Origin: a virus
Direction: 5' to 3' (one strand)
DNA: 64,000 nt
Virus record (IMG/VR): IMGVR_UViG_3300025789_000024
Coordinates: 51,391-115,390 of that record
This document shows, one piece after another, positions 1 through 64,000 of the stretch. Both the position numbers and the translations under genes were made by a program. Position 1 is the first letter of the stretch, and every line of letters starts with the position of its first letter. Below the pieces are notes generated by a model. That model worked only from the letters and a program-made list of their open reading frames with translations. It made no database searches and was not told where the DNA came from.

Positions 1-2
1 CA

Positions 3-3000
3 CAAACTAATCTTTACACACGTAATGTTTATGGTGTAGAAAACAATGGTGCCGAACAAGGGTTTGTAACATTTACCGTGCCTGCTGCTGATGCACAAAA
101 TCAATATGTTTTCCCTAACAGCGGTGTAAGTCTAGATTTGGTTTGTACAACTCCTTTTGCAGACGTTAACGGTAAATTGTTATCAAGTCTTGGTTCGATT
201 GATGGCGTGACCTCATTGCAAGGGTTGCAAATCATGTTTTATAATACCGGTGTCACAAATGAAACTGGTTATGTACAAACATATTTTGACGAAAATTCAT
301 ATGACACTAATAACAATTCATTAGTTCAACCATTAACAGTTACCGTTAATCAAGTTGCTAGTAATGTGCTTACTCTTGCTTCTGGCTTAAATGCGCAGTT
401 ACAAGTAAACAGCACAATTACTTTTGATAATCCTACATTTGGTGGTGTAACAGCAGGCACTGTATACTTTGTTAACAGCTTAGTTGGCACTACAGGATTT
501 ACTATTTCTGCTACATTGGGCGGCACAACTTTGTCATTGACCAATGGTACTGGATTAATGACTGCAAATATAAATCAAGGTTTGTTAGAAGAAGGATTCT
601 ACACACCGGTAGCAAATAATTTTTACACGATTGAGTATATTGGCGATCCTGCTAACCCAGTTATCAGATTAGTACCAAGTGGAGTTATCCCTACTAATCA
701 AACTATTACGCCAAAGTTTGGCACACAGTATAACAACTTGCCTTTCTATCGTAACACCGTAGGTACTATTAGTGAAATACCTTATATTAGTGCACCATTA
801 GACACATTGTACTACCAAGATGGTACAAACTCTGATAGCGTAGGTGTTATTAAATTAATTGAAAGCAACCTATCAAATACACTAGATGTAGATACACAGA
901 TTTTAGGACAAAAGTCATTCACATCAACAAATGGTGTTGTGTTTACTAATGGATTAAAAGTATCTTTTAACGGTGACGTTATTCCAACAGGTTATTTGAA
1001 TGGCGAATATTATGTAGAGGGTGTTGGTACTGCAATTGAATTGGTATCGATAGACTCGTTAATTTGCCCTGAAAGTTTTACAGAAGCAATTTACAATCCA
1101 TATGATTTTACTAACTATGATGAAGGCAACTGGGATTTAACAGACTTTGTTCCTGTTCTTCCTGACTACATCACAATCGCTAGAAACAGTATTAGTAAAA
1201 ATGCATGGTCACGCAGTAATCGTTGGTTCCACATCGATGTAATTAATGCAACAGCATCTTACAACAATAACCCGGAAATCCCTTCAATATATGCAACTGC
1301 TAGTGCAAAAGCACAACGTCCTATTATTGAATTTTATCCAAACTTGCAATTGTTTAACTCAGGTACGATTGGTAAACAAGCGATTGACTTTTATGACACA
1401 CGAACAACTGATGCATTGACACAAGTTGTTGACCAACAAAATTACTACCCAGACATTGAAGTGTATAGTGCATATACTGCAACCATTGCGGGTGTAACAA
1501 ATGCAACAACTACTACGATTACAGTTCAAGCCAGTGATGTTACTGGCACATTACAACAATATCAATATATTACCGATTCTACTAACTTGTTACCACGTAA
1601 CACGCAAATTTTAAGTATTACCGGTACAACTACACTAACACTTACTGTAGCATGGACAAACGCAACTTCATTTAATACAACCGCTGTAGCAAGTATTGTT
1701 GCAAGTGAAACCACAGTAAACAATTATGCATTGTTTTCCGGGGCTAGAGTTATTTTCTCAGCGGATCCTGCAGTAAGTAATGTTGTTTTTGTTGCTAACT
1801 TGTCTACATTAACTACAGGTTCAACACCGGTTATTACATTGACTCCGGCAGAAGACAGTCCTTGTTTAACAAATGAACAAGTTGCAGTATTACGTGGATA
1901 TTATAATCACGGCACTACATATTATTATACTGGTGCAGGTTGGTTAGAAGCACAAGAAAAAACAAATGTAAACATGTCACCGTACTTTGATATCTTTGAT
2001 AGCAATGGTATTAGTTTAGGTGATACATCAGTATATCAGAGTACTACATTTAAGGGCACTACATTGTTCCAATATGGTATTGGAGCAGGCGCAATCGACT
2101 CAATATTGGGATTCCCATTAGCATATAGTTCTATTGAAAATCAAGGTGATATTCAATTCGATGTTACATTTAACTCAGATACATTTAATTATGTGACTGG
2201 TGCTACTCCTATAACTGAAAATGTTAATACTGGTTATGTGTATAATTACAACATCGACCAAACATATGTTCGTCAAATTGGTTGGCAAACAGCAGTAAGT
2301 CCTAGTGTACAATATCAAGTATTTGATTTTTCTGTACCTGCATTAAGTGGTACAACAGCATTTAATTGTGACATTGCACCAATGAGTTCTAGTGAAACAA
2401 ATTGGCCAACCGTTCAAGTATATGTGAATAACACTTATATTAATTCTGCAAATTATACAGTAACAACCACTGCCACAACAACTACAATCACTATAAACTC
2501 TGCTTATATTCCTGTTACTGATTGTGTAGTTCAAATCTTAATATTAAGTGACCAAGTAAGCAGTACGGCTTATTATCAGACTCCTATTAATTTGAATAAT
2601 AACCCATTGAATACTGATATTACTGTTGCTAACGTCGGTGATATTCGTAATCAATATCAAAGTATTTTCTATAACAATCCATACACAACTGGTGATGTAT
2701 TTGGTCCTAATAATTACAGAGACTTAGGTGATGTAGTTCCATATGGCAATGCTATTATTCAAAATAGTGCTAGTTTAGTTATACCCGGCGCATTATTGCG
2801 TGTACCGAATCATAATTTATTCAATGCATTGCTATATAATAGTAGAGAGTATGTCAACTATAAGCAATTAATTGTAAGTACAGTTTCAAACACTAGTTTT
2901 ACTCAAACATATAATCCAGCGCAAATCTTAGATATTGCATTGGCACAAATTACACAGGCTAAAAGTTCAGACCAATCATTCTTTTGGTCAGATATGATTC

Positions 3001-6000
3001 CGTCTAATGCACCATATAGAACTAATACATATACATTTAATAATGCATTAGACACATCAATTTATCCATTATCACAAGTTTATAATTTTGAAACTTCAAA
3101 CTATAATGGTGTGTTAGTGTATCGCACTACCGCATTAAATGGTTATCAAACTGTAACAGAACAATTAGTTAAGGGCCAAGATTATGTTGTTAGTACAACT
3201 GCCCCTTCACTAGAAGTTACTATTGCATTAAATGCAGGTGATACTATTACTATTAATGAGTATAATAAAACTTATGGTAGTTATGCTCCGAATACTCCAA
3301 CTAAGTTGGGACTATATCCTTCATTCATCCCTAGTGTTGTATTAGATAGTGATTATATCGTCCCTACATATTTCATCATGGGTCATGATGGTTCATATAC
3401 TAAGTTATACGGGGCATATACAGACGGAGTGTTGCAAGATTATCGTGACCAAGCATTATTGGAATTTGAAACACGTGTTTACAATAACTTGAAGTTAAGT
3501 AACACTATTCCAATTCAAGCATATGATTTGATTCCTGGTTATTTCAGACAGAGTTCACAACAATATTCTAATAGTGAATGGTTAGAAATGTATACTCCTA
3601 GTTTCCTTAACTGGATTGGTCAAAATCGTTTGAATTATAAAACACAATATTATAATGCCAATGATGAGTTTACATACAACTATAAAAATAGTGCTAACAA
3701 ATTAAATGGTACTGTTATTGAACAAGGTTACTGGAGAGGTGTGTATCAATATTTCTATGATACAACAACGCCAAATGAAACACCTTGGGAAATGTTGTAC
3801 TATCCAGATCAACCTAGCTGGTGGACGGAGCGTTATGGCCCTGCACCATACACAAGTGATAACTTAGTGTTGTGGGATGACATAGCAAATGGTGTTCGTT
3901 GGGACAACGGAGTTCCTGTAACAGTTCCTGAATTAGCACGTCCTAGTTTGCTAAACATATTACCTGTTGATAGTGCAGGTAATTTAGTGTCACCTTTTGT
4001 ATCAATTGTTGGTAATTATAGTCCTGGTACATTCCAGAAAGATTGGGTTGTTGGTGATGACGGGCCAACAGAATTAAGTTATAGAAGAAGTAGCACATGG
4101 CCCTTTGACTTGATGAGACTTCAAGCATTGATGAAGCCTGCCGAGTTCTTTAACTTAGGTGTATGGGTAGACAATTACAAATACAATGCAGAGTTTAATC
4201 AATACTTAGTTAACAACAGAAGTCACTTAGTGCCTAACGAGATTCCTATATATGGTTCAGGAACACCTGTAACTAGTTACTTAAACTGGATTGTTGATTT
4301 TGAGAAACAACAGGGCATTGATGCTACAACAAATCTAACAACATTGTTCAACAACTTAGATGTAAGATTAATTTATAGATTAGCCGGATTCAGCGATCAA
4401 AATCAACTAGCGTTCTATGTTGAAAAAGCAAGTCCAAACACAACAAGTTCTTCATTATTGATTCCAAATGAAAGTTATGGTATTTTGTTATACGATAATC
4501 AACCATTTGATAGAATTCCATATAGTTCAGTAATCATTCAACAAAATGATGGTTACTATACAGTGTTTGGTAATGCACAACAGTTTGCATATTTCACAGT
4601 CTTGAATCCTGTGTACGATAATCAATACGAAATTGTTGACATCAATTCAATACAAGTTAAAATCGCAAAAAATTATAGTACTAAAGAAACTATTGTACCA
4701 TATGGAACAGCTTTCTACAGCCAACAAGAATTAGCACAATTTTTGGTTAGCTATGGTAAATGGCTACAAAGTAAAGGCATGGTATTTGAAGACATTCAAA
4801 ACGGTCTTGCAGTTACCTGGAACCAAATGGTTGCAGAGTTCTTGTATTGGGCACAAACAGGATGGGGTGCAGGCTCTGTTATTACATTGAACCCTGCTGC
4901 AACACTATTGACTATCGATAAAGTTGATTGTGTTGTTCAACCATTAACTATCCAAGATCAAAACTTTGTATTGAATCAAAACTTATATCCAATTCAATTG
5001 AAGGATATGTGTATTGAACGTAACGATACACAGTTTACATTACATGCACTAAATCAAGGTGACACATTTAGTTATGCACAATTTGATTTAGGTAACTTTG
5101 AACATGGCATTGTGTTTGATAACACTACCTTGTTTAATGATACAATCTATAATCTAGTAACCGGCTTACGTCAAAACAGAATTAATGTACGTGGTACAAA
5201 AACTGCTGATTGGAATGGTACTGTAAATGCTTGGGGCTTTATCTTGAATCAAGATAACGTTCGTGAATGGAATAATACACTCAAGTATACCAAAGGTCAG
5301 ATTGTTCTTTACAAGAACAAGTATTGGGTTGCGCAACGTGTTATTGAACCAACTGCAACATTCAATCAACAAGATTGGAAAGAAACAAACTATAGTGCAG
5401 TTCAAACAGGATTACTTCCTAACCCATCTACACGTTCATTTGAAAGCGCATTATACTACGACACTAATACTAGAAACCTATCACAAGATGCTAACTTATT
5501 AAGTTATAGTTTGATTGGTTACAGACCAAGAGACTATTTGGCAACAGCAGATTTAACAGACGTTACACAAATCAATGTTTATAAAAACATGATTAAGAGT
5601 AAAGGTACAAATCTTGCTATCAATGCATTCAAGGGTGTAACACTACCTCAAGGTGGCATTGACTATACTGTTTATGAAAACTGGGCTATCAAACAAGGTG
5701 AGTTTGGTGGTGTAGCAAATAATAACTTTGTACAGTTCAAAGTGAACCAAGCAAATATGACTGGTGACCCATCAATCTTTAGTTTAACTAATGGTGTGTA
5801 CACTCAAGGATCAATGCAAGAAATTCCTATCTATAGTCTTTACAACTATGGACATAACATTACTGATCCAAATATCTTGTTAACAACGAATAGTGCAGAG
5901 CCTAACAGTACAAACATCTATCCAGATGCAGGTTATGTAAACTTCAATGACGTTAAGATGTCAAGTTATTTCTACTCTGGTTTACCTAGAGCAACTAACA

Positions 6001-9000
6001 TCGGTGGTCAAATTGTTCCTATTCAAAATTTCTATGTAAGAGATTATGTTTGGATGGCTAACTTCTTGAACACATGGAATGTTTACTCATTCAAACCAAT
6101 TGGTCAAGTCGTACAAGTTAGAAACAACTTAAACAACACAGCAACAGTTGTTTTTGCAGCGCCCCATGGATTGAAAAAATTACAACCATTGGCAATTGTA
6201 AACTTTGCAAGTAATGTTGACGGCTATTACATTGTCACACAAGTTGTAGACTTGACTACAGTTATCATTAACTTGAATGTACAGGCTACAAATCAAAATA
6301 CATTAACTGGTCAAGGTATTGGTTTAATCTTTGAAACACAACGTGCAGCCAAACCATCTGAAATTGGATTGTTAGACTTAACTGAAGCAGACTTTATTAC
6401 AAATACAGTTTGGGTTGACGAAAATACAGACGGTAACTGGGCAGTATATCAAAAGACAATTAACTATGATTATCAACAGCAAGTAACTAAAGAAGGTGCA
6501 ACTAACTTTGGTAGTGCAGTCGCATACTCACCACAAATGGGTTACTTAGTAAGTGATGCTAGTCAAGGTAATGTTTACAGATATGTATATGATGCTGTTG
6601 CCTCAACAGCAACAGGTTCACCTGTATACGACTTAAGTCAAACATTGTCAGGTGGTACAAGTTTTGGTACAACAATCATTCACAAAAACAACATTTTTGT
6701 TATTAGTGAACCAACAAGTGGCACACCAAAAGTATACATTTATGCATTGAATAGTAGCACAGTCTCAACTGCAATACTAACATACCAAACAGCAATTAGT
6801 GCACCCGGTGGTGTAACTAACTGGGGTAGTTCATTAGCAATGTCAGGAGATAACAATTGGTTGTATATCTCTGACATTGCAAATAACAATGTGTATGTCT
6901 ATCGTAGAGAACAGATTCTATTGAATGCCGGTTACTTTGTAACTGGTCAAACATATACAATTGAAACTGTTGGTACAACAGACTTTACAGCAATTGGCGC
7001 AATTGCAAATGCAGTTGGAATCACATTTGTTGCAACTGGCGCTGGTACTGGCACCGGCACTGCAATGCAAGTAACATATGCACAATCAACTGTTATCAGT
7101 GGCGCATCAACTGCAGGATCAGTGTCAGGTGATAACTTTGGTAGTTCATTGGCAACTGATTATTATGGTCAAACATTGTTTGTCGGCGCCCCTGACGTAA
7201 ATTACAGTTCAACAATTGAGAACTGGGGTAGTGTATATGCATATCAAAGAACAGTTCAAAATGTTGAAGCACAACAAACTAGTACAGTTGGACAAGTTCA
7301 ATCATTTACATTGGGTTGGACTCCAGCAGCAGGCGCAACAAGAACAGCAAGTGCAACTAATGGTAGCACAAACTACATTACATGTAATGCAGCCATGACT
7401 GGTTTTGCAGTAAATCAACCAGTTGTGTTTGGGGATATTTTGACTGCTACAGCGGCTGGTAGTTTTGTAATAGGCAAATCATATAAAATTACTACAGTCG
7501 GCACTACAGACTTCACAGCGATTGGTGCAAGTTCTAACTCAGTGGGGGTTATTTTTACAGCAACTGGTGTAGGATCAGGAACCGGTACTGCAACTCAAAC
7601 AACTAATCTTGCAAATAGCGGTATTAAACCAAATGTTGTTTACTATATTGCAAGTATCTCTGGCTCAACAATTTCTATTAAGACTTCACGATCATCAACA
7701 ACACCTGTACAACTAACTACTGCAAGTGGATTGTCATTTGGTGTGTATGTACAAGTTGACCCATTATATGTTACGGTCAATGGTACATTAGTACAAGACA
7801 ACAACTATGGTGTAATTGGTAGTCAATTTGTTTACAGTGGTGCATTGCAAGCAGGTGACATTATTAACATCAGCGATAATCAATACACACTGGTACAAAA
7901 CTTTAATTCGCAATTCAATGACAGAACCGGAACACATTACGGTTATGCAATGGACATGAACACGTTTGGTACAGAAACAATTATTGGTTCACCTTTTGAA
8001 ATAAATGACACCACTGGCGAAGAAGGTGCTGCATATAGATATACTAATGCAGGTGCTAAGTATGGTGTTGTAATTGGTACTAATGATTGTACATTGAATT
8101 CAGCAGGTGTGATATTTATTAATGGTTACTTAGTATTCTTAAGTGCAGGTAATGCAACAGGTATCGCTAACCAAATTAATGCAAGCAATGTTCCTAATGT
8201 GCAAGCAAGTGCGACAGCAAATAATACATTAATCATTCAATTGATTGATACTGCACTTGCACCAGTAAGTCAACAATTATTAATTTCAGTAGTTGACGAA
8301 ACTGTGTTAACACAATTGGGTATTGATGTATTTGTAAACACGCAAGTATTAGTATCTCCTTATGTTAACGGTCCTACTGAGTTTGGTACAGCAATTAAGT
8401 TCAACGAATCAGATAGCGTTGTAATTTCTGCCCCAGTTGGTACACGTTATGAGTTCACATCATTTGACTTTACAGACAATGGTACACCTGACTTAGATAC
8501 TATTTTCGATAACAATGCAACACGTTTTGTTGAAAGTTATCCAAACGCAGGTGCAGTATACATGTATGACTATCTTGGAAATTACAACGAAAACGTTGGT
8601 AATTCAGGACAGTTTGTATTTGCACAATCAACAAACTCACAAAACACAAGTTATGGATTCAATCCATTATATGGTGCAAGTCTAGACTTTAACAACAATA
8701 CAGTTATTGTTGGTTCACCTGACTTCTTGCCAGGAGTAGCAGACGGTCAAGTTGTTATCTATACAAATGCAACCGGTATGCAAGATTGGGGTATCTATAG
8801 ACAAAGTGCACCTGTTGTGGATATCAACAGTATCAGCAATACGCAATTGTTTAGTGCTACAACAAACAACACACTAGTTAACTTAGATTACATCGATCCA
8901 TTACAAGGTAAGATTCTTGGTGCAGTTAGAGAAAATCTAGACTTTGTAACAAACACAGATCCTGCAAGATACAATAGCAATCTAGCAAGTCAAACAGGTT

Positions 9001-12000
9001 ATGTTTGGGGTGCAAATGAAGTTGGTAAAACATGGTTCAACACTAACAACGTTCGTTTTGTTAACTATCACCAAAATGACGTGGTGTACAATAGCAAATA
9101 CTGGGGCTCCGTATTCCCAGGAAGCGATGTTGCAGTTTACACATGGGTAGCAAGTAACGTGCCACCTAACAACTATCAAGGTCCTGGAACTCCATTAGAT
9201 GTTACACTATATGCTATTAGTAGCACAATCAATGCAAGTAGTGTTGTTGTACCTATCTATTATTTCTGGGTACGCAATAGTAATTTGATTTTCAGCGAAA
9301 CAGGTAAAACATTAAGTGATACTATTCTTGCTCAATATATTGCGAATCCACGTGGGTCAGGTATCAGTTTCATGGCACCTTTGCTACCTAATACATTTGC
9401 AATTTACAATGGTTTGAGTTATTTTAACGGTACTGACACCGTGTTTAATATCGCATACAGCACAAATTCAGATTCTGGAAGTGATATCTATCACCAGCAG
9501 TTTGCTATTATCAAAGAAAACTCTGCTAGTGACTTCTTGCCTGGCTTCCCACAATATGCTTATGTAAGTAGTACATTAAGTGATCCTAGTGGATTGTATC
9601 TACGTTTTGTAAACAGTTTGGCTGGTTGTGATGATGCAGGTGGTGTAGTTCCTGATCCATATTTACCATTACGAGTTCAATCAGGTGTTCAAGTAAGACC
9701 AAGACAAAGTTTCTTCCTTGACAGATTCTTAGCACTTAAAAACTATTTGACATTTGCTAATGAAGTGTTAGTACAATATCCAATCGTTGAACTAAGAGAA
9801 AATTTAGACTTCTTGTACACAGTAGGAGATATTAATCCTGGTACAGGCTTACCATACTACGACACAACTAACTATTGGACGTTTGTCAACTGGTGGGCTC
9901 CTGGATACAGCGACAATACACGTTCAGTATTGCAAGTCCCTTTGTATGCAGATTTGGCAGCATTGAATGTAAGTTCAGGCACAATTGTAACTGTTGAACA
10001 AAACGGTGTAGGCAAATTTGAAGTATACACAACTGATGGATTGGGTACTTGGACACGTATTGGTTTGCAACAAGGTACTATTCAATTTAGCAGCGCATTG
10101 TGGGATTACTCAAGTGCAGGTTTAGGTTTTGGTGGCAACTTCTTTGACACTAATGTATTTGATTTATACCCAAGTGAAGAAACACGTTACATTATTCGTG
10201 CACTAAATGAACAAATTTATATCAATGATTTGTTAATTTATAGAAACAAGAGTTTGATATTGATGTTTGAATACATTCAAAGCGAAACAACATCATCACA
10301 AAATTTCTTGCCTTGGTTAAACAAAACATCATTGGTCGATGTGTCACATAAGATTCGTGAATTGTTACCACTTGAAGTATATCAAGGTGATAACGAAGTA
10401 TTTTTAGAAGGATACTTGAATGAAGTAAAACCATATCACGTAACTATCAAACAGTTTAGTTTCAACTATACAGGAACTGATGTATTCCAAGGTGATATCA
10501 CAGACTTTGATGTTCCTTCACAATGGAACAACATATACCAAGAATTCATTAGTCCAGAATTAGTATATACATTGCCTAACAATGAATATGAATATCTGCC
10601 TACTGATCCTATCTGGCAAACTGCACCTTACAGTCAATGGTATCAAAACTATGGTGTGTCATTGACAGGTCAAGATAACTACAACATTACAACTTTAGTA
10701 TCATATCTAACTCCAAGTTCTAGAAGTATTATTGTTGATAATGCAAATGGCTTCCCAATCAATGGTACTATTACTATTGACGGAGAACAAATTGGTTACT
10801 CTTATGTAGACCGTGCTAAAAATCAACTAAGTGGATTGGTGCGTGGATACAACAGTACTACAATCACTAATCACATACCTGGCGCTAAGATTTACATCGA
10901 TTTGCCTGCTGTGTTATTATTAAGCGGTGGTGCTGGATATACTAACCCACCTAGAGTAACTGCATACATTGATGAAACTCAATACCCTGCTCCAAGAACA
11001 CCTGCTGTGTTAGAAGCAGTAATGAATTTGGATTCTGTATTGTCAATTAATGTTATCAATCCTGGTTCAGGTTACGCTGTGTTACCTACTATCGTGATTG
11101 ACCCATCTGCAACTATTTACTTTGCAGATACACAAGTCAATTCAGTATTGCACACAATTACTGTATATGCCCCTGAATTGGTAACAGGTCTTGAAGTGCA
11201 ATATTTTGATGACACCGCAACAGGTAATGGAATTGGTGAGTTGTCAAATGGACAATGGTACTATATCAATGTATTAGAAGACAATCCTACTGCGGTTGTA
11301 GCATTATACACTACGTATAGTAATGCTGTAAACGACAAGAACAGAGTTCCACTATTCACAAATGGTTCTGGTAATAGTTTCTCTATTAATCTTGGCGCAA
11401 GAGCATCAGCAATTTCTACTGCTTATCCAGTGCGTGAAAACGCTATCAGAATTAAATTTGATAGAACCACTTATACTTCTCAAGTATTAGATTGGGAAAG
11501 TGGTGCATACTATGGTGCATTCTTTGCTGGTAGCTATCGTAATAACGAAGATTATTCAAGTTCAGATATATTGTTGCCTTTCAGTCAAGCAACTGCAACT
11601 CCTCCTGTAAGTTTTATGACAGCAGCTTCAGGCGGCGGTGTAGTATTTGAAATTAGCGAAGTTGACAATCAACAACAAGTTGAGTGGTCATCATTTGTTA
11701 GATATGTGGGTTCTACTGTTGCAGCTAATAACTCTATCAAATTGATTCCGCAAGATGGAAACAATGATCCTAACAACCCGCAACCAAATGCTTCTGGTAC
11801 AACAGTTGGTTTCTATGTTGGTATGCCTGTACAGTTTGCAGGCCCTGGCATTGGTGGTTTAGTTGGCACAACTACAAGTGATCCTATAATTTATTACGTA
11901 CACAGTATTATTGATGAATTGTACTTTACCGTATCAACTACAGTCGGTGGTGATGTAGTAACATTAACAAATGCAACAGTTGGTGCAGCGGGCTTACAAT

Positions 12001-15000
12001 GTTTAACTGCAAGCGTAGTGAATACTGCGGTGTTGACTGTTAATTACCCGGGTATATTAACTGTAACCAACACTAGTGCAGGTACTAACGTATTGACAGT
12101 TCCAACATCGGCAATTGGTACAGGTGGCACAAATGGATTCTATGTTGGTATTCCTTTAGTCTTCACTGGCGAAACATTTGGTGGCATTGTAGCAAATCAA
12201 GTTTACTATGTGTCAACTATTATTGATGAAGAGAACTTTACAGTTTCTTCAAATGATAAACCTTTGCAAGCTACCGTATACAGTGTTTCAAGTTCAAACA
12301 ATCATGTAACGGTGTCATCTACTACAGGTATGGATGTCAATGATCCAGTCATCTTTAACAATATGATAATCAGTGGCGTGAGTGGAATATTATTTGGTAA
12401 TATACATTCAGGTGTAACTTATTATATTAGCCAAATTGTTGATGGCACTACAATTACAATTAGCCAATATGTTAATGGATTAGTATTCAATCCAGGAACA
12501 GTTGCTGCTAGTGGTACTACAAGTGCATTAGTAACTGATCAGGCATCAAGTAGCCAATTGTCTACTGCTACTGGTAATATGACAATGAACGTTAATTTGC
12601 CAATTAGTCCCGGACAAGTTAACGGGCAAGCATTCAACTTGTATGAAACATCACAGCAATATCCAAATATTGCTACAGGTGTTATCAGCGAATTAATTGG
12701 AAATACAGTTAACGCTACAGTTGCGACAACAAATCTTGTTGCATTTAGTAATCAACAACCAACACAGTTTATGTATGTAAACATGCCTGTTAGATTTAAC
12801 ACAGCTATCGGTGGCTTGAGTACTAATACAACATATTGGATTAAATCTTTGGGTGTAATTTCTGTAAATTGTACAACTACAAGTTCTTCAACTAACCAAA
12901 TTACATGCAGTAGTACTACATCATTGTACACAGGTATGCCTATTGTATTTACGGGCGTGTCATTGGGTGGAATTACTATTGGACAAACATATTTTGTTAA
13001 AACAATTGTAGACAGTACCCATTTTACAATTAGCGCAACTTCAGGTGGTTCAGCATTAGTATTATATACCTCTAACGGTGAAATGGTTGGTACTGGTGAC
13101 CCATATATGACAGTTTCTACATCATTAGGAGGCAGTGTAGTATCATTATCAGCAAGTACAGCAGGATCAAGTTTTGTTCAATACCCAACTGCTACACCAA
13201 CGTTTGACATTTCTTATGCTGTGGGCGGTTACTTGGCAATCGTCAATAGTGCTGCAACCGGATTTGCAATTAATAACGTGATTACAATTGATGGTCAGTT
13301 TGTCGGTGGTACAACACCAGCTAACAATGTTACTTTAACTGTAAACACTATTGGAACCAATGGAGAAATTACTAGCGTAATTGCTAGTGGTACTGTACCT
13401 TCAGTATCAAATACATATTACTTAGAAGTAACTTCACCAAATACATTGGCTGTATACAGTAATCCTTTATTGACAGTTCCTGTAAGTGGTTTAGACTTTC
13501 CTTATGTTGGATTTACTGAAACTACTGTAGTTCAAACACAAAGTACAGGTAACATTGTGGTAGCAGATGCGTCAGGGTTTAATTTATATGATCCTATTGT
13601 ATTCACTGGAAATGTACAAGGCAATCTAAATGTAGGTACAGCATATTACATCAGTAATATTGTTGGAACAACAATCACATTGAGTGCAACACCAGGCGGT
13701 AGTGCCATAACAAGCGTAACAACCAATACTTCAACAAACTTTACAATGGCTAAAACAGGAAGTTTTGCAGTATTACCTCAGCCATTCTACTTCAATCAAA
13801 GTATTGTCAAGTACAACAATCAAGTATACCAATGTATCATTTCTAACAACGACAGCGAATTCATCTTTGGTAAATGGCAGTTGTTAGATAGCAATAGCAG
13901 TTTGTTAAATGCTATGGACAGAGTAATGGGTTACTATCAGCCTACTGCTGATATGCCTGGCGTAGATTTAACACAATTGTTTGAGGGTGTAACTTATCCT
14001 AACTCAACTTATTATGGTAATCAATTTGCTCCTGCAAATCAGTACCCTGTTGATACAATTCTGCAAGATCAACCATTCTATCCAACTGACGTAAACATAA
14101 CAGGTATCATTTGGAACGGTGTAAATTATTTTGCAACAAGTAATCTACCAACATACTCTGCTGTATTGATTAGTCATGACGGAGTAACATGGAGTATTGA
14201 CACACTAGCAAATATTGATGTAGACGCAACAAGCATTCTTTATGCTGGTGGTATGTATGTATTGACTACAACTAACAGTGCTACTCCTATCTATAGAAGT
14301 AATGACGGCTTTAGTTGGACAACAAATGGATATTATACTCCTTATAGTGATCAACCATACGACACTACGCAATATGATTCAACTGCAATCAATGTTGCAC
14401 AACTTGCATTGCAAGATATAACATATTCAAATGGCTATTACATTGCAGTAGGGGATAACATCGTTAGAAGCGCAGACACCTATAATTGGGTTGAAGTACC
14501 TTTATTCCCCAGCTCATTAAATAGTTATGAATTCTATGCAATAACTAAGGCTGTATTGCCATCATTCAATGGCTTAGTTGCTGTTGGCGGAGGCACACGC
14601 CCAGATGTGATTTCTGGCGTAACTGAATCAGTTAGTACAAATGTTATCTTCTATAGTACTAACGACGGACTATCATGGACACAAATAAATTCAATTACTC
14701 CAAATACATTCTATGGTGTAGCAAGTAATAGTTCATTGATTATTGCTGTTGGTAGTGCAGGTGTAATTTATTACAGTAATAACGGTGGTAGCTGGTTAGG
14801 CTTGAATGAAGTGCAAGTACTTTCAACAAACACAAACACAAATGTTATTAACGTAACCAATAGTGCAGGATTCGTATTGAACCAAGCTGTTAGATTTAGT
14901 CAAGCATTTGGTGGATTGAATACAACAACTACTTACTATCTTGTAAGTATCAATGGTACACAAGTTAAAGTTTCAACAACGCCTAGTGGTTCAGCAGTTA

Positions 15001-18000
15001 CATTGACAAACGTAAATCCAAGTGCAGACCAAACTATGATGTTTGCATATAGTGCTTCTAACCCAAATCCAGCTGCATTACGCAACATCATTTATGCAAA
15101 TGGTATTTGGATTACTGTTGGTGATACTGGTACTATCAAAACATCTAGCAACGGATTGACTTGGATTACTCAAACGTCAGGTACAACACAAAACTTGCAT
15201 TCAGTAGTTTGGAACAACACATTATCAACATTTACAGTAGTGGGTGATAACAACACAATTATTCAATCTACAAATAATGGTGTAACCTGGTCAAGTATAT
15301 CTGTATTCACCGTTCCCCCTACAGTATATGATGTTCAAGGTGCTGCATTCCCATATGGTTATGGTCCAGAAGAATTAGTTCCTGGGGTAGTAACTGACAC
15401 ACTAGCAATGACTGTTATTTCACGTCCTGGTACATTGTGGCCAGTAGTTGAGTATTCAAATGCAGGATATGCAACTTACTCATTGCAATTAACACCAACA
15501 TCGGCAAGTCAAAAATTGTATAGTTTTGCAAGTGCATCACATTATCCAGCGCAGATTCGTGTGCAAGTACTTGATGCAAACACACAATTGGGAACCACAT
15601 TAGATGCAAGCCAATATACGGTTGATTGGATAAACAAAACATTAACATTGAACAACGCATTGGTGTTTATTCCTACTCCACAACAACTAAGAATTGATGT
15701 GTATGAAGTTGGTAATGGTAACCAACTAGTTAAATCTAATACAGATAGCGATCCTATTAGAATTAATACTAATACAGGCTTTAACGAAATTTATCTAGAT
15801 TGCAACTATAGTCAAAATATCTATAACGGTAGCGGGGTAATTCAACCGGGCACATACCCGATCAACACATTAGCGACACAAACCTTTAGTGGAACTAATT
15901 ATATTGTTTGTACAAGTATTAACAACATCGTACTAAATTCACCAATCTCATTCTTGGGTGATGTGTTTGGTGGTGTTACTGAAGGTACGCAATACTATGT
16001 AAAATCTATTAGTACTGCTACAAATGAAATCACAATTTCAGCAACTTATAATAGTGTAACTGGTCAAGCAGGTCCTACACTTGCATTGACTGATGCTACA
16101 GGCAGCATGGATGTTGCAATTGAAATTGGTAATGGTTTAGTTTGGACTCCCCCAATTGTTTATTTAAACGGTACACAATTGGTAATGGGTGTTACAAATA
16201 ATGTTATTGCTACTAAATCAGGAACAAATGTCATCACTACTAACTCTACTAGTGGTTTGATTGTTGGTACTCCAATTATGTTCAGTAGTTCAATCTTTGG
16301 TGGAGTGATTCAACCATTGACAACTTACTATATCAAGAGTATCGTTGATGGGTTTGATTTAACAATTAGTGCAACATTGAACGGTCCGACATTAGTATTA
16401 ACTAATGCAAACGGCGGCGCAAGTTTTGTAACTAACGACTATGCATTTGATATTCAACCTAACGGTATACAAGCAAAAATGGTCTTTAGTAATGCAAATT
16501 ACAATGACGAATCTGATTACATTGTTTATTCTGTATTTGGACAAACAGAACCAACACAAGTTGGATATACACTGCCAACTGTGCAAGAAATTGTTGCTAA
16601 CGGTCAAACATCTTCATTCAACTTGATTAATTATTTAGGTGGTACCAACCCATACAATGCAATTGTTGAAATTAACGGGGTAAGACAAACTATTTCTCAA
16701 TACACGATTAGTCCATCTGCAAAAACAATTAACTTTGTTTCAGTTCCTGCAAATGGCGCTGTGATAACAGTTACGACATTTAATGATACACAACAACAGT
16801 ATCTAACTACTCAGTACGGTATTACTGGTACGCCTGGATCACAATTCATTGATTTGACAGTTGGAGCCACAACTAATACAATAGTTACATATGATCAAGG
16901 CGGCACCGCAGGCTGGGATAGTAATGGTTCTGTAAACGCCGGATCATTTGTGATTGGTACAGAATATGAAATCACCACAGTTGGTACAACTAACTGGGTA
17001 GCAATTGGTGCAAGTTCCAACAATGTTGGCATTGTATTCGTTGCTACTGGAGCAGGTTCGGGCACTGGTGTTGCATTGGCAGTTGGTCTGTTCCAAGAAA
17101 ATTACAACTACTTAACATTATCATCAGGTACAACTGCATCATTGCAAGTTAATAACAGTTTGGTGTTTAGTAATGGCATCGGTGGTATTGTTGCAGGTGT
17201 AACTTATTATGTAACTCAAATTATTAACAGTACTCAATTTGTAATTTCTACACAAGTAGGTGGACAACCATTAACATTAACAAATGCAACAGGGTCAATG
17301 CTTGCAACTGCTAATGGATTAACAGTGGCACCTATTATTAATGTGTCAAACCAAATTACTCCTCCTCTAGCAGTTACATTTGCAAGTAATACTACATCAG
17401 GCACAAATAGAATCACAGTTACAAGTACTGCAGGATTTGCAGTTGGTGCAACGGCTATGTTCCAAGGCACAAGTTTTGGTAATGTAGCAACAGACGGCAC
17501 AGTATACTTTGTTAGTACAATAGTAGATGGTACACATTTTACTATCATGGATCAACAAGGAAACACAATTACATTGACAACTGCTTCAGGAAATATGCAA
17601 GTTACAATTGGTGGACAACCGGCAATTCGTGTGACTACAAGTATTCCTAATTATTTCAACTTGAATCAATTGGTAAACATTAGCGGTACTACTGGTTCAG
17701 TGCAGTTAAATGATCAAGCATACTACGCTAGAGTTATTAATAACACTACTTTTGATTTATATTATCAACCATATAATTCAGGTATTGGTTATGTAAATTA
17801 TCCTGTAACAACATGCGCGGCGTACACAGGTGGTGGCTATACTTGGAGATCAGGTGTGTTTGTATTATCAACTGCAACTGCAACTGCAACAACAGCTACT
17901 AATGGTATTATTACGGTAGCTAACACTTCTAATTTAGTACAAGGTACTCCTGTGCTATTCAACCAAGTAGGTTCATTGCCCGGAGATGTTATTTTAGGCG

Positions 18001-19103
18001 GATTGATTCAAGGAACAACATATTATATTGGTACTATCTTTAATGGTACACAATTCAATGTAACAAGTTCATTATATGGAAGTACAGTTCCGTTGAGTAC
18101 CGCTAGTGGTAGCATGAATATGGTACAGTGGGTACAAGGTAATGTTGATCGCTTGTGGGTAACTGTGAACGGATTGCGTGTACCTTCAAGCGATCTGCGT
18201 GTAAATGAATACAATGAAGTAAGTATCTTGACACAGATCGTTCCGGGCGATGAAGTAATTATCAGTAACATGATCCCTCAAGCAACTCCTAACGAAATGG
18301 TCTACTTAAATCTAGTTGACGCTGTAGGTGATCAACAAGTATTCAGAGCAAATTCAAATACTAGAACATGGTTAACTCAACCAATCTATGATTTGAGTAC
18401 TACAATCTATGTTGATGACGTTACTAGAATTACCAACAACGTTGTGCAAAACACGATTGTTCCTGCTGAAACTAACGGTTACTATTATGTTGGATTGAAT
18501 GCTAATAAGAACAGTATTTCTAGCATTACGGTATTTGACGCAACTACAAATACGACAGTAAATTCTAGTGCATATGAACTTGTTATCATAGATGCTGCGC
18601 CGCAAATTAAGATTGCTGGTACCGCAGTCTCAGCAGGAAACCAATTGATCATTACAATCCTTGAAGGTAATGTAATCATGGTTAACGGTGAGCAAATTAC
18701 CTTCAGTACAATTAATCCAACAATTACTGCTCAAAGCATTGTTTCAGGACAACAATATAAGATTGTATCAGTTGGAAGCACCAATTTTATTAGCGTCGGG
18801 GCAAGTGCCAACACTGTCGGAATCACCTTTACTGCAACTAATGACGGAACAATGTTAACAGGCACCGGTACGGTCATCGCAGTCAACGGCATATCTGGGT
18901 TGCAACGTGGTGCAAATGGTACTGCAAGACAACCAGTAATATCAACTTATACTGAAGTATATGGTATGTTGCCAAGCGACATGCTGTCAGACATATACTA
19001 CAATGAAACTTGGAATTCATATGTTTATAATGCTACTTTGGGTGATCCATTACAAATTAGTAACACGGTTCCAGCAGAATTCTTAAATACGGATGTTTCC
19101 TAA
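3..19103 (+). CDS. Giant virion structural protein (baseplate wedge/tail-fibre-like), >6360 aa, 5'-truncated by the window
   Basis: The frame of the 78..19103 ORF is open back to position 3 (CAA ACT AAT CTT...), so the true start is upstream of the window. Very Thr/Ser/Gly/Val-rich. Contains FG-GAP-like motifs (NFGSSLATDYYGQTLFVGAP), Asp-box motifs (SxDGxxW), ~15 'GG...YY.V..I...F.IS...GG' repeats and 4 'TVGTTDF.AIGA' modules. Followed by tail-type genes. Confidence 0.8.
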   Translation, partial: QTNLYTRNVYGVENNGAEQGFVTFTVPAADAQNQYVFPNSGVSLDLVCTTPFADVNGKLLSSLGSIDGVTSLQGLQIMFYNTGVTNETGYVQTYFDENSYDTNNNSLVQPLTVTVNQVASNVLTLASGLNAQLQVNSTITFDNPTFGGVTAGTVYFVNSLVGTTGFTISATLGGTTLSLTNGTGLMTANINQGLLEEGFYTPVANNFYTIEYIGDPANPVIRLVPSGVIPTNQTITPKFGTQYNNLPFYRNTVGTISEIPYISAPLDTLYYQDGTNSDSVGVIKLIESNLSNTLDVDTQILGQKSFTSTNGVVFTNGLKVSFNGDVIPTGYLNGEYYVEGVGTAIELVSIDSLICPESFTEAIYNPYDFTNYDEGNWDLTDFVPVLPDYITIARNSISKNAWSRSNRWFHIDVINATASYNNNPEIPSIYATASAKAQRPIIEFYPNLQLFNSGTIGKQAIDFYDTRTTDALTQVVDQQNYYPDIEVYSAYTATIAGVTNATTTTITVQASDVTGTLQQYQYITDSTNLLPRNTQILSITGTTTLTLTVAWTNATSFNTTAVASIVASETTVNNYALFSGARVIFSADPAVSNVVFVANLSTLTTGSTPVITLTPAEDSPCLTNEQVAVLRGYYNHGTTYYYTGAGWLEAQEKTNVNMSPYFDIFDSNGISLGDTSVYQSTTFKGTTLFQYGIGAGAIDSILGFPLAYSSIENQGDIQFDVTFNSDTFNYVTGATPITENVNTGYVYNYNIDQTYVRQIGWQTAVSPSVQYQVFDFSVPALSGTTAFNCDIAPMSSSETNWPTVQVYVNNTYINSANYTVTTTATTTTITINSAYIPVTDCVVQILILSDQVSSTAYYQTPINLNNNPLNTDITVANVGDIRNQYQSIFYNNPYTTGDVFGPNNYRDLGDVVPYGNAIIQNSASLVIPGALLRVPNHNLFNALLYNSREYVNYKQLIVSTVSNTSFTQTYNPAQILDIALAQITQAKSSDQSFFWSDMIPSNAPYRTNTYTFNNALDTSIYPLSQVYNFETSNYNGVLVYRTTALNGYQTVTEQLVKGQDYVVSTTAPSLEVTIALNAGDTITINEYNKTYGSYAPNTPTKLGLYPSFIPSVVLDSDYIVPTYFIMGHDGSYTKLYGAYTDGVLQDYRDQALLEFETRVYNNLKLSNTIPIQAYDLIPGYFRQSSQQYSNSEWLEMYTPSFLNWIGQNRLNYKTQYYNANDEFTYNYKNSANKLNGTVIEQGYWRGVYQYFYDTTTPNETPWEMLYYPDQPSWWTERYGPAPYTSDNLVLWDDIANGVRWDNGVPVTVPELARPSLLNILPVDSAGNLVSPFVSIVGNYSPGTFQKDWVVGDDGPTELSYRRSSTWPFDLMRLQALMKPAEFFNLGVWVDNYKYNAEFNQYLVNNRSHLVPNEIPIYGSGTPVTSYLNWIVDFEKQQGIDATTNLTTLFNNLDVRLIYRLAGFSDQNQLAFYVEKASPNTTSSSLLIPNESYGILLYDNQPFDRIPYSSVIIQQNDGYYTVFGNAQQFAYFTVLNPVYDNQYEIVDINSIQVKIAKNYSTKETIVPYGTAFYSQQELAQFLVSYGKWLQSKGMVFEDIQNGLAVTWNQMVAEFLYWAQTGWGAGSVITLNPAATLLTIDKVDCVVQPLTIQDQNFVLNQNLYPIQLKDMCIERNDTQFTLHALNQGDTFSYAQFDLGNFEHGIVFDNTTLFNDTIYNLVTGLRQNRINVRGTKTADWNGTVNAWGFILNQDNVREWNNTLKYTKGQIVLYKNKYWVAQRVIEPTATFNQQDWKETNYSAVQTGLLPNPSTRSFESALYYDTNTRNLSQDANLLSYSLIGYRPRDYLATADLTDVTQINVYKNMIKSKGTNLAINAFKGVTLPQGGIDYTVYENWAIKQGEFGGVANNNFVQFKVNQANMTGDPSIFSLTNGVYTQGSMQEIPIYSLYNYGHNITDPNILLTTNSAEPNSTNIYPDAGYVNFNDVKMSSYFYSGLPRATNIGGQIVPIQNFYVRDYVWMANFLNTWNVYSFKPIGQVVQVRNNLNNTATVVFAAPHGLKKLQPLAIVNFASNVDGYYIVTQVVDLTTVIINLNVQATNQNTLTGQGIGLIFETQRAAKPSEIGLLDLTEADFITNTVWVDENTDGNWAVYQKTINYDYQQQVTKEGATNFGSAVAYSPQMGYLVSDASQGNVYRYVYDAVASTATGSPVYDLSQTLSGGTSFGTTIIHKNNIFVISEPTSGTPKVYIYALNSSTVSTAILTYQTAISAPGGVTNWGSSLAMSGDNNWLYISDIANNNVYVYRREQILLNAGYFVTGQTYTIETVGTTDFTAIGAIANAVGITFVATGAGTGTGTAMQVTYAQSTVISGASTAGSVSGDNFGSSLATDYYGQTLFVGAPDVNYSSTIENWGSVYAYQRTVQNVEAQQTSTVGQVQSFTLGWTPAAGATRTASATNGSTNYITCNAAMTGFAVNQPVVFGDILTATAAGSFVIGKSYKITTVGTTDFTAIGASSNSVGVIFTATGVGSGTGTATQTTNLANSGIKPNVVYYIASISGSTISIKTSRSSTTPVQLTTASGLSFGVYVQVDPLYVTVNGTLVQDNNYGVIGSQFVYSGALQAGDIINISDNQYTLVQNFNSQFNDRTGTHYGYAMDMNTFGTETIIGSPFEINDTTGEEGAAYRYTNAGAKYGVVIGTNDCTLNSAGVIFINGYLVFLSAGNATGIANQINASNVPNVQASATANNTLIIQLIDTALAPVSQQLLISVVDETVLTQLGIDVFVNTQVLVSPYVNGPTEFGTAIKFNESDSVVISAPVGTRYEFTSFDFTDNGTPDLDTIFDNNATRFVESYPNAGAVYMYDYLGNYNENVGNSGQFVFAQSTNSQNTSYGFNPLYGASLDFNNNTVIVGSPDFLPGVADGQVVIYTNATGMQDWGIYRQSAPVVDINSISNTQLFSATTNNTLVNLDYIDPLQGKILGAVRENLDFVTNTDPARYNSNLASQTGYVWGANEVGKTWFNTNNVRFVNYHQNDVVYNSKYWGSVFPGSDVAVYTWVASNVPPNNYQGPGTPLDVTLYAISSTINASSVVVPIYYFWVRNSNLIFSETGKTLSDTILAQYIANPRGSGISFMAPLLPNTFAIYNGLSYFNGTDTVFNIAYSTNSDSGSDIYHQQFAIIKENSASDFLPGFPQYAYVSSTLSDPSGLYLRFVNSLAGCDDAGGVVPDPYLPLRVQSGVQVRPRQSFFLDRFLALKNYLTFANEVLVQYPIVELRENLDFLYTVGDINPGTGLPYYDTTNYWTFVNWWAPGYSDNTRSVLQVPLYADLAALNVSSGTIVTVEQNGVGKFEVYTTDGLGTWTRIGLQQGTIQFSSALWDYSSAGLGFGGNFFDTNVFDLYPSEETRYIIRALNEQIYINDLLIYRNKSLILMFEYIQSETTSSQNFLPWLNKTSLVDVSHKIRELLPLEVYQGDNEVFLEGYLNEVKPYHVTIKQFSFNYTGTDVFQGDITDFDVPSQWNNIYQEFISPELVYTLPNNEYEYLPTDPIWQTAPYSQWYQNYGVSLTGQDNYNITTLVSYLTPSSRSIIVDNANGFPINGTITIDGEQIGYSYVDRAKNQLSGLVRGYNSTTITNHIPGAKIYIDLPAVLLLSGGAGYTNPPRVTAYIDETQYPAPRTPAVLEAVMNLDSVLSINVINPGSGYAVLPTIVIDPSATIYFADTQVNSVLHTITVYAPELVTGLEVQYFDDTATGNGIGELSNGQWYYINVLEDNPTAVVALYTTYSNAVNDKNRVPLFTNGSGNSFSINLGARASAISTAYPVRENAIRIKFDRTTYTSQVLDWESGAYYGAFFAGSYRNNEDYSSSDILLPFSQATATPPVSFMTAASGGGVVFEISEVDNQQQVEWSSFVRYVGSTVAANNSIKLIPQDGNNDPNNPQPNASGTTVGFYVGMPVQFAGPGIGGLVGTTTSDPIIYYVHSIIDELYFTVSTTVGGDVVTLTNATVGAAGLQCLTASVVNTAVLTVNYPGILTVTNTSAGTNVLTVPTSAIGTGGTNGFYVGIPLVFTGETFGGIVANQVYYVSTIIDEENFTVSSNDKPLQATVYSVSSSNNHVTVSSTTGMDVNDPVIFNNMIISGVSGILFGNIHSGVTYYISQIVDGTTITISQYVNGLVFNPGTVAASGTTSALVTDQASSSQLSTATGNMTMNVNLPISPGQVNGQAFNLYETSQQYPNIATGVISELIGNTVNATVATTNLVAFSNQQPTQFMYVNMPVRFNTAIGGLSTNTTYWIKSLGVISVNCTTTSSSTNQITCSSTTSLYTGMPIVFTGVSLGGITIGQTYFVKTIVDSTHFTISATSGGSALVLYTSNGEMVGTGDPYMTVSTSLGGSVVSLSASTAGSSFVQYPTATPTFDISYAVGGYLAIVNSAATGFAINNVITIDGQFVGGTTPANNVTLTVNTIGTNGEITSVIASGTVPSVSNTYYLEVTSPNTLAVYSNPLLTVPVSGLDFPYVGFTETTVVQTQSTGNIVVADASGFNLYDPIVFTGNVQGNLNVGTAYYISNIVGTTITLSATPGGSAITSVTTNTSTNFTMAKTGSFAVLPQPFYFNQSIVKYNNQVYQCIISNNDSEFIFGKWQLLDSNSSLLNAMDRVMGYYQPTADMPGVDLTQLFEGVTYPNSTYYGNQFAPANQYPVDTILQDQPFYPTDVNITGIIWNGVNYFATSNLPTYSAVLISHDGVTWSIDTLANIDVDATSILYAGGMYVLTTTNSATPIYRSNDGFSWTTNGYYTPYSDQPYDTTQYDSTAINVAQLALQDITYSNGYYIAVGDNIVRSADTYNWVEVPLFPSSLNSYEFYAITKAVLPSFNGLVAVGGGTRPDVISGVTESVSTNVIFYSTNDGLSWTQINSITPNTFYGVASNSSLIIAVGSAGVIYYSNNGGSWLGLNEVQVLSTNTNTNVINVTNSAGFVLNQAVRFSQAFGGLNTTTTYYLVSINGTQVKVSTTPSGSAVTLTNVNPSADQTMMFAYSASNPNPAALRNIIYANGIWITVGDTGTIKTSSNGLTWITQTSGTTQNLHSVVWNNTLSTFTVVGDNNTIIQSTNNGVTWSSISVFTVPPTVYDVQGAAFPYGYGPEELVPGVVTDTLAMTVISRPGTLWPVVEYSNAGYATYSLQLTPTSASQKLYSFASASHYPAQIRVQVLDANTQLGTTLDASQYTVDWINKTLTLNNALVFIPTPQQLRIDVYEVGNGNQLVKSNTDSDPIRINTNTGFNEIYLDCNYSQNIYNGSGVIQPGTYPINTLATQTFSGTNYIVCTSINNIVLNSPISFLGDVFGGVTEGTQYYVKSISTATNEITISATYNSVTGQAGPTLALTDATGSMDVAIEIGNGLVWTPPIVYLNGTQLVMGVTNNVIATKSGTNVITTNSTSGLIVGTPIMFSSSIFGGVIQPLTTYYIKSIVDGFDLTISATLNGPTLVLTNANGGASFVTNDYAFDIQPNGIQAKMVFSNANYNDESDYIVYSVFGQTEPTQVGYTLPTVQEIVANGQTSSFNLINYLGGTNPYNAIVEINGVRQTISQYTISPSAKTINFVSVPANGAVITVTTFNDTQQQYLTTQYGITGTPGSQFIDLTVGATTNTIVTYDQGGTAGWDSNGSVNAGSFVIGTEYEITTVGTTNWVAIGASSNNVGIVFVATGAGSGTGVALAVGLFQENYNYLTLSSGTTASLQVNNSLVFSNGIGGIVAGVTYYVTQIINSTQFVISTQVGGQPLTLTNATGSMLATANGLTVAPIINVSNQITPPLAVTFASNTTSGTNRITVTSTAGFAVGATAMFQGTSFGNVATDGTVYFVSTIVDGTHFTIMDQQGNTITLTTASGNMQVTIGGQPAIRVTTSIPNYFNLNQLVNISGTTGSVQLNDQAYYARVINNTTFDLYYQPYNSGIGYVNYPVTTCAAYTGGGYTWRSGVFVLSTATATATTATNGIITVANTSNLVQGTPVLFNQVGSLPGDVILGGLIQGTTYYIGTIFNGTQFNVTSSLYGSTVPLSTASGSMNMVQWVQGNVDRLWVTVNGLRVPSSDLRVNEYNEVSILTQIVPGDEVIISNMIPQATPNEMVYLNLVDAVGDQQVFRANSNTRTWLTQPIYDLSTTIYVDDVTRITNNVVQNTIVPAETNGYYYVGLNANKNSISSITVFDATTNTTVNSSAYELVIIDAAPQIKIAGTAVSAGNQLIITILEGNVIMVNGEQITFSTINPTITAQSIVSGQQYKIVSVGSTNFISVGASANTVGITFTATNDGTMLTGTGTVIAVNGISGLQRGANGTARQPVISTYTEVYGMLPSDMLSDIYYNETWNSYVYNATLGDPLQISNTVPAEFLNTDVS

Positions 19104-19106
19104 ATG

Positions 19107-19113
19107 ATAAATA
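19107..19113 (+). promoter_or_regulatory. T4-late-like promoter motif ATAAATA
   Basis: ATAAATA 5 nt before the ATG at 19119; the same (N)TAAATA motif recurs upstream of many genes in the window and resembles the T4 gp55 late promoter TATAAATA. Confidence 0.6.
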
Positions 19114-19118
19114 AAGAG

Positions 19119-19274
19119 ATGAATCATATTAAATCAAAAAGTCAAGGAAATCAAGGTAAAAAACAGCTTCCTACCAAGCCAAACGAGCATGGTGGGTTCT
19201 ACTTTTCCTCTAGTATAAAGATTTTTGATCCAAATAGTAAACAAGTTTTGGTACAGAAAAGAGGGGACGTTTAA
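19119..19274 (+). CDS. Small 51-aa protein (not in ORF track), probable virion/baseplate accessory
   Basis: Manual translation MNHIKSKSQGNQGKKQLPTKPNEHGGFYFSSSIKIFDPNSKQVLVQKRGDV*. Fills the gap exactly and has a TAATG overlap with the next gene. The KIFDPNS segment resembles the N-terminus of the next protein. Confidence 0.65.
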   Translation: MNHIKSKSQGNQGKKQLPTKPNEHGGFYFSSSIKIFDPNSKQVLVQKRGDV

Positions 19275-19894
19275 TGTCTGTTATTAATTTATCCTTAAAA
19301 GTTGAGGGATTCTTGAAAATCTACGACCCCAATTCAATGGAAGTGTTTGTAGATAAGAAGAATGCCATCAACTATGAGAACATGTCGGAAGCAATTGCCG
19401 ACACCTTAAGTGATCGTGGCTACGGAGAAATCTTTCAAATGGCGTTTGGTAACGGTGCTGCATCAGTATCTGATACGGGCGTTATTACATATTTGCCCCC
19501 TAATGTAACTGGTCAAAATGCTGCATTATACAATCAAACCTATGCAAAAGTAGTGGATGACACCAACGTTCTTAATTTGGATCCTACAAGAAACAATATG
19601 ACTGTATATCATACTTCAGGCAATGTTTATACTGATATTTTGGTTCAATGTTTATTAGATTATGGCGAACCTGCAGGGCAGGCTGCATTTGATAATAGCA
19701 CCCAAACTGACTCTAGCTATGTTTTTGACGAATTGGGGCTATTGGCCAACTATGGCACAGACGCAAACGGTAACGTAATTACCAGACTGCTAACACACGT
19801 AATCTTTCACCCGGTTCAAAAATCATTGAATAGACAGATTCAGATTGATTACACAGTTAGAATTCAGGCACTTACCAACTTGGTAACGATTTAA
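19274..19894 (+). CDS. Putative baseplate/tail structural protein (206 aa)
   Basis: Lies between the giant structural protein and the tail fibre; beta-rich; C-terminal FDELGL...LLTHVIFHPVQKSLNR.I.I.Y pattern resembles tail-collar/baseplate proteins of large phages. Confidence 0.6.
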   Translation: MSVINLSLKVEGFLKIYDPNSMEVFVDKKNAINYENMSEAIADTLSDRGYGEIFQMAFGNGAASVSDTGVITYLPPNVTGQNAALYNQTYAKVVDDTNVLNLDPTRNNMTVYHTSGNVYTDILVQCLLDYGEPAGQAAFDNSTQTDSSYVFDELGLLANYGTDANGNVITRLLTHVIFHPVQKSLNRQIQIDYTVRIQALTNLVTI

Positions 19895-19895
19895 G

Positions 19896-19902
19896 ATAAA
19901 TA
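19896..19902 (+). promoter_or_regulatory. T4-late-like promoter motif ATAAATA
   Basis: ATAAATA followed by a GGAG SD upstream of the ATG at 19924. Confidence 0.6.
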
Positions 19903-19923
19903 AAGATAACGGAGTTATAGATT

Positions 19924-21153
19924 ATGGCATATACAATTGTTAAAAGCAATGGGACAGTACTTACAACCATTGCCGACGGTACTATCAATACGACTAGTAC
20001 CTCTCTTGGTTTACCGGGTAGAAATTATCCCGGATACGGTCAACCTGTAGATGAAAACTTTGTATGGTTAACTGAAAATTTTGCCAGTGCTACTCCCCCT
20101 CAAAACCCATTGACTGGACAGCTTTGGTATAACACAAATAATCAGACAATGTATATTTGTCCATCAGATGGGCAATCAAATGCAAATGCTTGGTTATCAT
20201 TGTCAGCTACACAATCAGGTGGTACTACAACATTTGGTGCTGTTAGCGTAACAGGTAATGTGTCTGCCGGCAATTTATCGGCAGTTGGTAATCTATCAGC
20301 AAACTCTACAACAACCGCATTTTTAACTGTATCAGCAAATGCTACGATTGCTAATGCTAACATCACAACTGCTAATATTGGTACATTGTATACTACAAAT
20401 ATTAGCACAGGTTCTGCAACAACAGGTGGTAATTTAACTGGTGTATGGAGCGTAACTGGCAGTGCTGGTGGTAATAATGCTGTGGCATTTAACTTCTTGC
20501 AAGGTGGTATTGCTATTAGCAATTCAGCAGGCGCAAATCTATATGGTATTGCTACTGACAAGTATATGTATGCTAATGGTACTCCTGTAAGTTTTGCTGG
20601 TACTTATAGCAACAGTAACGTTGCAGCTTATTTGCCAACATATAACGGTAATATCTTAGCAAGTAATGTACAGATGACTACATTAACAACAGGTGCAAAT
20701 ACAACAGCAGGAACTATTACAGGTAATTGGACATTAACTACCGGTTCAAGACTACAAGCAACATACGCTGACTTGGCAGAACGTTTTGAAGCAGACGATA
20801 TCTATGATCCAGGTACAGTTGTTGAATTGGGCGGCGCCGCAGAAATCACAGCAGTACAATATGATTTAAGTGAAGATGTATTTGGTGTTATTAGTGACAC
20901 AGCGGCTTATCTAATGAATGCAGGTGCAGGTAGTGATAATACTCACCCTCCAGTAGCAGTTTCAGGTCGTGTGAAGGTTAAAGTAACAGGACAAGTTAAA
21001 AAAGGTCAACGTTTAGTAAGTGCTGGTAACGGTATAGCACGTGCGGCTCAACCTACTGAAGCTACAGCATTTAACGTAATTGGCCGTGCATTAGAAAACA
21101 AAACAGACAATGGATTAGGCACAGTTGAAGCTATCGTGTCTATTACAAAATAA
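19924..21153 (+). CDS. Tail fibre protein with C-terminal intramolecular-chaperone/autoproteolytic (peptidase G2-like) domain
   Basis: N-terminal MAYTI...GRNYPGYG...ENFA...P..GQLWY anchor; Asn/Thr/Ala-rich shaft; C-terminal YADLAERFEAD..YDPGTVVELGG...GRVKVKV.G.V.KGQRLVS...IGRALE motif. Confidence 0.75.
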   Translation: MAYTIVKSNGTVLTTIADGTINTTSTSLGLPGRNYPGYGQPVDENFVWLTENFASATPPQNPLTGQLWYNTNNQTMYICPSDGQSNANAWLSLSATQSGGTTTFGAVSVTGNVSAGNLSAVGNLSANSTTTAFLTVSANATIANANITTANIGTLYTTNISTGSATTGGNLTGVWSVTGSAGGNNAVAFNFLQGGIAISNSAGANLYGIATDKYMYANGTPVSFAGTYSNSNVAAYLPTYNGNILASNVQMTTLTTGANTTAGTITGNWTLTTGSRLQATYADLAERFEADDIYDPGTVVELGGAAEITAVQYDLSEDVFGVISDTAAYLMNAGAGSDNTHPPVAVSGRVKVKVTGQVKKGQRLVSAGNGIARAAQPTEATAFNVIGRALENKTDNGLGTVEAIVSITK

Positions 21154-21162
21154 GGATAAGAA

Positions 21163-22116
21163 ATGAGTTACGCACAATTTGGATTAATACAAGCAACTGA
21201 CTTTAACACGTTCGTAGGTGGTAATCCAACTACGACTTCTAACACATTAAATGCTGTTTGGGCAACAGGTGGTAGTAGTGCAGGTTACGGACAAACAGCC
21301 GTAGCAAACGTTGCAGTAGGTAACACAGTTGTTGCAACTGGTCAATGGAATGCATTGGTATCAAATACTGCTAATGCGGCTTCACATCAAGGTTCATCAA
21401 TTACTGCTGTTACAGCACCTACATCAGGTACTACAATTACATATGTTTCAGCTATTCCAACTAACTTAGCAACTATCTATACTAACAAGTTAAATGCCGC
21501 AAGTCAGGGTTCAACATCTACAAACACAGCAACATATGGTAGCACTTGGTCAAGTGGTTTAACATTTACGTTTACTGCTACATTCTCAAGTGGTGATGCC
21601 GCACGTTATTTCTTTAACGCAGGTGGTCAATTAAAATTAACTTGCTCACATCCAAGTGGCACAGGTATCAATTTATTGTTAAACAACTTAGCAAGTAACG
21701 TTGGTACAATCGTTATGAGTGCACCAAGCTCAGGTTCTGTGACTATTGCAAGTACATCATACAATGGTATCACTAAAGTAGGTGGCGGTGGTAACACTCC
21801 TACTATCGTAGCAACTAACGGATACTATGCATTGACTACATCAAATGCAACAGTATTCACACAAACTGCTAGTACAGGCCCTTCAGGTTACTTAGCAACA
21901 AACATCAAAGCAATTGTTAAATCAAATGGTACGCAAGGTACTAACGGTGATGCTGGATCAGTAGTTACAATTTATTGTACTTGGACAGAAATTCCAACTG
22001 GTTTAGTAGCAAGTTCTGGATCATCATGTACAATTACTGCTGTACCTCCAGAAACAACATATCTTCCAACAGCAATCTCAGCACCCACACTAGCTGGTTC
22101 AGTAACGGGCGCATAA
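21163..22116 (+). CDS. Putative virion structural protein (Thr/Ser/Gly-rich, 317 aa)
   Basis: AGGA SD; directly follows the tail fibre; low-charge, Ser/Thr-rich composition; ARYFFNAGGQ motif. Confidence 0.6.
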   Translation: MSYAQFGLIQATDFNTFVGGNPTTTSNTLNAVWATGGSSAGYGQTAVANVAVGNTVVATGQWNALVSNTANAASHQGSSITAVTAPTSGTTITYVSAIPTNLATIYTNKLNAASQGSTSTNTATYGSTWSSGLTFTFTATFSSGDAARYFFNAGGQLKLTCSHPSGTGINLLLNNLASNVGTIVMSAPSSGSVTIASTSYNGITKVGGGGNTPTIVATNGYYALTTSNATVFTQTASTGPSGYLATNIKAIVKSNGTQGTNGDAGSVVTIYCTWTEIPTGLVASSGSSCTITAVPPETTYLPTAISAPTLAGSVTGA

Positions 22117-22143
22117 CATTTTTAGGCAACACCCTGTATCCAT

Positions 22144-22150
22144 CTAAATA
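22144..22150 (+). promoter_or_regulatory. Late-like promoter motif CTAAATA
   Basis: CTAAATA followed by AGGAG SD before the ATG at 22167, at the head of the tailoring cluster. Confidence 0.5.
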
Positions 22151-22166
22151 CTCATAGGAGTGTACG

Positions 22167-22472
22167 ATGGATACAAAACAATTAATTGCCGACGCCAAAG
22201 CCCGTTTTAGTCATAATTCTGCTAAAGCATATCTTGCAGAAAAATACAATAACAAACTACTTGTCGCAGAACAGGGCGGCTTGTGGAAAGCCGATGGTCA
22301 AACAATCACCTTACTAACTTCAATCACATCCAAACGAGCAGTATTAGTAGATACTTTTGATAATCCGGTTGAAGTAGATCGTAACGCATTATTAACTAAG
22401 TTGAAAGAAGTCTATAATGAAGTTATGGATCAATGGTTACGTGAATGGAAAGAACTAGAGGCTAAACGATGA
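22167..22472 (+). CDS. Hypothetical protein (101 aa, helical; possibly tail-fibre assembly related)
   Basis: AGGAG SD; ATGA overlap with the next gene; no recognised motif. Confidence 0.6.
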   Translation: MDTKQLIADAKARFSHNSAKAYLAEKYNNKLLVAEQGGLWKADGQTITLLTSITSKRAVLVDTFDNPVEVDRNALLTKLKEVYNEVMDQWLREWKELEAKR

Positions 22473-23275
22473 GTAGAGGGGCAATACTATTTGCTTTCAA
22501 CTCACCTAAATATGATTACTATGCAATGGCTAAATACACAGCCAAACGCATCAATCATTTTTTAGACTTGCCGGTTACAATTGTAACTGACGAACAGTCA
22601 TTGCCCGAAACGGAAGACTATGTTTGGGACAATGTTGTTACTACGATTCCTGACAAAAACAATATCAGAGACTATGGTGTTTGGATTAATAAAGGCAGAT
22701 TTCAAGCATATGAATTTAGTCCCTATGATGAAACACTATTATTAGATGCCGACTATGTTGTTAATTCTGACAAATTGTTAAAGACTTTTGATTTTTATGA
22801 GGACTTTAGTTGCCATAATAAAACTAGTTTTTTGATGCATCCGGGCGTACCACAAGAAGTGTTAAGCGTGTACAGTTATGAAACTCTTTGGGCAACTGCT
22901 GTTGCTTTTAAGAAAAGTAAACGCACTGAGCAAATCTTTAACTGTTTAGAAATGGTTCAAAATAACTATGATCACTATGCCAACATTCATAATTTTATTG
23001 CTGGGGTTTATCGTAATGATTACGCACTTACTTTGGCTTTGCGCATTGTTAATGGGCATAGTGTTAATCCTACAGACTATATACCTTGGGATTTGTTGCA
23101 CGTGGGTAAGAATACCTCTGTTTACGCTAATACTAGTGATGAGTACAATACAGAATACACAGTGATGTTTGATAATTGGCAACGTGGTAAGATTCGTAAA
23201 GAATATATTACAATTAAAGACATGGACTTTCATGTGATGAATAAAGATAACTTTGTGGAGTTGATTAATGAATAA
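22469..23275 (+). CDS. GT-A fold nucleotide-diphospho-sugar transferase-like protein
   Basis: SPYDETLLLDADY has a DxD motif after a hydrophobic strand; RNDYAL motif; paralogous to the next ORF. Confidence 0.6.
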   Translation: MSRGAILFAFNSPKYDYYAMAKYTAKRINHFLDLPVTIVTDEQSLPETEDYVWDNVVTTIPDKNNIRDYGVWINKGRFQAYEFSPYDETLLLDADYVVNSDKLLKTFDFYEDFSCHNKTSFLMHPGVPQEVLSVYSYETLWATAVAFKKSKRTEQIFNCLEMVQNNYDHYANIHNFIAGVYRNDYALTLALRIVNGHSVNPTDYIPWDLLHVGKNTSVYANTSDEYNTEYTVMFDNWQRGKIRKEYITIKDMDFHVMNKDNFVELINE

Positions 23276-24014
23276 AGGTTTCGTAATCATGGCACAAGGT
23301 GACGATTATGTTAAATGTGCTGAAGTATTAAAGAAAAGCATTAAGCGTACTATGCCTAAAGCCAAAGTAACTATCATTACAACTGATATGTTACCATATG
23401 GTGATCAAGCACCTGATACTAATTGGAAATTACAAAACGATTGGCAAGTATATGAAGCCAGCCCATATGAATATACAATCAAACTAGAAGCAGATATGTA
23501 TTTGCCAAAGTCAATAGATTATTGGTGGGATGTTTTAGAGCATAGAGATATTGTTGTAAGCACTACAATTAGAAACTTCAAACAAGAAATTAGTGATATC
23601 AAAGCATATCGCAGATTTATTTACGATAACAAATTACCTGATACCTATAACAGTATTACTTACTTTAAGAAATCAGATACAGCACAGAAATTTTTTGAAA
23701 TTGTTCGTGATGTTTTTGAAAATTGGTCTTTCTATCGTAACTCACTACAATGTAACAAAGACGAACTTGCCACAACAGATTGGGCATATGCAATTGCCAG
23801 TCATATTATTGGCATAGAAAAAACCACAATGCCACAGTTCAAAGACATGAGTATGATTCACATGAAACAATTTGTTAATGGAACTCCTACGCAAAATTGG
23901 ACTGATGTATTGATTCATGAGGTGTCCAAAGATTATTTAAGGGTAAATACTATTCCCCAAATGTATCCTTTCCACTATCATATCAAAGACTTCTGTGATA
24001 AACTCAAGGTGTAA
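23268..24014 (+). CDS. GT-A-like glycosyltransferase paralog
   Basis: SPYEYTIKLEADM aligns with SPYDETLLLDADY of the previous ORF (ExD variant); TDWAYAIA; C-terminal PFHYH. Confidence 0.55.
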   Translation: MNKGFVIMAQGDDYVKCAEVLKKSIKRTMPKAKVTIITTDMLPYGDQAPDTNWKLQNDWQVYEASPYEYTIKLEADMYLPKSIDYWWDVLEHRDIVVSTTIRNFKQEISDIKAYRRFIYDNKLPDTYNSITYFKKSDTAQKFFEIVRDVFENWSFYRNSLQCNKDELATTDWAYAIASHIIGIEKTTMPQFKDMSMIHMKQFVNGTPTQNWTDVLIHEVSKDYLRVNTIPQMYPFHYHIKDFCDKLKV

Positions 24015-24016
24015 TA

Positions 24017-24370
24017 ATGACAGAACCAACACAAGAAGATTATATTTTATTTTGGGAAGCCCCCAAGATTGAAAAGCCTGAATTCAGACTCTACTATGAT
24101 GCAAAGGGCAATGTCATTTGCTATACTTGCGAAAAGTTAGAAGGTGATTACATTATAATTGATGCAATGACATTTGCAGAAGGTAGACCTGATGTTCGTG
24201 TGGCCAATGGTAAACTTGTAAAAGTCAATACAAATGCGGTTGTTTCTAAATTAGTACAGCATGATAGTGAAGGTCAACTTTGTCATAAAGATGATGTTAG
24301 TGTTGTGTTAACAAAAAAAGACAATGTAAAAAAACAATTATGGAAATTAACAACATATGAGCTTGGATAA
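24017..24370 (+). CDS. Hypothetical protein (117 aa)
   Basis: Tightly packed ORF in the operon; no recognised motif. Confidence 0.6.
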   Translation: MTEPTQEDYILFWEAPKIEKPEFRLYYDAKGNVICYTCEKLEGDYIIIDAMTFAEGRPDVRVANGKLVKVNTNAVVSKLVQHDSEGQLCHKDDVSVVLTKKDNVKKQLWKLTTYELG

Positions 24371-25313
24371 TATCATTGATGTAGCAGACTTAGATTGCAT
24401 TTATCTAAGTTATGATGAGCCTCAAAAAGAAGAATTTTGGTTAAAGATTAAGAACATGGTGCCTTGGGCAAAACGTGTTGATGGTGTCAAGGGTAGTGAT
24501 GCCGCACACAAAGCCGCAGGTGAAGCAAGTGATACAGAACGTTTTATTCTTATTGATGGCGATAACATGCCTGATGAAGAATTCTTTAACATTCAGTTAG
24601 ACTTTACCGACAAAGACCCGTCATTCAAGAAAGCACAGTTTCGCTGGAAAGCAGTTAATAGTATCAATGGGCTACGTTATGGTAATGGTGGCATGAGTAG
24701 TTGGACAAAAACTTATGTGCGTGAAATGAAAACACATGAGCATCAAACTGAAGGTGATGTGTCACGTATTGCTGACTTTTGTTTAGACAGCAAAGACAAC
24801 TTATACTGGGCAATGTATGATTGCTACTCAACTACATATCCTAACTATACACCATTTCAAGCATGGCGTGCTGGATTTCGTGAAGGTGTTAAAATGTGTT
24901 TGAATCGCGGTGCTGTTCCTAGCATTGAAGAATTCAAAGAAACAGTTGCAAGTCGTAATCTAAATAACTTAACTATCTGGCATAATGTTGGTAGTGATGT
25001 TGAAAATGGCATTTGGGCAATCTATGGTGCAAGACTTGGTACTTATAAAACATTGCTTACTGATTGGAATGCACAGAATGTTCAGTGGTTTGACAACTAT
25101 GTTGATATGTGGGAATCAGAATACAAAGATAAAGATCCTTTAGTTGAGTCGGGAGAAATTGGTAAAGCACTTAGTAGTAAACTAGGTTTACCTATGTGTA
25201 TGCTTAATGCAGAACAAAGTAAATTCTTCAAACGTCATTATTCTGCAAACTTTCATAACAAAGGTCCATTGATTACAGAAATGGAAGTAATTCGTCAGAT
25301 CGAAGGCTGGTAA
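24357..25313 (+). CDS. Putative GT-A-like glycosyltransferase
   Basis: LSYDEP...RVDGVKGSDAAHKAAGEASDTERFILIDGDN (DxD); AWRAGFREGVKM. Homologous to the C-terminal domain of 47546..54061. Confidence 0.55.
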   Translation: MSLDNIIDVADLDCIYLSYDEPQKEEFWLKIKNMVPWAKRVDGVKGSDAAHKAAGEASDTERFILIDGDNMPDEEFFNIQLDFTDKDPSFKKAQFRWKAVNSINGLRYGNGGMSSWTKTYVREMKTHEHQTEGDVSRIADFCLDSKDNLYWAMYDCYSTTYPNYTPFQAWRAGFREGVKMCLNRGAVPSIEEFKETVASRNLNNLTIWHNVGSDVENGIWAIYGARLGTYKTLLTDWNAQNVQWFDNYVDMWESEYKDKDPLVESGEIGKALSSKLGLPMCMLNAEQSKFFKRHYSANFHNKGPLITEMEVIRQIEGW

Positions 25314-26716
25314 TGTCAAACGAAACAGATAGAATTAAAACAATCAAAATTCGAGTAGAGAACGAATCTACTCCTACATTCTGTTTGGCTAAGTGGCATC
25401 ATGTTACTATGTACTTACAAAGTGGTGAGACACATAGTTGTTATCACCCACAACCACATAAGATTCCTTTAGAAGAACTGCGTGATAATCCCAGCGCATT
25501 GCATAATACGCAAGAGAAAAAGATGGAACGCAAGTTGATGCTTGAAGGTGGTAAGCCTACAGGTTGTCAATATTGCTGGAACATTGAAGCAATGGGACCT
25601 GACTATATCAGCGACCGTCATATTCGCAACAGTAGTATCTTTACAGAAGAACGTTTTGAGCAAACAGCAAAAGGTCCTTGGGACCAAAACATCAATCCAG
25701 AATACTTAGAAATTAACTTTGGTAACGAATGTAATTTCAAGTGCGGTTACTGTCATCCAAAGTATAGCACAAGTTTTTATAAAGAGATTGAAAAGTTTGG
25801 TCCCGTTACTAATGTAAAGAATCATCGTTGCGACATTGACTGGATGAAACTATATCAACGTGAAGAAGAAAATCCCTACGTTGATGCGTTTTGGAAATGG
25901 TGGCCTGAACTACGCAAGACATTAAACATCATGCGTGTAACAGGTGGCGAACCCACACTTCACAAATCTACATGGCAACTGTTAGATAAGATTGAAGAAG
26001 AACCCATGCCTTGGCTTGAACTAAACATTAACAGCAATCTTGGAACAAAGCCAGTTCTCATAGAACGTTTAGCAGACAAGGTCAAAAAGTTAGTAGACGA
26101 AAATAAAATTCAAAGTTTTAAATTGTTTACTAGCATGGATACATGGGGAGAACGTGCTGAGTATATTCGTACTGGGTTAGACTTAAAGTTGTGGGAACAA
26201 AACTTTCACACTTATGTACAACGCAGTAACAGCCCAATTACATTCATGATTACATTCAATATCTTTAGTGTGACTTCATTTAAGTCATTGCTTGAGAAGT
26301 TTTTAGAATGGCGTGAACAATATGGTTGGTTTGAAGAAAAGTCACACGACAAACATAGAATTCGTTTTGATACTCCATACCTTCGTGACCCTATTCAATA
26401 TGACATGAACATTCTTCCCAAAGAAGAGTTTATGCCCTATATGTATGAATCACTACAGTTTATGAAGGACAATGTAGACGATACTGCTAGTAACAAGTTT
26501 ACAACAATAGAATATGAAAAGTTCAAACGTGTAGTTGACTACATGGCTGAAACTAATTATGAAGAAAAGAAGTTGATTGAAGGTCGTAGAGACTTTTACA
26601 ACTGGTTCAATGAGTTAGATGATCGCAGAGAAAATGACTTATTAACCGTGTACCCAGAAATGTTGGAGTTTTATAGATTATGCCAGGAAACCAGCCTAAC
26701 GAATCCTCTTTCGTAA
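25313..26716 (+). CDS. Radical SAM protein with N-terminal twitch/SPASM-like domain
   Basis: CxxxCxxC = CNFKCGYC; GGEP motif; N-terminal FCLAKW...SC...CQYCW auxiliary cysteines. Confidence 0.9.
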   Translation: MSNETDRIKTIKIRVENESTPTFCLAKWHHVTMYLQSGETHSCYHPQPHKIPLEELRDNPSALHNTQEKKMERKLMLEGGKPTGCQYCWNIEAMGPDYISDRHIRNSSIFTEERFEQTAKGPWDQNINPEYLEINFGNECNFKCGYCHPKYSTSFYKEIEKFGPVTNVKNHRCDIDWMKLYQREEENPYVDAFWKWWPELRKTLNIMRVTGGEPTLHKSTWQLLDKIEEEPMPWLELNINSNLGTKPVLIERLADKVKKLVDENKIQSFKLFTSMDTWGERAEYIRTGLDLKLWEQNFHTYVQRSNSPITFMITFNIFSVTSFKSLLEKFLEWREQYGWFEEKSHDKHRIRFDTPYLRDPIQYDMNILPKEEFMPYMYESLQFMKDNVDDTASNKFTTIEYEKFKRVVDYMAETNYEEKKLIEGRRDFYNWFNELDDRRENDLLTVYPEMLEFYRLCQETSLTNPLS

Positions 26717-27981
26717 AAAAGTTATTGCTTGGTAAGAGCAAGACTTTTTGTATGATACCTTGGGTTCACCTACATACCACCCCTGAGGGAGTGGCAGCAC
26801 CTTGTTGTATTGCAGAATCTTGTGCAACAAAAGAAGGTGTGGGTGATTCTAAAACACAAGGACTAATGGAACTAGTCAACAGCGAAAAGATGAACCAACT
26901 ACGACTAGATATGTTGACTGGTAAAGAAAACATTGAATGCAGCAAGTGTTATAACCATGATGCACAGGGTATTGATAGTTTTAGAACCACATCTAATAAA
27001 CAATGGAAAAATTCATTTGACGATGTATTAGAAAACACAAATCTTGAAGACGGATCATTAAAAGAATTCAAAATGCGATATTTTGATATTCGCTTTAGCA
27101 ATATCTGTAATTTCAAATGTCGCACATGCGGATCAGCGTTTAGTACTCAGTGGGAACAAGAAGATTTAAAGAACGGAGTATTCTATGCAAAGATTATTCC
27201 AAAAAATAATAATAAAAAGTTTTTGCAAGACGTATTAGATCAAATTCCAAATATGGAAATTGCATACTTTGCAGGTGGCGAACCATTAATCACTGAAGAA
27301 CATTATATCCTACTTGAAGAAATGATTCGTAGCAGTCACACAGATATCTTATTAAGATACAATACTAACCTAAGTAACTTAAAGTTTAAAGATAAAGATT
27401 TACTTGGTTTATGGAAACACTTTAGTCAAAAAATTCAAGTATATGCAAGTATTGATCATTGCAAAGAACGTGCAGAATATATTAGACATGGAACTGATTG
27501 GGGACAAGTTGAAACAAACTTTATGCTTGCCAAACAAACTCCCTATGTTAACATTCAAATTAACACAGTACTAAGTGTGTTCAACTATTTGACTATTGAT
27601 GAGTTTTACCAATATTTAATTGATAAGGGTATGTATACTAATAAGGATGCAGTGTTTACATTATATAACATGACGACCCCTGATCATTTGACATGTCATA
27701 TTCTACCACCTGAGTACAAAGTAAAAGGTGAAGAAAGTATCAACAGAGCAATACAGTATATGAGAAACAATGATTTTCTTGATCTACATACACAACAACT
27801 TGAAGTTGCTCCGGGTTGGGTAAATCACAAAGATAATTGGGACGAACAAAAAGTTAAATTTAAAGAAGAAGTAAAACGTCTTGATGCTATAAGAGGAGAA
27901 TCATTCATGGAAACATTCCCTGAAATTGCAAATCTTTATAAACCAGAGCAAAGAGTAAGAGCAAGAATGGCACCAGTATGA
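26680..27981 (+). CDS. Radical SAM protein with N-terminal twitch domain
   Basis: FCMIPWVH...PCC...CSKC; CNFKCRTC; YFAGGEP; YNTN. The start codon is uncertain (37-bp overlap with the upstream gene). Confidence 0.9.
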   Translation: MPGNQPNESSFVKKLLLGKSKTFCMIPWVHLHTTPEGVAAPCCIAESCATKEGVGDSKTQGLMELVNSEKMNQLRLDMLTGKENIECSKCYNHDAQGIDSFRTTSNKQWKNSFDDVLENTNLEDGSLKEFKMRYFDIRFSNICNFKCRTCGSAFSTQWEQEDLKNGVFYAKIIPKNNNKKFLQDVLDQIPNMEIAYFAGGEPLITEEHYILLEEMIRSSHTDILLRYNTNLSNLKFKDKDLLGLWKHFSQKIQVYASIDHCKERAEYIRHGTDWGQVETNFMLAKQTPYVNIQINTVLSVFNYLTIDEFYQYLIDKGMYTNKDAVFTLYNMTTPDHLTCHILPPEYKVKGEESINRAIQYMRNNDFLDLHTQQLEVAPGWVNHKDNWDEQKVKFKEEVKRLDAIRGESFMETFPEIANLYKPEQRVRARMAPV

Positions 27982-29213
27982 ACATAGACAAAGAATTTTT
28001 ATTAAACGAAAGCAAAACATTTTGCATGTTCCCTTGGGTCCATCTTAATGTAACACCCAAGGGTGATATCTATCCTTGCTGTAGTAACGACTACACTAAG
28101 CCCTATGGTAACACTAAGAAGTCTTCACTTAAAGAAGCATTCAACAGTGAACCAATGAAAAAGTTGCGATTAGATATGCTAAATGAAAAACAGAACGAAC
28201 TATGTACGTTTTGTTACAAGCATGAAGAAGCCGGTCCGCACAGTTTTAGAAACTACAGCAAAGAACAATTTGGTAAACGCTTTGACGAAATTGTTCCAAC
28301 TACACAGGAAGATGGAACAGTAGAAGAATTCAAAATGCGATATTTTGATATTCGCTTTAGCAATATCTGTAACTTCAAGTGTAGAACTTGCGGTAGTGAA
28401 TTCAGCAGCCAATGGGGTGCAGAAATGCAAAAGCACTTTGATGACAAACATCCAATTGTTATTCATGCTGACGATGGTAAGGGTAATGTGTTGGCAGAAG
28501 TACTTGAACATATTGAACATATTGATTTGGCATACTTTGCAGGTGGTGAACCACTGATCACAGACGAGCATTATGTGATGTTGGAAGAAATGATTCGTTT
28601 GGGTAAAACTGATATCACATTACGATACAACACAAATGCAAGTAATATCAAGTATAAGAAACATGATATCCTAGACTTATGGAAACATTTTAAAAAGATT
28701 GAATTAAGTTGTAGCGTAGATCATTATGGTGAACGAGCAGAATGGTTACGCAAGGGAACTGATTGGGGCAAAGTTGAAACCAATCTATTAACATTCCGTG
28801 ACTTAGATTACATTAGTTTCCAAATGAACACTGTGTTTAGTATTTTTAACTATAGCACCATTGGTGAGTTCTATCAGTATTTAAAAGACAAAAACATTGT
28901 TAGACGAGATGATTGGTATCATAGTTTATATTTGGCTGTGCATCCAGATTACTATTGTGCTAAGAGTTTACCCAAAGAATTAAAAGTTGATGCAGCTAGT
29001 AAAGCACTTGCATGGGCAGATGCTAATAAAGATGACAACACCTCATTATCAAGATTAGTTACAGACGCAGTTAATTTTGCTAGTGATAAAGATCAATGGA
29101 GCGAAGTTAAAGGTAAGTTTTTGCAACATACCCGAAGTATTGATAGAATCAGAGAAGAAAACTTCTGGGAAGTATTCCCCGAATTAAATAAATTACAGGA
29201 CTTAGAGGAATAA
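27978..29213 (+). CDS. Radical SAM protein with N-terminal twitch domain
   Basis: FCMFPWVH...PCC...CTFC; CNFKCRTC; YFAGGEP; close paralog of 26680..27981. Confidence 0.9.
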   Translation: MNIDKEFLLNESKTFCMFPWVHLNVTPKGDIYPCCSNDYTKPYGNTKKSSLKEAFNSEPMKKLRLDMLNEKQNELCTFCYKHEEAGPHSFRNYSKEQFGKRFDEIVPTTQEDGTVEEFKMRYFDIRFSNICNFKCRTCGSEFSSQWGAEMQKHFDDKHPIVIHADDGKGNVLAEVLEHIEHIDLAYFAGGEPLITDEHYVMLEEMIRLGKTDITLRYNTNASNIKYKKHDILDLWKHFKKIELSCSVDHYGERAEWLRKGTDWGKVETNLLTFRDLDYISFQMNTVFSIFNYSTIGEFYQYLKDKNIVRRDDWYHSLYLAVHPDYYCAKSLPKELKVDAASKALAWADANKDDNTSLSRLVTDAVNFASDKDQWSEVKGKFLQHTRSIDRIREENFWEVFPELNKLQDLEE

Positions 29214-29215
29214 AC

Positions 29216-29476
29216 ATGGCAACATTTGAAGCTGGAAACCGAGACGTAAAACTTGAAGGTATGGTAAAAGACATTATGGCAAAGTATGTCGATAAGACAC
29301 CTTTTACTGAAGAAATTTGTGATCAAATCATGACAGATGTACTAGAGACATTTGGTAAAGAAGCCGATGCAAAGGTTATGATTGACACAGATACCAATGA
29401 AATTGAAATCACAGTTCGTGATTTGATTAAGCAACCAATGACATTCTCATCACTTAAATTATTCAAGGCAAAATAA
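29216..29476 (+). CDS. Small acidic hypothetical protein (86 aa) embedded in the radical SAM array
   Basis: GAGG SD; TAATG overlap with the next gene; no recognised motif. Confidence 0.6.
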   Translation: MATFEAGNRDVKLEGMVKDIMAKYVDKTPFTEEICDQIMTDVLETFGKEADAKVMIDTDTNEIEITVRDLIKQPMTFSSLKLFKAK

Positions 29477-30747
29477 TGGACAACGCAGTAGTCAAAAATC
29501 TAGTAGAAAACGGTAAACACTTTTGTGTACTACCTTGGGTACATTTTCATGCATGGCCTGATAGTCGTGTAATGCCTTGCTGTATTGCAGATAGCAACAT
29601 GCCCGTGGCAAAAATTGAAAGTGACGTATCCATCATTGAAATGATGAATAGTGAAGACTACAAGAAAATGCGTACAGCAATGATGAATGATGAGCCTGTT
29701 GAGGCTTGCAAACGTTGCTATGACTTGGAACTAATGGGCACATGGACTATGCGTCAAAGTCATAATAAACGCAGAGGTCTAGATTATGTTGACTATATTG
29801 TTGATGTTACAAATGATGATGGTTCATTAAAAGAATTTGAAATGAAGTACATGGATATTCGTTTTAGTAATTTATGTAATATGAAATGTCGTAGTTGCGG
29901 GCCTGCATGTTCAAGTCAATGGGCACAAGAGTTCATGGATCAACGCGGGGAAGAAATGTTTAAAAAGTATTTCCCTAACCAAAAAATTGTTGTTAACAAC
30001 AATGAAGACCAAACACTTATGCTTAAACTAAAGCCATATCTTGCTGATGTGACTGAAGTATACTTTGCTGGTGGCGAAATTATTATTACTCCTGAACACT
30101 ATGAGTGCTTAGACTATTGGATTGAAAATGGATTAACCGATCAAGTTGAATTAAACTACACAACAAACTTCTCATCATTGAAGTATAAAAAGAATGTAGA
30201 CTTGATTGATTATTGGAGTAAGTTCCCTAACTTGCAAGTATGGGCATCACTTGATGCACATGGTGAATTAGGTGAGTGTATTCGTAAGGGTACTGATTGG
30301 GAAAAGATTGAAGCAAACATTCGTGAGATTAAAGAAAAAGTTCCGCATGTTAAGTTTCAGATTACTCCCACAATCAGTATTTGGAATGTGTTTGACTTCC
30401 CAGACTTCTTTGACTATATGATTGAAAAAGGCTTTATTGATACAATGTCAAGCCCACGCTTTAACTTAGCGACTAATCCATGGTACGCAAACATTATGAT
30501 TCTACCTAAGCACGTTAAACGTAGGCTAACAGAATTGTATAGAGTATATCAAGAAAAGTACAAAGATAACATTGATATCTATAATGGATTTAAAATGATT
30601 ATCTATAACTTAAATGTCGGTGATGAAAACAAAGGTGGTATCTTAGAGTTTAAGCAGTTCAATGATGAACTTGACACATTCCGTGACGAAAAACTTGAAG
30701 ATATCGTACCAGAATTAAAAGAGGTCTATGAGTGGGCCGCAAGTTAA
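29476..30747 (+). CDS. Radical SAM protein with N-terminal twitch domain
   Basis: FCVLPWVH...PCC...CKRC; CNMKCRSC; YFAGGE; YTTN. Confidence 0.9.
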   Translation: MDNAVVKNLVENGKHFCVLPWVHFHAWPDSRVMPCCIADSNMPVAKIESDVSIIEMMNSEDYKKMRTAMMNDEPVEACKRCYDLELMGTWTMRQSHNKRRGLDYVDYIVDVTNDDGSLKEFEMKYMDIRFSNLCNMKCRSCGPACSSQWAQEFMDQRGEEMFKKYFPNQKIVVNNNEDQTLMLKLKPYLADVTEVYFAGGEIIITPEHYECLDYWIENGLTDQVELNYTTNFSSLKYKKNVDLIDYWSKFPNLQVWASLDAHGELGECIRKGTDWEKIEANIREIKEKVPHVKFQITPTISIWNVFDFPDFFDYMIEKGFIDTMSSPRFNLATNPWYANIMILPKHVKRRLTELYRVYQEKYKDNIDIYNGFKMIIYNLNVGDENKGGILEFKQFNDELDTFRDEKLEDIVPELKEVYEWAAS

Positions 30748-31703
30748 TCGCAATTGAAGCACCTCAACCATATGTTGCAGTAACATGGCAAGTTAACAAT
30801 TTCTGTAACTTTCGCTGTAGTTACTGTAACCCCGGCAACTGGGCGGGCGCAAATCCCAACAATGGCAATTTAGATATTTACCTAGCTAACTTAAAAGTTA
30901 TCGCACAGCGTTATAAACAATCAGGTTACAAGAACTTCAAGTTCTTTTTCAGTGGCGGCGAACCAACGGCATGGCGCAATTTTATTCCTATCTGTGAATG
31001 GATTCGTGAAGAACTACCTAATTCAACTATTGCAGTTAACACTAACTTAAGTCGTCCATTGGCATGGTGGGAAAAACATCATCATTTATTTGATGACATC
31101 GTTGCTAGTTTCCATGTAGAGTTTAGTGACAAGAAACGTTACGAAGAAAACAGCATTTATCTATGTGATAAAGTCAATTATCTTTCTAGTAAGATGTTGA
31201 TGCATGAGGAAAGATTCTGGGAAGTTGTTGAGTTTGCTGAATATCTTAAAACAGTAATGCCAAACTATTTCATTGAATGGACTCCTTTATATGATGAACT
31301 AAGTCATGTTACGGGTCCTTGGAATTATAAAGATCCTGCAAAAACAGAATTCTTTAAAACTCATAACATTGAAATGCAACAAACTAAAGATAAGCCTGCT
31401 AAAAGCACAGAGTTTGCAGTAAGTTACAATCGGTATGATGACAACACTACACAAGTATGTAATGCCAATGATGTGATTGTTAATGGGCAAAACTTCTTTA
31501 GTGGTTGGAACTGCAATGTGGGTGATTGTATCTTTATCAATCCTGTGGGTGATGTTAGTCTAGCAAGTTGCGGACAAACTGAAAAAATAGGACATATATT
31601 AGAAGATATCAGTAAAGTGGGTCCAAAACAAATTACATGTTATAAAGAAATGTGTATGTGCGGTACAGATATTATCATACCGAAAATTCTAGTCGATAAA
31701 TAA
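30732..31703 (+). CDS. Radical SAM protein with C-terminal Cys-rich (twitch/SPASM-like) domain
   Basis: CNFRCSYC; SGGEPT; C-terminal WNC...ASC...C..MCMCGTD. Confidence 0.9.
   Translation: MGRKLIAIEAPQPYVAVTWQVNNFCNFRCSYCNPGNWAGANPNNGNLDIYLANLKVIAQRYKQSGYKNFKFFFSGGEPTAWRNFIPICEWIREELPNSTIAVNTNLSRPLAWWEKHHHLFDDIVASFHVEFSDKKRYEENSIYLCDKVNYLSSKMLMHEERFWEVVEFAEYLKTVMPNYFIEWTPLYDELSHVTGPWNYKDPAKTEFFKTHNIEMQQTKDKPAKSTEFAVSYNRYDDNTTQVCNANDVIVNGQNFFSGWNCNVGDCIFINPVGDVSLASCGQTEKIGHILEDISKVGPKQITCYKEMCMCGTDIIIPKILVDK
31696..31702 (+). promoter_or_regulatory. Late-like promoter motif ATAAATA
   Basis: ATAAATA overlapping the upstream stop codon, 5 nt before the ATG at 31708. Confidence 0.5.
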
Positions 31704-31707
31704 CAAT

Positions 31708-33051
31708 ATGGAAAAAATTAAAGTTTGTTATAGTTGGATTGGCCCCAAAGGTCCGATTTGGAATACAGAAATTCCTAATGTGTTAAGTTTTGCAAGTGTG
31801 GCCGAAGGTAGTGGCACCACCTCTCATAACTTTTGGGCTGATGATCTCTGGAATCGAGTGTTTAGTCAACGCAAAGATATATTTGAAATGTATCCTGCAA
31901 TTAGTGTTGATGTAGATTCTAATGATCCTTTTATATTCCCCTACTCATTAACATGGCGAGTTAGTTTTGAGAACTACTTTTGCGGTAGAACAGGAATACT
32001 TGAATTCTCGCATATCCCATGGCATTTAATCAGACTGATTAGAATGAATAGGGGCTATATATTAATTGATCATAGCGTAGAAGCATTTATGAATTCAGGT
32101 CATATGAATTCACTACATGGATATTTTAGGGGTATTCATGGATTACCTCTTAACAAAATCATATATCTAACTGGTTGCATGAATGCTAAAGAAATGTATG
32201 ACGAGTATTGTAACACACATAATATTCCAAACACTCCTGACGAAAGATTAACAATTGTTTCATATCCTTCATCACATAATATTTTTTCAATTCAACTAAC
32301 ACGACCTGATATTGTAGAAAAGAACGGGGTTCCAGAATATGATACTGAAACAGTACCTGAAAAATTGTTTTTAATGTGGAATCGTAGATACAGAAGACAC
32401 CGTATTGAACTAGCATTGGGTCTAGAAAAGAATAATCTAGTAGACAGAAGTCATATTAGTTTTAGCAAGTTTGATTTGGAACACCCAACTACTACATTAG
32501 AAAAATGGATAGATAGTTATTTGCTTAATAATAATTATTTAGAAATTACACCTGAAGTTACCAATAGATTCAAGAACAAGCTACCATTGGTGTTAGACGC
32601 TGAAACTGATGTAAACAAAATGTGTGCTGATGAAGAAAACTCCACAAAAGATTATTATAAAACAAGTTTAGTAAGTATAGTAACAGAAACAAATTTTGAT
32701 TTACCAGAATTAACGCTGACCGAGAAATCATTTAAACCAATGAAGCACAAACAACCTTTCATTGTTGTAGGTGTACCCGGCGCGCTAAAAGCAATGCGTG
32801 ACATGGGCTTCAAAACGTTTAGTGATTTTTGGGATGAATCGTATGATACTATTCAAGATCCAAATATGCGTATGAGGAAACTTGTGCAATTAACTGCAAC
32901 AATAGGTAGTTGGACACCTGATCAAATACTTGATTTTAAACGTAGAGTCAAACCTATAGTAGATCACAACTATGAACAATTAAAAGTTCCTAGTTCAACA
33001 ATAGTAGTTAACAAACTTATTTCAACAGTTATGGGAAGTAATCCAGTATGA
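31708..33051 (+). CDS. 'TEK'-motif protein, putative glycosyltransferase (GT10/GT47-like C-terminal domain)
   Basis: C-terminal SLVSIVTET...LTEKSFKP..HKQPFIVVG......LGF.TF.DFWDESYD shared with three other ORFs; resembles the E...TEK donor-binding motif of GT10 fucosyltransferases. The function is inferred. Confidence 0.45.
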   Translation: MEKIKVCYSWIGPKGPIWNTEIPNVLSFASVAEGSGTTSHNFWADDLWNRVFSQRKDIFEMYPAISVDVDSNDPFIFPYSLTWRVSFENYFCGRTGILEFSHIPWHLIRLIRMNRGYILIDHSVEAFMNSGHMNSLHGYFRGIHGLPLNKIIYLTGCMNAKEMYDEYCNTHNIPNTPDERLTIVSYPSSHNIFSIQLTRPDIVEKNGVPEYDTETVPEKLFLMWNRRYRRHRIELALGLEKNNLVDRSHISFSKFDLEHPTTTLEKWIDSYLLNNNYLEITPEVTNRFKNKLPLVLDAETDVNKMCADEENSTKDYYKTSLVSIVTETNFDLPELTLTEKSFKPMKHKQPFIVVGVPGALKAMRDMGFKTFSDFWDESYDTIQDPNMRMRKLVQLTATIGSWTPDQILDFKRRVKPIVDHNYEQLKVPSSTIVVNKLISTVMGSNPV

Positions 33052-34022
33052 AGAAAATTTTAGTTTGCGGTGCAGGTGGATTTATCGGCACATACCTAGT
33101 TGAAAAGCTAAAAGAACAAGGTAACTATGTTGTAGGGGCTGACTTGCATTATCCATTATACAGCGAAACACTAGCAGATGCATTTTATATCATGGACTTG
33201 CGTGAACAAGAAAATGTTCGTAAGTTGGTTACTAGTGATATTGATGAGATTTATCAATTGGCTGCTGACATGGGCGGCGCCGGATATATCTTTACAGGTG
33301 AACATGATGCTGATATTATGCATAACAGTTGCCAAATCAACTTGAACATCTTAGACGAGATGGTTAAGAAAAATGTAAAGAACGTATTCTATAGTAGTAG
33401 CGCATGTATGTATCCAAGTCACAATCAGGAAGATCCTGATAACCCCTTGTTAGCAGAAGATAGTGCATATCCTGCTAACCCAGACAGTGAGTATGGTTGG
33501 GAGAAACTATTCAGCGAACGCTTGTATCTTACATATGCAAAGAACTATGGATTGAAAGTTCGTATTGCACGTTTTCATAACATCTTTGGCCCACGTGGTA
33601 GTTGGAACAATGGCAAAGAAAAAGCTCCTGCTGCACTATGCCGTAAAGTAGCAATGTGCGAAGACAATGGCATTGTTGACGTATGGGGCCCAGGCAATCA
33701 AACACGTAGTTTCTTATTCATTGATGAGTGTGTTGAGGGTATCCAACGCATTATGGAAAGTAATTATACTGAGCCATTGAACTTGGGTAGCACACGTATG
33801 ATATCTATCAATGATTTGGTATTTTTGATTGCTAAAGTAAATAACAAAACAGTAAGCATTCGTAACATTGATGGCCCTAGGGGTGTTATGGGTCGTACTA
33901 GTGATAACAACTTAATCAAAGAAAAAATTAATTGGCAACCTGACGAAGATTTAGAATCAGGGTTAATTAAAACATATCAATGGATTAGTGAACAAATTCA
34001 AAATGGTAAAGGTGATGTATGA
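33048..34022 (+). CDS. NAD-dependent epimerase/dehydratase, GDP-mannose 3,5-epimerase-like
   Basis: GAGGFIG Rossmann motif; QLAADMGGAGYI, SSSACMYP, YGWEK (YxxxK), RFHNIFGP and GKEKAPAALCRK are characteristic of the GME subfamily. Confidence 0.88.
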   Translation: MKKILVCGAGGFIGTYLVEKLKEQGNYVVGADLHYPLYSETLADAFYIMDLREQENVRKLVTSDIDEIYQLAADMGGAGYIFTGEHDADIMHNSCQINLNILDEMVKKNVKNVFYSSSACMYPSHNQEDPDNPLLAEDSAYPANPDSEYGWEKLFSERLYLTYAKNYGLKVRIARFHNIFGPRGSWNNGKEKAPAALCRKVAMCEDNGIVDVWGPGNQTRSFLFIDECVEGIQRIMESNYTEPLNLGSTRMISINDLVFLIAKVNNKTVSIRNIDGPRGVMGRTSDNNLIKEKINWQPDEDLESGLIKTYQWISEQIQNGKGDV

Positions 34023-35095
34023 TCACTGCCTACTTTGTAACATGTGCTAATATACCAATGCCGGCTCATCTATATGATTGGCAAAAAGAAATAAACGAAA
34101 TTAAAGAATTAAATCCAGACTATTTGTTTGTAAATTGCACAACTGAGTATGAGCCTGCATATATTTTTAGAACATATATTAGTGGGTTGAATGACTGGTT
34201 AGTTGAAAATAATAAAAAATTAATTATATTTTGTTCAGGACCTGATGGCTTAGAAATAACACCCAATGTTATACTCGAAAAGACATATGGGTATTATATA
34301 ATCAATTATCAAAGTTGTAAAAAAGAACTTTTTGAATACGAAAATAGTCAAGCTGTGAGAATTGAACCTTATCAAGAAACACGTGCAGTTAAATGGTTTA
34401 CTTGCTATAACAACAATCCTAAGTACGAGCGTGGATTATTAGTAGATCAACTTGCAAAAAACAATTTATTACAACATGGTATAGTTACATTTCAATTCCC
34501 TGAAAGAGTTCAGGCACCGCATAATGTCACATTTTCTTGGAATCATCATGACGGGTCTAGGTTAATAGACGAAGAAGATTTTGTACTTAATAAAACTCCT
34601 GAATTCATCCCTAATAATTTTGCTAAAAGTTATTTTAATGGATTTATAGACGTAGTAAGCGAAAGTTCATTTAATACTGGTAATTTTTTTGTCACAGAAA
34701 AAACTTGTAAACCGATTGTTGGATTAAAACCTTTTATGGTACTAGCAAGTGAAAACTATCACAAAAATCTAGTTGAAGATTACGGCATTGAATTGTATGA
34801 TGAACTTTTTGATTACAGTTTTGATAGTATGCCAAACATTAATGATAGAATACAAGGAATCATTGATAATTTAAATAGGATTGTTCAATGGGACTTAAGC
34901 AAGATACAAGAAATACATAATATTTTATTACCTAAAATGTTATATAATCGACAAAAATTTTTAGATTATGGTAGTAATAAAGAAAAAATGGTACCTAAAT
35001 CACTACAATTTTTAACAGAGACGGCTGATTATAAATTATATGGTAGGGGGTACGAGGTTATGTTAACATTGATGGAGCCTTGGTTAGTAAAATGA
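34019..35095 (+). CDS. 'TEK'-motif putative glycosyltransferase
   Basis: FIDVVSES...FVTEKTCKPIVGLKPFMV...GIELYDELFDYSFD; closest to 54450..55505. Confidence 0.45.
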   Translation: MITAYFVTCANIPMPAHLYDWQKEINEIKELNPDYLFVNCTTEYEPAYIFRTYISGLNDWLVENNKKLIIFCSGPDGLEITPNVILEKTYGYYIINYQSCKKELFEYENSQAVRIEPYQETRAVKWFTCYNNNPKYERGLLVDQLAKNNLLQHGIVTFQFPERVQAPHNVTFSWNHHDGSRLIDEEDFVLNKTPEFIPNNFAKSYFNGFIDVVSESSFNTGNFFVTEKTCKPIVGLKPFMVLASENYHKNLVEDYGIELYDELFDYSFDSMPNINDRIQGIIDNLNRIVQWDLSKIQEIHNILLPKMLYNRQKFLDYGSNKEKMVPKSLQFLTETADYKLYGRGYEVMLTLMEPWLVK

Positions 35096-35988
35096 AAAAA
35101 TATATTATTGGACTGGGATGTAGCTGGACACAAGGTGAAGGCGGATACCCTGATGAAATCGTTAAAGAATATAATGGTAGAGTGCAAATTAGCAATAGGG
35201 GTAAAAACGATTATCACTTACGCAAATATGAACTTGAGAACAGCTGGGTAAATCAATTAGTACGTGATCACTTTCCTGATCACACTCCATTGAATTTAGG
35301 TATCAAAGGTATTGGTAACAGAGCCGCAGTACACCAATTGCACTTTGTAGACAACGTTGACTGGGATAATAGCACAGGCATTATTGTGTTTATGATGTCA
35401 GGTATTGAACGTTTTGATTTCTTTAGAGAACATCCAAAGAACATTAGTGACCATCAAACTACGCAACCAGATGGCTATAGTGATGGCACTTTTGCACACA
35501 ACAAGTGGAGAACAATGTGGCCAGCACCCGGTGTCACTGGAGGTGAAGCACCATTGTGGGAATGTTATGCTAAAATGTTATGGAGTGAACAATTTGCGGC
35601 ATGTGAACAGATGATGGCATTACTTGATTTGCAAACATTTGCAAAAGCATATGGATTCAAAGTCGTAATAGCAAATGCGTTTAATAGTTATAACCCGCAA
35701 GGTATTAAACAGTATCTAACCGAGAATGCATATTCATTAGTAAACAAGTTTGATTGGGATGGATACGTACATGACCAAACCCCTTACATTGCATTTATGC
35801 AAAAATTAGTATGGGAAGATGGTTTAATGGATCCTCCTAGTTGGGGAGGATTTCATGCATTCTATAAACAAAGAGAATGGCCCGCTAAATATTTGACTAA
35901 CTGTGATGGTGCACACCCCACTATTGAAGGCTATAAAGTAATAGCAGACGAGTTAGCAAATTTTATAAAGTTAAAAAGTTATGCCTAA
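35080..35988 (+). CDS. SGNH/GDSL hydrolase-like protein
   Basis: Block I GLGCSWTQG (GCS variant), G.GN block, C-terminal DGAHPT (DxxH). The likely start is the ATG at 35092. Confidence 0.65.
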   Translation: MVSKMKKYIIGLGCSWTQGEGGYPDEIVKEYNGRVQISNRGKNDYHLRKYELENSWVNQLVRDHFPDHTPLNLGIKGIGNRAAVHQLHFVDNVDWDNSTGIIVFMMSGIERFDFFREHPKNISDHQTTQPDGYSDGTFAHNKWRTMWPAPGVTGGEAPLWECYAKMLWSEQFAACEQMMALLDLQTFAKAYGFKVVIANAFNSYNPQGIKQYLTENAYSLVNKFDWDGYVHDQTPYIAFMQKLVWEDGLMDPPSWGGFHAFYKQREWPAKYLTNCDGAHPTIEGYKVIADELANFIKLKSYA

Positions 35989-37906
35989 AAAAGTAATAAG
36001 TTTTGTAAGTCCGAATTTTCAACAAGGTCCAAAAGAATACAATGCTTTTTACTTGCCTTATAGCCCTGCGGTTTTGTGGAGCTATGTTAGTTATTTTCCG
36101 CATATAAACGAGAACTATGAGTTAGGTGATTTTATATGGCGCAGGGATTATATTGAAGACGCTGTAGAATTATTACGTCATAGTGATATCGTTGGTTTCA
36201 GTACATACATATGGAATCGTAGTTATAGTGCAGTTCTTGGCAGAGAGTTAAAGAAGGCTAATCCCGATATCTTTATCATTGCCGGCGGACCCGAGTATCC
36301 TATTGAAAAAGAAGGCTTCTTTGAGAAATACCCATTCATTGATGTATGTGTTAAACTTGAAGGTGAAATAGCATTTAGACGCATACTAGAAAACTTGCAT
36401 GAAGGTAAGCCTTTTACCGAGATTCCAGGCTTGCTTATCAATGACAATGGCAAAACTATTGACACAGGTAGTAGTCCACGTATTGATGAACTAGATACAA
36501 TTCCTAGTCCTTATCTTTCAGGCATCTTTGACAAATTAATGGCAAAGCATCCTGAGATTCGTTGGAACGCAACACTAGAAACAAATCGTGGATGCCCCTA
36601 TGCATGTACGTTCTGTGACTGGGGAAGTCTTACCTACAACAAAGTTAAGAAGTTTAACTTGGAACGTGTATATGCAGAATTAGAATGGATTGGTCAAAAG
36701 GGATTAGACTTTGTTAGTTTTACTGATGCTAACTTTGGTATCTTTCCTGAGCGTGATGGTCTTATTGCTGACAAACTAATTGAAGTTCAACAGAAATACG
36801 GCAACCCAAAAGCATATACAATTGCTTGGGCTAAAAATCAAAAGCAAGAAGTTGTTGACATTGTGCGTAAGTTAATCTATGAAGGTGGCGCAAAGATTGG
36901 ATTGAACTTAAGTGTGCAAACAATGGATGACAATGTGTTAGACATTATTAAACGCAAAAATCTTGAAATGAACAAGATTGAAGAAGTGTTTAAGATGTGC
37001 GAAGAACATAACATTCCTTTATACACAGAATTGATTTTGGGACTGCCCGGGGAAACGTTAGACAGTTGGAAAGAAAACTTTTATAAACTATATAAGAGTG
37101 GTAACCACACTGGAATTACAATCTATCAAGCACAACTTTTAGAAAACGCTGAGATGAATTTAACACAGCGCAAACTATACAAATTAGAAGGTCGTGTAGT
37201 GTATGATTATCTAGTTGGTACATATAACGAACATGAGCTACAAGAGGGTGTTGAAGTTGTTATTTCTACACGTGACTTGCCTATAGAAAAAATGACTAAA
37301 GCACAAGTGCATAGTTGGTTTCAAAACACATTCCATATCAATGGTATTACAAACTACATTAGTAGAGTTTTGTATAAACTTAATGGGATAGAGTATCGTG
37401 AGTTTTACGAAAAGTTATATGCACATATCGAAAAAGATCCATGGTTAGCAAGTGAAATTCATCGTATTGCTGACCACTATCAAAATTGGGGTAAGCATGG
37501 TCGTATTGACCACACGCCTATTCAAGGTATGGAGATTCACGGTTGGAACTTAGTACACAGCACAACAATTAATATTCACAGTGAAGGAATGCACAAACAC
37601 GTATTTGATGTTGTTGAAGATTTTTTACGTACTGAATTTGACATCGAAGAAAGTTTGTTACAAGAACTAATGATTTTCCAAAGAAATTATTTGGTTGATC
37701 ACAAAGACATTGCAAACTATCCCAAACTATTGTCTTTCAAACATGACATTCCTAGCTATGTTCAAAACGCAAGTGAATTAGTCAGTCCATGTGAGTATGA
37801 ATTTGATTTCCCAGAAGATAAAACTCAATCGTTACAAAGATTCTGTGAACAAATTTTCTTTGCAAGACGCAGAAACTTTGGTAAATCATGGATCACTAAA
37901 AAATGA
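35981..37906 (+). CDS. Cobalamin (B12)-binding radical SAM protein (class B methyltransferase-like)
   Basis: B12-binding region VGFSTYIWN...IAGGPE...EGE; ETNRGCPYACTFCDWG; DANFG; ELILGLPGET. Confidence 0.9.
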   Translation: MPKKVISFVSPNFQQGPKEYNAFYLPYSPAVLWSYVSYFPHINENYELGDFIWRRDYIEDAVELLRHSDIVGFSTYIWNRSYSAVLGRELKKANPDIFIIAGGPEYPIEKEGFFEKYPFIDVCVKLEGEIAFRRILENLHEGKPFTEIPGLLINDNGKTIDTGSSPRIDELDTIPSPYLSGIFDKLMAKHPEIRWNATLETNRGCPYACTFCDWGSLTYNKVKKFNLERVYAELEWIGQKGLDFVSFTDANFGIFPERDGLIADKLIEVQQKYGNPKAYTIAWAKNQKQEVVDIVRKLIYEGGAKIGLNLSVQTMDDNVLDIIKRKNLEMNKIEEVFKMCEEHNIPLYTELILGLPGETLDSWKENFYKLYKSGNHTGITIYQAQLLENAEMNLTQRKLYKLEGRVVYDYLVGTYNEHELQEGVEVVISTRDLPIEKMTKAQVHSWFQNTFHINGITNYISRVLYKLNGIEYREFYEKLYAHIEKDPWLASEIHRIADHYQNWGKHGRIDHTPIQGMEIHGWNLVHSTTINIHSEGMHKHVFDVVEDFLRTEFDIEESLLQELMIFQRNYLVDHKDIANYPKLLSFKHDIPSYVQNASELVSPCEYEFDFPEDKTQSLQRFCEQIFFARRRNFGKSWITKK

Positions 37907-38613
37907 AAACATTGTTTACAAATGGTTGTAGCTGGACATATGGCGGTGGCTTAGATAATACATATGACGAAGAGACACTACGTAATCAAATCGCATGGCC
38001 AGCACAATTAAAAACACTAATGAACTTTGATACGCATGTTAACCTTGCAGAAGGGTGCGGTAGTAACCAGCGTATAGTTAGAACTACATTAGAATGGATA
38101 TGGCAACAGACACCCGAAACATTAGAGAACACTACAGCAGTAATACAATGGACTGAACCATCACGTTATGAATATTACTATCCTAAAGATATAAATGATA
38201 GTTATGAAAGTTTGCCTGATCGTTGGGCAAGAGTTAAAATTGGCACAGTAATTGGTAAAACAGAATTAAAAGACAGAAGTTCATATGAAGATATGTTAAA
38301 GGATTCTCAAAAACGATATGAAAATTACACAGACATTGAAGGATTGTATCAGCACATTACTCATTGCGAAACACTAGCCAGCATTTTTAAATCTTATGGA
38401 ATAAAATATTACTATTGGAGTTATTGTGCAATATATGGAAACATGGAACAACCTTATAAAAAATTTATTATGGATAGATATAATTGGTTAGAACCATCTG
38501 GTAGGCACCTTTGGGATTATGATAGGCTTTATAATGACCCCCACCCTAGTGTTTTGGGACAACAACAACTAGCACAGCATATAAAAAATTCCATAGAAAA
38601 TATTAACCTATAA
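37903..38613 (+). CDS. SGNH/GDSL hydrolase-like protein
   Basis: TNGCSWTYG; NLAEGCGSNQRI; IQWT...R; DPHPS. Confidence 0.65.
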   Translation: MKTLFTNGCSWTYGGGLDNTYDEETLRNQIAWPAQLKTLMNFDTHVNLAEGCGSNQRIVRTTLEWIWQQTPETLENTTAVIQWTEPSRYEYYYPKDINDSYESLPDRWARVKIGTVIGKTELKDRSSYEDMLKDSQKRYENYTDIEGLYQHITHCETLASIFKSYGIKYYYWSYCAIYGNMEQPYKKFIMDRYNWLEPSGRHLWDYDRLYNDPHPSVLGQQQLAQHIKNSIENINL

Positions 38614-38616
38614 ATA
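38609..38616 (+). promoter_or_regulatory. Exact T4 late promoter consensus TATAAATA
   Basis: TATAAATA 5 nt before the ATG at 38622; no SD in between, so the transcript may be leaderless. Confidence 0.6.
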
Positions 38617-38621
38617 TCTAC

Positions 38622-39806
38622 ATGAAAAAAGTAGCAATGATTGGTCTTGGTAAACTAGGTTTACCATGTGCAGAAGTAATGGCATCATGTTATGATGTGT
38701 GTGGGTATGACATAACCATTGTAGACCCTACAATGACAGTTGCAATTAAAGGTTCTATACAAGAAGCTGTAACAGATAGGGACATTATCTTTATTGCAGT
38801 ACCCACACCACATGATCCTAAATATGGTGGCGAGACACCAACTAGTCATTTGTCTAATACTGACTTTGATTACACAATTGTTATTAACACATTAAAAGAA
38901 GTCAATAGATATGTTAATAAAAATCAATTGGTTGTACTAATCAGTACCGTATTGCCAGGAACAGTGCGTAATCAATTAATCAATCATATTTCAAATGCAC
39001 GTTTTGTTTATAATCCCTACTTGATTGCTATGGGCACAGTAGCCGAAGACTTTGCTAACCCTGAAATGATCATCATTGGTACAAAAAATGGTTCAATTAC
39101 AGGTGATGCTAGTGAGTTGATTGATTTTTACGCACCATTAATGAAAAATAACCCACGCATCGAAGTTGGTACTTGGGACGAAGCAGAATCAATTAAGATT
39201 TTTTACAATACTTTTATTAGTGCAAAGATTGCATTAGTAAACATGATACAAGACGTAGCAGAAACTAATGGTAATATCAACGTTGATGTTGTTACCAATG
39301 CATTAGCAAAGTCATCGTATCGTATCATGGGACCTGCATATATGAAAGCAGGTATGGGTGATGGTGGGGCTTGTCATCCACGTGATAACATCGCATTACG
39401 TTATCTAGCAGACAGATTAGATTTAGGTTATGATTTGTTTGATAGTATCATGACTGCTAGAGAAGTACAAGCCAAAAGATTAGCGCAAACATGTTTGAAA
39501 TATGGTAACAACGTTACTATCATTGGTAAAGCATATAAGCCCGGAGTTCATTATACTAATGGCAGTAGTAGTTTGTTAGTTGGATATTATATCACTGAAT
39601 TGGGTGGCAATGTAAATTACTACGATGTACATACAGGTGATACTGACCTTAAAACAGAAACAACTGAAGTATACATGATTGGTTATTGGGACAAATATGT
39701 AGAAGAATTAGATTTGCCTAATACAGCAGTAGTTATTGACCCCTGGCGCAGATATAACAAAACATCTAAACAAACTATCCATTACGGAAACACTAGAATG
39801 GGTTAA
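38622..39806 (+). CDS. UDP-glucose/GDP-mannose 6-dehydrogenase family protein
   Basis: IGLGKLGLP; FIAVPTP; STVLPGT; AESIKIFYNTF; GMGDGGACHPRD with the catalytic Cys. Confidence 0.9.
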   Translation: MKKVAMIGLGKLGLPCAEVMASCYDVCGYDITIVDPTMTVAIKGSIQEAVTDRDIIFIAVPTPHDPKYGGETPTSHLSNTDFDYTIVINTLKEVNRYVNKNQLVVLISTVLPGTVRNQLINHISNARFVYNPYLIAMGTVAEDFANPEMIIIGTKNGSITGDASELIDFYAPLMKNNPRIEVGTWDEAESIKIFYNTFISAKIALVNMIQDVAETNGNINVDVVTNALAKSSYRIMGPAYMKAGMGDGGACHPRDNIALRYLADRLDLGYDLFDSIMTAREVQAKRLAQTCLKYGNNVTIIGKAYKPGVHYTNGSSSLLVGYYITELGGNVNYYDVHTGDTDLKTETTEVYMIGYWDKYVEELDLPNTAVVIDPWRRYNKTSKQTIHYGNTRMG

Positions 39807-39855
39807 TGCGCCAATTCATGTGCATGAGTTAATTTATACGTAATAGTATAATGCT

Positions 39856-39862
39856 CTAAATA
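39856..39862 (+). promoter_or_regulatory. Late-like promoter CTAAATA inside the loop of a 9-bp inverted repeat
   Basis: TAGTATAAT (39844-39852) and ATTATACTA (39864-39872) flank CTAAATA; AGGAG SD at 39872-39876; TTG start at 39883. Confidence 0.5.
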
Positions 39863-39882
39863 GATTATACTAGGAGCAATCA

Positions 39883-42195
39883 TTGGATTTCAATTTACGT
39901 AGTTTGGCTGTAGACGAATTAAAGCCAAAAGAAAAACCAACCGAAGACATAGCAGACGCACGCCATCGTAGCATGATGGAAGCTATTGCTCCCTATGCCA
40001 AAACTGTAGTAGTAAATCAAAAGAATCTTACTCCTGTTTATGTAGATTACAAAACACGTAATACAAAACTAGTATTAGTATTGTGTCCCGAATGGAGTCC
40101 TTATATGCCTCCGTTTAGTCTTGCTAGATTGTCAGGAGTCGCTAAGTCATCAGGTTATGAAACACATATCATGGACTTGAATGTCAAAGCATATAATACA
40201 TATCGTGATGATTGGCAACCTAACAAGAAGTTACCATTTAGACTTTGGGATCCTGCAAGTTCATGGCACTGGTTAGGTGACACATACATGAATGACATTC
40301 ATCCTGTACTAGAACCTATTCTTAGTGAAGCAGTAGATAAGATTATTGAAATGAACCCAAGTGTTGTTGGATTCAGTATCTATTACATTAGTGAAGAGCC
40401 TAGCAAATGGATGTGCCAAGAAATTAAACGTAGAGCACCTCATATTAAGATTGCAGTTGGTGGGCCTAATGTACACAAGAGTTGGTTCAAGATTGAAGAC
40501 TATTATGACTATGTTATTGTTGGCGAAGGAGAACAAAATCTATTAGTCATGCTAGATGAAATTGAAGCAGGTGAAGATCATAGTGGTGCGGCACGTATAT
40601 TAACACAGCCAGAAGATCAACGTATCAATATCAATGGCTTGCCTATGCCAGACTATGAGAGTATTGACTTTAGTTTGTATGAAGTGCCTAACGGCGTCAA
40701 CAGCGAAATCAGTCGTGGCTGTACTGCTAAGTGCACATTCTGTGAGGAAACACATTTTTGGAAGTATCGTCAACGCCAAAGTGTTGACTTGATTGATGAA
40801 GTAGAATGGTTATACTACAACAAGGGCACTGATATCATTTGGTTTATTGATAGTCTTATCAATGGTAATATTAAAGAACTACGTGCGTTTGCATTGGGAC
40901 TTAAAGCCAAAGACTTGAAAGTACGTTGGACTGGTTATGCACGTTGTGATGGTCGCATGACATTAGAATACTTGCAAGACTTAGCAGACGGTGGTTGCAT
41001 TATGTTTAACTTTGGTTGTGAATCAGGATCACAAAAGGTGTTAGACGATATGCACAAGGGTGTGACCATTCAAGAAATGGAACAAAACTTTATTGACTGC
41101 AAGAAAGTAGGCATTTGGGCTGCAACTAATTGGATCGTTGGATTCCCCACTGAAGAGTACCAAGACTATAGCGATACAATGACATTCATGTGGCGTATGC
41201 GTAACAACAATATCAATAACATGGGTCTTGGTGTAGGATATGGCTTAGGTCCCGAAACTATTGTAGGACAGAATCCACATGCATACAATGTGTCTTGGCA
41301 CAAATATCAAGGTCATTGGATCAGTAATGATTTGCGTATGGGTGGCACACATGTTATGACACGTGTTAAGTGTATTCACATTTGGCTAGATATGTTTAAT
41401 GGGGTCACTGAAGTTCCTGTGACATATCCTGTACGTCATGCACTTGCTCAACGTCATTATACAATCAAATTAAACAATCCTGCAAAACAAAAAGAAATGC
41501 ACTATGAAGAATTTGATTATAACATCATTCCAGAAGTAGATCCTAACAATCCTTTTGCTAATTCACTAGTAAATGAAATGTGGCCTTTCTTTAGAAATCT
41601 ATGGCGCGCCCGTGGTGGTTATGAAGCAGAGATATTGTTTCACCCTGAACTAGATATCAAAGAGTTTGGTCAACAGTTTGGTCCCGAAATGTATTATGCA
41701 AAATACAAGTTCAAAATTAGTGATGAAGGAGTTTGGGAAGCAGACTTTGACATTAAGTTTGAACAAATTGATAATCCTTGGGATGATCGTGAACCTCCAC
41801 CGAAGGGTCGTAAGGGTCCTTTCTACGCACAAGATTATTCACGCTTGCAAAGTAATACAGTTAAACGAGCAAGAAAGTTAGCGAAAGCAACTTGGAGTGA
41901 AGAAGAAGGCCGCAGTGGACAAGACTTTACTGACTTGTTAAATGAAGAAGAAGTTCTTAACAAAACAATTGATTTTAGTTTTGAATTGAAATGGCAAGGC
42001 ACAGGTGATTGGAGTAATTACCTAGACTATGTAGTCACACTAGAAGAAAAAGAAAAGAAACGTGATAACAGCAAAGACTTGTCTATGCCTGAAAAAGAAA
42101 CTGATGAAGGACAAACAATTAAATCAGTTGTTCCGGCTGCTACAAACATTTCTTTAGATAGTATTAAACGAAGACCTAAACACTTGCTGCCATGA
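39883..42195 (+). CDS. Cobalamin (B12)-binding radical SAM protein (770 aa, TTG start)
   Basis: PPFSLARL...VVGFSIY...VGGP...GEGE; EISRGCTAKCTFCEE; GCESGSQKVL; WIVGFPTE; long C-terminal extension. Confidence 0.9.
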   Translation: MDFNLRSLAVDELKPKEKPTEDIADARHRSMMEAIAPYAKTVVVNQKNLTPVYVDYKTRNTKLVLVLCPEWSPYMPPFSLARLSGVAKSSGYETHIMDLNVKAYNTYRDDWQPNKKLPFRLWDPASSWHWLGDTYMNDIHPVLEPILSEAVDKIIEMNPSVVGFSIYYISEEPSKWMCQEIKRRAPHIKIAVGGPNVHKSWFKIEDYYDYVIVGEGEQNLLVMLDEIEAGEDHSGAARILTQPEDQRININGLPMPDYESIDFSLYEVPNGVNSEISRGCTAKCTFCEETHFWKYRQRQSVDLIDEVEWLYYNKGTDIIWFIDSLINGNIKELRAFALGLKAKDLKVRWTGYARCDGRMTLEYLQDLADGGCIMFNFGCESGSQKVLDDMHKGVTIQEMEQNFIDCKKVGIWAATNWIVGFPTEEYQDYSDTMTFMWRMRNNNINNMGLGVGYGLGPETIVGQNPHAYNVSWHKYQGHWISNDLRMGGTHVMTRVKCIHIWLDMFNGVTEVPVTYPVRHALAQRHYTIKLNNPAKQKEMHYEEFDYNIIPEVDPNNPFANSLVNEMWPFFRNLWRARGGYEAEILFHPELDIKEFGQQFGPEMYYAKYKFKISDEGVWEADFDIKFEQIDNPWDDREPPPKGRKGPFYAQDYSRLQSNTVKRARKLAKATWSEEEGRSGQDFTDLLNEEEVLNKTIDFSFELKWQGTGDWSNYLDYVVTLEEKEKKRDNSKDLSMPEKETDEGQTIKSVVPAATNISLDSIKRRPKHLLP

Positions 42196-42770
42196 TAGAA
42201 CAATTTGAAAAACAAATTGCTCAATTTTACAATGCACCCTATGCTATAGCAGTTGATTGCTGTACACATGCAATTGAATTGTGTTTGCGTTTAACAAAGC
42301 CGTTATCTGTTACTTGCCCTAATCATACTTATCCTAGTATTCCTATGACTTTTGAAAAGCTAGGGCTTGCATGGACGTTCCTTGACACATATTGGAAAGA
42401 TTATTATTATATAGGTAACACTAATATCATTGACGCCGCAGTCTATTGGAAACAAGACAGTTATATTCCAAATACAAAGATGTGTTTGAGTTTTCAACAT
42501 AAAAAGCATTTGAATGTTGGTCGAGGTGGTATGATATTACTTGATAACCATGAAGACTATCAAATATTAAAGAAAATGCGATATGATGGTAGACTAGACA
42601 ATGTGCCTTGGAAAGAACAAAACATAGACATATTTGGATATCATTACTACATGACTATAGAAACAGCAGAATTGGGACTACAACGATTTGAAACTGCTAA
42701 AATTACACAACCTAAACAATGGTCTTGGAAAGATTATCCAAACTTAGCTAACATGAAAGTTTTCCAATAG
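42192..42770 (+). CDS. Short DegT/DnrJ/EryC1/StrS-like PLP-dependent aminotransferase (192 aa)
   Basis: FEKQIAQF...AIAVDCCTHAIELCL; IIDAA; SFQHKKHL.VGRGGMIL (PLP lysine region); GYHYYMT. About half the usual length. Confidence 0.75.
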   Translation: MIEQFEKQIAQFYNAPYAIAVDCCTHAIELCLRLTKPLSVTCPNHTYPSIPMTFEKLGLAWTFLDTYWKDYYYIGNTNIIDAAVYWKQDSYIPNTKMCLSFQHKKHLNVGRGGMILLDNHEDYQILKKMRYDGRLDNVPWKEQNIDIFGYHYYMTIETAELGLQRFETAKITQPKQWSWKDYPNLANMKVFQ

Positions 42771-42793
42771 TTCCCTTATAGTTAAATAATACT

Positions 42794-44518
42794 ATGAGTA
42801 ATAGTGACATACAATTTGGTCATTTGGATATCTGTTGGAACGATGATTACAAAAGATTCCCTTATGTTCGCCAAAACCTTGCTGAAGAAGAAGTCAATAA
42901 GTGGAAAGCCAATGGGTATGACCATGTAAAAAGTTTTACTGGGATGCTATATGACAGCACCAATACTATGCCAGATTGGGTCAATCATATACGAGATGCA
43001 TTTGGCTTGTATAAACAAACTCACACTATCTATAAAATGCAAACGTTGGAAATTATGCCAACTCATGTAGATTATTTTAAACGATATGCAGAATTAAAAA
43101 AGGTAGATGTTAAAGATGTTTGGCGTGTGGTTATGATGCTAGAAGATTGGAAGCCAGGTCATTATTTTGAATTGAATGGTGTGGGCTATACTAATTGGAA
43201 GGCAGGAGATTGGTTTAAATGGCGTTATGATGTTCCTCACGCAGCAGCAAACATTGGTATAGAAGATAGATATACACTACAAGTAACAGGCGTGTCTATG
43301 CACGTAGGACAATTAAACAAGTTGCTTTGTTTTAATGTACCTGGTGTAGAAGATGCAGACAATTCACATCCTAATGTAAGACATTTAATATTACCAAACA
43401 TTGACGAGAATAAACCGTCAATGGTTTACACTAACAATAGTTTTATACGTGAATTAGATAGTATCAATCATACTAATCAATCTGAGATTGAGTTACTAAA
43501 CGAAAAAGGATTAGACATTTATTTGTACGAACCTATTTGTAGTTATGATTGTACCAATCCAGTACACACTCAAGAATTTTATTCAGAGTTTAGTAACATT
43601 GATCCAATGAGTTTACGAGCAGAAGAGTTAGACAGTATCAATGACTATGCAAAACGTAATGGGATAACTAACATTACTGTACATTCGTGTGACTATAACA
43701 TTGATAAGTTTTATCCTGCATATAATTTTAAACTAACATGCAATGATATCTTTTTAAAAAGTCAAACAAACATTCTTAATTTAGACGAGACAATTAACTT
43801 TGACTTCACCAAGAAATTCATTTGTTTGAATTGGAGATTTACTAAGCATCGTCAATTGGTGTCAACCTTCTTAGCAGGCAAAGATGGTTATTTAAGTTGC
43901 TATTTCAAAACTGATTTTGAAACATTGAAAAAAGGATTGTTCTTTAATTTAGATGATTGGAAAAATTCTGGGTTGTATGATAAAATGCAAATAGGTGCAG
44001 AGATACTTAATACTCAAGGCCCCTTTTATGTTGATAAGAAGCCTACTGATATAGTAACTATTACTGATACTAGCAAACCTGATCTTACATGGCCTTTAGT
44101 TAGTGAAATTAAACCTAGTGAAACCCCATCACTACATAATTTCTCAAACAATCCATTGCAAGAATTTTACAGAGATATCTTTTTTGACATTGTTAATGAA
44201 ACAAGATTTGCACAACCTACAGGAAATTTCAGTGAGAAAGTATTTCAAAACTTTCAATATAAAAAGCCTTTTGTGTTAGTCGCACCACCTAAGACATTAG
44301 AATATATTAAGTCATTTGGTTACAAGTCATTTAATGATTTTTGGGATGAGAGTTATGACGATGAATGGGACCATGGTGTCCGCTTAGAAAAAATATTAAA
44401 TGTGATAGACAGTATACTAATGAAACCAATTGAAGAATTACGTGAGATTTATAAAGACATGCTTCCTATACTAGAACATAACTTTCAAATCTACAACCAA
44501 CGAGCAGGAATAAAATAA
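42794..44518 (+). CDS. Fusion of an N-terminal 2OG-Fe(II)/cupin oxygenase-like domain and a C-terminal 'TEK'-motif putative glycosyltransferase
   Basis: HxD (PTHVD) ... PHAAANIG..DRYTLQVTG in the first ~170 aa; C-terminal DIVNET...SEKVF...KKPFVLV...GYKSFNDFWDESYD. TTAAATA at 42782-42788 precedes the ATG. Confidence 0.6.
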   Translation: MSNSDIQFGHLDICWNDDYKRFPYVRQNLAEEEVNKWKANGYDHVKSFTGMLYDSTNTMPDWVNHIRDAFGLYKQTHTIYKMQTLEIMPTHVDYFKRYAELKKVDVKDVWRVVMMLEDWKPGHYFELNGVGYTNWKAGDWFKWRYDVPHAAANIGIEDRYTLQVTGVSMHVGQLNKLLCFNVPGVEDADNSHPNVRHLILPNIDENKPSMVYTNNSFIRELDSINHTNQSEIELLNEKGLDIYLYEPICSYDCTNPVHTQEFYSEFSNIDPMSLRAEELDSINDYAKRNGITNITVHSCDYNIDKFYPAYNFKLTCNDIFLKSQTNILNLDETINFDFTKKFICLNWRFTKHRQLVSTFLAGKDGYLSCYFKTDFETLKKGLFFNLDDWKNSGLYDKMQIGAEILNTQGPFYVDKKPTDIVTITDTSKPDLTWPLVSEIKPSETPSLHNFSNNPLQEFYRDIFFDIVNETRFAQPTGNFSEKVFQNFQYKKPFVLVAPPKTLEYIKSFGYKSFNDFWDESYDDEWDHGVRLEKILNVIDSILMKPIEELREIYKDMLPILEHNFQIYNQRAGIK

Positions 44519-45267
44519 TGGAAAAGATAATGTTAATTGCCGGGTGTAGTCATGCTGCCGGATCAGAAATAGACGGACAAGAAGACAGTGTTTACAACCG
44601 ACAACATAGTTTTGGTGCAATACTGGCTGACAGACTAGGATACAAGCCTGTTAATATCGCTACCAATGGCGCACCAAACAGTTGTATTGCTAGAAGTATA
44701 CTTAATTGGTTTGAACAATTCTATGATGAAGATACTATGGAAGTATTTGTACTAACATCATGGACAGAAAGTACTAGATTGGAAGTTCCTTCTAATAGAA
44801 ATTTCATTTACAATCAAAGTAGTAAAATTGCTGATTGGTTTGACAACACAGTCAATACATATTTCAGAATTACGTTTGGTTGGGATGGGGGTGATGCTGA
44901 AGAAAAAGAATTGTTCCCTAAATATCATCGTTTCATGGCTGAAAATGAACCACTAGTGGAAATGTGGAGTGTGAATTATGTATTGCAAATACAATACTTT
45001 TTACAATCTAAGAATGTAAAATACTTAATGTGCAATGCCATGTACATGTTTAACAAATATGCAAAGCACGTTAATCAATTATCTAAATTAATTGATAAGA
45101 AAAACTTTTATAAACTAGGTGCAACTAAAGATGAAGCATTCTTTTGGAAGTACAAGAATTTAGGTTACACTAATCCTAAGGCTAAATACTGGCATCACGA
45201 TGAAATCCCTCATCAACTCTATGCAGAAGAGTTATATAATTTTTTAAAGGAAAATAACAATGTTTAA
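44518..45267 (+). CDS. SGNH/GDSL hydrolase-like protein
   Basis: IAGCSHAAG; NIATNGAPN; SWTESTR; WHHDEIPHQLYAE. Confidence 0.6.
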   Translation: MEKIMLIAGCSHAAGSEIDGQEDSVYNRQHSFGAILADRLGYKPVNIATNGAPNSCIARSILNWFEQFYDEDTMEVFVLTSWTESTRLEVPSNRNFIYNQSSKIADWFDNTVNTYFRITFGWDGGDAEEKELFPKYHRFMAENEPLVEMWSVNYVLQIQYFLQSKNVKYLMCNAMYMFNKYAKHVNQLSKLIDKKNFYKLGATKDEAFFWKYKNLGYTNPKAKYWHHDEIPHQLYAEELYNFLKENNNV

Positions 45268-45364
45268 TTGGGTAAAAAGAATTTACAATAAAATCAAACG
45301 TGAGATACAATATAGAAAACGTATCAAAGAATTACGCAAGCGTGATCCATTCATTTACAAGTGA
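45260..45364 (+). CDS. Small basic 34-aa peptide upstream of the carbamoyltransferase (not in ORF track)
   Basis: AAGGA SD; manual translation MFNWVKRIYNKIKREIQYRKRIKELRKRDPFIYK*; fills the gap between the two flanking genes. Confidence 0.65.
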   Translation: MFNWVKRIYNKIKREIQYRKRIKELRKRDPFIYK

Positions 45365-45370
45365 GATACA

Positions 45371-46855
45371 ATGCAATATTTAGGAATTAGTTGCGGCTTC
45401 CATGACGCAGCCGTAACTGTTATCGATTCTAGAGGTAACATACAATTTGCTGGGCACAGTGAAAGATATAGCAAAAATAAACATGATGCTAATCTTTGTC
45501 ACGGCTTATTAAACGATGCACAGCAATATATTGATGGTGCATATGAAGTTCATTACTATGAAAAGCCATGGAAGAAAGCTATTCGTCAATTGAAGGCTGG
45601 ACAAAGTTTGGGCCCCTTTAGTATGAAGTCACTATTAGGTAAAGAAATACTTGATAAGTTATCAGATCGCAAAGGTAGTATCAAAACACATACCCATCAT
45701 TTGACACATGCGGCGGCAGGGTTTCAAACAAGTCCGTTCAATCACGCAACTGTTGTAGTTATTGACGCTATTGGTGAACTTGATACTATTAGCATCTGGG
45801 ATGCTACGTATGACAAAAACGGTATAGCAAAGTATTCAAAACTATGGGGTAAACAATATCCTAACAGTATTGGCTTGATGTACTCAGCAATGACAAAACG
45901 TGTAGGGTTGCGTCCATTAGATGAAGAATACATTCTCATGGGTATGGTTGCTTATGGTAAAGCATTGCATAGCGAAGAAATTAGTAGTGAGTTTTTAGCA
46001 GACAAAGATAACTTAGAGTTTGCACAAAACTTGCACACCGGAGTAAGAGAGAAATTTTTAGAGAATGCCAACGATATGGATATCGCCGCATCAACTCAAC
46101 TTCTTACTGAAGAACTAATTGATATTGTTATGCGTAAGGCTAGAACATTGGGATTTAGTAGTAATCTAGTCTATGGTGGAGGTGTAGCACTTAATTGCCT
46201 AGCAAACAGATTGTTAGGTAATCATTTCAATAAATTTTGGATTATGCCTAATCCAGGTGATGCTGGCAACAGTTTAGGCGCTGCCGCATTGGGTTATGGT
46301 AAAAAACTAAGATGGAAAAATGCATTTTTAGGGTATAATATTCCTAAATCATACCCCGTAACAGGCTTGTATAGAGAACTAAAACGTAGTAAAATAGCAG
46401 GTGTCGCTAGTGGTCGCGCAGAGTTTGGGCCACGTGCATTGGGTAATCGCAGTTTGTTAGCAGACCCAAGAGGCGATGAAATTAAGGATAAAGTTAATGA
46501 AATCAAACGTAGACAAAAATTCAGACCATTTGCCCCACTTATTTTGGAGGAGTTGGTTCATGATTACTTTGTTATGCCTAGTGGCTGGTGTGACAGTAGG
46601 TATATGCAAGTCATCGCTACTTGTAGGCATCCTGACTTATTTCCTGCTATCGTTCACGCTGACGGCACTAGTCGTGTCCAGACTGTACCCAAAGATGGTT
46701 CAGGAATTAGACAATTACTAGAATACTGGTACAAGCACACAGGTTGTCCTATGTTGCTTAACACAAGTTTGAACATTCGAGGTGAGCCTATGGTCAATGA
46801 TCGTAGTGATGCAGATAGATTTGAAAAATTATATGGAGTAAAAGTCATCTCATGA
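45371..46855 (+). CDS. Carbamoyltransferase (NodU/CmcH/TobZ family)
   Basis: GFHDAA; SERYS..KHD; HHLTHAA; DAIGE; GGVALNC; GDAGNSLGAA; EFGPRALGNRS; KRRQKFRPFAP; DGTSRVQTV; LLNTSLNIRGEPMV. Confidence 0.93.
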   Translation: MQYLGISCGFHDAAVTVIDSRGNIQFAGHSERYSKNKHDANLCHGLLNDAQQYIDGAYEVHYYEKPWKKAIRQLKAGQSLGPFSMKSLLGKEILDKLSDRKGSIKTHTHHLTHAAAGFQTSPFNHATVVVIDAIGELDTISIWDATYDKNGIAKYSKLWGKQYPNSIGLMYSAMTKRVGLRPLDEEYILMGMVAYGKALHSEEISSEFLADKDNLEFAQNLHTGVREKFLENANDMDIAASTQLLTEELIDIVMRKARTLGFSSNLVYGGGVALNCLANRLLGNHFNKFWIMPNPGDAGNSLGAAALGYGKKLRWKNAFLGYNIPKSYPVTGLYRELKRSKIAGVASGRAEFGPRALGNRSLLADPRGDEIKDKVNEIKRRQKFRPFAPLILEELVHDYFVMPSGWCDSRYMQVIATCRHPDLFPAIVHADGTSRVQTVPKDGSGIRQLLEYWYKHTGCPMLLNTSLNIRGEPMVNDRSDADRFEKLYGVKVIS

Positions 46856-47541
46856 TTAAACCCGGGGATAATGTAGTAATAGTAGGGGACAGTTGGGCAT
46901 GTGGTGAATGGGCTGCAATTTCAAAAACTGCCCCGCCCGACAAATATAATATGCTATTCCCTAATTATAGAATGATACATTCTGGTTTAACTTTATTTCT
47001 ACAAAATTTTGGATGTTCGGTAAATAACTTAGGCATACCTGGAGGTTCTAATATAGAATCACTAGATGCATTAACTAATTATTTGTCAGAAAAACGCCCT
47101 GATATAATATACTGGTTTCAAACTGATCCTGCAAGAGACTTTGACATTGATACATGGAAAAGTTTCAATTCACTATCAGAGTTTTCAGAACAAAAATTAA
47201 TTCGGTTAGCACATGCATATAAAGAATTTAATTCATTGGGTGTACCAATACAATGCATTGGTGGTCTTTATAAATTAAATACAGACTTGATGACACCTTA
47301 TACAAATTTAAAACCATTTATTGTAAGTGTAATCGAAATGTTTGAAGGCACACAACCTGAACATATAAACCCTGCATCGTTGGTTGAATTAGAATTATTA
47401 TCATATGAATTTATCGAAGAGTTATCAACTATTCCTCATATGCGAACTTTATTACCTAAACAATGGTTCTATCCTGACGGAGGTCACCCAAACAGATATG
47501 CACATAAAAAGATTTTTGAATACATTTTGAACTATAAGTAA
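46852..47541 (+). CDS. SGNH/GDSL hydrolase-like protein
   Basis: VGDSWACG; NLGIPGGSN; FQTDPAR; DGGHPN. Confidence 0.65.
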   Translation: MIKPGDNVVIVGDSWACGEWAAISKTAPPDKYNMLFPNYRMIHSGLTLFLQNFGCSVNNLGIPGGSNIESLDALTNYLSEKRPDIIYWFQTDPARDFDIDTWKSFNSLSEFSEQKLIRLAHAYKEFNSLGVPIQCIGGLYKLNTDLMTPYTNLKPFIVSVIEMFEGTQPEHINPASLVELELLSYEFIEELSTIPHMRTLLPKQWFYPDGGHPNRYAHKKIFEYILNYK

Positions 47542-47545
47542 TTGT

Positions 47546-50500
47546 ATGCTTAGAGATGTATTTTACTACGGAAATAAACCCAACGTTCACCCCAGAGAAA
47601 GATTTGCAGAATCATTAGAAGATGCTAGAGAAAAGTGTACAACCGAACACTTTTGGATCATCAATGAATTCTGTGACTACCGCGGCTTTGATTGGGATTT
47701 TGATTTTGAATTCTTGCCTGATGAAGATGTGTGGGCAGAATCTCACAATAACATTTGGCCCAGCCAACATCAGAAAGATAGCGGCACTTGGTTATGTTCT
47801 AAAGAATTTAGCGAAGTGTTAATCTATCGCGGTGATGTAGAACCTATTATTAGAAAAAATGAAAAGAACGATAATTGGGTACTATTAGATAGTATAGATG
47901 AGTTTAAGTTTGACTTTAGTTGGCATCCTGATCCAACCGATCCTGCTTATATCTATCGTTGGGGTTCAAAGTTTGCACCGGTACAACTAAAACCCGTGTT
48001 AGAGTATCATACTCACGGTGCAACAGAAGTCAGGTATATGAACACTACTGTTGAACTCAATGTTGATAAAGACAACTGGGTGTTTTATCAACAACCTGAT
48101 ACAGACAAGTTTGACTTTACTTGGAGACCTAGTCCATTAGACACCCCTTACATATATGTATGGGGAAATAAACACATCGATGGTATACTAAAACCAACTG
48201 CTGAATACCATGTACCCGGTGCAACTGATAAAAAGTACATGCCAGAAAAATTAGCAGTACTGCCTGAATGGGACAAGTGGGCGCTTTTAAAAGAAGTAGA
48301 TAAAACAAAATTTGATTTTACTTGGAGACCTGATCCACGTGAGCCGGCTTACATTTATACATGGGGTAATAAGTACGAACCTGCTGAAATAACACCTACA
48401 TTGCAGTATGTATGTGAAGGTGCTACAGAAATCAAATACATGGAGGATACAATAGATGTGTTACCACAATGGGATCGTTGGGTAGAAGTACAACAAGTAG
48501 ATAAAACAAAGTTTGATTTTACTTGGAGACCCGATCCACTCGAACCCCCTTACATTTATACTTGGGGTAATAAGTGGATCGAAGCTGAACTAAAGCCTAC
48601 ACTTGAATATCATTGCCCTGGCGCAACCGAACGCAAGTACATGACTAATGATGTGCCTGTAATGCCGGAAATGAATCGATGGAATATCATCGAGAACATT
48701 AGAAAAGATGGATTCGATTTTACTTGGAGACCTGATCCACGTGAACCTGATTTGATTTATGTATTTGGTAATGAATTATATGATGGTATAAAAATGCCTA
48801 CAGTTGAGTATCATTGTGATAACGCAACTGAACGCAAGTACATGGATAATTTAAAAGCAAAACTTGCTTCAAATGAAAAACTCTACGAACATTTAGAAGA
48901 TTCCGTATTAGATGATTATTCATGGTTGCCCGATCCTGATAGCCCACCTTACATTTATGTATGGGGCAATCAATGGAACAAACCCGAAGATAAAATTAGC
49001 GTACAATTAGTTGTACCCGGTGCGTCAGAATATAAATTCATGGATGCCCGTGCAATACGCAAGCCATGCATGGACAATTGGGTAATACCTAGTGATATAG
49101 ATACCACTGGCTTTGACTTTAGTTGGGAACCTAGTCCTGCTGACCCTGCATTTATCTATGAATTTGCAACACAATGGCAAAAGACAGGTGGACCTCGCTA
49201 TGTTGTAGAACATGCAACAGAAACAAAGTACATGGACTTCCAAAAGGCTAAAAAGTTAGTTGATATGACTAACTGGACTATTCCTAAGAACGTTGATGTT
49301 AGTGGCTTTGATTTTAGTTGGCATCCAGATGCAACAAGTCCTCCATACATTTATAACTTTGCAACTCAATGGGCATTAAGTGGTGGACCAACATATACTG
49401 TACCTGGTGCAACAGAACTAAAATATGTAGATGATCAAAAAGCAATAGCAACAGTTGATATGACCAACTGGGAGTTTGATAGTGTATTGATTGATGTTAA
49501 TTCATTTGACTTTAGTTGGCATCCATATGCAGAAGACGAACCCTACATATATCAGTTTGGTACTCAATGGCAAAAAACAGGCGGACCGAGATACATTACT
49601 CCTGGGGTACACAAGAACAGTCCTATAAGTTATGTAGACACACGTGTGTTAAAAGCAAAGCGTTTACCTAATCAAAAGAACTGGGACATACTTGATGATC
49701 TAGTTGTTATTGATTTTGATTATAGTTGGCATCCTGACGAAACTGAACAACCATTTGAATATCACTTTGGTAATAATTTGTATCCAGCAGAGATTATGCC
49801 TACTATGGTCTATCGTGTACCTAGCGCAAAACAAGTAAAGTATGTAAGCGATATTATTGCTACACTGGGTCCAGATAGAAGTAATTGGAATATACCTTCT
49901 GACATTGATGATACTGGGTTTGATTATAGTTGGAAGCCTAATCCAAAAGATCCGCCATATATCTATGAGTTTGCTACCCAATGGCAAAAGACAGGTGGAC
50001 CAAAGTATATTGTAGAAGATGCAACAGAAACAAAATACATTGACACACACAAAGTCAAACACTTATCCAATAAAGAAAATTGGACTGTTCCTACTAACAT
50101 CGATGTTTCAGGGTTTGACTTTAGTTGGCATCCAGATGCAACAAGTCCTCCTTATATCTATAACTTTGCAACTCAGTGGGCGTTGAGTGGTGGACCTGTA
50201 TATACTGTAGCAGGTGCAACAGAAGTCAAGTATATGGAAGATCAAACAGCTAAAGCATTACCTGATATGACCAACTGGGTTATACCTGATGATGTTGATA
50301 AAAACGCATTTGATTATTCATGGCATCCTTATGTAGAAGATCAACCTTACATTTATGTATTTGGTACACAATGGCAAAAGACCGGTGGACCTAAATATAT
50401 GACGCCGGGCGTGCATAAAAACAGTCCCGTAAAATATATTGACACACGTATTTTAAAATCAACTAAATTGCCTTCAAAAAAGAATTGGGATATACCTGAT

Positions 50501-53500
50501 GATATTGATGAAAGTAGTTTTGATTTTAGCTGGCATCCAGACGATACTGAAGAACCATTTATCTATGAATTTGCAACGCAGTGGCAAAAGACCGGCGGAC
50601 CTAAATACATTGTAAAAAATGCAAAATCATTTAAGTACATTGATAGTTTAAAATCTAAAAAATTACCTAATCTAACTAATTGGGATGTTCCTGCTAATAT
50701 TGATATGGATAGCTTTGACTTTAGTTGGCATCCTGATAGCACAGAAGAACCATACAACTATTATTTCCCAACTGAATGGCAAAGTGAAGGTGGTCCTGTG
50801 TATAGAACTCCTTCAGCAAAAAATGATGCATACCCTAATATATTAGTTGCAAAAACATTGCCTACAACAGACAACTGGATAATACCTGAAGGTCTAGACA
50901 CTAGTGAGTTTAAGTTCAATTGGCATCCGCACCCCAAAGATCCTGCATTCATTTATGAATTTGGTACACAATGGCAAAAGACAGGTGGACCAAAGTATGT
51001 GGTCACAGGTGCAGAAGAAACAAAATATATTGATGTTAGCGTAGCAAAAAGATTGCCTAATGCAAATAATTTTGTAACACTCAATAATTATGTGATTGAA
51101 GAATTTGACTATAGTTGGCATCCAGACAGCACAGAAGAGCCATTCATTTATCAGTTTGGTAACAAGTACTACCCTGCTGAACAAATGCCTACAATTGAAT
51201 ATCGTGTTGAAGGTGCTACTCAAGTTAGTTATGTGCATGATGTTGTTGCAACACTAGCAAGTGATAAATCTAATTGGAAAATTCCAAAAGACATTGATAC
51301 AAAGAGTTTTGACTTTGGTTGGAAGCCAAGCCCATTAGAGCCTCCCTATATCTATGAATTCGCCACTCAGTGGCAAAAAACAGGTGGACCTATCTATAGA
51401 GTAGCAGGTGCTACTGAAAAAAAATATGTTGACATCATTAAAGCAACACACTTGTCCTCAAGAAAAGGTTGGGAAGTTCCTGATGTTGACTTAACTGATT
51501 TTGATTTTAGTTGGCATCCTGATGCAACAAGTCCACCTTATATCTATCAGTTTGGTACTCAATGGGCATTGACTGGTGGTCCAAGATATATTGTCAAGGG
51601 TGGCACAGAAGTAAAATACGTTGAAGGCATTATTGCTAAAGCGTTACCTAGTAGAACCAATTGGGAAATTCCTGATGATATTGCTATTAATGAGTTTGAC
51701 TTTAGTTGGCACCCATACGCAGAAGATGATCCATTCATTTATCAGTTTGGTACACAACACCAACGTACAGGTGGCCCTCGCTATGTAGTACCCGGTGCTA
51801 GTAAAATCAAATACATTGACACACGTATTATCAAAGCACGTAAGTTAGTTAACATGACTAACTGGATCGTATCAAAAGATATTGATGTATCTAAATTTGA
51901 TTTTAGTTGGCATCCAGATGACACAGCACCTCCTTATGTCTATCAGTTTGGTACTATTGAAAATGACACAGACGGCCCAAGATATGTTGTGCCTGGCGAT
52001 ACACTTGATACTGTTTACTTAGAACGTGTTGAACTAGAAGAGTCACAATTTGTTGACTATCCTAAATATGCGATTGAAACTACACTAGATGATTTAGTTA
52101 GTAAACATCCAAATGAAATCTTTTGGGCTATTAATTCAGAACTAGATTATAGTGAATTTAACTTTGATTGGAGACCCTCAATCGAGCAAGTCAAGTATGT
52201 TCATGCGTTTGGTTCTAGTGAAAGCACAACAACACAAACATATTTTGTTAATGCAAATATGTGGAATCAAGGCTTTAGAGATTTGAACTGGGTAGAAGAT
52301 AAAAAACTCGATGACAAAACATTGGCTAAACTATTTAAGAAGCCAGATATGTTCTATGTGGACAAGGGTAACAAAGAATCAGTTATACGTTTTGAATTAC
52401 TTAAAGCCAAATTCCCACACATTCAAAAGACACGTTATCTAAACAGTTGGGTAGATACAATCAACCGCTGTACTAATCGTGCAACAAGTCCTTTGCTATG
52501 GATATTGAATAGTGAGTTGGATTACAGTAACTTTGACTTTGAATACTATCCTAATCCTTGGCAGATGAAAATGGTTCATGTATTTGGTACTCAATGGAGT
52601 CATTGGGGAACCACATTCATGGTCAATCGTGAAACGTTTAGCAATGATACCAAATACATTAAGATCATTGAACACTTGAGTAACTTAAACTTTGTTAAGA
52701 CTAACAGAGCAGTAGCCACACAATGTTTATATGACATTGTATTGATTGATCATGGCAATATCAATAATGTTATTGAATTGTTACAACAAAAGGCAGGTGA
52801 CAAATCTGTTAGTGTTGTTAAGTATGATACAAGTTACTTGAACACAATTAGAACTGTATTGAGTAAACAGCCAGACAAACGTGAAAACTATATTTGGTTG
52901 TGCAGTAGTATTTGCGATTACACAAACTTTGACTTTAGTTATGTTTGCGATCCATTTGCACGTGAACAGTTGCATGTGTTCCCTAGTGGTAAACAAAAGT
53001 TTGGTGACACATTCTTCTTAGATGTTAACAAAGCAAAAGAATTAATAAAAGAGATTGATTCACTGGAAGAATACAACAAGGTTAACTACAATGCGTCATT
53101 GCGTGTACCTAGAATGCCTGAGCCAATCATTGTAACAAGTGATGATACACTTGTTGATGCGGCAAAACGTATTGAAGGATACCCATATGCTGTATTGATG
53201 ACAGAAGATAACAAGAATATTGATGTCATTGATACTGAACCAATGAACTTGTGGAGCCCTGAAACTAAGACAATCATGGTTACAAGCACAGGTGCATCAC
53301 GTATCATTGTGCCACGTGACGTAAAAGACCACGTAAAAACCGAATTATACGATTATCCGTATATTAAGAAATCAACTAAACTTGCTATGAGCAAGCCACT
53401 GGATATAGTCTTCCTAAGCAATGGTGAAACCGGCGCTGACGAGAACTACGAACATTTACTGAAGGTGACTAAGGGTATTAAAAACCGTGTAGTAAGAGTT

Positions 53501-54061
53501 GATGGTGTTAATGGTCGTGCTGCCGCATATCATGCCGCAGTTGAAGCCAGTGAAACACCTTGGGCATTCACAGTCTTTGCTAAATTAAAAGTATCAGCAA
53601 AGTTTGATTGGAACTGGCAACCAGATAGAATGCAAATTCCAAAGCATTATATTTTCCAAGCAAAGAATCCTGTGAATGGTCTAGTTTATGGTCACCAGGC
53701 CATGATCGCATACAACAAGAAACTTACACTTGCTAATACGGGTAAGGGTCTTGACTTTACATTAGATGACGAACATGAAGTTGTGCAATTATTGTCCGGT
53801 ACTGCAATGTACAACACAGATGCATTTAGTACATGGCGTACTGCGTTCCGTGAAGTACTCAAACTACGTGCAGAAGATAGTGATATCGCCCGTGAACGAT
53901 TACATGCATGGTTAAACAAAGCAGAAGGCAATTATTCTCAATACAGCATCAAGGGCGCAGTAGACGCTGACGAATTCTATGATGAAGTCAGTGGAGACTT
54001 TAACCAAATCAAACTAAGTTATGAGTGGGCTTGGTTGCGTGATAGATTTGCCCAGTCATAA
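47546..54061 (+). CDS. 2171-aa tandem-repeat protein with C-terminal degenerate GT-A-like domains
   Basis: 21 copies of a ~57-63-aa unit (W..P..ID...FDFSWHPD....PYIY.FGTQWQKTGGP.Y.V.GATE.KY). The last domain aligns with 24357..25313. TATAAGTA at 47533-47540 precedes the ATG. Confidence 0.75.
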   Translation: MLRDVFYYGNKPNVHPRERFAESLEDAREKCTTEHFWIINEFCDYRGFDWDFDFEFLPDEDVWAESHNNIWPSQHQKDSGTWLCSKEFSEVLIYRGDVEPIIRKNEKNDNWVLLDSIDEFKFDFSWHPDPTDPAYIYRWGSKFAPVQLKPVLEYHTHGATEVRYMNTTVELNVDKDNWVFYQQPDTDKFDFTWRPSPLDTPYIYVWGNKHIDGILKPTAEYHVPGATDKKYMPEKLAVLPEWDKWALLKEVDKTKFDFTWRPDPREPAYIYTWGNKYEPAEITPTLQYVCEGATEIKYMEDTIDVLPQWDRWVEVQQVDKTKFDFTWRPDPLEPPYIYTWGNKWIEAELKPTLEYHCPGATERKYMTNDVPVMPEMNRWNIIENIRKDGFDFTWRPDPREPDLIYVFGNELYDGIKMPTVEYHCDNATERKYMDNLKAKLASNEKLYEHLEDSVLDDYSWLPDPDSPPYIYVWGNQWNKPEDKISVQLVVPGASEYKFMDARAIRKPCMDNWVIPSDIDTTGFDFSWEPSPADPAFIYEFATQWQKTGGPRYVVEHATETKYMDFQKAKKLVDMTNWTIPKNVDVSGFDFSWHPDATSPPYIYNFATQWALSGGPTYTVPGATELKYVDDQKAIATVDMTNWEFDSVLIDVNSFDFSWHPYAEDEPYIYQFGTQWQKTGGPRYITPGVHKNSPISYVDTRVLKAKRLPNQKNWDILDDLVVIDFDYSWHPDETEQPFEYHFGNNLYPAEIMPTMVYRVPSAKQVKYVSDIIATLGPDRSNWNIPSDIDDTGFDYSWKPNPKDPPYIYEFATQWQKTGGPKYIVEDATETKYIDTHKVKHLSNKENWTVPTNIDVSGFDFSWHPDATSPPYIYNFATQWALSGGPVYTVAGATEVKYMEDQTAKALPDMTNWVIPDDVDKNAFDYSWHPYVEDQPYIYVFGTQWQKTGGPKYMTPGVHKNSPVKYIDTRILKSTKLPSKKNWDIPDDIDESSFDFSWHPDDTEEPFIYEFATQWQKTGGPKYIVKNAKSFKYIDSLKSKKLPNLTNWDVPANIDMDSFDFSWHPDSTEEPYNYYFPTEWQSEGGPVYRTPSAKNDAYPNILVAKTLPTTDNWIIPEGLDTSEFKFNWHPHPKDPAFIYEFGTQWQKTGGPKYVVTGAEETKYIDVSVAKRLPNANNFVTLNNYVIEEFDYSWHPDSTEEPFIYQFGNKYYPAEQMPTIEYRVEGATQVSYVHDVVATLASDKSNWKIPKDIDTKSFDFGWKPSPLEPPYIYEFATQWQKTGGPIYRVAGATEKKYVDIIKATHLSSRKGWEVPDVDLTDFDFSWHPDATSPPYIYQFGTQWALTGGPRYIVKGGTEVKYVEGIIAKALPSRTNWEIPDDIAINEFDFSWHPYAEDDPFIYQFGTQHQRTGGPRYVVPGASKIKYIDTRIIKARKLVNMTNWIVSKDIDVSKFDFSWHPDDTAPPYVYQFGTIENDTDGPRYVVPGDTLDTVYLERVELEESQFVDYPKYAIETTLDDLVSKHPNEIFWAINSELDYSEFNFDWRPSIEQVKYVHAFGSSESTTTQTYFVNANMWNQGFRDLNWVEDKKLDDKTLAKLFKKPDMFYVDKGNKESVIRFELLKAKFPHIQKTRYLNSWVDTINRCTNRATSPLLWILNSELDYSNFDFEYYPNPWQMKMVHVFGTQWSHWGTTFMVNRETFSNDTKYIKIIEHLSNLNFVKTNRAVATQCLYDIVLIDHGNINNVIELLQQKAGDKSVSVVKYDTSYLNTIRTVLSKQPDKRENYIWLCSSICDYTNFDFSYVCDPFAREQLHVFPSGKQKFGDTFFLDVNKAKELIKEIDSLEEYNKVNYNASLRVPRMPEPIIVTSDDTLVDAAKRIEGYPYAVLMTEDNKNIDVIDTEPMNLWSPETKTIMVTSTGASRIIVPRDVKDHVKTELYDYPYIKKSTKLAMSKPLDIVFLSNGETGADENYEHLLKVTKGIKNRVVRVDGVNGRAAAYHAAVEASETPWAFTVFAKLKVSAKFDWNWQPDRMQIPKHYIFQAKNPVNGLVYGHQAMIAYNKKLTLANTGKGLDFTLDDEHEVVQLLSGTAMYNTDAFSTWRTAFREVLKLRAEDSDIARERLHAWLNKAEGNYSQYSIKGAVDADEFYDEVSGDFNQIKLSYEWAWLRDRFAQS
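47870..52030 (+). repeat. Intragenic coding tandem repeat, ~21 units of ~170-190 bp
   Basis: Recurrent TTTGA(C/T)TTTAGTTGGCATCC and CAATGGCAAAAGACAGGTGGACC nucleotide motifs, all in frame. Confidence 0.9.
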
Positions 54062-54082
54062 AATGCCCATGTCAACGAAAAC

Positions 54083-54111
54083 TTGCGGAAAAACGTTAAA
54101 TAGTATATAAT
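54083..54111 (+). promoter_or_regulatory. Sigma70-like promoter with an embedded late-like motif
   Basis: TTGCGG (54083-54088), 17-nt spacer, TATAAT (54106-54111); TTAAATA at 54096-54102 lies in the spacer; AAGGAG SD follows. Confidence 0.5.
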
Positions 54112-54135
54112 AGACACATCACAAAGGAGTTTCTT

Positions 54136-54450
54136 ATGAAAAAGGTTCTTTTAACTTTATCATTACTATTGCTTGCAGGAACAGCCAGCGCACAATGGCA
54201 TCACGACCGTTGTTGCTATCGAGGTGGTTACTACGGTGGAGGTAATTGGGTAGCCCCTGCAATTATCGGTGGCGTAATCGGGTATGAATTGTCTCAACCC
54301 AAAACGGTTATTGTCGAACAACCTAGTGTTGTTTACACACAACCGCAAATTGTGCTTGGACCTAATGATGTAGTAGTCAATGGAATTATTTATACTAAAC
54401 AATTAACCGTTGTAAATGGAATTACTCAGGAAGTATTAGTTAGGAAATAA
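54136..54450 (+). CDS. Small secreted/membrane protein with signal peptide and Gly/Tyr-rich segment
   Basis: MKKVLLTLSLLLLAGTASA signal peptide (AxA site); GGYYGGGNWVAPAIIGGVIGY hydrophobic glycine segment. Confidence 0.7.
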   Translation: MKKVLLTLSLLLLAGTASAQWHHDRCCYRGGYYGGGNWVAPAIIGGVIGYELSQPKTVIVEQPSVVYTQPQIVLGPNDVVVNGIIYTKQLTVVNGITQEVLVRK

Positions 54451-55505
54451 TGAAAATATTAGGTTTGGAAGTGTGGAGTCAATCTCCAGAAAATGTCTCC
54501 ACTTTTTTCAACAGATTAGAAACTGAAGAATTTGATTACATTGTTTTGTTTGGACAAAATGAATGGCAATACTATCAAGCCTTTGCCCATGTATTAGACA
54601 GAGCAATACAAGAAGTTTGTATTAAACGCAATCAAACACTTTATATATTTAACGGATCGGCTATCGTCAATGAAGTTGACGAACCTACGTTGCACCCTTT
54701 AGTAAAAGTTATTGCATGGCCTGAATGGTATTTCATTAAAACCTATGCACAAATGTGTTCTCATAGCAAACATTATAAAATTAATTATAATTTAAATGTA
54801 GATGTTGACACATACAAATATCATTACATTACCATGAACAATCGTGCGCATCCGCATAGATGTTATATGATGGATATATTGGCAAAATATAATTTGATTG
54901 AACGTGGTGCCATTTCTTGGGCAGAAGAATACTATACAGAAGATCCTTATCCTTGGCAATACTGGATACCCAAGTTATTAAAATTAGGATCATATCTCGA
55001 AAGTGAAAAAATTTGGCTCAATATACCAGATGAATTCTACGATTCATTTGTTTCATTAATAAATGAGTCTACAATTGATTCTGTGATCTTTAGTGAAAAA
55101 ACTGTATTTGCATTGGTATGCGGGCAACCTTTTATTTGTGTTTCGGGACCAGGACATCATAAGTTACTAGAAAATATGGGATTTGAGTTGTATACAGAAT
55201 TGTTTGACTATTCATTTGATAGTGAGAAAGATAATAATAAACGAACAGAATTGGTAGTACAAAACATAGAACGTATTTGTAAATTATCACTAGACGAACT
55301 AGCAGTACTTAAACAACAAATCAAGCCTAAAATTATAAGAAACAAGCAAAGGGTAAGAGATATCGCAATGTCGCCCAATTCATATTGTGACATAATTGCA
55401 AGCGTGAGACAATTAGATCAGATTGAAAGCGCCACTGCATGTAGTTGGATTTGGCACATGTATTTTTTGCTTGACGACTGTCATAAAAATAATACGCTTT
55501 TATAA
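54450..55505 (+). CDS. 'TEK'-motif putative glycosyltransferase
   Basis: MNNRAHPHR; SFVSLINES...FSEKTVFALVCGQPFI...MGFELYTELFDYSFD; paralog of 34019..35095. Confidence 0.45.
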   Translation: MKILGLEVWSQSPENVSTFFNRLETEEFDYIVLFGQNEWQYYQAFAHVLDRAIQEVCIKRNQTLYIFNGSAIVNEVDEPTLHPLVKVIAWPEWYFIKTYAQMCSHSKHYKINYNLNVDVDTYKYHYITMNNRAHPHRCYMMDILAKYNLIERGAISWAEEYYTEDPYPWQYWIPKLLKLGSYLESEKIWLNIPDEFYDSFVSLINESTIDSVIFSEKTVFALVCGQPFICVSGPGHHKLLENMGFELYTELFDYSFDSEKDNNKRTELVVQNIERICKLSLDELAVLKQQIKPKIIRNKQRVRDIAMSPNSYCDIIASVRQLDQIESATACSWIWHMYFLLDDCHKNNTLL

Positions 55506-55538
55506 TAAATAATATTACTGTTTTAGAAAGGGTGTTTT

Positions 55539-55694
55539 ATGAAACAACATAAATTAATCACCAAATTATATAAGGCATGTTTCGATCATGACCAAGAAAA
55601 GCAACAAGAGTTGCGAGTAAAAGAATTTGCGAAAATTTTTAAACGCAAATCTGAGGGCAAAAAGTTTACTGCCAAGTGGACGGTAGTTCACTAA
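55539..55694 (+). CDS. Small basic hypothetical protein (51 aa, not in ORF track)
   Basis: ATAAATA at 55505-55511 and GAAAGGG SD upstream; manual translation [51 protein letters not shown]. Confidence 0.6.
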
Positions 55695-55697
55695 ATA
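55691..55697 (+). promoter_or_regulatory. Late-like promoter CTAAATA, likely driving the tmRNA precursor
   Basis: Motif lies immediately upstream of the tmRNA acceptor piece. Confidence 0.5.
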
Positions 55698-55779
55698 AAA
55701 AGAACAGCGTAAACTGTTATTAAGAAAAGTATTCTGGACGGGGGTGCGAATCCCCCCAGGTCCACCATAAGGAGATTTG

Positions 55780-55786
55780 ATAAATA
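55780..55786 (+). promoter_or_regulatory. Late-like promoter ATAAATA inside the tmRNA intervening segment
   Basis: ATAAATA 4 nt before the ATG at 55791; an AAGGAG at 55769-55774 is too far from the ATG for a standard SD and is part of the closing helix. Confidence 0.55.
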
Positions 55787-55790
55787 CTAG

Positions 55791-56096
55791 ATGCGAATAA
55801 AAGAACTCACTGAATCATTTAACAAGTGCTATAACATGGCCTGTAAGGTATATGATTTAGCAAGTTCTAAAAATTTGCAACCTAAACTAATACAAGTAGC
55901 AGATTACAAAGGCGATGGTTCTGGCGCTGATAAACGCTGGCAAAAACTACCGCAAAGAGTATGGCAACATTATGTCACAGTAATCGGCAATAAAGTTTAT
56001 GACCCAACTGCTAAACAGTTTGGACCTGACAAAGATACTGAGTATAGTTTAGAAAAATTAGATACTGAATGGGGAAAACAGTATCATATCAAATAA
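55791..56096 (+). CDS. 101-aa protein in the tmRNA intervening segment; putative papain/transglutaminase-like (Cys-His-Asp) fold
   Basis: NKCYNMA...WQHYVTVIGNKVYDPTAKQF gives a C...H...D arrangement. The N-terminal MRIKELTE resembles capsid-targeting leaders of phage internal proteins. Confidence 0.6.
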   Translation: MRIKELTESFNKCYNMACKVYDLASSKNLQPKLIQVADYKGDGSGADKRWQKLPQRVWQHYVTVIGNKVYDPTAKQFGPDKDTEYSLEKLDTEWGKQYHIK

Positions 56097-56290
56097 GTCT
56101 TTTTGTGATGGGCCTGATATAGATTCGACAGGGTAACAAGTAAGAGTAACGGCGCTCGGCAAAGCAGAAGCCGTAGGATTGGGGTTTCCCGATTATAGAC
56201 GCAAAACCTATAACTGCAAACGACAGTTTATACGCCATTGCCGCTTGAGCATAGCCGAGGTAGTTATACCTTGTAACCAAAAATAACAGT

Positions 56291-56317
56291 AAGGGACATT
56301 CGTGTCCCTTCCTTTTT
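56291..56317 (+). terminator. Rho-independent terminator after the tmRNA coding piece
   Basis: AAGGGACA-TTCG-TGTCCCTT perfect 8-bp stem with a UUCG loop, followed by CCTTTTT. Confidence 0.85.
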
Positions 56318-56333
56318 GTTCGATAAATACACT

Positions 56334-58424
56334 ATGGACATCAAAGAACTTCACTCATTCAAATTATCTGATGCGGTTAAATTTCACGACAAACTTAATC
56401 CTAAATTATGGTTTGGTGAAAGACTAGACCCTGCTGTTAGAAAACAATTATTAGTCATTGCCAAGGACTTTATGAGCGAACTTGGCATACATGATTTAGC
56501 AGTTGATGATATCACGGTATCAGGTAGCAATGCCGCATATACATATACTCCTCATAGTGACTTAGACCTACATATCCTAGTAGACATGAGCAAACTAATG
56601 AATAATGATGTATACCAAGAATTGTTTAATGCAAAGAAAACACTATACAATGACAGCCATGATATCAAAATCAAGGGTGTACCCGTAGAATTATATGTAC
56701 AAGATAGCAATGAACCTGTTGTTAGCTTGGGTGAATACAGCGTATTAAACAATCAGTGGATCAAGCGTCCAACTAAACGCAGAGCCAATCTAGATCAAAA
56801 TGCCACACGTGCAAAGTTTGACAAACTAGCAGAAATGGTAAGTCTGGCATTAAAGACACAAGATTTAGAAAAACTTAACAAAGTTATTAAAAATATTAAA
56901 CGTTATCGTCAAGCAGGACTAGACAAAGGTGGTGAGTTTAGCCCCGAAAATCTAGCATATAAAGCATTGCGCAGTCAAGGTCAGATAGACAAACTGTACA
57001 ACTTACGTGACAAATTACATAGTGAGTTATTGAGCATTGATGAAATGTATCGTAATCCTGTTACTATACAAAAAGAAGAACAAGAAAAAACATTTAAGGC
57101 TAGTCAAGTTTGGAACTATGTTAAAAAGATACACCCTGCTGATCAACAAGGTGATGGCTTTTTAAAAAGTTTAGTTATCAATCATCCTAAATGGGAACTT
57201 AAACACGTTCCATTAAATCAAATTCGTATACCTGATCCATATGCAGAAGATGATTTTGAAGATGCATACAATCGTGTGTTGGATATTGACATGTACCATG
57301 TTAATGACATTACATCACATGATATTAACAAAAGGCCTATCGTTATTGATACTGATGGATTTGTCATTGATGGTAATCATAGAGCATTGTCAGCAAGATT
57401 GCGTGGTATGAAAACGATTCCTGCATATGTTCCTGTAGGTAAATTAGAAGAAAAAGTTAACTATGATTTACTAAATGATCCTGAACCAGTTGATCAAACA
57501 GTTGATTGGAACGGTTATAAATTTAGAATTCAAAACACATTGAATGGTGTAGAGGATACCCCCGGTGTAGTTATCAAAGCATATGATCCTAAGAATCTAA
57601 ATCACAGTATAGGTAAAGCAGATTTTGTATTACACAAAGATAAAAAAGGTGCATGGATCGAAAGTAACGACACAGAAGTAGATGATGAATATCAAGGTAA
57701 GGGTATTGCTACTATGATGTATGCAGTTGCTAAAAGCATGGGTTTTGATGTTAGACCTAGTCCTTATCAAAGCAATGCTGGTAGACAAATGTGGAAGAAG
57801 TGGGGTAGTGATGCTAAGAACTTGATGAAAGAAACATTTGATAAACCCTATCCACTAAAATGGGAAAAGAGTGAGTATGGTGATGTTGATGCATTGGCGA
57901 CATTACCAGATGGTGCACCATTGAGTATCATGTTTGAACATACTACTCCATATGAAGTTCATGTGTCTTTCTATAGAAACAATAGTTTAGAAGTCACCGG
58001 GGAAGGTGATTCACAAAGAGTATTTGCAACAGTGCTACATGCTATTCAAGAATTTCTTAAAATGGAACAACCAGCAAATATATCATTTTCAGCAAGTAAA
58101 GAAGTTGAGCCTGGACAAAACAGTGAAAGCCGCGCTAAACTTTACAATAGATTAGTTCAGCGATATGCAAATGCATGGGGATATAAATTCCATAGCTTTG
58201 ATCACGGTGATGAAGTTGTATATGAATTGTCTAGGATCAAGCAAGATGTTAGCGAAGCCTCAGGGTACATCCCAACCTATGCTCAACGAAATGACCCAAG
58301 ATTCGAAAAAGCATTGACAGTAGACGTACATCCTGATACAATGAAAAAGGGTGCTAAAAAGTTCGGCTGGAACATCAGTCGTGCAGGCATTCCACCAACA
58401 GCAAAACCAAACGGTAAAATTTAA
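56334..58424 (+). CDS. Multi-domain protein: nucleotidyltransferase + ParB-like + GNAT acetyltransferase + unknown C-terminal domains
   Basis: Start corrected to the ATG at 56334 (ATAAATA at 56323-56329; the track's start lies in the terminator). GS-x9-DLD (VSGSNAAYTYTPHSDLDLHI) Pol-beta NTase motif; PIVID...VIDGNHR ParB motif; VDDEYQGKGIATMMY acetyl-CoA motif A; TGEGDSQRVFATV domain. Confidence 0.75.
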   Translation: MDIKELHSFKLSDAVKFHDKLNPKLWFGERLDPAVRKQLLVIAKDFMSELGIHDLAVDDITVSGSNAAYTYTPHSDLDLHILVDMSKLMNNDVYQELFNAKKTLYNDSHDIKIKGVPVELYVQDSNEPVVSLGEYSVLNNQWIKRPTKRRANLDQNATRAKFDKLAEMVSLALKTQDLEKLNKVIKNIKRYRQAGLDKGGEFSPENLAYKALRSQGQIDKLYNLRDKLHSELLSIDEMYRNPVTIQKEEQEKTFKASQVWNYVKKIHPADQQGDGFLKSLVINHPKWELKHVPLNQIRIPDPYAEDDFEDAYNRVLDIDMYHVNDITSHDINKRPIVIDTDGFVIDGNHRALSARLRGMKTIPAYVPVGKLEEKVNYDLLNDPEPVDQTVDWNGYKFRIQNTLNGVEDTPGVVIKAYDPKNLNHSIGKADFVLHKDKKGAWIESNDTEVDDEYQGKGIATMMYAVAKSMGFDVRPSPYQSNAGRQMWKKWGSDAKNLMKETFDKPYPLKWEKSEYGDVDALATLPDGAPLSIMFEHTTPYEVHVSFYRNNSLEVTGEGDSQRVFATVLHAIQEFLKMEQPANISFSASKEVEPGQNSESRAKLYNRLVQRYANAWGYKFHSFDHGDEVVYELSRIKQDVSEASGYIPTYAQRNDPRFEKALTVDVHPDTMKKGAKKFGWNISRAGIPPTAKPNGKI

Positions 58425-58425
58425 T

Positions 58426-58465
58426 AAATTTACTTTGGTATTACCCTAAAATTTACTTTGGTATT
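58426..58465. repeat. 17-bp direct repeat (2 copies) in an intergenic gap
   Basis: AAATTTACTTTGGTATT at 58426-58442 and 58449-58465. Confidence 0.8.
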
Positions 58466-58492
58466 TTAGATTTATTATTCATTGGAAAATTA

Positions 58493-59119
58493 ATGAAGCA
58501 CGTGCTAGAAACAGTATATGGACACATCTATAAATGTGTAAATTCTTTACCTAAAGATTTTACGGTATCTGACATTGCATGCCAGTCAGGATGGTTAGGT
58601 ACACATTGTCTAACACAAGGATTTAAATTTGTCAATTTTATTGATGCGCGTCCTGAATCATTCAAACAACCTCCGTCTAATTTTAAGAATTGGGACTTTG
58701 TTCAAATGGATATAAGTCAGTATGACTTATTTCGTAACCAAATCAATGATTTTGACGTATTGCTCTATTGCGGGCATCTATACCACTCAGAAGATCCTTA
58801 TCAAATGCTAAAGACTATTTCTGAAACAAAATGCAAACATTTGATTATAGAATCAAAAACACTGGATATGAATGGCATACATTTAATGGCTCCGCCAAAG
58901 ATAGACTATGAAATAGAGCCTACTCATTTGTCGGGACTTGCATATCATCCAACTAAGTCTGAACTTTTAATTGGTCGTCCAAATTTAAATTGGACAACAA
59001 AGACCTTACAAGAATTAGGATTTAAGATCGAATCGTATGCAACAGGTGTACTAGATAACGTATCATACAGTCAACCAAACAAAGCATTCCCTCATTATTT
59101 TATTCATGCGGTTAGGTAG
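58493..59119 (+). CDS. Class I SAM-dependent methyltransferase-like protein
   Basis: VSDIACQSGWLG motif I variant; FIDAR; FDVLLYCGHLYHSEDP. Confidence 0.65.
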   Translation: MKHVLETVYGHIYKCVNSLPKDFTVSDIACQSGWLGTHCLTQGFKFVNFIDARPESFKQPPSNFKNWDFVQMDISQYDLFRNQINDFDVLLYCGHLYHSEDPYQMLKTISETKCKHLIIESKTLDMNGIHLMAPPKIDYEIEPTHLSGLAYHPTKSELLIGRPNLNWTTKTLQELGFKIESYATGVLDNVSYSQPNKAFPHYFIHAVR

Positions 59120-59131
59120 TTAAAAAAAGGC

Positions 59132-59160
59132 TTGACAATAAATCGGTTTGGGCATACAAT
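59132..59160 (+). promoter_or_regulatory. Early sigma70-type promoter 1
   Basis: TTGACA, 17-nt spacer, TACAAT; A-rich UP region. Confidence 0.85.
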
Positions 59161-59191
59161 ACTTGTATTGAAACTGATTAAAGGACTCAAG

Positions 59192-59464
59192 ATGACTCTC
59201 TCCGATATCACTAGCGCCGTTATCTCTGGTAACTTCACCAATGAGGAACTCAACAAAGTAGCCGATGCTATCAAGTTTGCCCGTGCACAATTGGCTAAGC
59301 AAACCAAGCGTAGCATTAGCATTGGGTCTAGTGTGAAATTTTTCAATTCACGTGACGGTGTCGAAGTTCTAGGTACCGTTTCCAAAATCAATACCAAATA
59401 TGTGATTGTAAAGTCTGGTTTTACGAACTGGCGTGTCCCTGCTAACATGTTGGAAAAGGCTTGA
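59192..59464 (+). CDS. Small early hypothetical protein (90 aa; helix plus SH3-like beta region)
   Basis: Start corrected to the ATG at 59192 (AAGGA SD); the track's TTG at 59132 is the -35 box. Confidence 0.7.
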   Translation: MTLSDITSAVISGNFTNEELNKVADAIKFARAQLAKQTKRSISIGSSVKFFNSRDGVEVLGTVSKINTKYVIVKSGFTNWRVPANMLEKA

Positions 59465-59489
59465 CAATAAATCGGTTTGGGCATATAAT
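59461..59489 (+). promoter_or_regulatory. Early sigma70-type promoter 2
   Basis: Perfect TTGACA, 17-nt spacer, TATAAT; part of a 47-bp repeat of promoter 1. Confidence 0.9.
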
Positions 59490-59519
59490 ACTTGTATTGA
59501 TTGATTAAAGGAGTAAACA

Positions 59520-59720
59520 ATGGTTAAGCAAGAAATCCAAACTGAATTTGTTCAAGCATTGAAACAGTTTTCCCGTAAAAACTATACCATCTACAAAAGC
59601 GACAGTTATTCCGCAGGCTACTATGAAAGCCTTGTAGCAACCATGTTTAGTAGCCTTAGCAAAAAATCTCAAAAAGAATTGCTCAAGGACATCAAAATTG
59701 CATCAGTTAGAGAAGCCTAA
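59520..59720 (+). CDS. Small early hypothetical protein (66 aa)
   Basis: Own promoter and AAGGAG SD. Confidence 0.7.
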   Translation: MVKQEIQTEFVQALKQFSRKNYTIYKSDSYSAGYYESLVATMFSSLSKKSQKELLKDIKIASVREA

Positions 59721-59722
59721 AT

Positions 59723-59751
59723 TTGACAATAAATGGATTTGGGTATATAAT
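59723..59751 (+). promoter_or_regulatory. Early sigma70-type promoter 3
   Basis: TTGACA-ATAAATGGATTTGGGTA-TATAAT (17-nt spacer). Confidence 0.9.
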
Positions 59752-59782
59752 ACACTTATTGATTGATTAAAGGAACATACAA

Positions 59783-60088
59783 ATGGCACTGACTCCCCTG
59801 ACCGAACGTCAAAAAACATTGATTGTTAACAATGTCGTTAAGGCATGTAAAAACATTGACAGCCTCAACAAGACTGGTTACAACTTTATCAATTTGTGTT
59901 CTGGGTTCATTGCTCACTATGACCTTTATGGTTTCATTAGTCACTACTCGGACTATAGTTTGAAACAAGATATCTTGTCGTTTGCAGGTCAAAATCAATG
60001 GAAGAATTTTCGTCCCGGCGAACGTGACTATGACTACATGATGGCTAAGAAAGACGTTTACAATCGTATTCTTGCCCAAATTGCATAA
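59783..60088 (+). CDS. Small early hypothetical protein (101 aa)
   Basis: Own promoter and AAGGA SD; CSGFIAHYD motif. Confidence 0.7.
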   Translation: MALTPLTERQKTLIVNNVVKACKNIDSLNKTGYNFINLCSGFIAHYDLYGFISHYSDYSLKQDILSFAGQNQWKNFRPGERDYDYMMAKKDVYNRILAQIA

Positions 60089-60095
60089 AATAAAT

Positions 60096-60124
60096 TTGAC
60101 AATAAATCCAACCACTGTTATAGT
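60096..60124 (+). promoter_or_regulatory. Early sigma70-type promoter 4
   Basis: TTGACA-ATAAATCCAACCACTGT-TATAGT (17-nt spacer). Confidence 0.8.
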
Positions 60125-60155
60125 ATCAACATCTTAATTTTTCTAAGGAAGTAAA

Positions 60156-61256
60156 ATGGCAGCATCGATCAGCGATAATCTCACAGTCACTAGCGTACAG
60201 GCACGCAAGGCTATTCTTAAGGCGTTCAAAGTCAAACGCCCTGTTTTTCTCTGGGGCCCACCCGGTATTGGTAAGTCTGAGGTTGTCTCAGAAATTACTG
60301 ATGAATTGAATGGTCTTATGATTGACTTGCGCATGGCGCAAATGGAACCTACTGACATTCGAGGTATCCCTTATTTCAACAAAGACAATGGTAAGATGGA
60401 CTGGGCTCCCCCAGTTGACTTGCCAGATGAGGAACTTGCTAGTCAATATCCCATCATTGTTCTTTTCCTTGATGAAATGAATAGTGCGCCCCCAGCTGTT
60501 CAGGCAGCAGGCTATCAATTGATTTTGAATCGCCGTGTTGGTAAGTACAAGTTGCCCGATAACGTTGTTATCGTTGCGGCAGGTAATCGTGAAAGTGACA
60601 AAGGTGTTACTTATCGCATGCCAATGCCCCTCGCTAATCGTTTTGTTCACATTGAAATGCGCCCTGACTTTAGTTCATGGCAAAACTGGGCCGTTAACAA
60701 GAACATCCATCAAGACGTGGTTGGTTACTTGTCGTTTGCTAAACAAGATTTGTATGATTTTGATAGCAAGAGTTCAAGCAAGGCATTTGCTACTCCCCGT
60801 AGCTGGTGTTTTGTTAGTGACTTGTTGGACGATGATGATACCGATACTGACACACTTTACAACTTGGTTGCAGGTGCTGTTGGTGAAGGCTTGGCAGTTA
60901 AGTTCATGGCTCATCGCAAGATTGCAGGTAAGATGCCCGCTCCAGCTGATATCTTGAGTGGCAAGATAACTGACTTGGCAGTTAAAGAAATTAGTGCAAT
61001 GTATTCGTTGACTGTTTCAATGTGCTATGAATTGAAAGATGCCGTTGAAAACAAGAAAGTTGACAAGAAGAAGTTCCACGAAATGGCAAACAACTTTGTC
61101 ACTTACATGATGAACAACTTTGAAACTGAATTGGTTGTTATGGGTGCTAAGATTGCTCTCAAGACTTATGGTCTGCCAATCGAACCTAGTCAACTGAAAA
61201 ACTTTGACGAGTTCCACAAAAAGTATGGCAAGTATATTGTTGATGCAGGTAACTAA
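60156..61256 (+). CDS. MoxR-like AAA+ ATPase
   Basis: Walker A GPPGIGKS; Walker B LFLDE; AAGN sensor; PLANRF arginine finger; TPRSW. Confidence 0.9.
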   Translation: MAASISDNLTVTSVQARKAILKAFKVKRPVFLWGPPGIGKSEVVSEITDELNGLMIDLRMAQMEPTDIRGIPYFNKDNGKMDWAPPVDLPDEELASQYPIIVLFLDEMNSAPPAVQAAGYQLILNRRVGKYKLPDNVVIVAAGNRESDKGVTYRMPMPLANRFVHIEMRPDFSSWQNWAVNKNIHQDVVGYLSFAKQDLYDFDSKSSSKAFATPRSWCFVSDLLDDDDTDTDTLYNLVAGAVGEGLAVKFMAHRKIAGKMPAPADILSGKITDLAVKEISAMYSLTVSMCYELKDAVENKKVDKKKFHEMANNFVTYMMNNFETELVVMGAKIALKTYGLPIEPSQLKNFDEFHKKYGKYIVDAGN

Positions 61257-61271
61257 ACTTAAAGGAAGTAT

Positions 61272-62033
61272 ATGAAATTCGCTACTACATCATTGGCGAC
61301 AGCATTGGCAAGTGCATTGTTGTTATCGGCATGTGCTACTAAGCCCCCGGAAGTTAAGGTTGAGGCCCCGGCCCCGATCAAACTTTCGACACTTGGTAAG
61401 GATGAACAGGTTGCTGAAGAAAAACGGCAACGTGCTATTGAAACACGTAAGGCAGTTATTGTTAATTTGCCTGAATGGTTCTTGAGTCCTCCTAAGTCTG
61501 ATGAAGGCACCTTGTATTCTGTCGGCACTGATAGTAGCGACCGTTTGGGTACTGCACTAGAGAAGGCTATGTTAGCGGCTAAGTTGCAACTAGCAGACCA
61601 AATCAATGGTAAAATCTCTAGCAACACACGACAAATTTTGCGTGATGGTGATGGTAAGAGTAAGTCAGTTACACAATATGACCGTGCTACTACCAACACT
61701 ATTTTGCAAACTGCGGTCAAGCATTATGTTGTACAAGAAAAGAGTGTCCATGTAACTGACAAGGGTTATACTGCATTCATTTTGTTGAAGTATGATATTG
61801 AAGATGGCACTGACAAAGGAACTTCAATTGAAAATTTCACTGCTATGAAAGAGTTGGATCAAAAGGTCAAGTCTAATGCTGAGACTAAATCTCAACCAGT
61901 TAGTTCTATTGAACCTGAAAGCAAAGTATCTACTGTGCAACTTTTGGATGTAGACAATATTGAATACAAACAAAGGCGTGATGCGGCATTACAAAAACCC
62001 GGAGCAGTAGTCGGTCAAGTTACTGTTCGTTAA
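61272..62033 (+). CDS. Putative lipoprotein (LPP20-like)
   Basis: Hydrophobic signal peptide ending in the lipobox LSAC; PEWF..P...YSVG...A..KA...AK.QLA.QI pattern. Confidence 0.65.
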   Translation: MKFATTSLATALASALLLSACATKPPEVKVEAPAPIKLSTLGKDEQVAEEKRQRAIETRKAVIVNLPEWFLSPPKSDEGTLYSVGTDSSDRLGTALEKAMLAAKLQLADQINGKISSNTRQILRDGDGKSKSVTQYDRATTNTILQTAVKHYVVQEKSVHVTDKGYTAFILLKYDIEDGTDKGTSIENFTAMKELDQKVKSNAETKSQPVSSIEPESKVSTVQLLDVDNIEYKQRRDAALQKPGAVVGQVTVR

Positions 62034-62046
62034 TTAGGAGCGCAAC

Positions 62047-62778
62047 ATGCGCAGTCTGACAATTTGTTTATTAATAGGTATGGCTAACATTAGCCATGCT
62101 GAAATGTTTTCAATGGACATTGCGGCCCATTATAAAATGGGCGACAATGAATCTGTGGCTACTGCACGTAAGTTATGTGTGGCAGATGCAAAACGTCAGG
62201 CTGCGGATTACAGCGAATCCTTCGTAGAATCACAACTAACAGTGCAAACTACTGAAGACAATGACGGGCAAGAAGTGTCACGTGCCAGCAAGGAAAGTCG
62301 CACTATCAGTGCCCAACTAGTGTCTGCTAAGTTATTGGAAGAACGATTAGAGACTATGAACAATCGCATGGTATTTTCATGTGTAGTTCAAACTAAATTT
62401 GACCCTGACCAAATCAATAACAAATTGCAAGGTATCATGGATGCGCAACGATTGCAAAAACAAATTGATGCGCAAAATGCACAAATTGCTGAACTTAAAA
62501 AGCAAGTTGCTAAACCAGTTGTTCAACCCCAAACTCCTGTAGTTGCAACAGCTCTGGTCACATATACCCCACCCGTGACATATGCACAACCGGTAACCTA
62601 TAACCCTCCAGTAACCTATGTACAACCTGTTACATATTACACACCTCCCCAACCAGTGAGGTACTATACACAGCCTCAAGTGATATATACTCAACCACAA
62701 ACAGTATATTACAATCAACCAATTTACCAACGTGGTAGGGCTAGTCCACTTAGTAGGGTAATGTCATTCCTTCAATGA
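62047..62778 (+). CDS. Putative exported protein with coiled coil and Pro/Tyr-rich repeat tail
   Basis: AGGAG SD; signal-peptide-like N-terminus; C-terminal PVTYxx repeats. Confidence 0.6.
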   Translation: MRSLTICLLIGMANISHAEMFSMDIAAHYKMGDNESVATARKLCVADAKRQAADYSESFVESQLTVQTTEDNDGQEVSRASKESRTISAQLVSAKLLEERLETMNNRMVFSCVVQTKFDPDQINNKLQGIMDAQRLQKQIDAQNAQIAELKKQVAKPVVQPQTPVVATALVTYTPPVTYAQPVTYNPPVTYVQPVTYYTPPQPVRYYTQPQVIYTQPQTVYYNQPIYQRGRASPLSRVMSFLQ

Positions 62779-62781
62779 AAT

Positions 62782-62810
62782 TTGACATTAATTCCGTTTG
62801 GTGATATAAT
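62782..62810 (+). promoter_or_regulatory. Early sigma70-type promoter 5
   Basis: TTGACA-TTAATTCCGTTTGGTGA-TATAAT (17-nt spacer). Confidence 0.9.
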
Positions 62811-62837
62811 ATACAAATACTAGAAAAAGGATGTTTC

Positions 62838-64000
62838 ATGTCAGAAGTTCTGAACCCAACTAAAAAGCGTAAGCGTAGCGAAAAATTTGAAAATCTTGTG
62901 GGTCCTACTGACCCTAAAATTGATGCTGCCGCACGTGAACGATTGATTACGGCACGTATTGGTTTGCTATTGCGTCATTCATTCTTCGGTAATCTTGCAA
63001 CACGTTTGCAATTGATTAATGCTGATGAATGGTGCTCTACTGCGGCAACTGATGGCTTGAAGTTTTATTACAATTCACGCTTCATTATGATGCTAAAGCC
63101 TAAGGAAGTTGAATTCCTAGTAGGTCATGAAGTATTGCACGTAGTATACGATCACATTGGTCGCCGAGGCAATCGTGACCCTCAAATCTGGAACATTGCC
63201 GATGACTATGCAGTTAACGCAGATTTGAAACGACACAAAGTAGGTGACTTTATCACTACAGTGCCTTGCTTGTATGAAACAAAGTATGATGGCAAGCCTG
63301 CTGAGGAAATCTATGATGACCTCATGAAAAATGTTCAATATATTGATATTGATTCACTAGTTGACAAAATGCTTGACGATCACCTTGATGGTGAAGATGG
63401 CGAAGGTGACGGTGATGGCGAAGACGGTGACGGTGACAAAAAAGGTAAAGGTCGTCCCAAGATGAGTTCTGAGGAACGTGAACGTGTTCGTCAGGAAGTC
63501 AAACAAGCTATTATCAATGCCGCGCAAGGCTCAGAGCCCGGCAGTGTGCCTAAGGGTGTTGAGCGTTTGATTAAACAACAAACTAACCCTATCATGCCCT
63601 GGCGTGAATTGATTCAAACTAACTTGACTAGTGCAATCAAAAGTGACTTTAGCTGGATGCGCCCTAGCCGTCGTAGTTGGCACATGGATGCTATCATGCC
63701 CGGCATGAACCCCGGCGAAGAAATCGATGTGACTGTTTTTATTGACTTGTCAGGTAGTATTTCAAGTGAGCAAGGTAAGGCATTCATTAGTGAAGTGTCA
63801 GGTATGATGCAATCGTTCGATGGTTACAAAATCAATATCGCATGTTTCGATACTGAAGTTTATAACTACCAAACATACACTAGCGAAACACTAGAAGATA
63901 TTGGTGAATATCAATTGGTAGGTGGCGGTGGTACTGACTTTGATAGTATCTTTCGTTATTTGAAAGATAATGCATTGAACCCAAATCGATTGATTGTGTT
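62838..64000 (+). CDS. Metallopeptidase-like (HExxH) + VWA domain protein (DUF2201-type), 3'-truncated; not in ORF track
   Basis: Manual translation MSEVLNPTKKRK...TAATDG...GHEVLHVVYDH...WNIADDYAVN...FIDLSGSI (MIDAS DxSxS)...GGGGTDF; still in frame at the window end. Typical partner of a MoxR ATPase. Confidence 0.85.
   Translation, partial: MSEVLNPTKKRKRSEKFENLVGPTDPKIDAAARERLITARIGLLLRHSFFGNLATRLQLINADEWCSTAATDGLKFYYNSRFIMMLKPKEVEFLVGHEVLHVVYDHIGRRGNRDPQIWNIADDYAVNADLKRHKVGDFITTVPCLYETKYDGKPAEEIYDDLMKNVQYIDIDSLVDKMLDDHLDGEDGEGDGDGEDGDGDKKGKGRPKMSSEERERVRQEVKQAIINAAQGSEPGSVPKGVERLIKQQTNPIMPWRELIQTNLTSAIKSDFSWMRPSRRSWHMDAIMPGMNPGEEIDVTVFIDLSGSISSEQGKAFISEVSGMMQSFDGYKINIACFDTEVYNYQTYTSETLEDIGEYQLVGGGGTDFDSIFRYLKDNALNPNRLIV

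Follow-up and report, generated by a model that had tools for sequence, protein, structure and literature searches.

A protein-coding spacer in the circularly permuted tmRNA gene of a large freshwater phage and its likely use as an exchangeable cargo slot

Introduction

What is a complete open reading frame (ORF) doing between the two halves of a tmRNA gene? Circularly permuted tmRNA genes (RF04321, RF01850) are known from Caulobacter and some Betaproteobacteria and have the order acceptor piece, CCA, spacer, G1, and coding piece; their single precursor is cut by tRNA-processing enzymes. Phage examples include those of the OM43 phage Melnitz and of pelagimyophages (PMC9004378, PMC11915505), and two-piece tmRNAs, which are common in aquatic phages, make up 53 of 133 unique phage tmRNAs (PMC9004378). 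Neither gene callers nor tmRNA annotation take account of the spacers of permuted tmRNA genes, which are regarded as disposable. A tmRNA database paper of 2025 mentions as odd spacers one tRNA-Ala gene and one repetitive element and reports no protein-coding spacer, and a full-text search of the literature, including the Melnitz paper, gave no description of ORF-bearing tmRNA spacers.

The locus considered here lies in the final 64 kb (the window) of a 115-kb viral record with an estimated completeness of 32%. An original prediction, made from this DNA alone, had described a 101-codon ORF in the spacer of a permuted tmRNA gene, looped out by a 15-bp extension of the acceptor helix. The explanation that we favor, with a probability of about 0.65, is that the helix serves the tmRNA, that both pieces and the spacer are transcribed as one precursor, and that the spacer is a cargo slot which in this phage holds a gene for a head-packaged protein module, expressed late from an ATAAATA motif.

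The tmRNA gene and the spacer ORF

ARAGORN called a permuted tmRNA at 55675-56339, the sole one found in the window, and the Rfam model RF04321 (tmRNA_permuted) matched 55705-56248 over model positions 1-213 with 101 bits, the gathering score being 47. All parts lie on the plus strand. The acceptor piece extends from its 5' pairing region to the CCA (55705-55767, by sequence reading, ARAGORN, and Rfam); read from the sequence, it comprises the T-arm (55740-55756), the acceptor 3' strand (55757-55763), the discriminator A (55764), and the encoded CCA (55765-55767). The coding piece (56110-56290, from the same three sources) starts with G1 at 56110 and the acceptor 5' strand (56110-56116), which pairs with 55757-55763 to a seven-pair stem that includes the alanine-identity G3.U pair (56112/55761). 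The tag frame at 56216-56248, ANDSLYAIAA followed by a stop codon, was placed by homology to that of the relative L016 (ANDEVYALAA and stop); ARAGORN proposes an alternative, earlier resume codon at 56201. The T-loop, TGCGAAT, is non-canonical, and the same T-arm is present in the short-spacer relatives L094 and L124. The tmRNA of the relative L001 shows compensatory T-stem changes, and full-length Rfam matches of 85-101 bits were obtained for all six members of the clade. Judged by these sequence and model matches, the locus holds a circularly permuted tmRNA gene of betaproteobacterial type, which looks functional and belongs to a large T4-like freshwater phage.

The 115-kb record gave no match to SmpB (PF01668), an absence that is uninformative because the record is only 32% complete; a host copy of SmpB may act as partner of the phage tmRNA. 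The 24 listed sequencing runs with the sequence are of DNA or of unrecorded type and nearly all of them are freshwater metagenomes. GenBank phages gave no match to a 1-kb region by blastn or to the spacer ORF by tblastn, and the tmRNA of a high-scoring relative matched them in short tRNA-like stretches only. PHROG annotation of ten window proteins yielded solely auxiliary-metabolism matches, which do not indicate the phage type.

Since the CCA ends at 55767 and G1 is 56110, the spacer, which is absent from the mature tmRNA, spans 55768-56109 (sequence, Rfam) and measures 342 nt, and direct reading of the sequence thus bears out the predicted length. It contains, again as predicted, an ORF of 101 codons (55791-56096; ORF list, homologues, alignment, and structural model) and an ATAAATA motif of its own (55780-55786). 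A group I intron was considered for this segment and rejected, as no group I intron family gave an Rfam match at the gathering score within the window and the segment is bounded by CCA and G1 and not by splice sites.

The ORF is under purifying selection, with pairwise dN/dS values of 0.08-0.2, and its differences from the homologue in L002 are distributed 14/14/39 over the three codon positions, that is, mostly at the third. Seven close homologues were present in the protein collection and a profile search retrieved 143 representative clusters; the same ORF occupies the same place in six independent viral or metagenomic loci (L001/L005, L002, L006, L007/L008, L009). The dN/dS values and the homologues rule out a chance reading frame, and on these data the intact permuted tmRNA gene carries a real gene in its spacer.

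The closing helix

The two strands of the helix that closes the spacer are located at 55764-55778, including ACCA and AAGGAG (55769-55774), and at 56095-56109, overlapping the stop codon of the ORF and ending 1 nt before G1. The pairing matches its earlier description exactly: 14 of 15 positions are paired, four of them as G.U (55768/56105, 55771/56102, 55772/56101, and 55776/56097), and the helix continues the acceptor stem, contains the AAGGAG, and takes in two bases (56095-56096) of the ORF's TAA stop codon. The single mismatch is C55765 x A56108. By our own calculation, which assumed a pairing probability of 0.375 per position, at least 14 of 15 pairs are expected by chance at one fixed position with a probability of about 1e-5. 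The minimum-free-energy fold of 55757-56116 retains and extends the helix (z = -6.05).

The G.U pairs had been taken as a sign of selection at the RNA level. Alone they are a weak sign, whereas the comparison of homologous phage loci, which had been proposed as a check, supports such selection: over 113 loci the helix is conserved and covaries. With positions numbered from the discriminator base and pairing scored at positions 5-15, in-register pairing across the 113 phage spacers amounts to 92%; register shifts of 1-3 nt lower it to 41-64%, and shuffling of the 3' strands among loci lowers it to 73% (sd 1%, maximum 75.5%). The set comprises 61 different 5' strands, and every one of positions 8-15 shows three to five standard pair types. 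Cargo makes no difference to the strength of the helix (10.1 of 11 pairs with an ORF versus 10.2 without), and the main role of the helix is therefore probably in the folding and processing of the tmRNA precursor and not in the control of the ORF. We infer that it is mainly a clamp which folds the precursor, presents it for processing, and into which a ribosome-binding site and a stop codon were fitted secondarily.

A separate observation concerns the C74 x A mismatch beside the discriminator pair (55765 x 56108 in the window), which is kept in 111 of the 113 loci; RNase P or the 3' maturation machinery may use it for recognition or cleavage.

Spacer content across phages

The 113 distinct phage spacers, 29-491 nt in length, were collected by scanning viral contigs for the acceptor 3' end followed by TAA and then for the same pattern with GGA added, and by joining loci found through their ORFs; a spacer was counted only if a recognisable coding piece follows. 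Short spacers are non-coding. Those which begin with TAAGGAG or TAAGGAA almost always hold an ORF that fills the spacer, starts 9-13 nt after the CCA, and has its stop codon shortly before G1, either a TGA at a distance of 1 nt or a TAG at about 12 nt. When only spacers of 80 nt or more are counted, 64 with a Shine-Dalgarno-like motif are filled by an ORF and 5 are not, and the corresponding numbers for spacers lacking the motif are 5 and 17 (Fisher p = 4e-10). Whereas the described spacers of permuted tmRNAs are short and non-coding, one third of the phage genes sampled here carry ORFs; this proportion comes from the first-pattern sample, which is unbiased toward ORFs and in which 20 of 63 spacers (32%) are ORF-filled. 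At all 18 ORF-bearing loci tested, the match to RF04321 across the ORF exceeded the gathering score (69-144 bits), and some of these loci additionally match the beta or alpha tmRNA model.

The cargos are diverse. Spacer ORFs in the sampled phage genes encode 22-151 aa, and 64 of them fall into 38 unrelated clusters, which include many hydrophobic peptides of 22-40 aa, thioredoxin, GNAT-like modules, a cysteine-rich protein, and two papain-like proteins. A comparison of the window with L001 gives 90% identity for the spacer, 73% for the acceptor piece, and 71% for the coding piece. The mature tmRNA sequences nearest to that of the window are those of L007 (84%), which has the same ORF, L174 (83%), which has a gene for a 33-aa membrane peptide, and L016 (79%), which has no cargo. 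This contrast in identity, together with the different or missing cargos beside the nearest tmRNAs, indicates that the histories of cargo and tmRNA are decoupled. The suggestion that the spacer works as a cargo slot is supported by the occurrence of empty and variously filled spacers in related phages, and the comparison of these sequences shows that small genes have repeatedly been inserted and exchanged at this site in a large family of aquatic phages. If a third of the permuted tmRNA genes of aquatic phages hide ORFs, a class of small genes is absent from phage annotation, which would include membrane peptides, thioredoxin, GNAT modules, and papain-like modules. The slot also suggests a route for the cassette exchange of injected or accessory phage proteins.

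A 51-aa ORF between the candidate promoter and the acceptor piece of the window (55539-55694, plus strand) is related to the 43-aa spacer ORF of L184 (39% identity over 41 aa, pairwise E = 3e-7); the slot seems both to take up and to release small genes. At L242, two acceptor-type pieces 273 nt apart precede one coding piece, with apparent spacers of 112 and 385 nt, an arrangement that could be tandem or nested. A 14-mer scan of bacterial genome contigs gave, among the matches listed, only tRNAs and chance matches, and neither RF04321 in three betaproteobacterial metagenome-assembled genomes nor RF01850 in 41 genomes of one family had a match above the cut-off.

Transcription unit and start context

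The nearest candidate start of the transcription unit is a sigma-70-like promoter at 55478-55506 (CTGTCA-17-TATAAT, plus strand), assigned by consensus match only (10 of 12 positions), and its sole intrinsic-terminator-like hairpin with T run is located at 56291-56320 (plus strand). The promoter lies upstream of the 51-aa ORF and not at the spot usual in the family, just upstream of the acceptor piece, where 29 of 112 loci have a strong sigma-70-like promoter at a fixed position (that of L016 is a perfect TTGACA-17-TATAAT); one inside the spacer was seen in 3. Of 112 spacers, 2 contain a terminator-like site, whereas such a site follows the coding piece at 70 of 103 loci; none separates the two pieces in the window. 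The placement of terminators and promoters, in the window as in the family, fits a single precursor. The gene in the window would be transcribed from the promoter through acceptor piece, ORF, and coding piece to the terminator, and the helix would join the two far-apart halves of the acceptor stem, allowing RNase P cleavage at G1 and 3' maturation at CCA at any loop length. A stem clamped in this way would explain why the loop tolerates cargo of 29 to 491 nt.

The start of the window ORF has a context of its own. The AAGGAG of the helix is located 15 nt from the ATG, with the ATAAATA motif in between, and is poorly placed as a Shine-Dalgarno site for this ORF. The motif itself is T4-late-promoter-like and is separated from the ATG by 4 nt. 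The 115-kb record has 13 plus-strand ATAAATA sites, and at 7 of them (window positions 19107, 31696, 38610, 55780, and 56323; G000:C1:19557 and 46820) an ORF of 51-696 aa has its ATG 4-5 nt further on; no Shine-Dalgarno sequence is present upstream of the five ORFs started in this way in the window. The geometry ATAAATA-N4-ATG resembles the T4 late promoter TATAAATA with its nearly leaderless transcript. The identical motif and spacing recur in L215 and L231, which carry other cargos. ATAAATA may be a T4-late-type promoter that yields nearly leaderless mRNAs. In the sub-class of loci represented by the window, the ORF would probably also, or mainly, be expressed late from the ATAAATA within the spacer, and the helix-embedded AAGGAG is probably not its main route of expression. 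If ATAAATA is a promoter, the coding piece would also be made as part of an acceptor-less transcript, and a common precursor would then not be obligatory.

The gene directly past the tmRNA terminator (56334-58424), which encodes 696 aa, shares the ATAAATAC-N3-ATG start with the spacer ORF, and its product begins with MDIKEL, of the MxIKEL type like that of the spacer ORF. This protein has a nucleotidyltransferase-like N-terminus (phrog_36119) and ParB-like, GNAT-like, and DUF6934-like regions; a relative of 1447 aa (P0041) also includes the module encoded by the spacer ORF.

The encoded protein

The protein encoded in the spacer matched no Pfam or PHROG family at threshold. Its AlphaFold2 model is a confident alpha/beta structure (pLDDT 85.5), in which three residues invariant in the alignment of the ORF family are located in helix 3-26 (Cys13), in strand 59-65 (His60), and right after strand 68-70 (Asp71). 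Structural matches were weak, both with Foldseek (best E = 0.08) and with VIA-align (Z at most 5.0), but nearly all were to the papain/transglutaminase-like superfamily, the top rows of VIA-align being mostly of this kind: SseI, TglA, LapG, PeiW, arylamine N-acetyltransferase, and C39 peptidases. On the model, the protein looks like a minimal Cys-His-Asp papain/transglutaminase-like module of 93 aa; enzymatic activity is a guess, as the fold similarity is weak and a Pfam or PHROG family match is missing.

The closest relatives are modules within proteins of 260-1447 aa that also contain GNAT, dCMP-deaminase, NUDIX, HAD, GH19, or M78 domains. A GVAE site precedes the module in these relatives by a few residues, a second one comes about 102 aa after the first, and the proteins have MRAQEFIAE-type N-termini. 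The window ORF starts with the eight residues MRIKELTE, ending in LTE, and continues with SFNKC, which in P0005 follows GVAEG. An N-terminus of this kind is present in all six cargo clusters of at least 100 aa. The capsid-targeting sequence (CTS) of T4 is MKTYQEFIAE, and the prohead protease gp21 cleaves according to the rule L/I-x-E. The N-terminus of the ORF resembles such a propeptide, which has about 10 residues, in its hydrophobic P3 and its Glu at P1, as a pattern match to a short motif; the biology of the T4 capsid-targeting propeptide and the gp21 protease has been described (PMC9026906, PMC3012670). A gp21-type prohead protease (Peptidase_S77, PF03420) is encoded at G000:C1:23177-23620 (E = 1.1e-28), and this family was also detected in four of four related large records. 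The cargo would thus combine a T4-type capsid-targeting propeptide with a papain/transglutaminase-like module, the gp21-type protease would cut after LTE, and the protein is probably packaged in the head, processed, and then injected.

The relatives of the ORF include modules of about 102 aa bounded by GVAE within large multi-enzyme proteins of L016 (1979-3834), L010, L013, L017, and L020, and these GVAE-delimited proteins look like polyproteins cut by the gp21-type prohead protease. The multi-enzyme protein of L016 is composed of GNAT, the module, a hydrophobic linker, and GH19; its gene ends about 30 nt before the perfect sigma-70 promoter, which drives a permuted tmRNA gene with a 58-nt spacer.

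Relation to known systems

The nearest parallel is found in 23S rRNA genes, which in Leptospira and others reportedly have intervening sequences that carry ORFs. There, too, a conserved ORF resides in a stem-closed spacer that is cut from the precursor of a stable RNA without religation, leaving an RNA that is fragmented and functional. The 23S rRNA intervening sequences differ in that they are excised by RNase III and contain one ORF family, whereas in the phage tmRNAs excision would be by RNase P and 3' trimming and the cargos are dozens of unrelated ones. Group I introns with homing-endonuclease genes in tmRNA and tRNA genes (PMC11915505) likewise nest a protein gene in a removable segment of a tmRNA gene; unlike these, the window cargo is no endonuclease, there is no splicing or religation, and the mature RNA would be two-piece. 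The internal-protein (IP) genes of T-even phages share with the window ORF a short N-terminal propeptide with hydrophobic P3 and Glu P1, cassette-like exchange of mature parts that are highly diverse, probable late expression, and a gp21-type prohead protease in the genome (PMC9026906, PMC3012670). In contrast to the IP genes, the window gene is located inside a tmRNA spacer, its papain-like mature part also occurs in GVAE-delimited polyproteins, and its packaging is only predicted. In the tRNA region of T4 with its interspersed ORFs and in the tufB operon of Escherichia coli, stable RNAs and mRNA are freed from a common transcript by RNase P and RNase E. In these units the ORFs lie between complete RNA genes, whereas the window ORF lies between the halves of one acceptor stem and would provide a natural case of one transcript being both mRNA and the precursor of a stable RNA, with a covarying helix built in.

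Alternative explanations

A more far-reaching version of the cargo slot, which we hold only tentatively, is that of a dedicated gene-cassette platform, in which the conserved helix arms would serve as recombination handles for the swapping of cargos among phages and, with a ribosome-binding site on one strand and a stop codon on the other, as a switch from messenger to tmRNA precursor. If this were true, the amount of ribosome-rescue RNA would be linked to the synthesis of the cargo, often a membrane peptide or an injected enzyme.

Rather unlikely in our estimate is an obligate coupling, the stronger reading offered by the original prediction, in which the spacer RNA would function as mRNA once excised and closed by its stem, the helix would gate translation by sequestering ribosome-binding site and stop codon, and protein output would depend on, or alternate with, tmRNA processing. 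Coupling would account for the GGAG or GGAA which most ORF-bearing relatives have 5-8 nt ahead of the ATG within the 5' strand of the helix, and for the stops at the TGA or TAG close to G1. As these stops are placed in the 3' strand of the helix, many cargos end in -VSL, encoded there, and since a ribosome terminating at this point would cover G1 and the acceptor 5' strand, translation and tmRNA folding would be mutually exclusive for each molecule. Against coupling stand the equal strength of the helix in ORF-less spacers and, in the window, the distance of the AAGGAG from an ATG whose ATAAATA-N4 context is that of genes without a Shine-Dalgarno sequence. Moreover, the ribosome-binding site could be lost when the trailer is trimmed, as is normal in the 3' maturation of precursors that encode CCA. 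For the ATAAATA sub-class to which the window belongs, we consider coupling of ORF expression to processing less likely.

The probability is lower still that the two pieces are independent genes, transcribed separately and assembled in trans, with the helix as a relic. The promoter-like ATAAATA between the pieces would suit such an arrangement, and the mature pieces have to pair in trans anyway. However, no terminator follows the acceptor piece and only two spacers family-wide have one, a relic would not hold 92% pairing through 61 sequence variants, and RNase P needs an acceptor stem, which is formed most easily in cis.

That the tmRNA was inactivated by the insertion and is decaying, so that only the ORF matters, is highly improbable: the unusual T-loop and the missing SmpB would fit, but the same T-arm in short-spacer relatives, the compensatory T-stem changes, the intact tag frame, and the full-length Rfam matches throughout the clade speak against it, and a pseudogene was rejected on the Rfam scores and the covariation.

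Genomic neighbourhood

In L001, a relative of 331 kb, the ORF-bearing tmRNA gene is part of a tRNA gene cluster (1265-1706 and 5665-5983), with genes for tRNA-Met, tRNA-Arg, and tRNA-Leu upstream and for tRNA-Asp, tRNA-Glu, and tRNA-Tyr downstream; no tRNA genes were found in the window. The window further encodes a protein of 6289 aa (234-19100) and a repeat-built protein of 2171 aa (47546-54061), and between these two ORFs are located the genes for four radical-SAM paralogues (25313-30744) and a Nol-like carbamoyltransferase (45371-46852).
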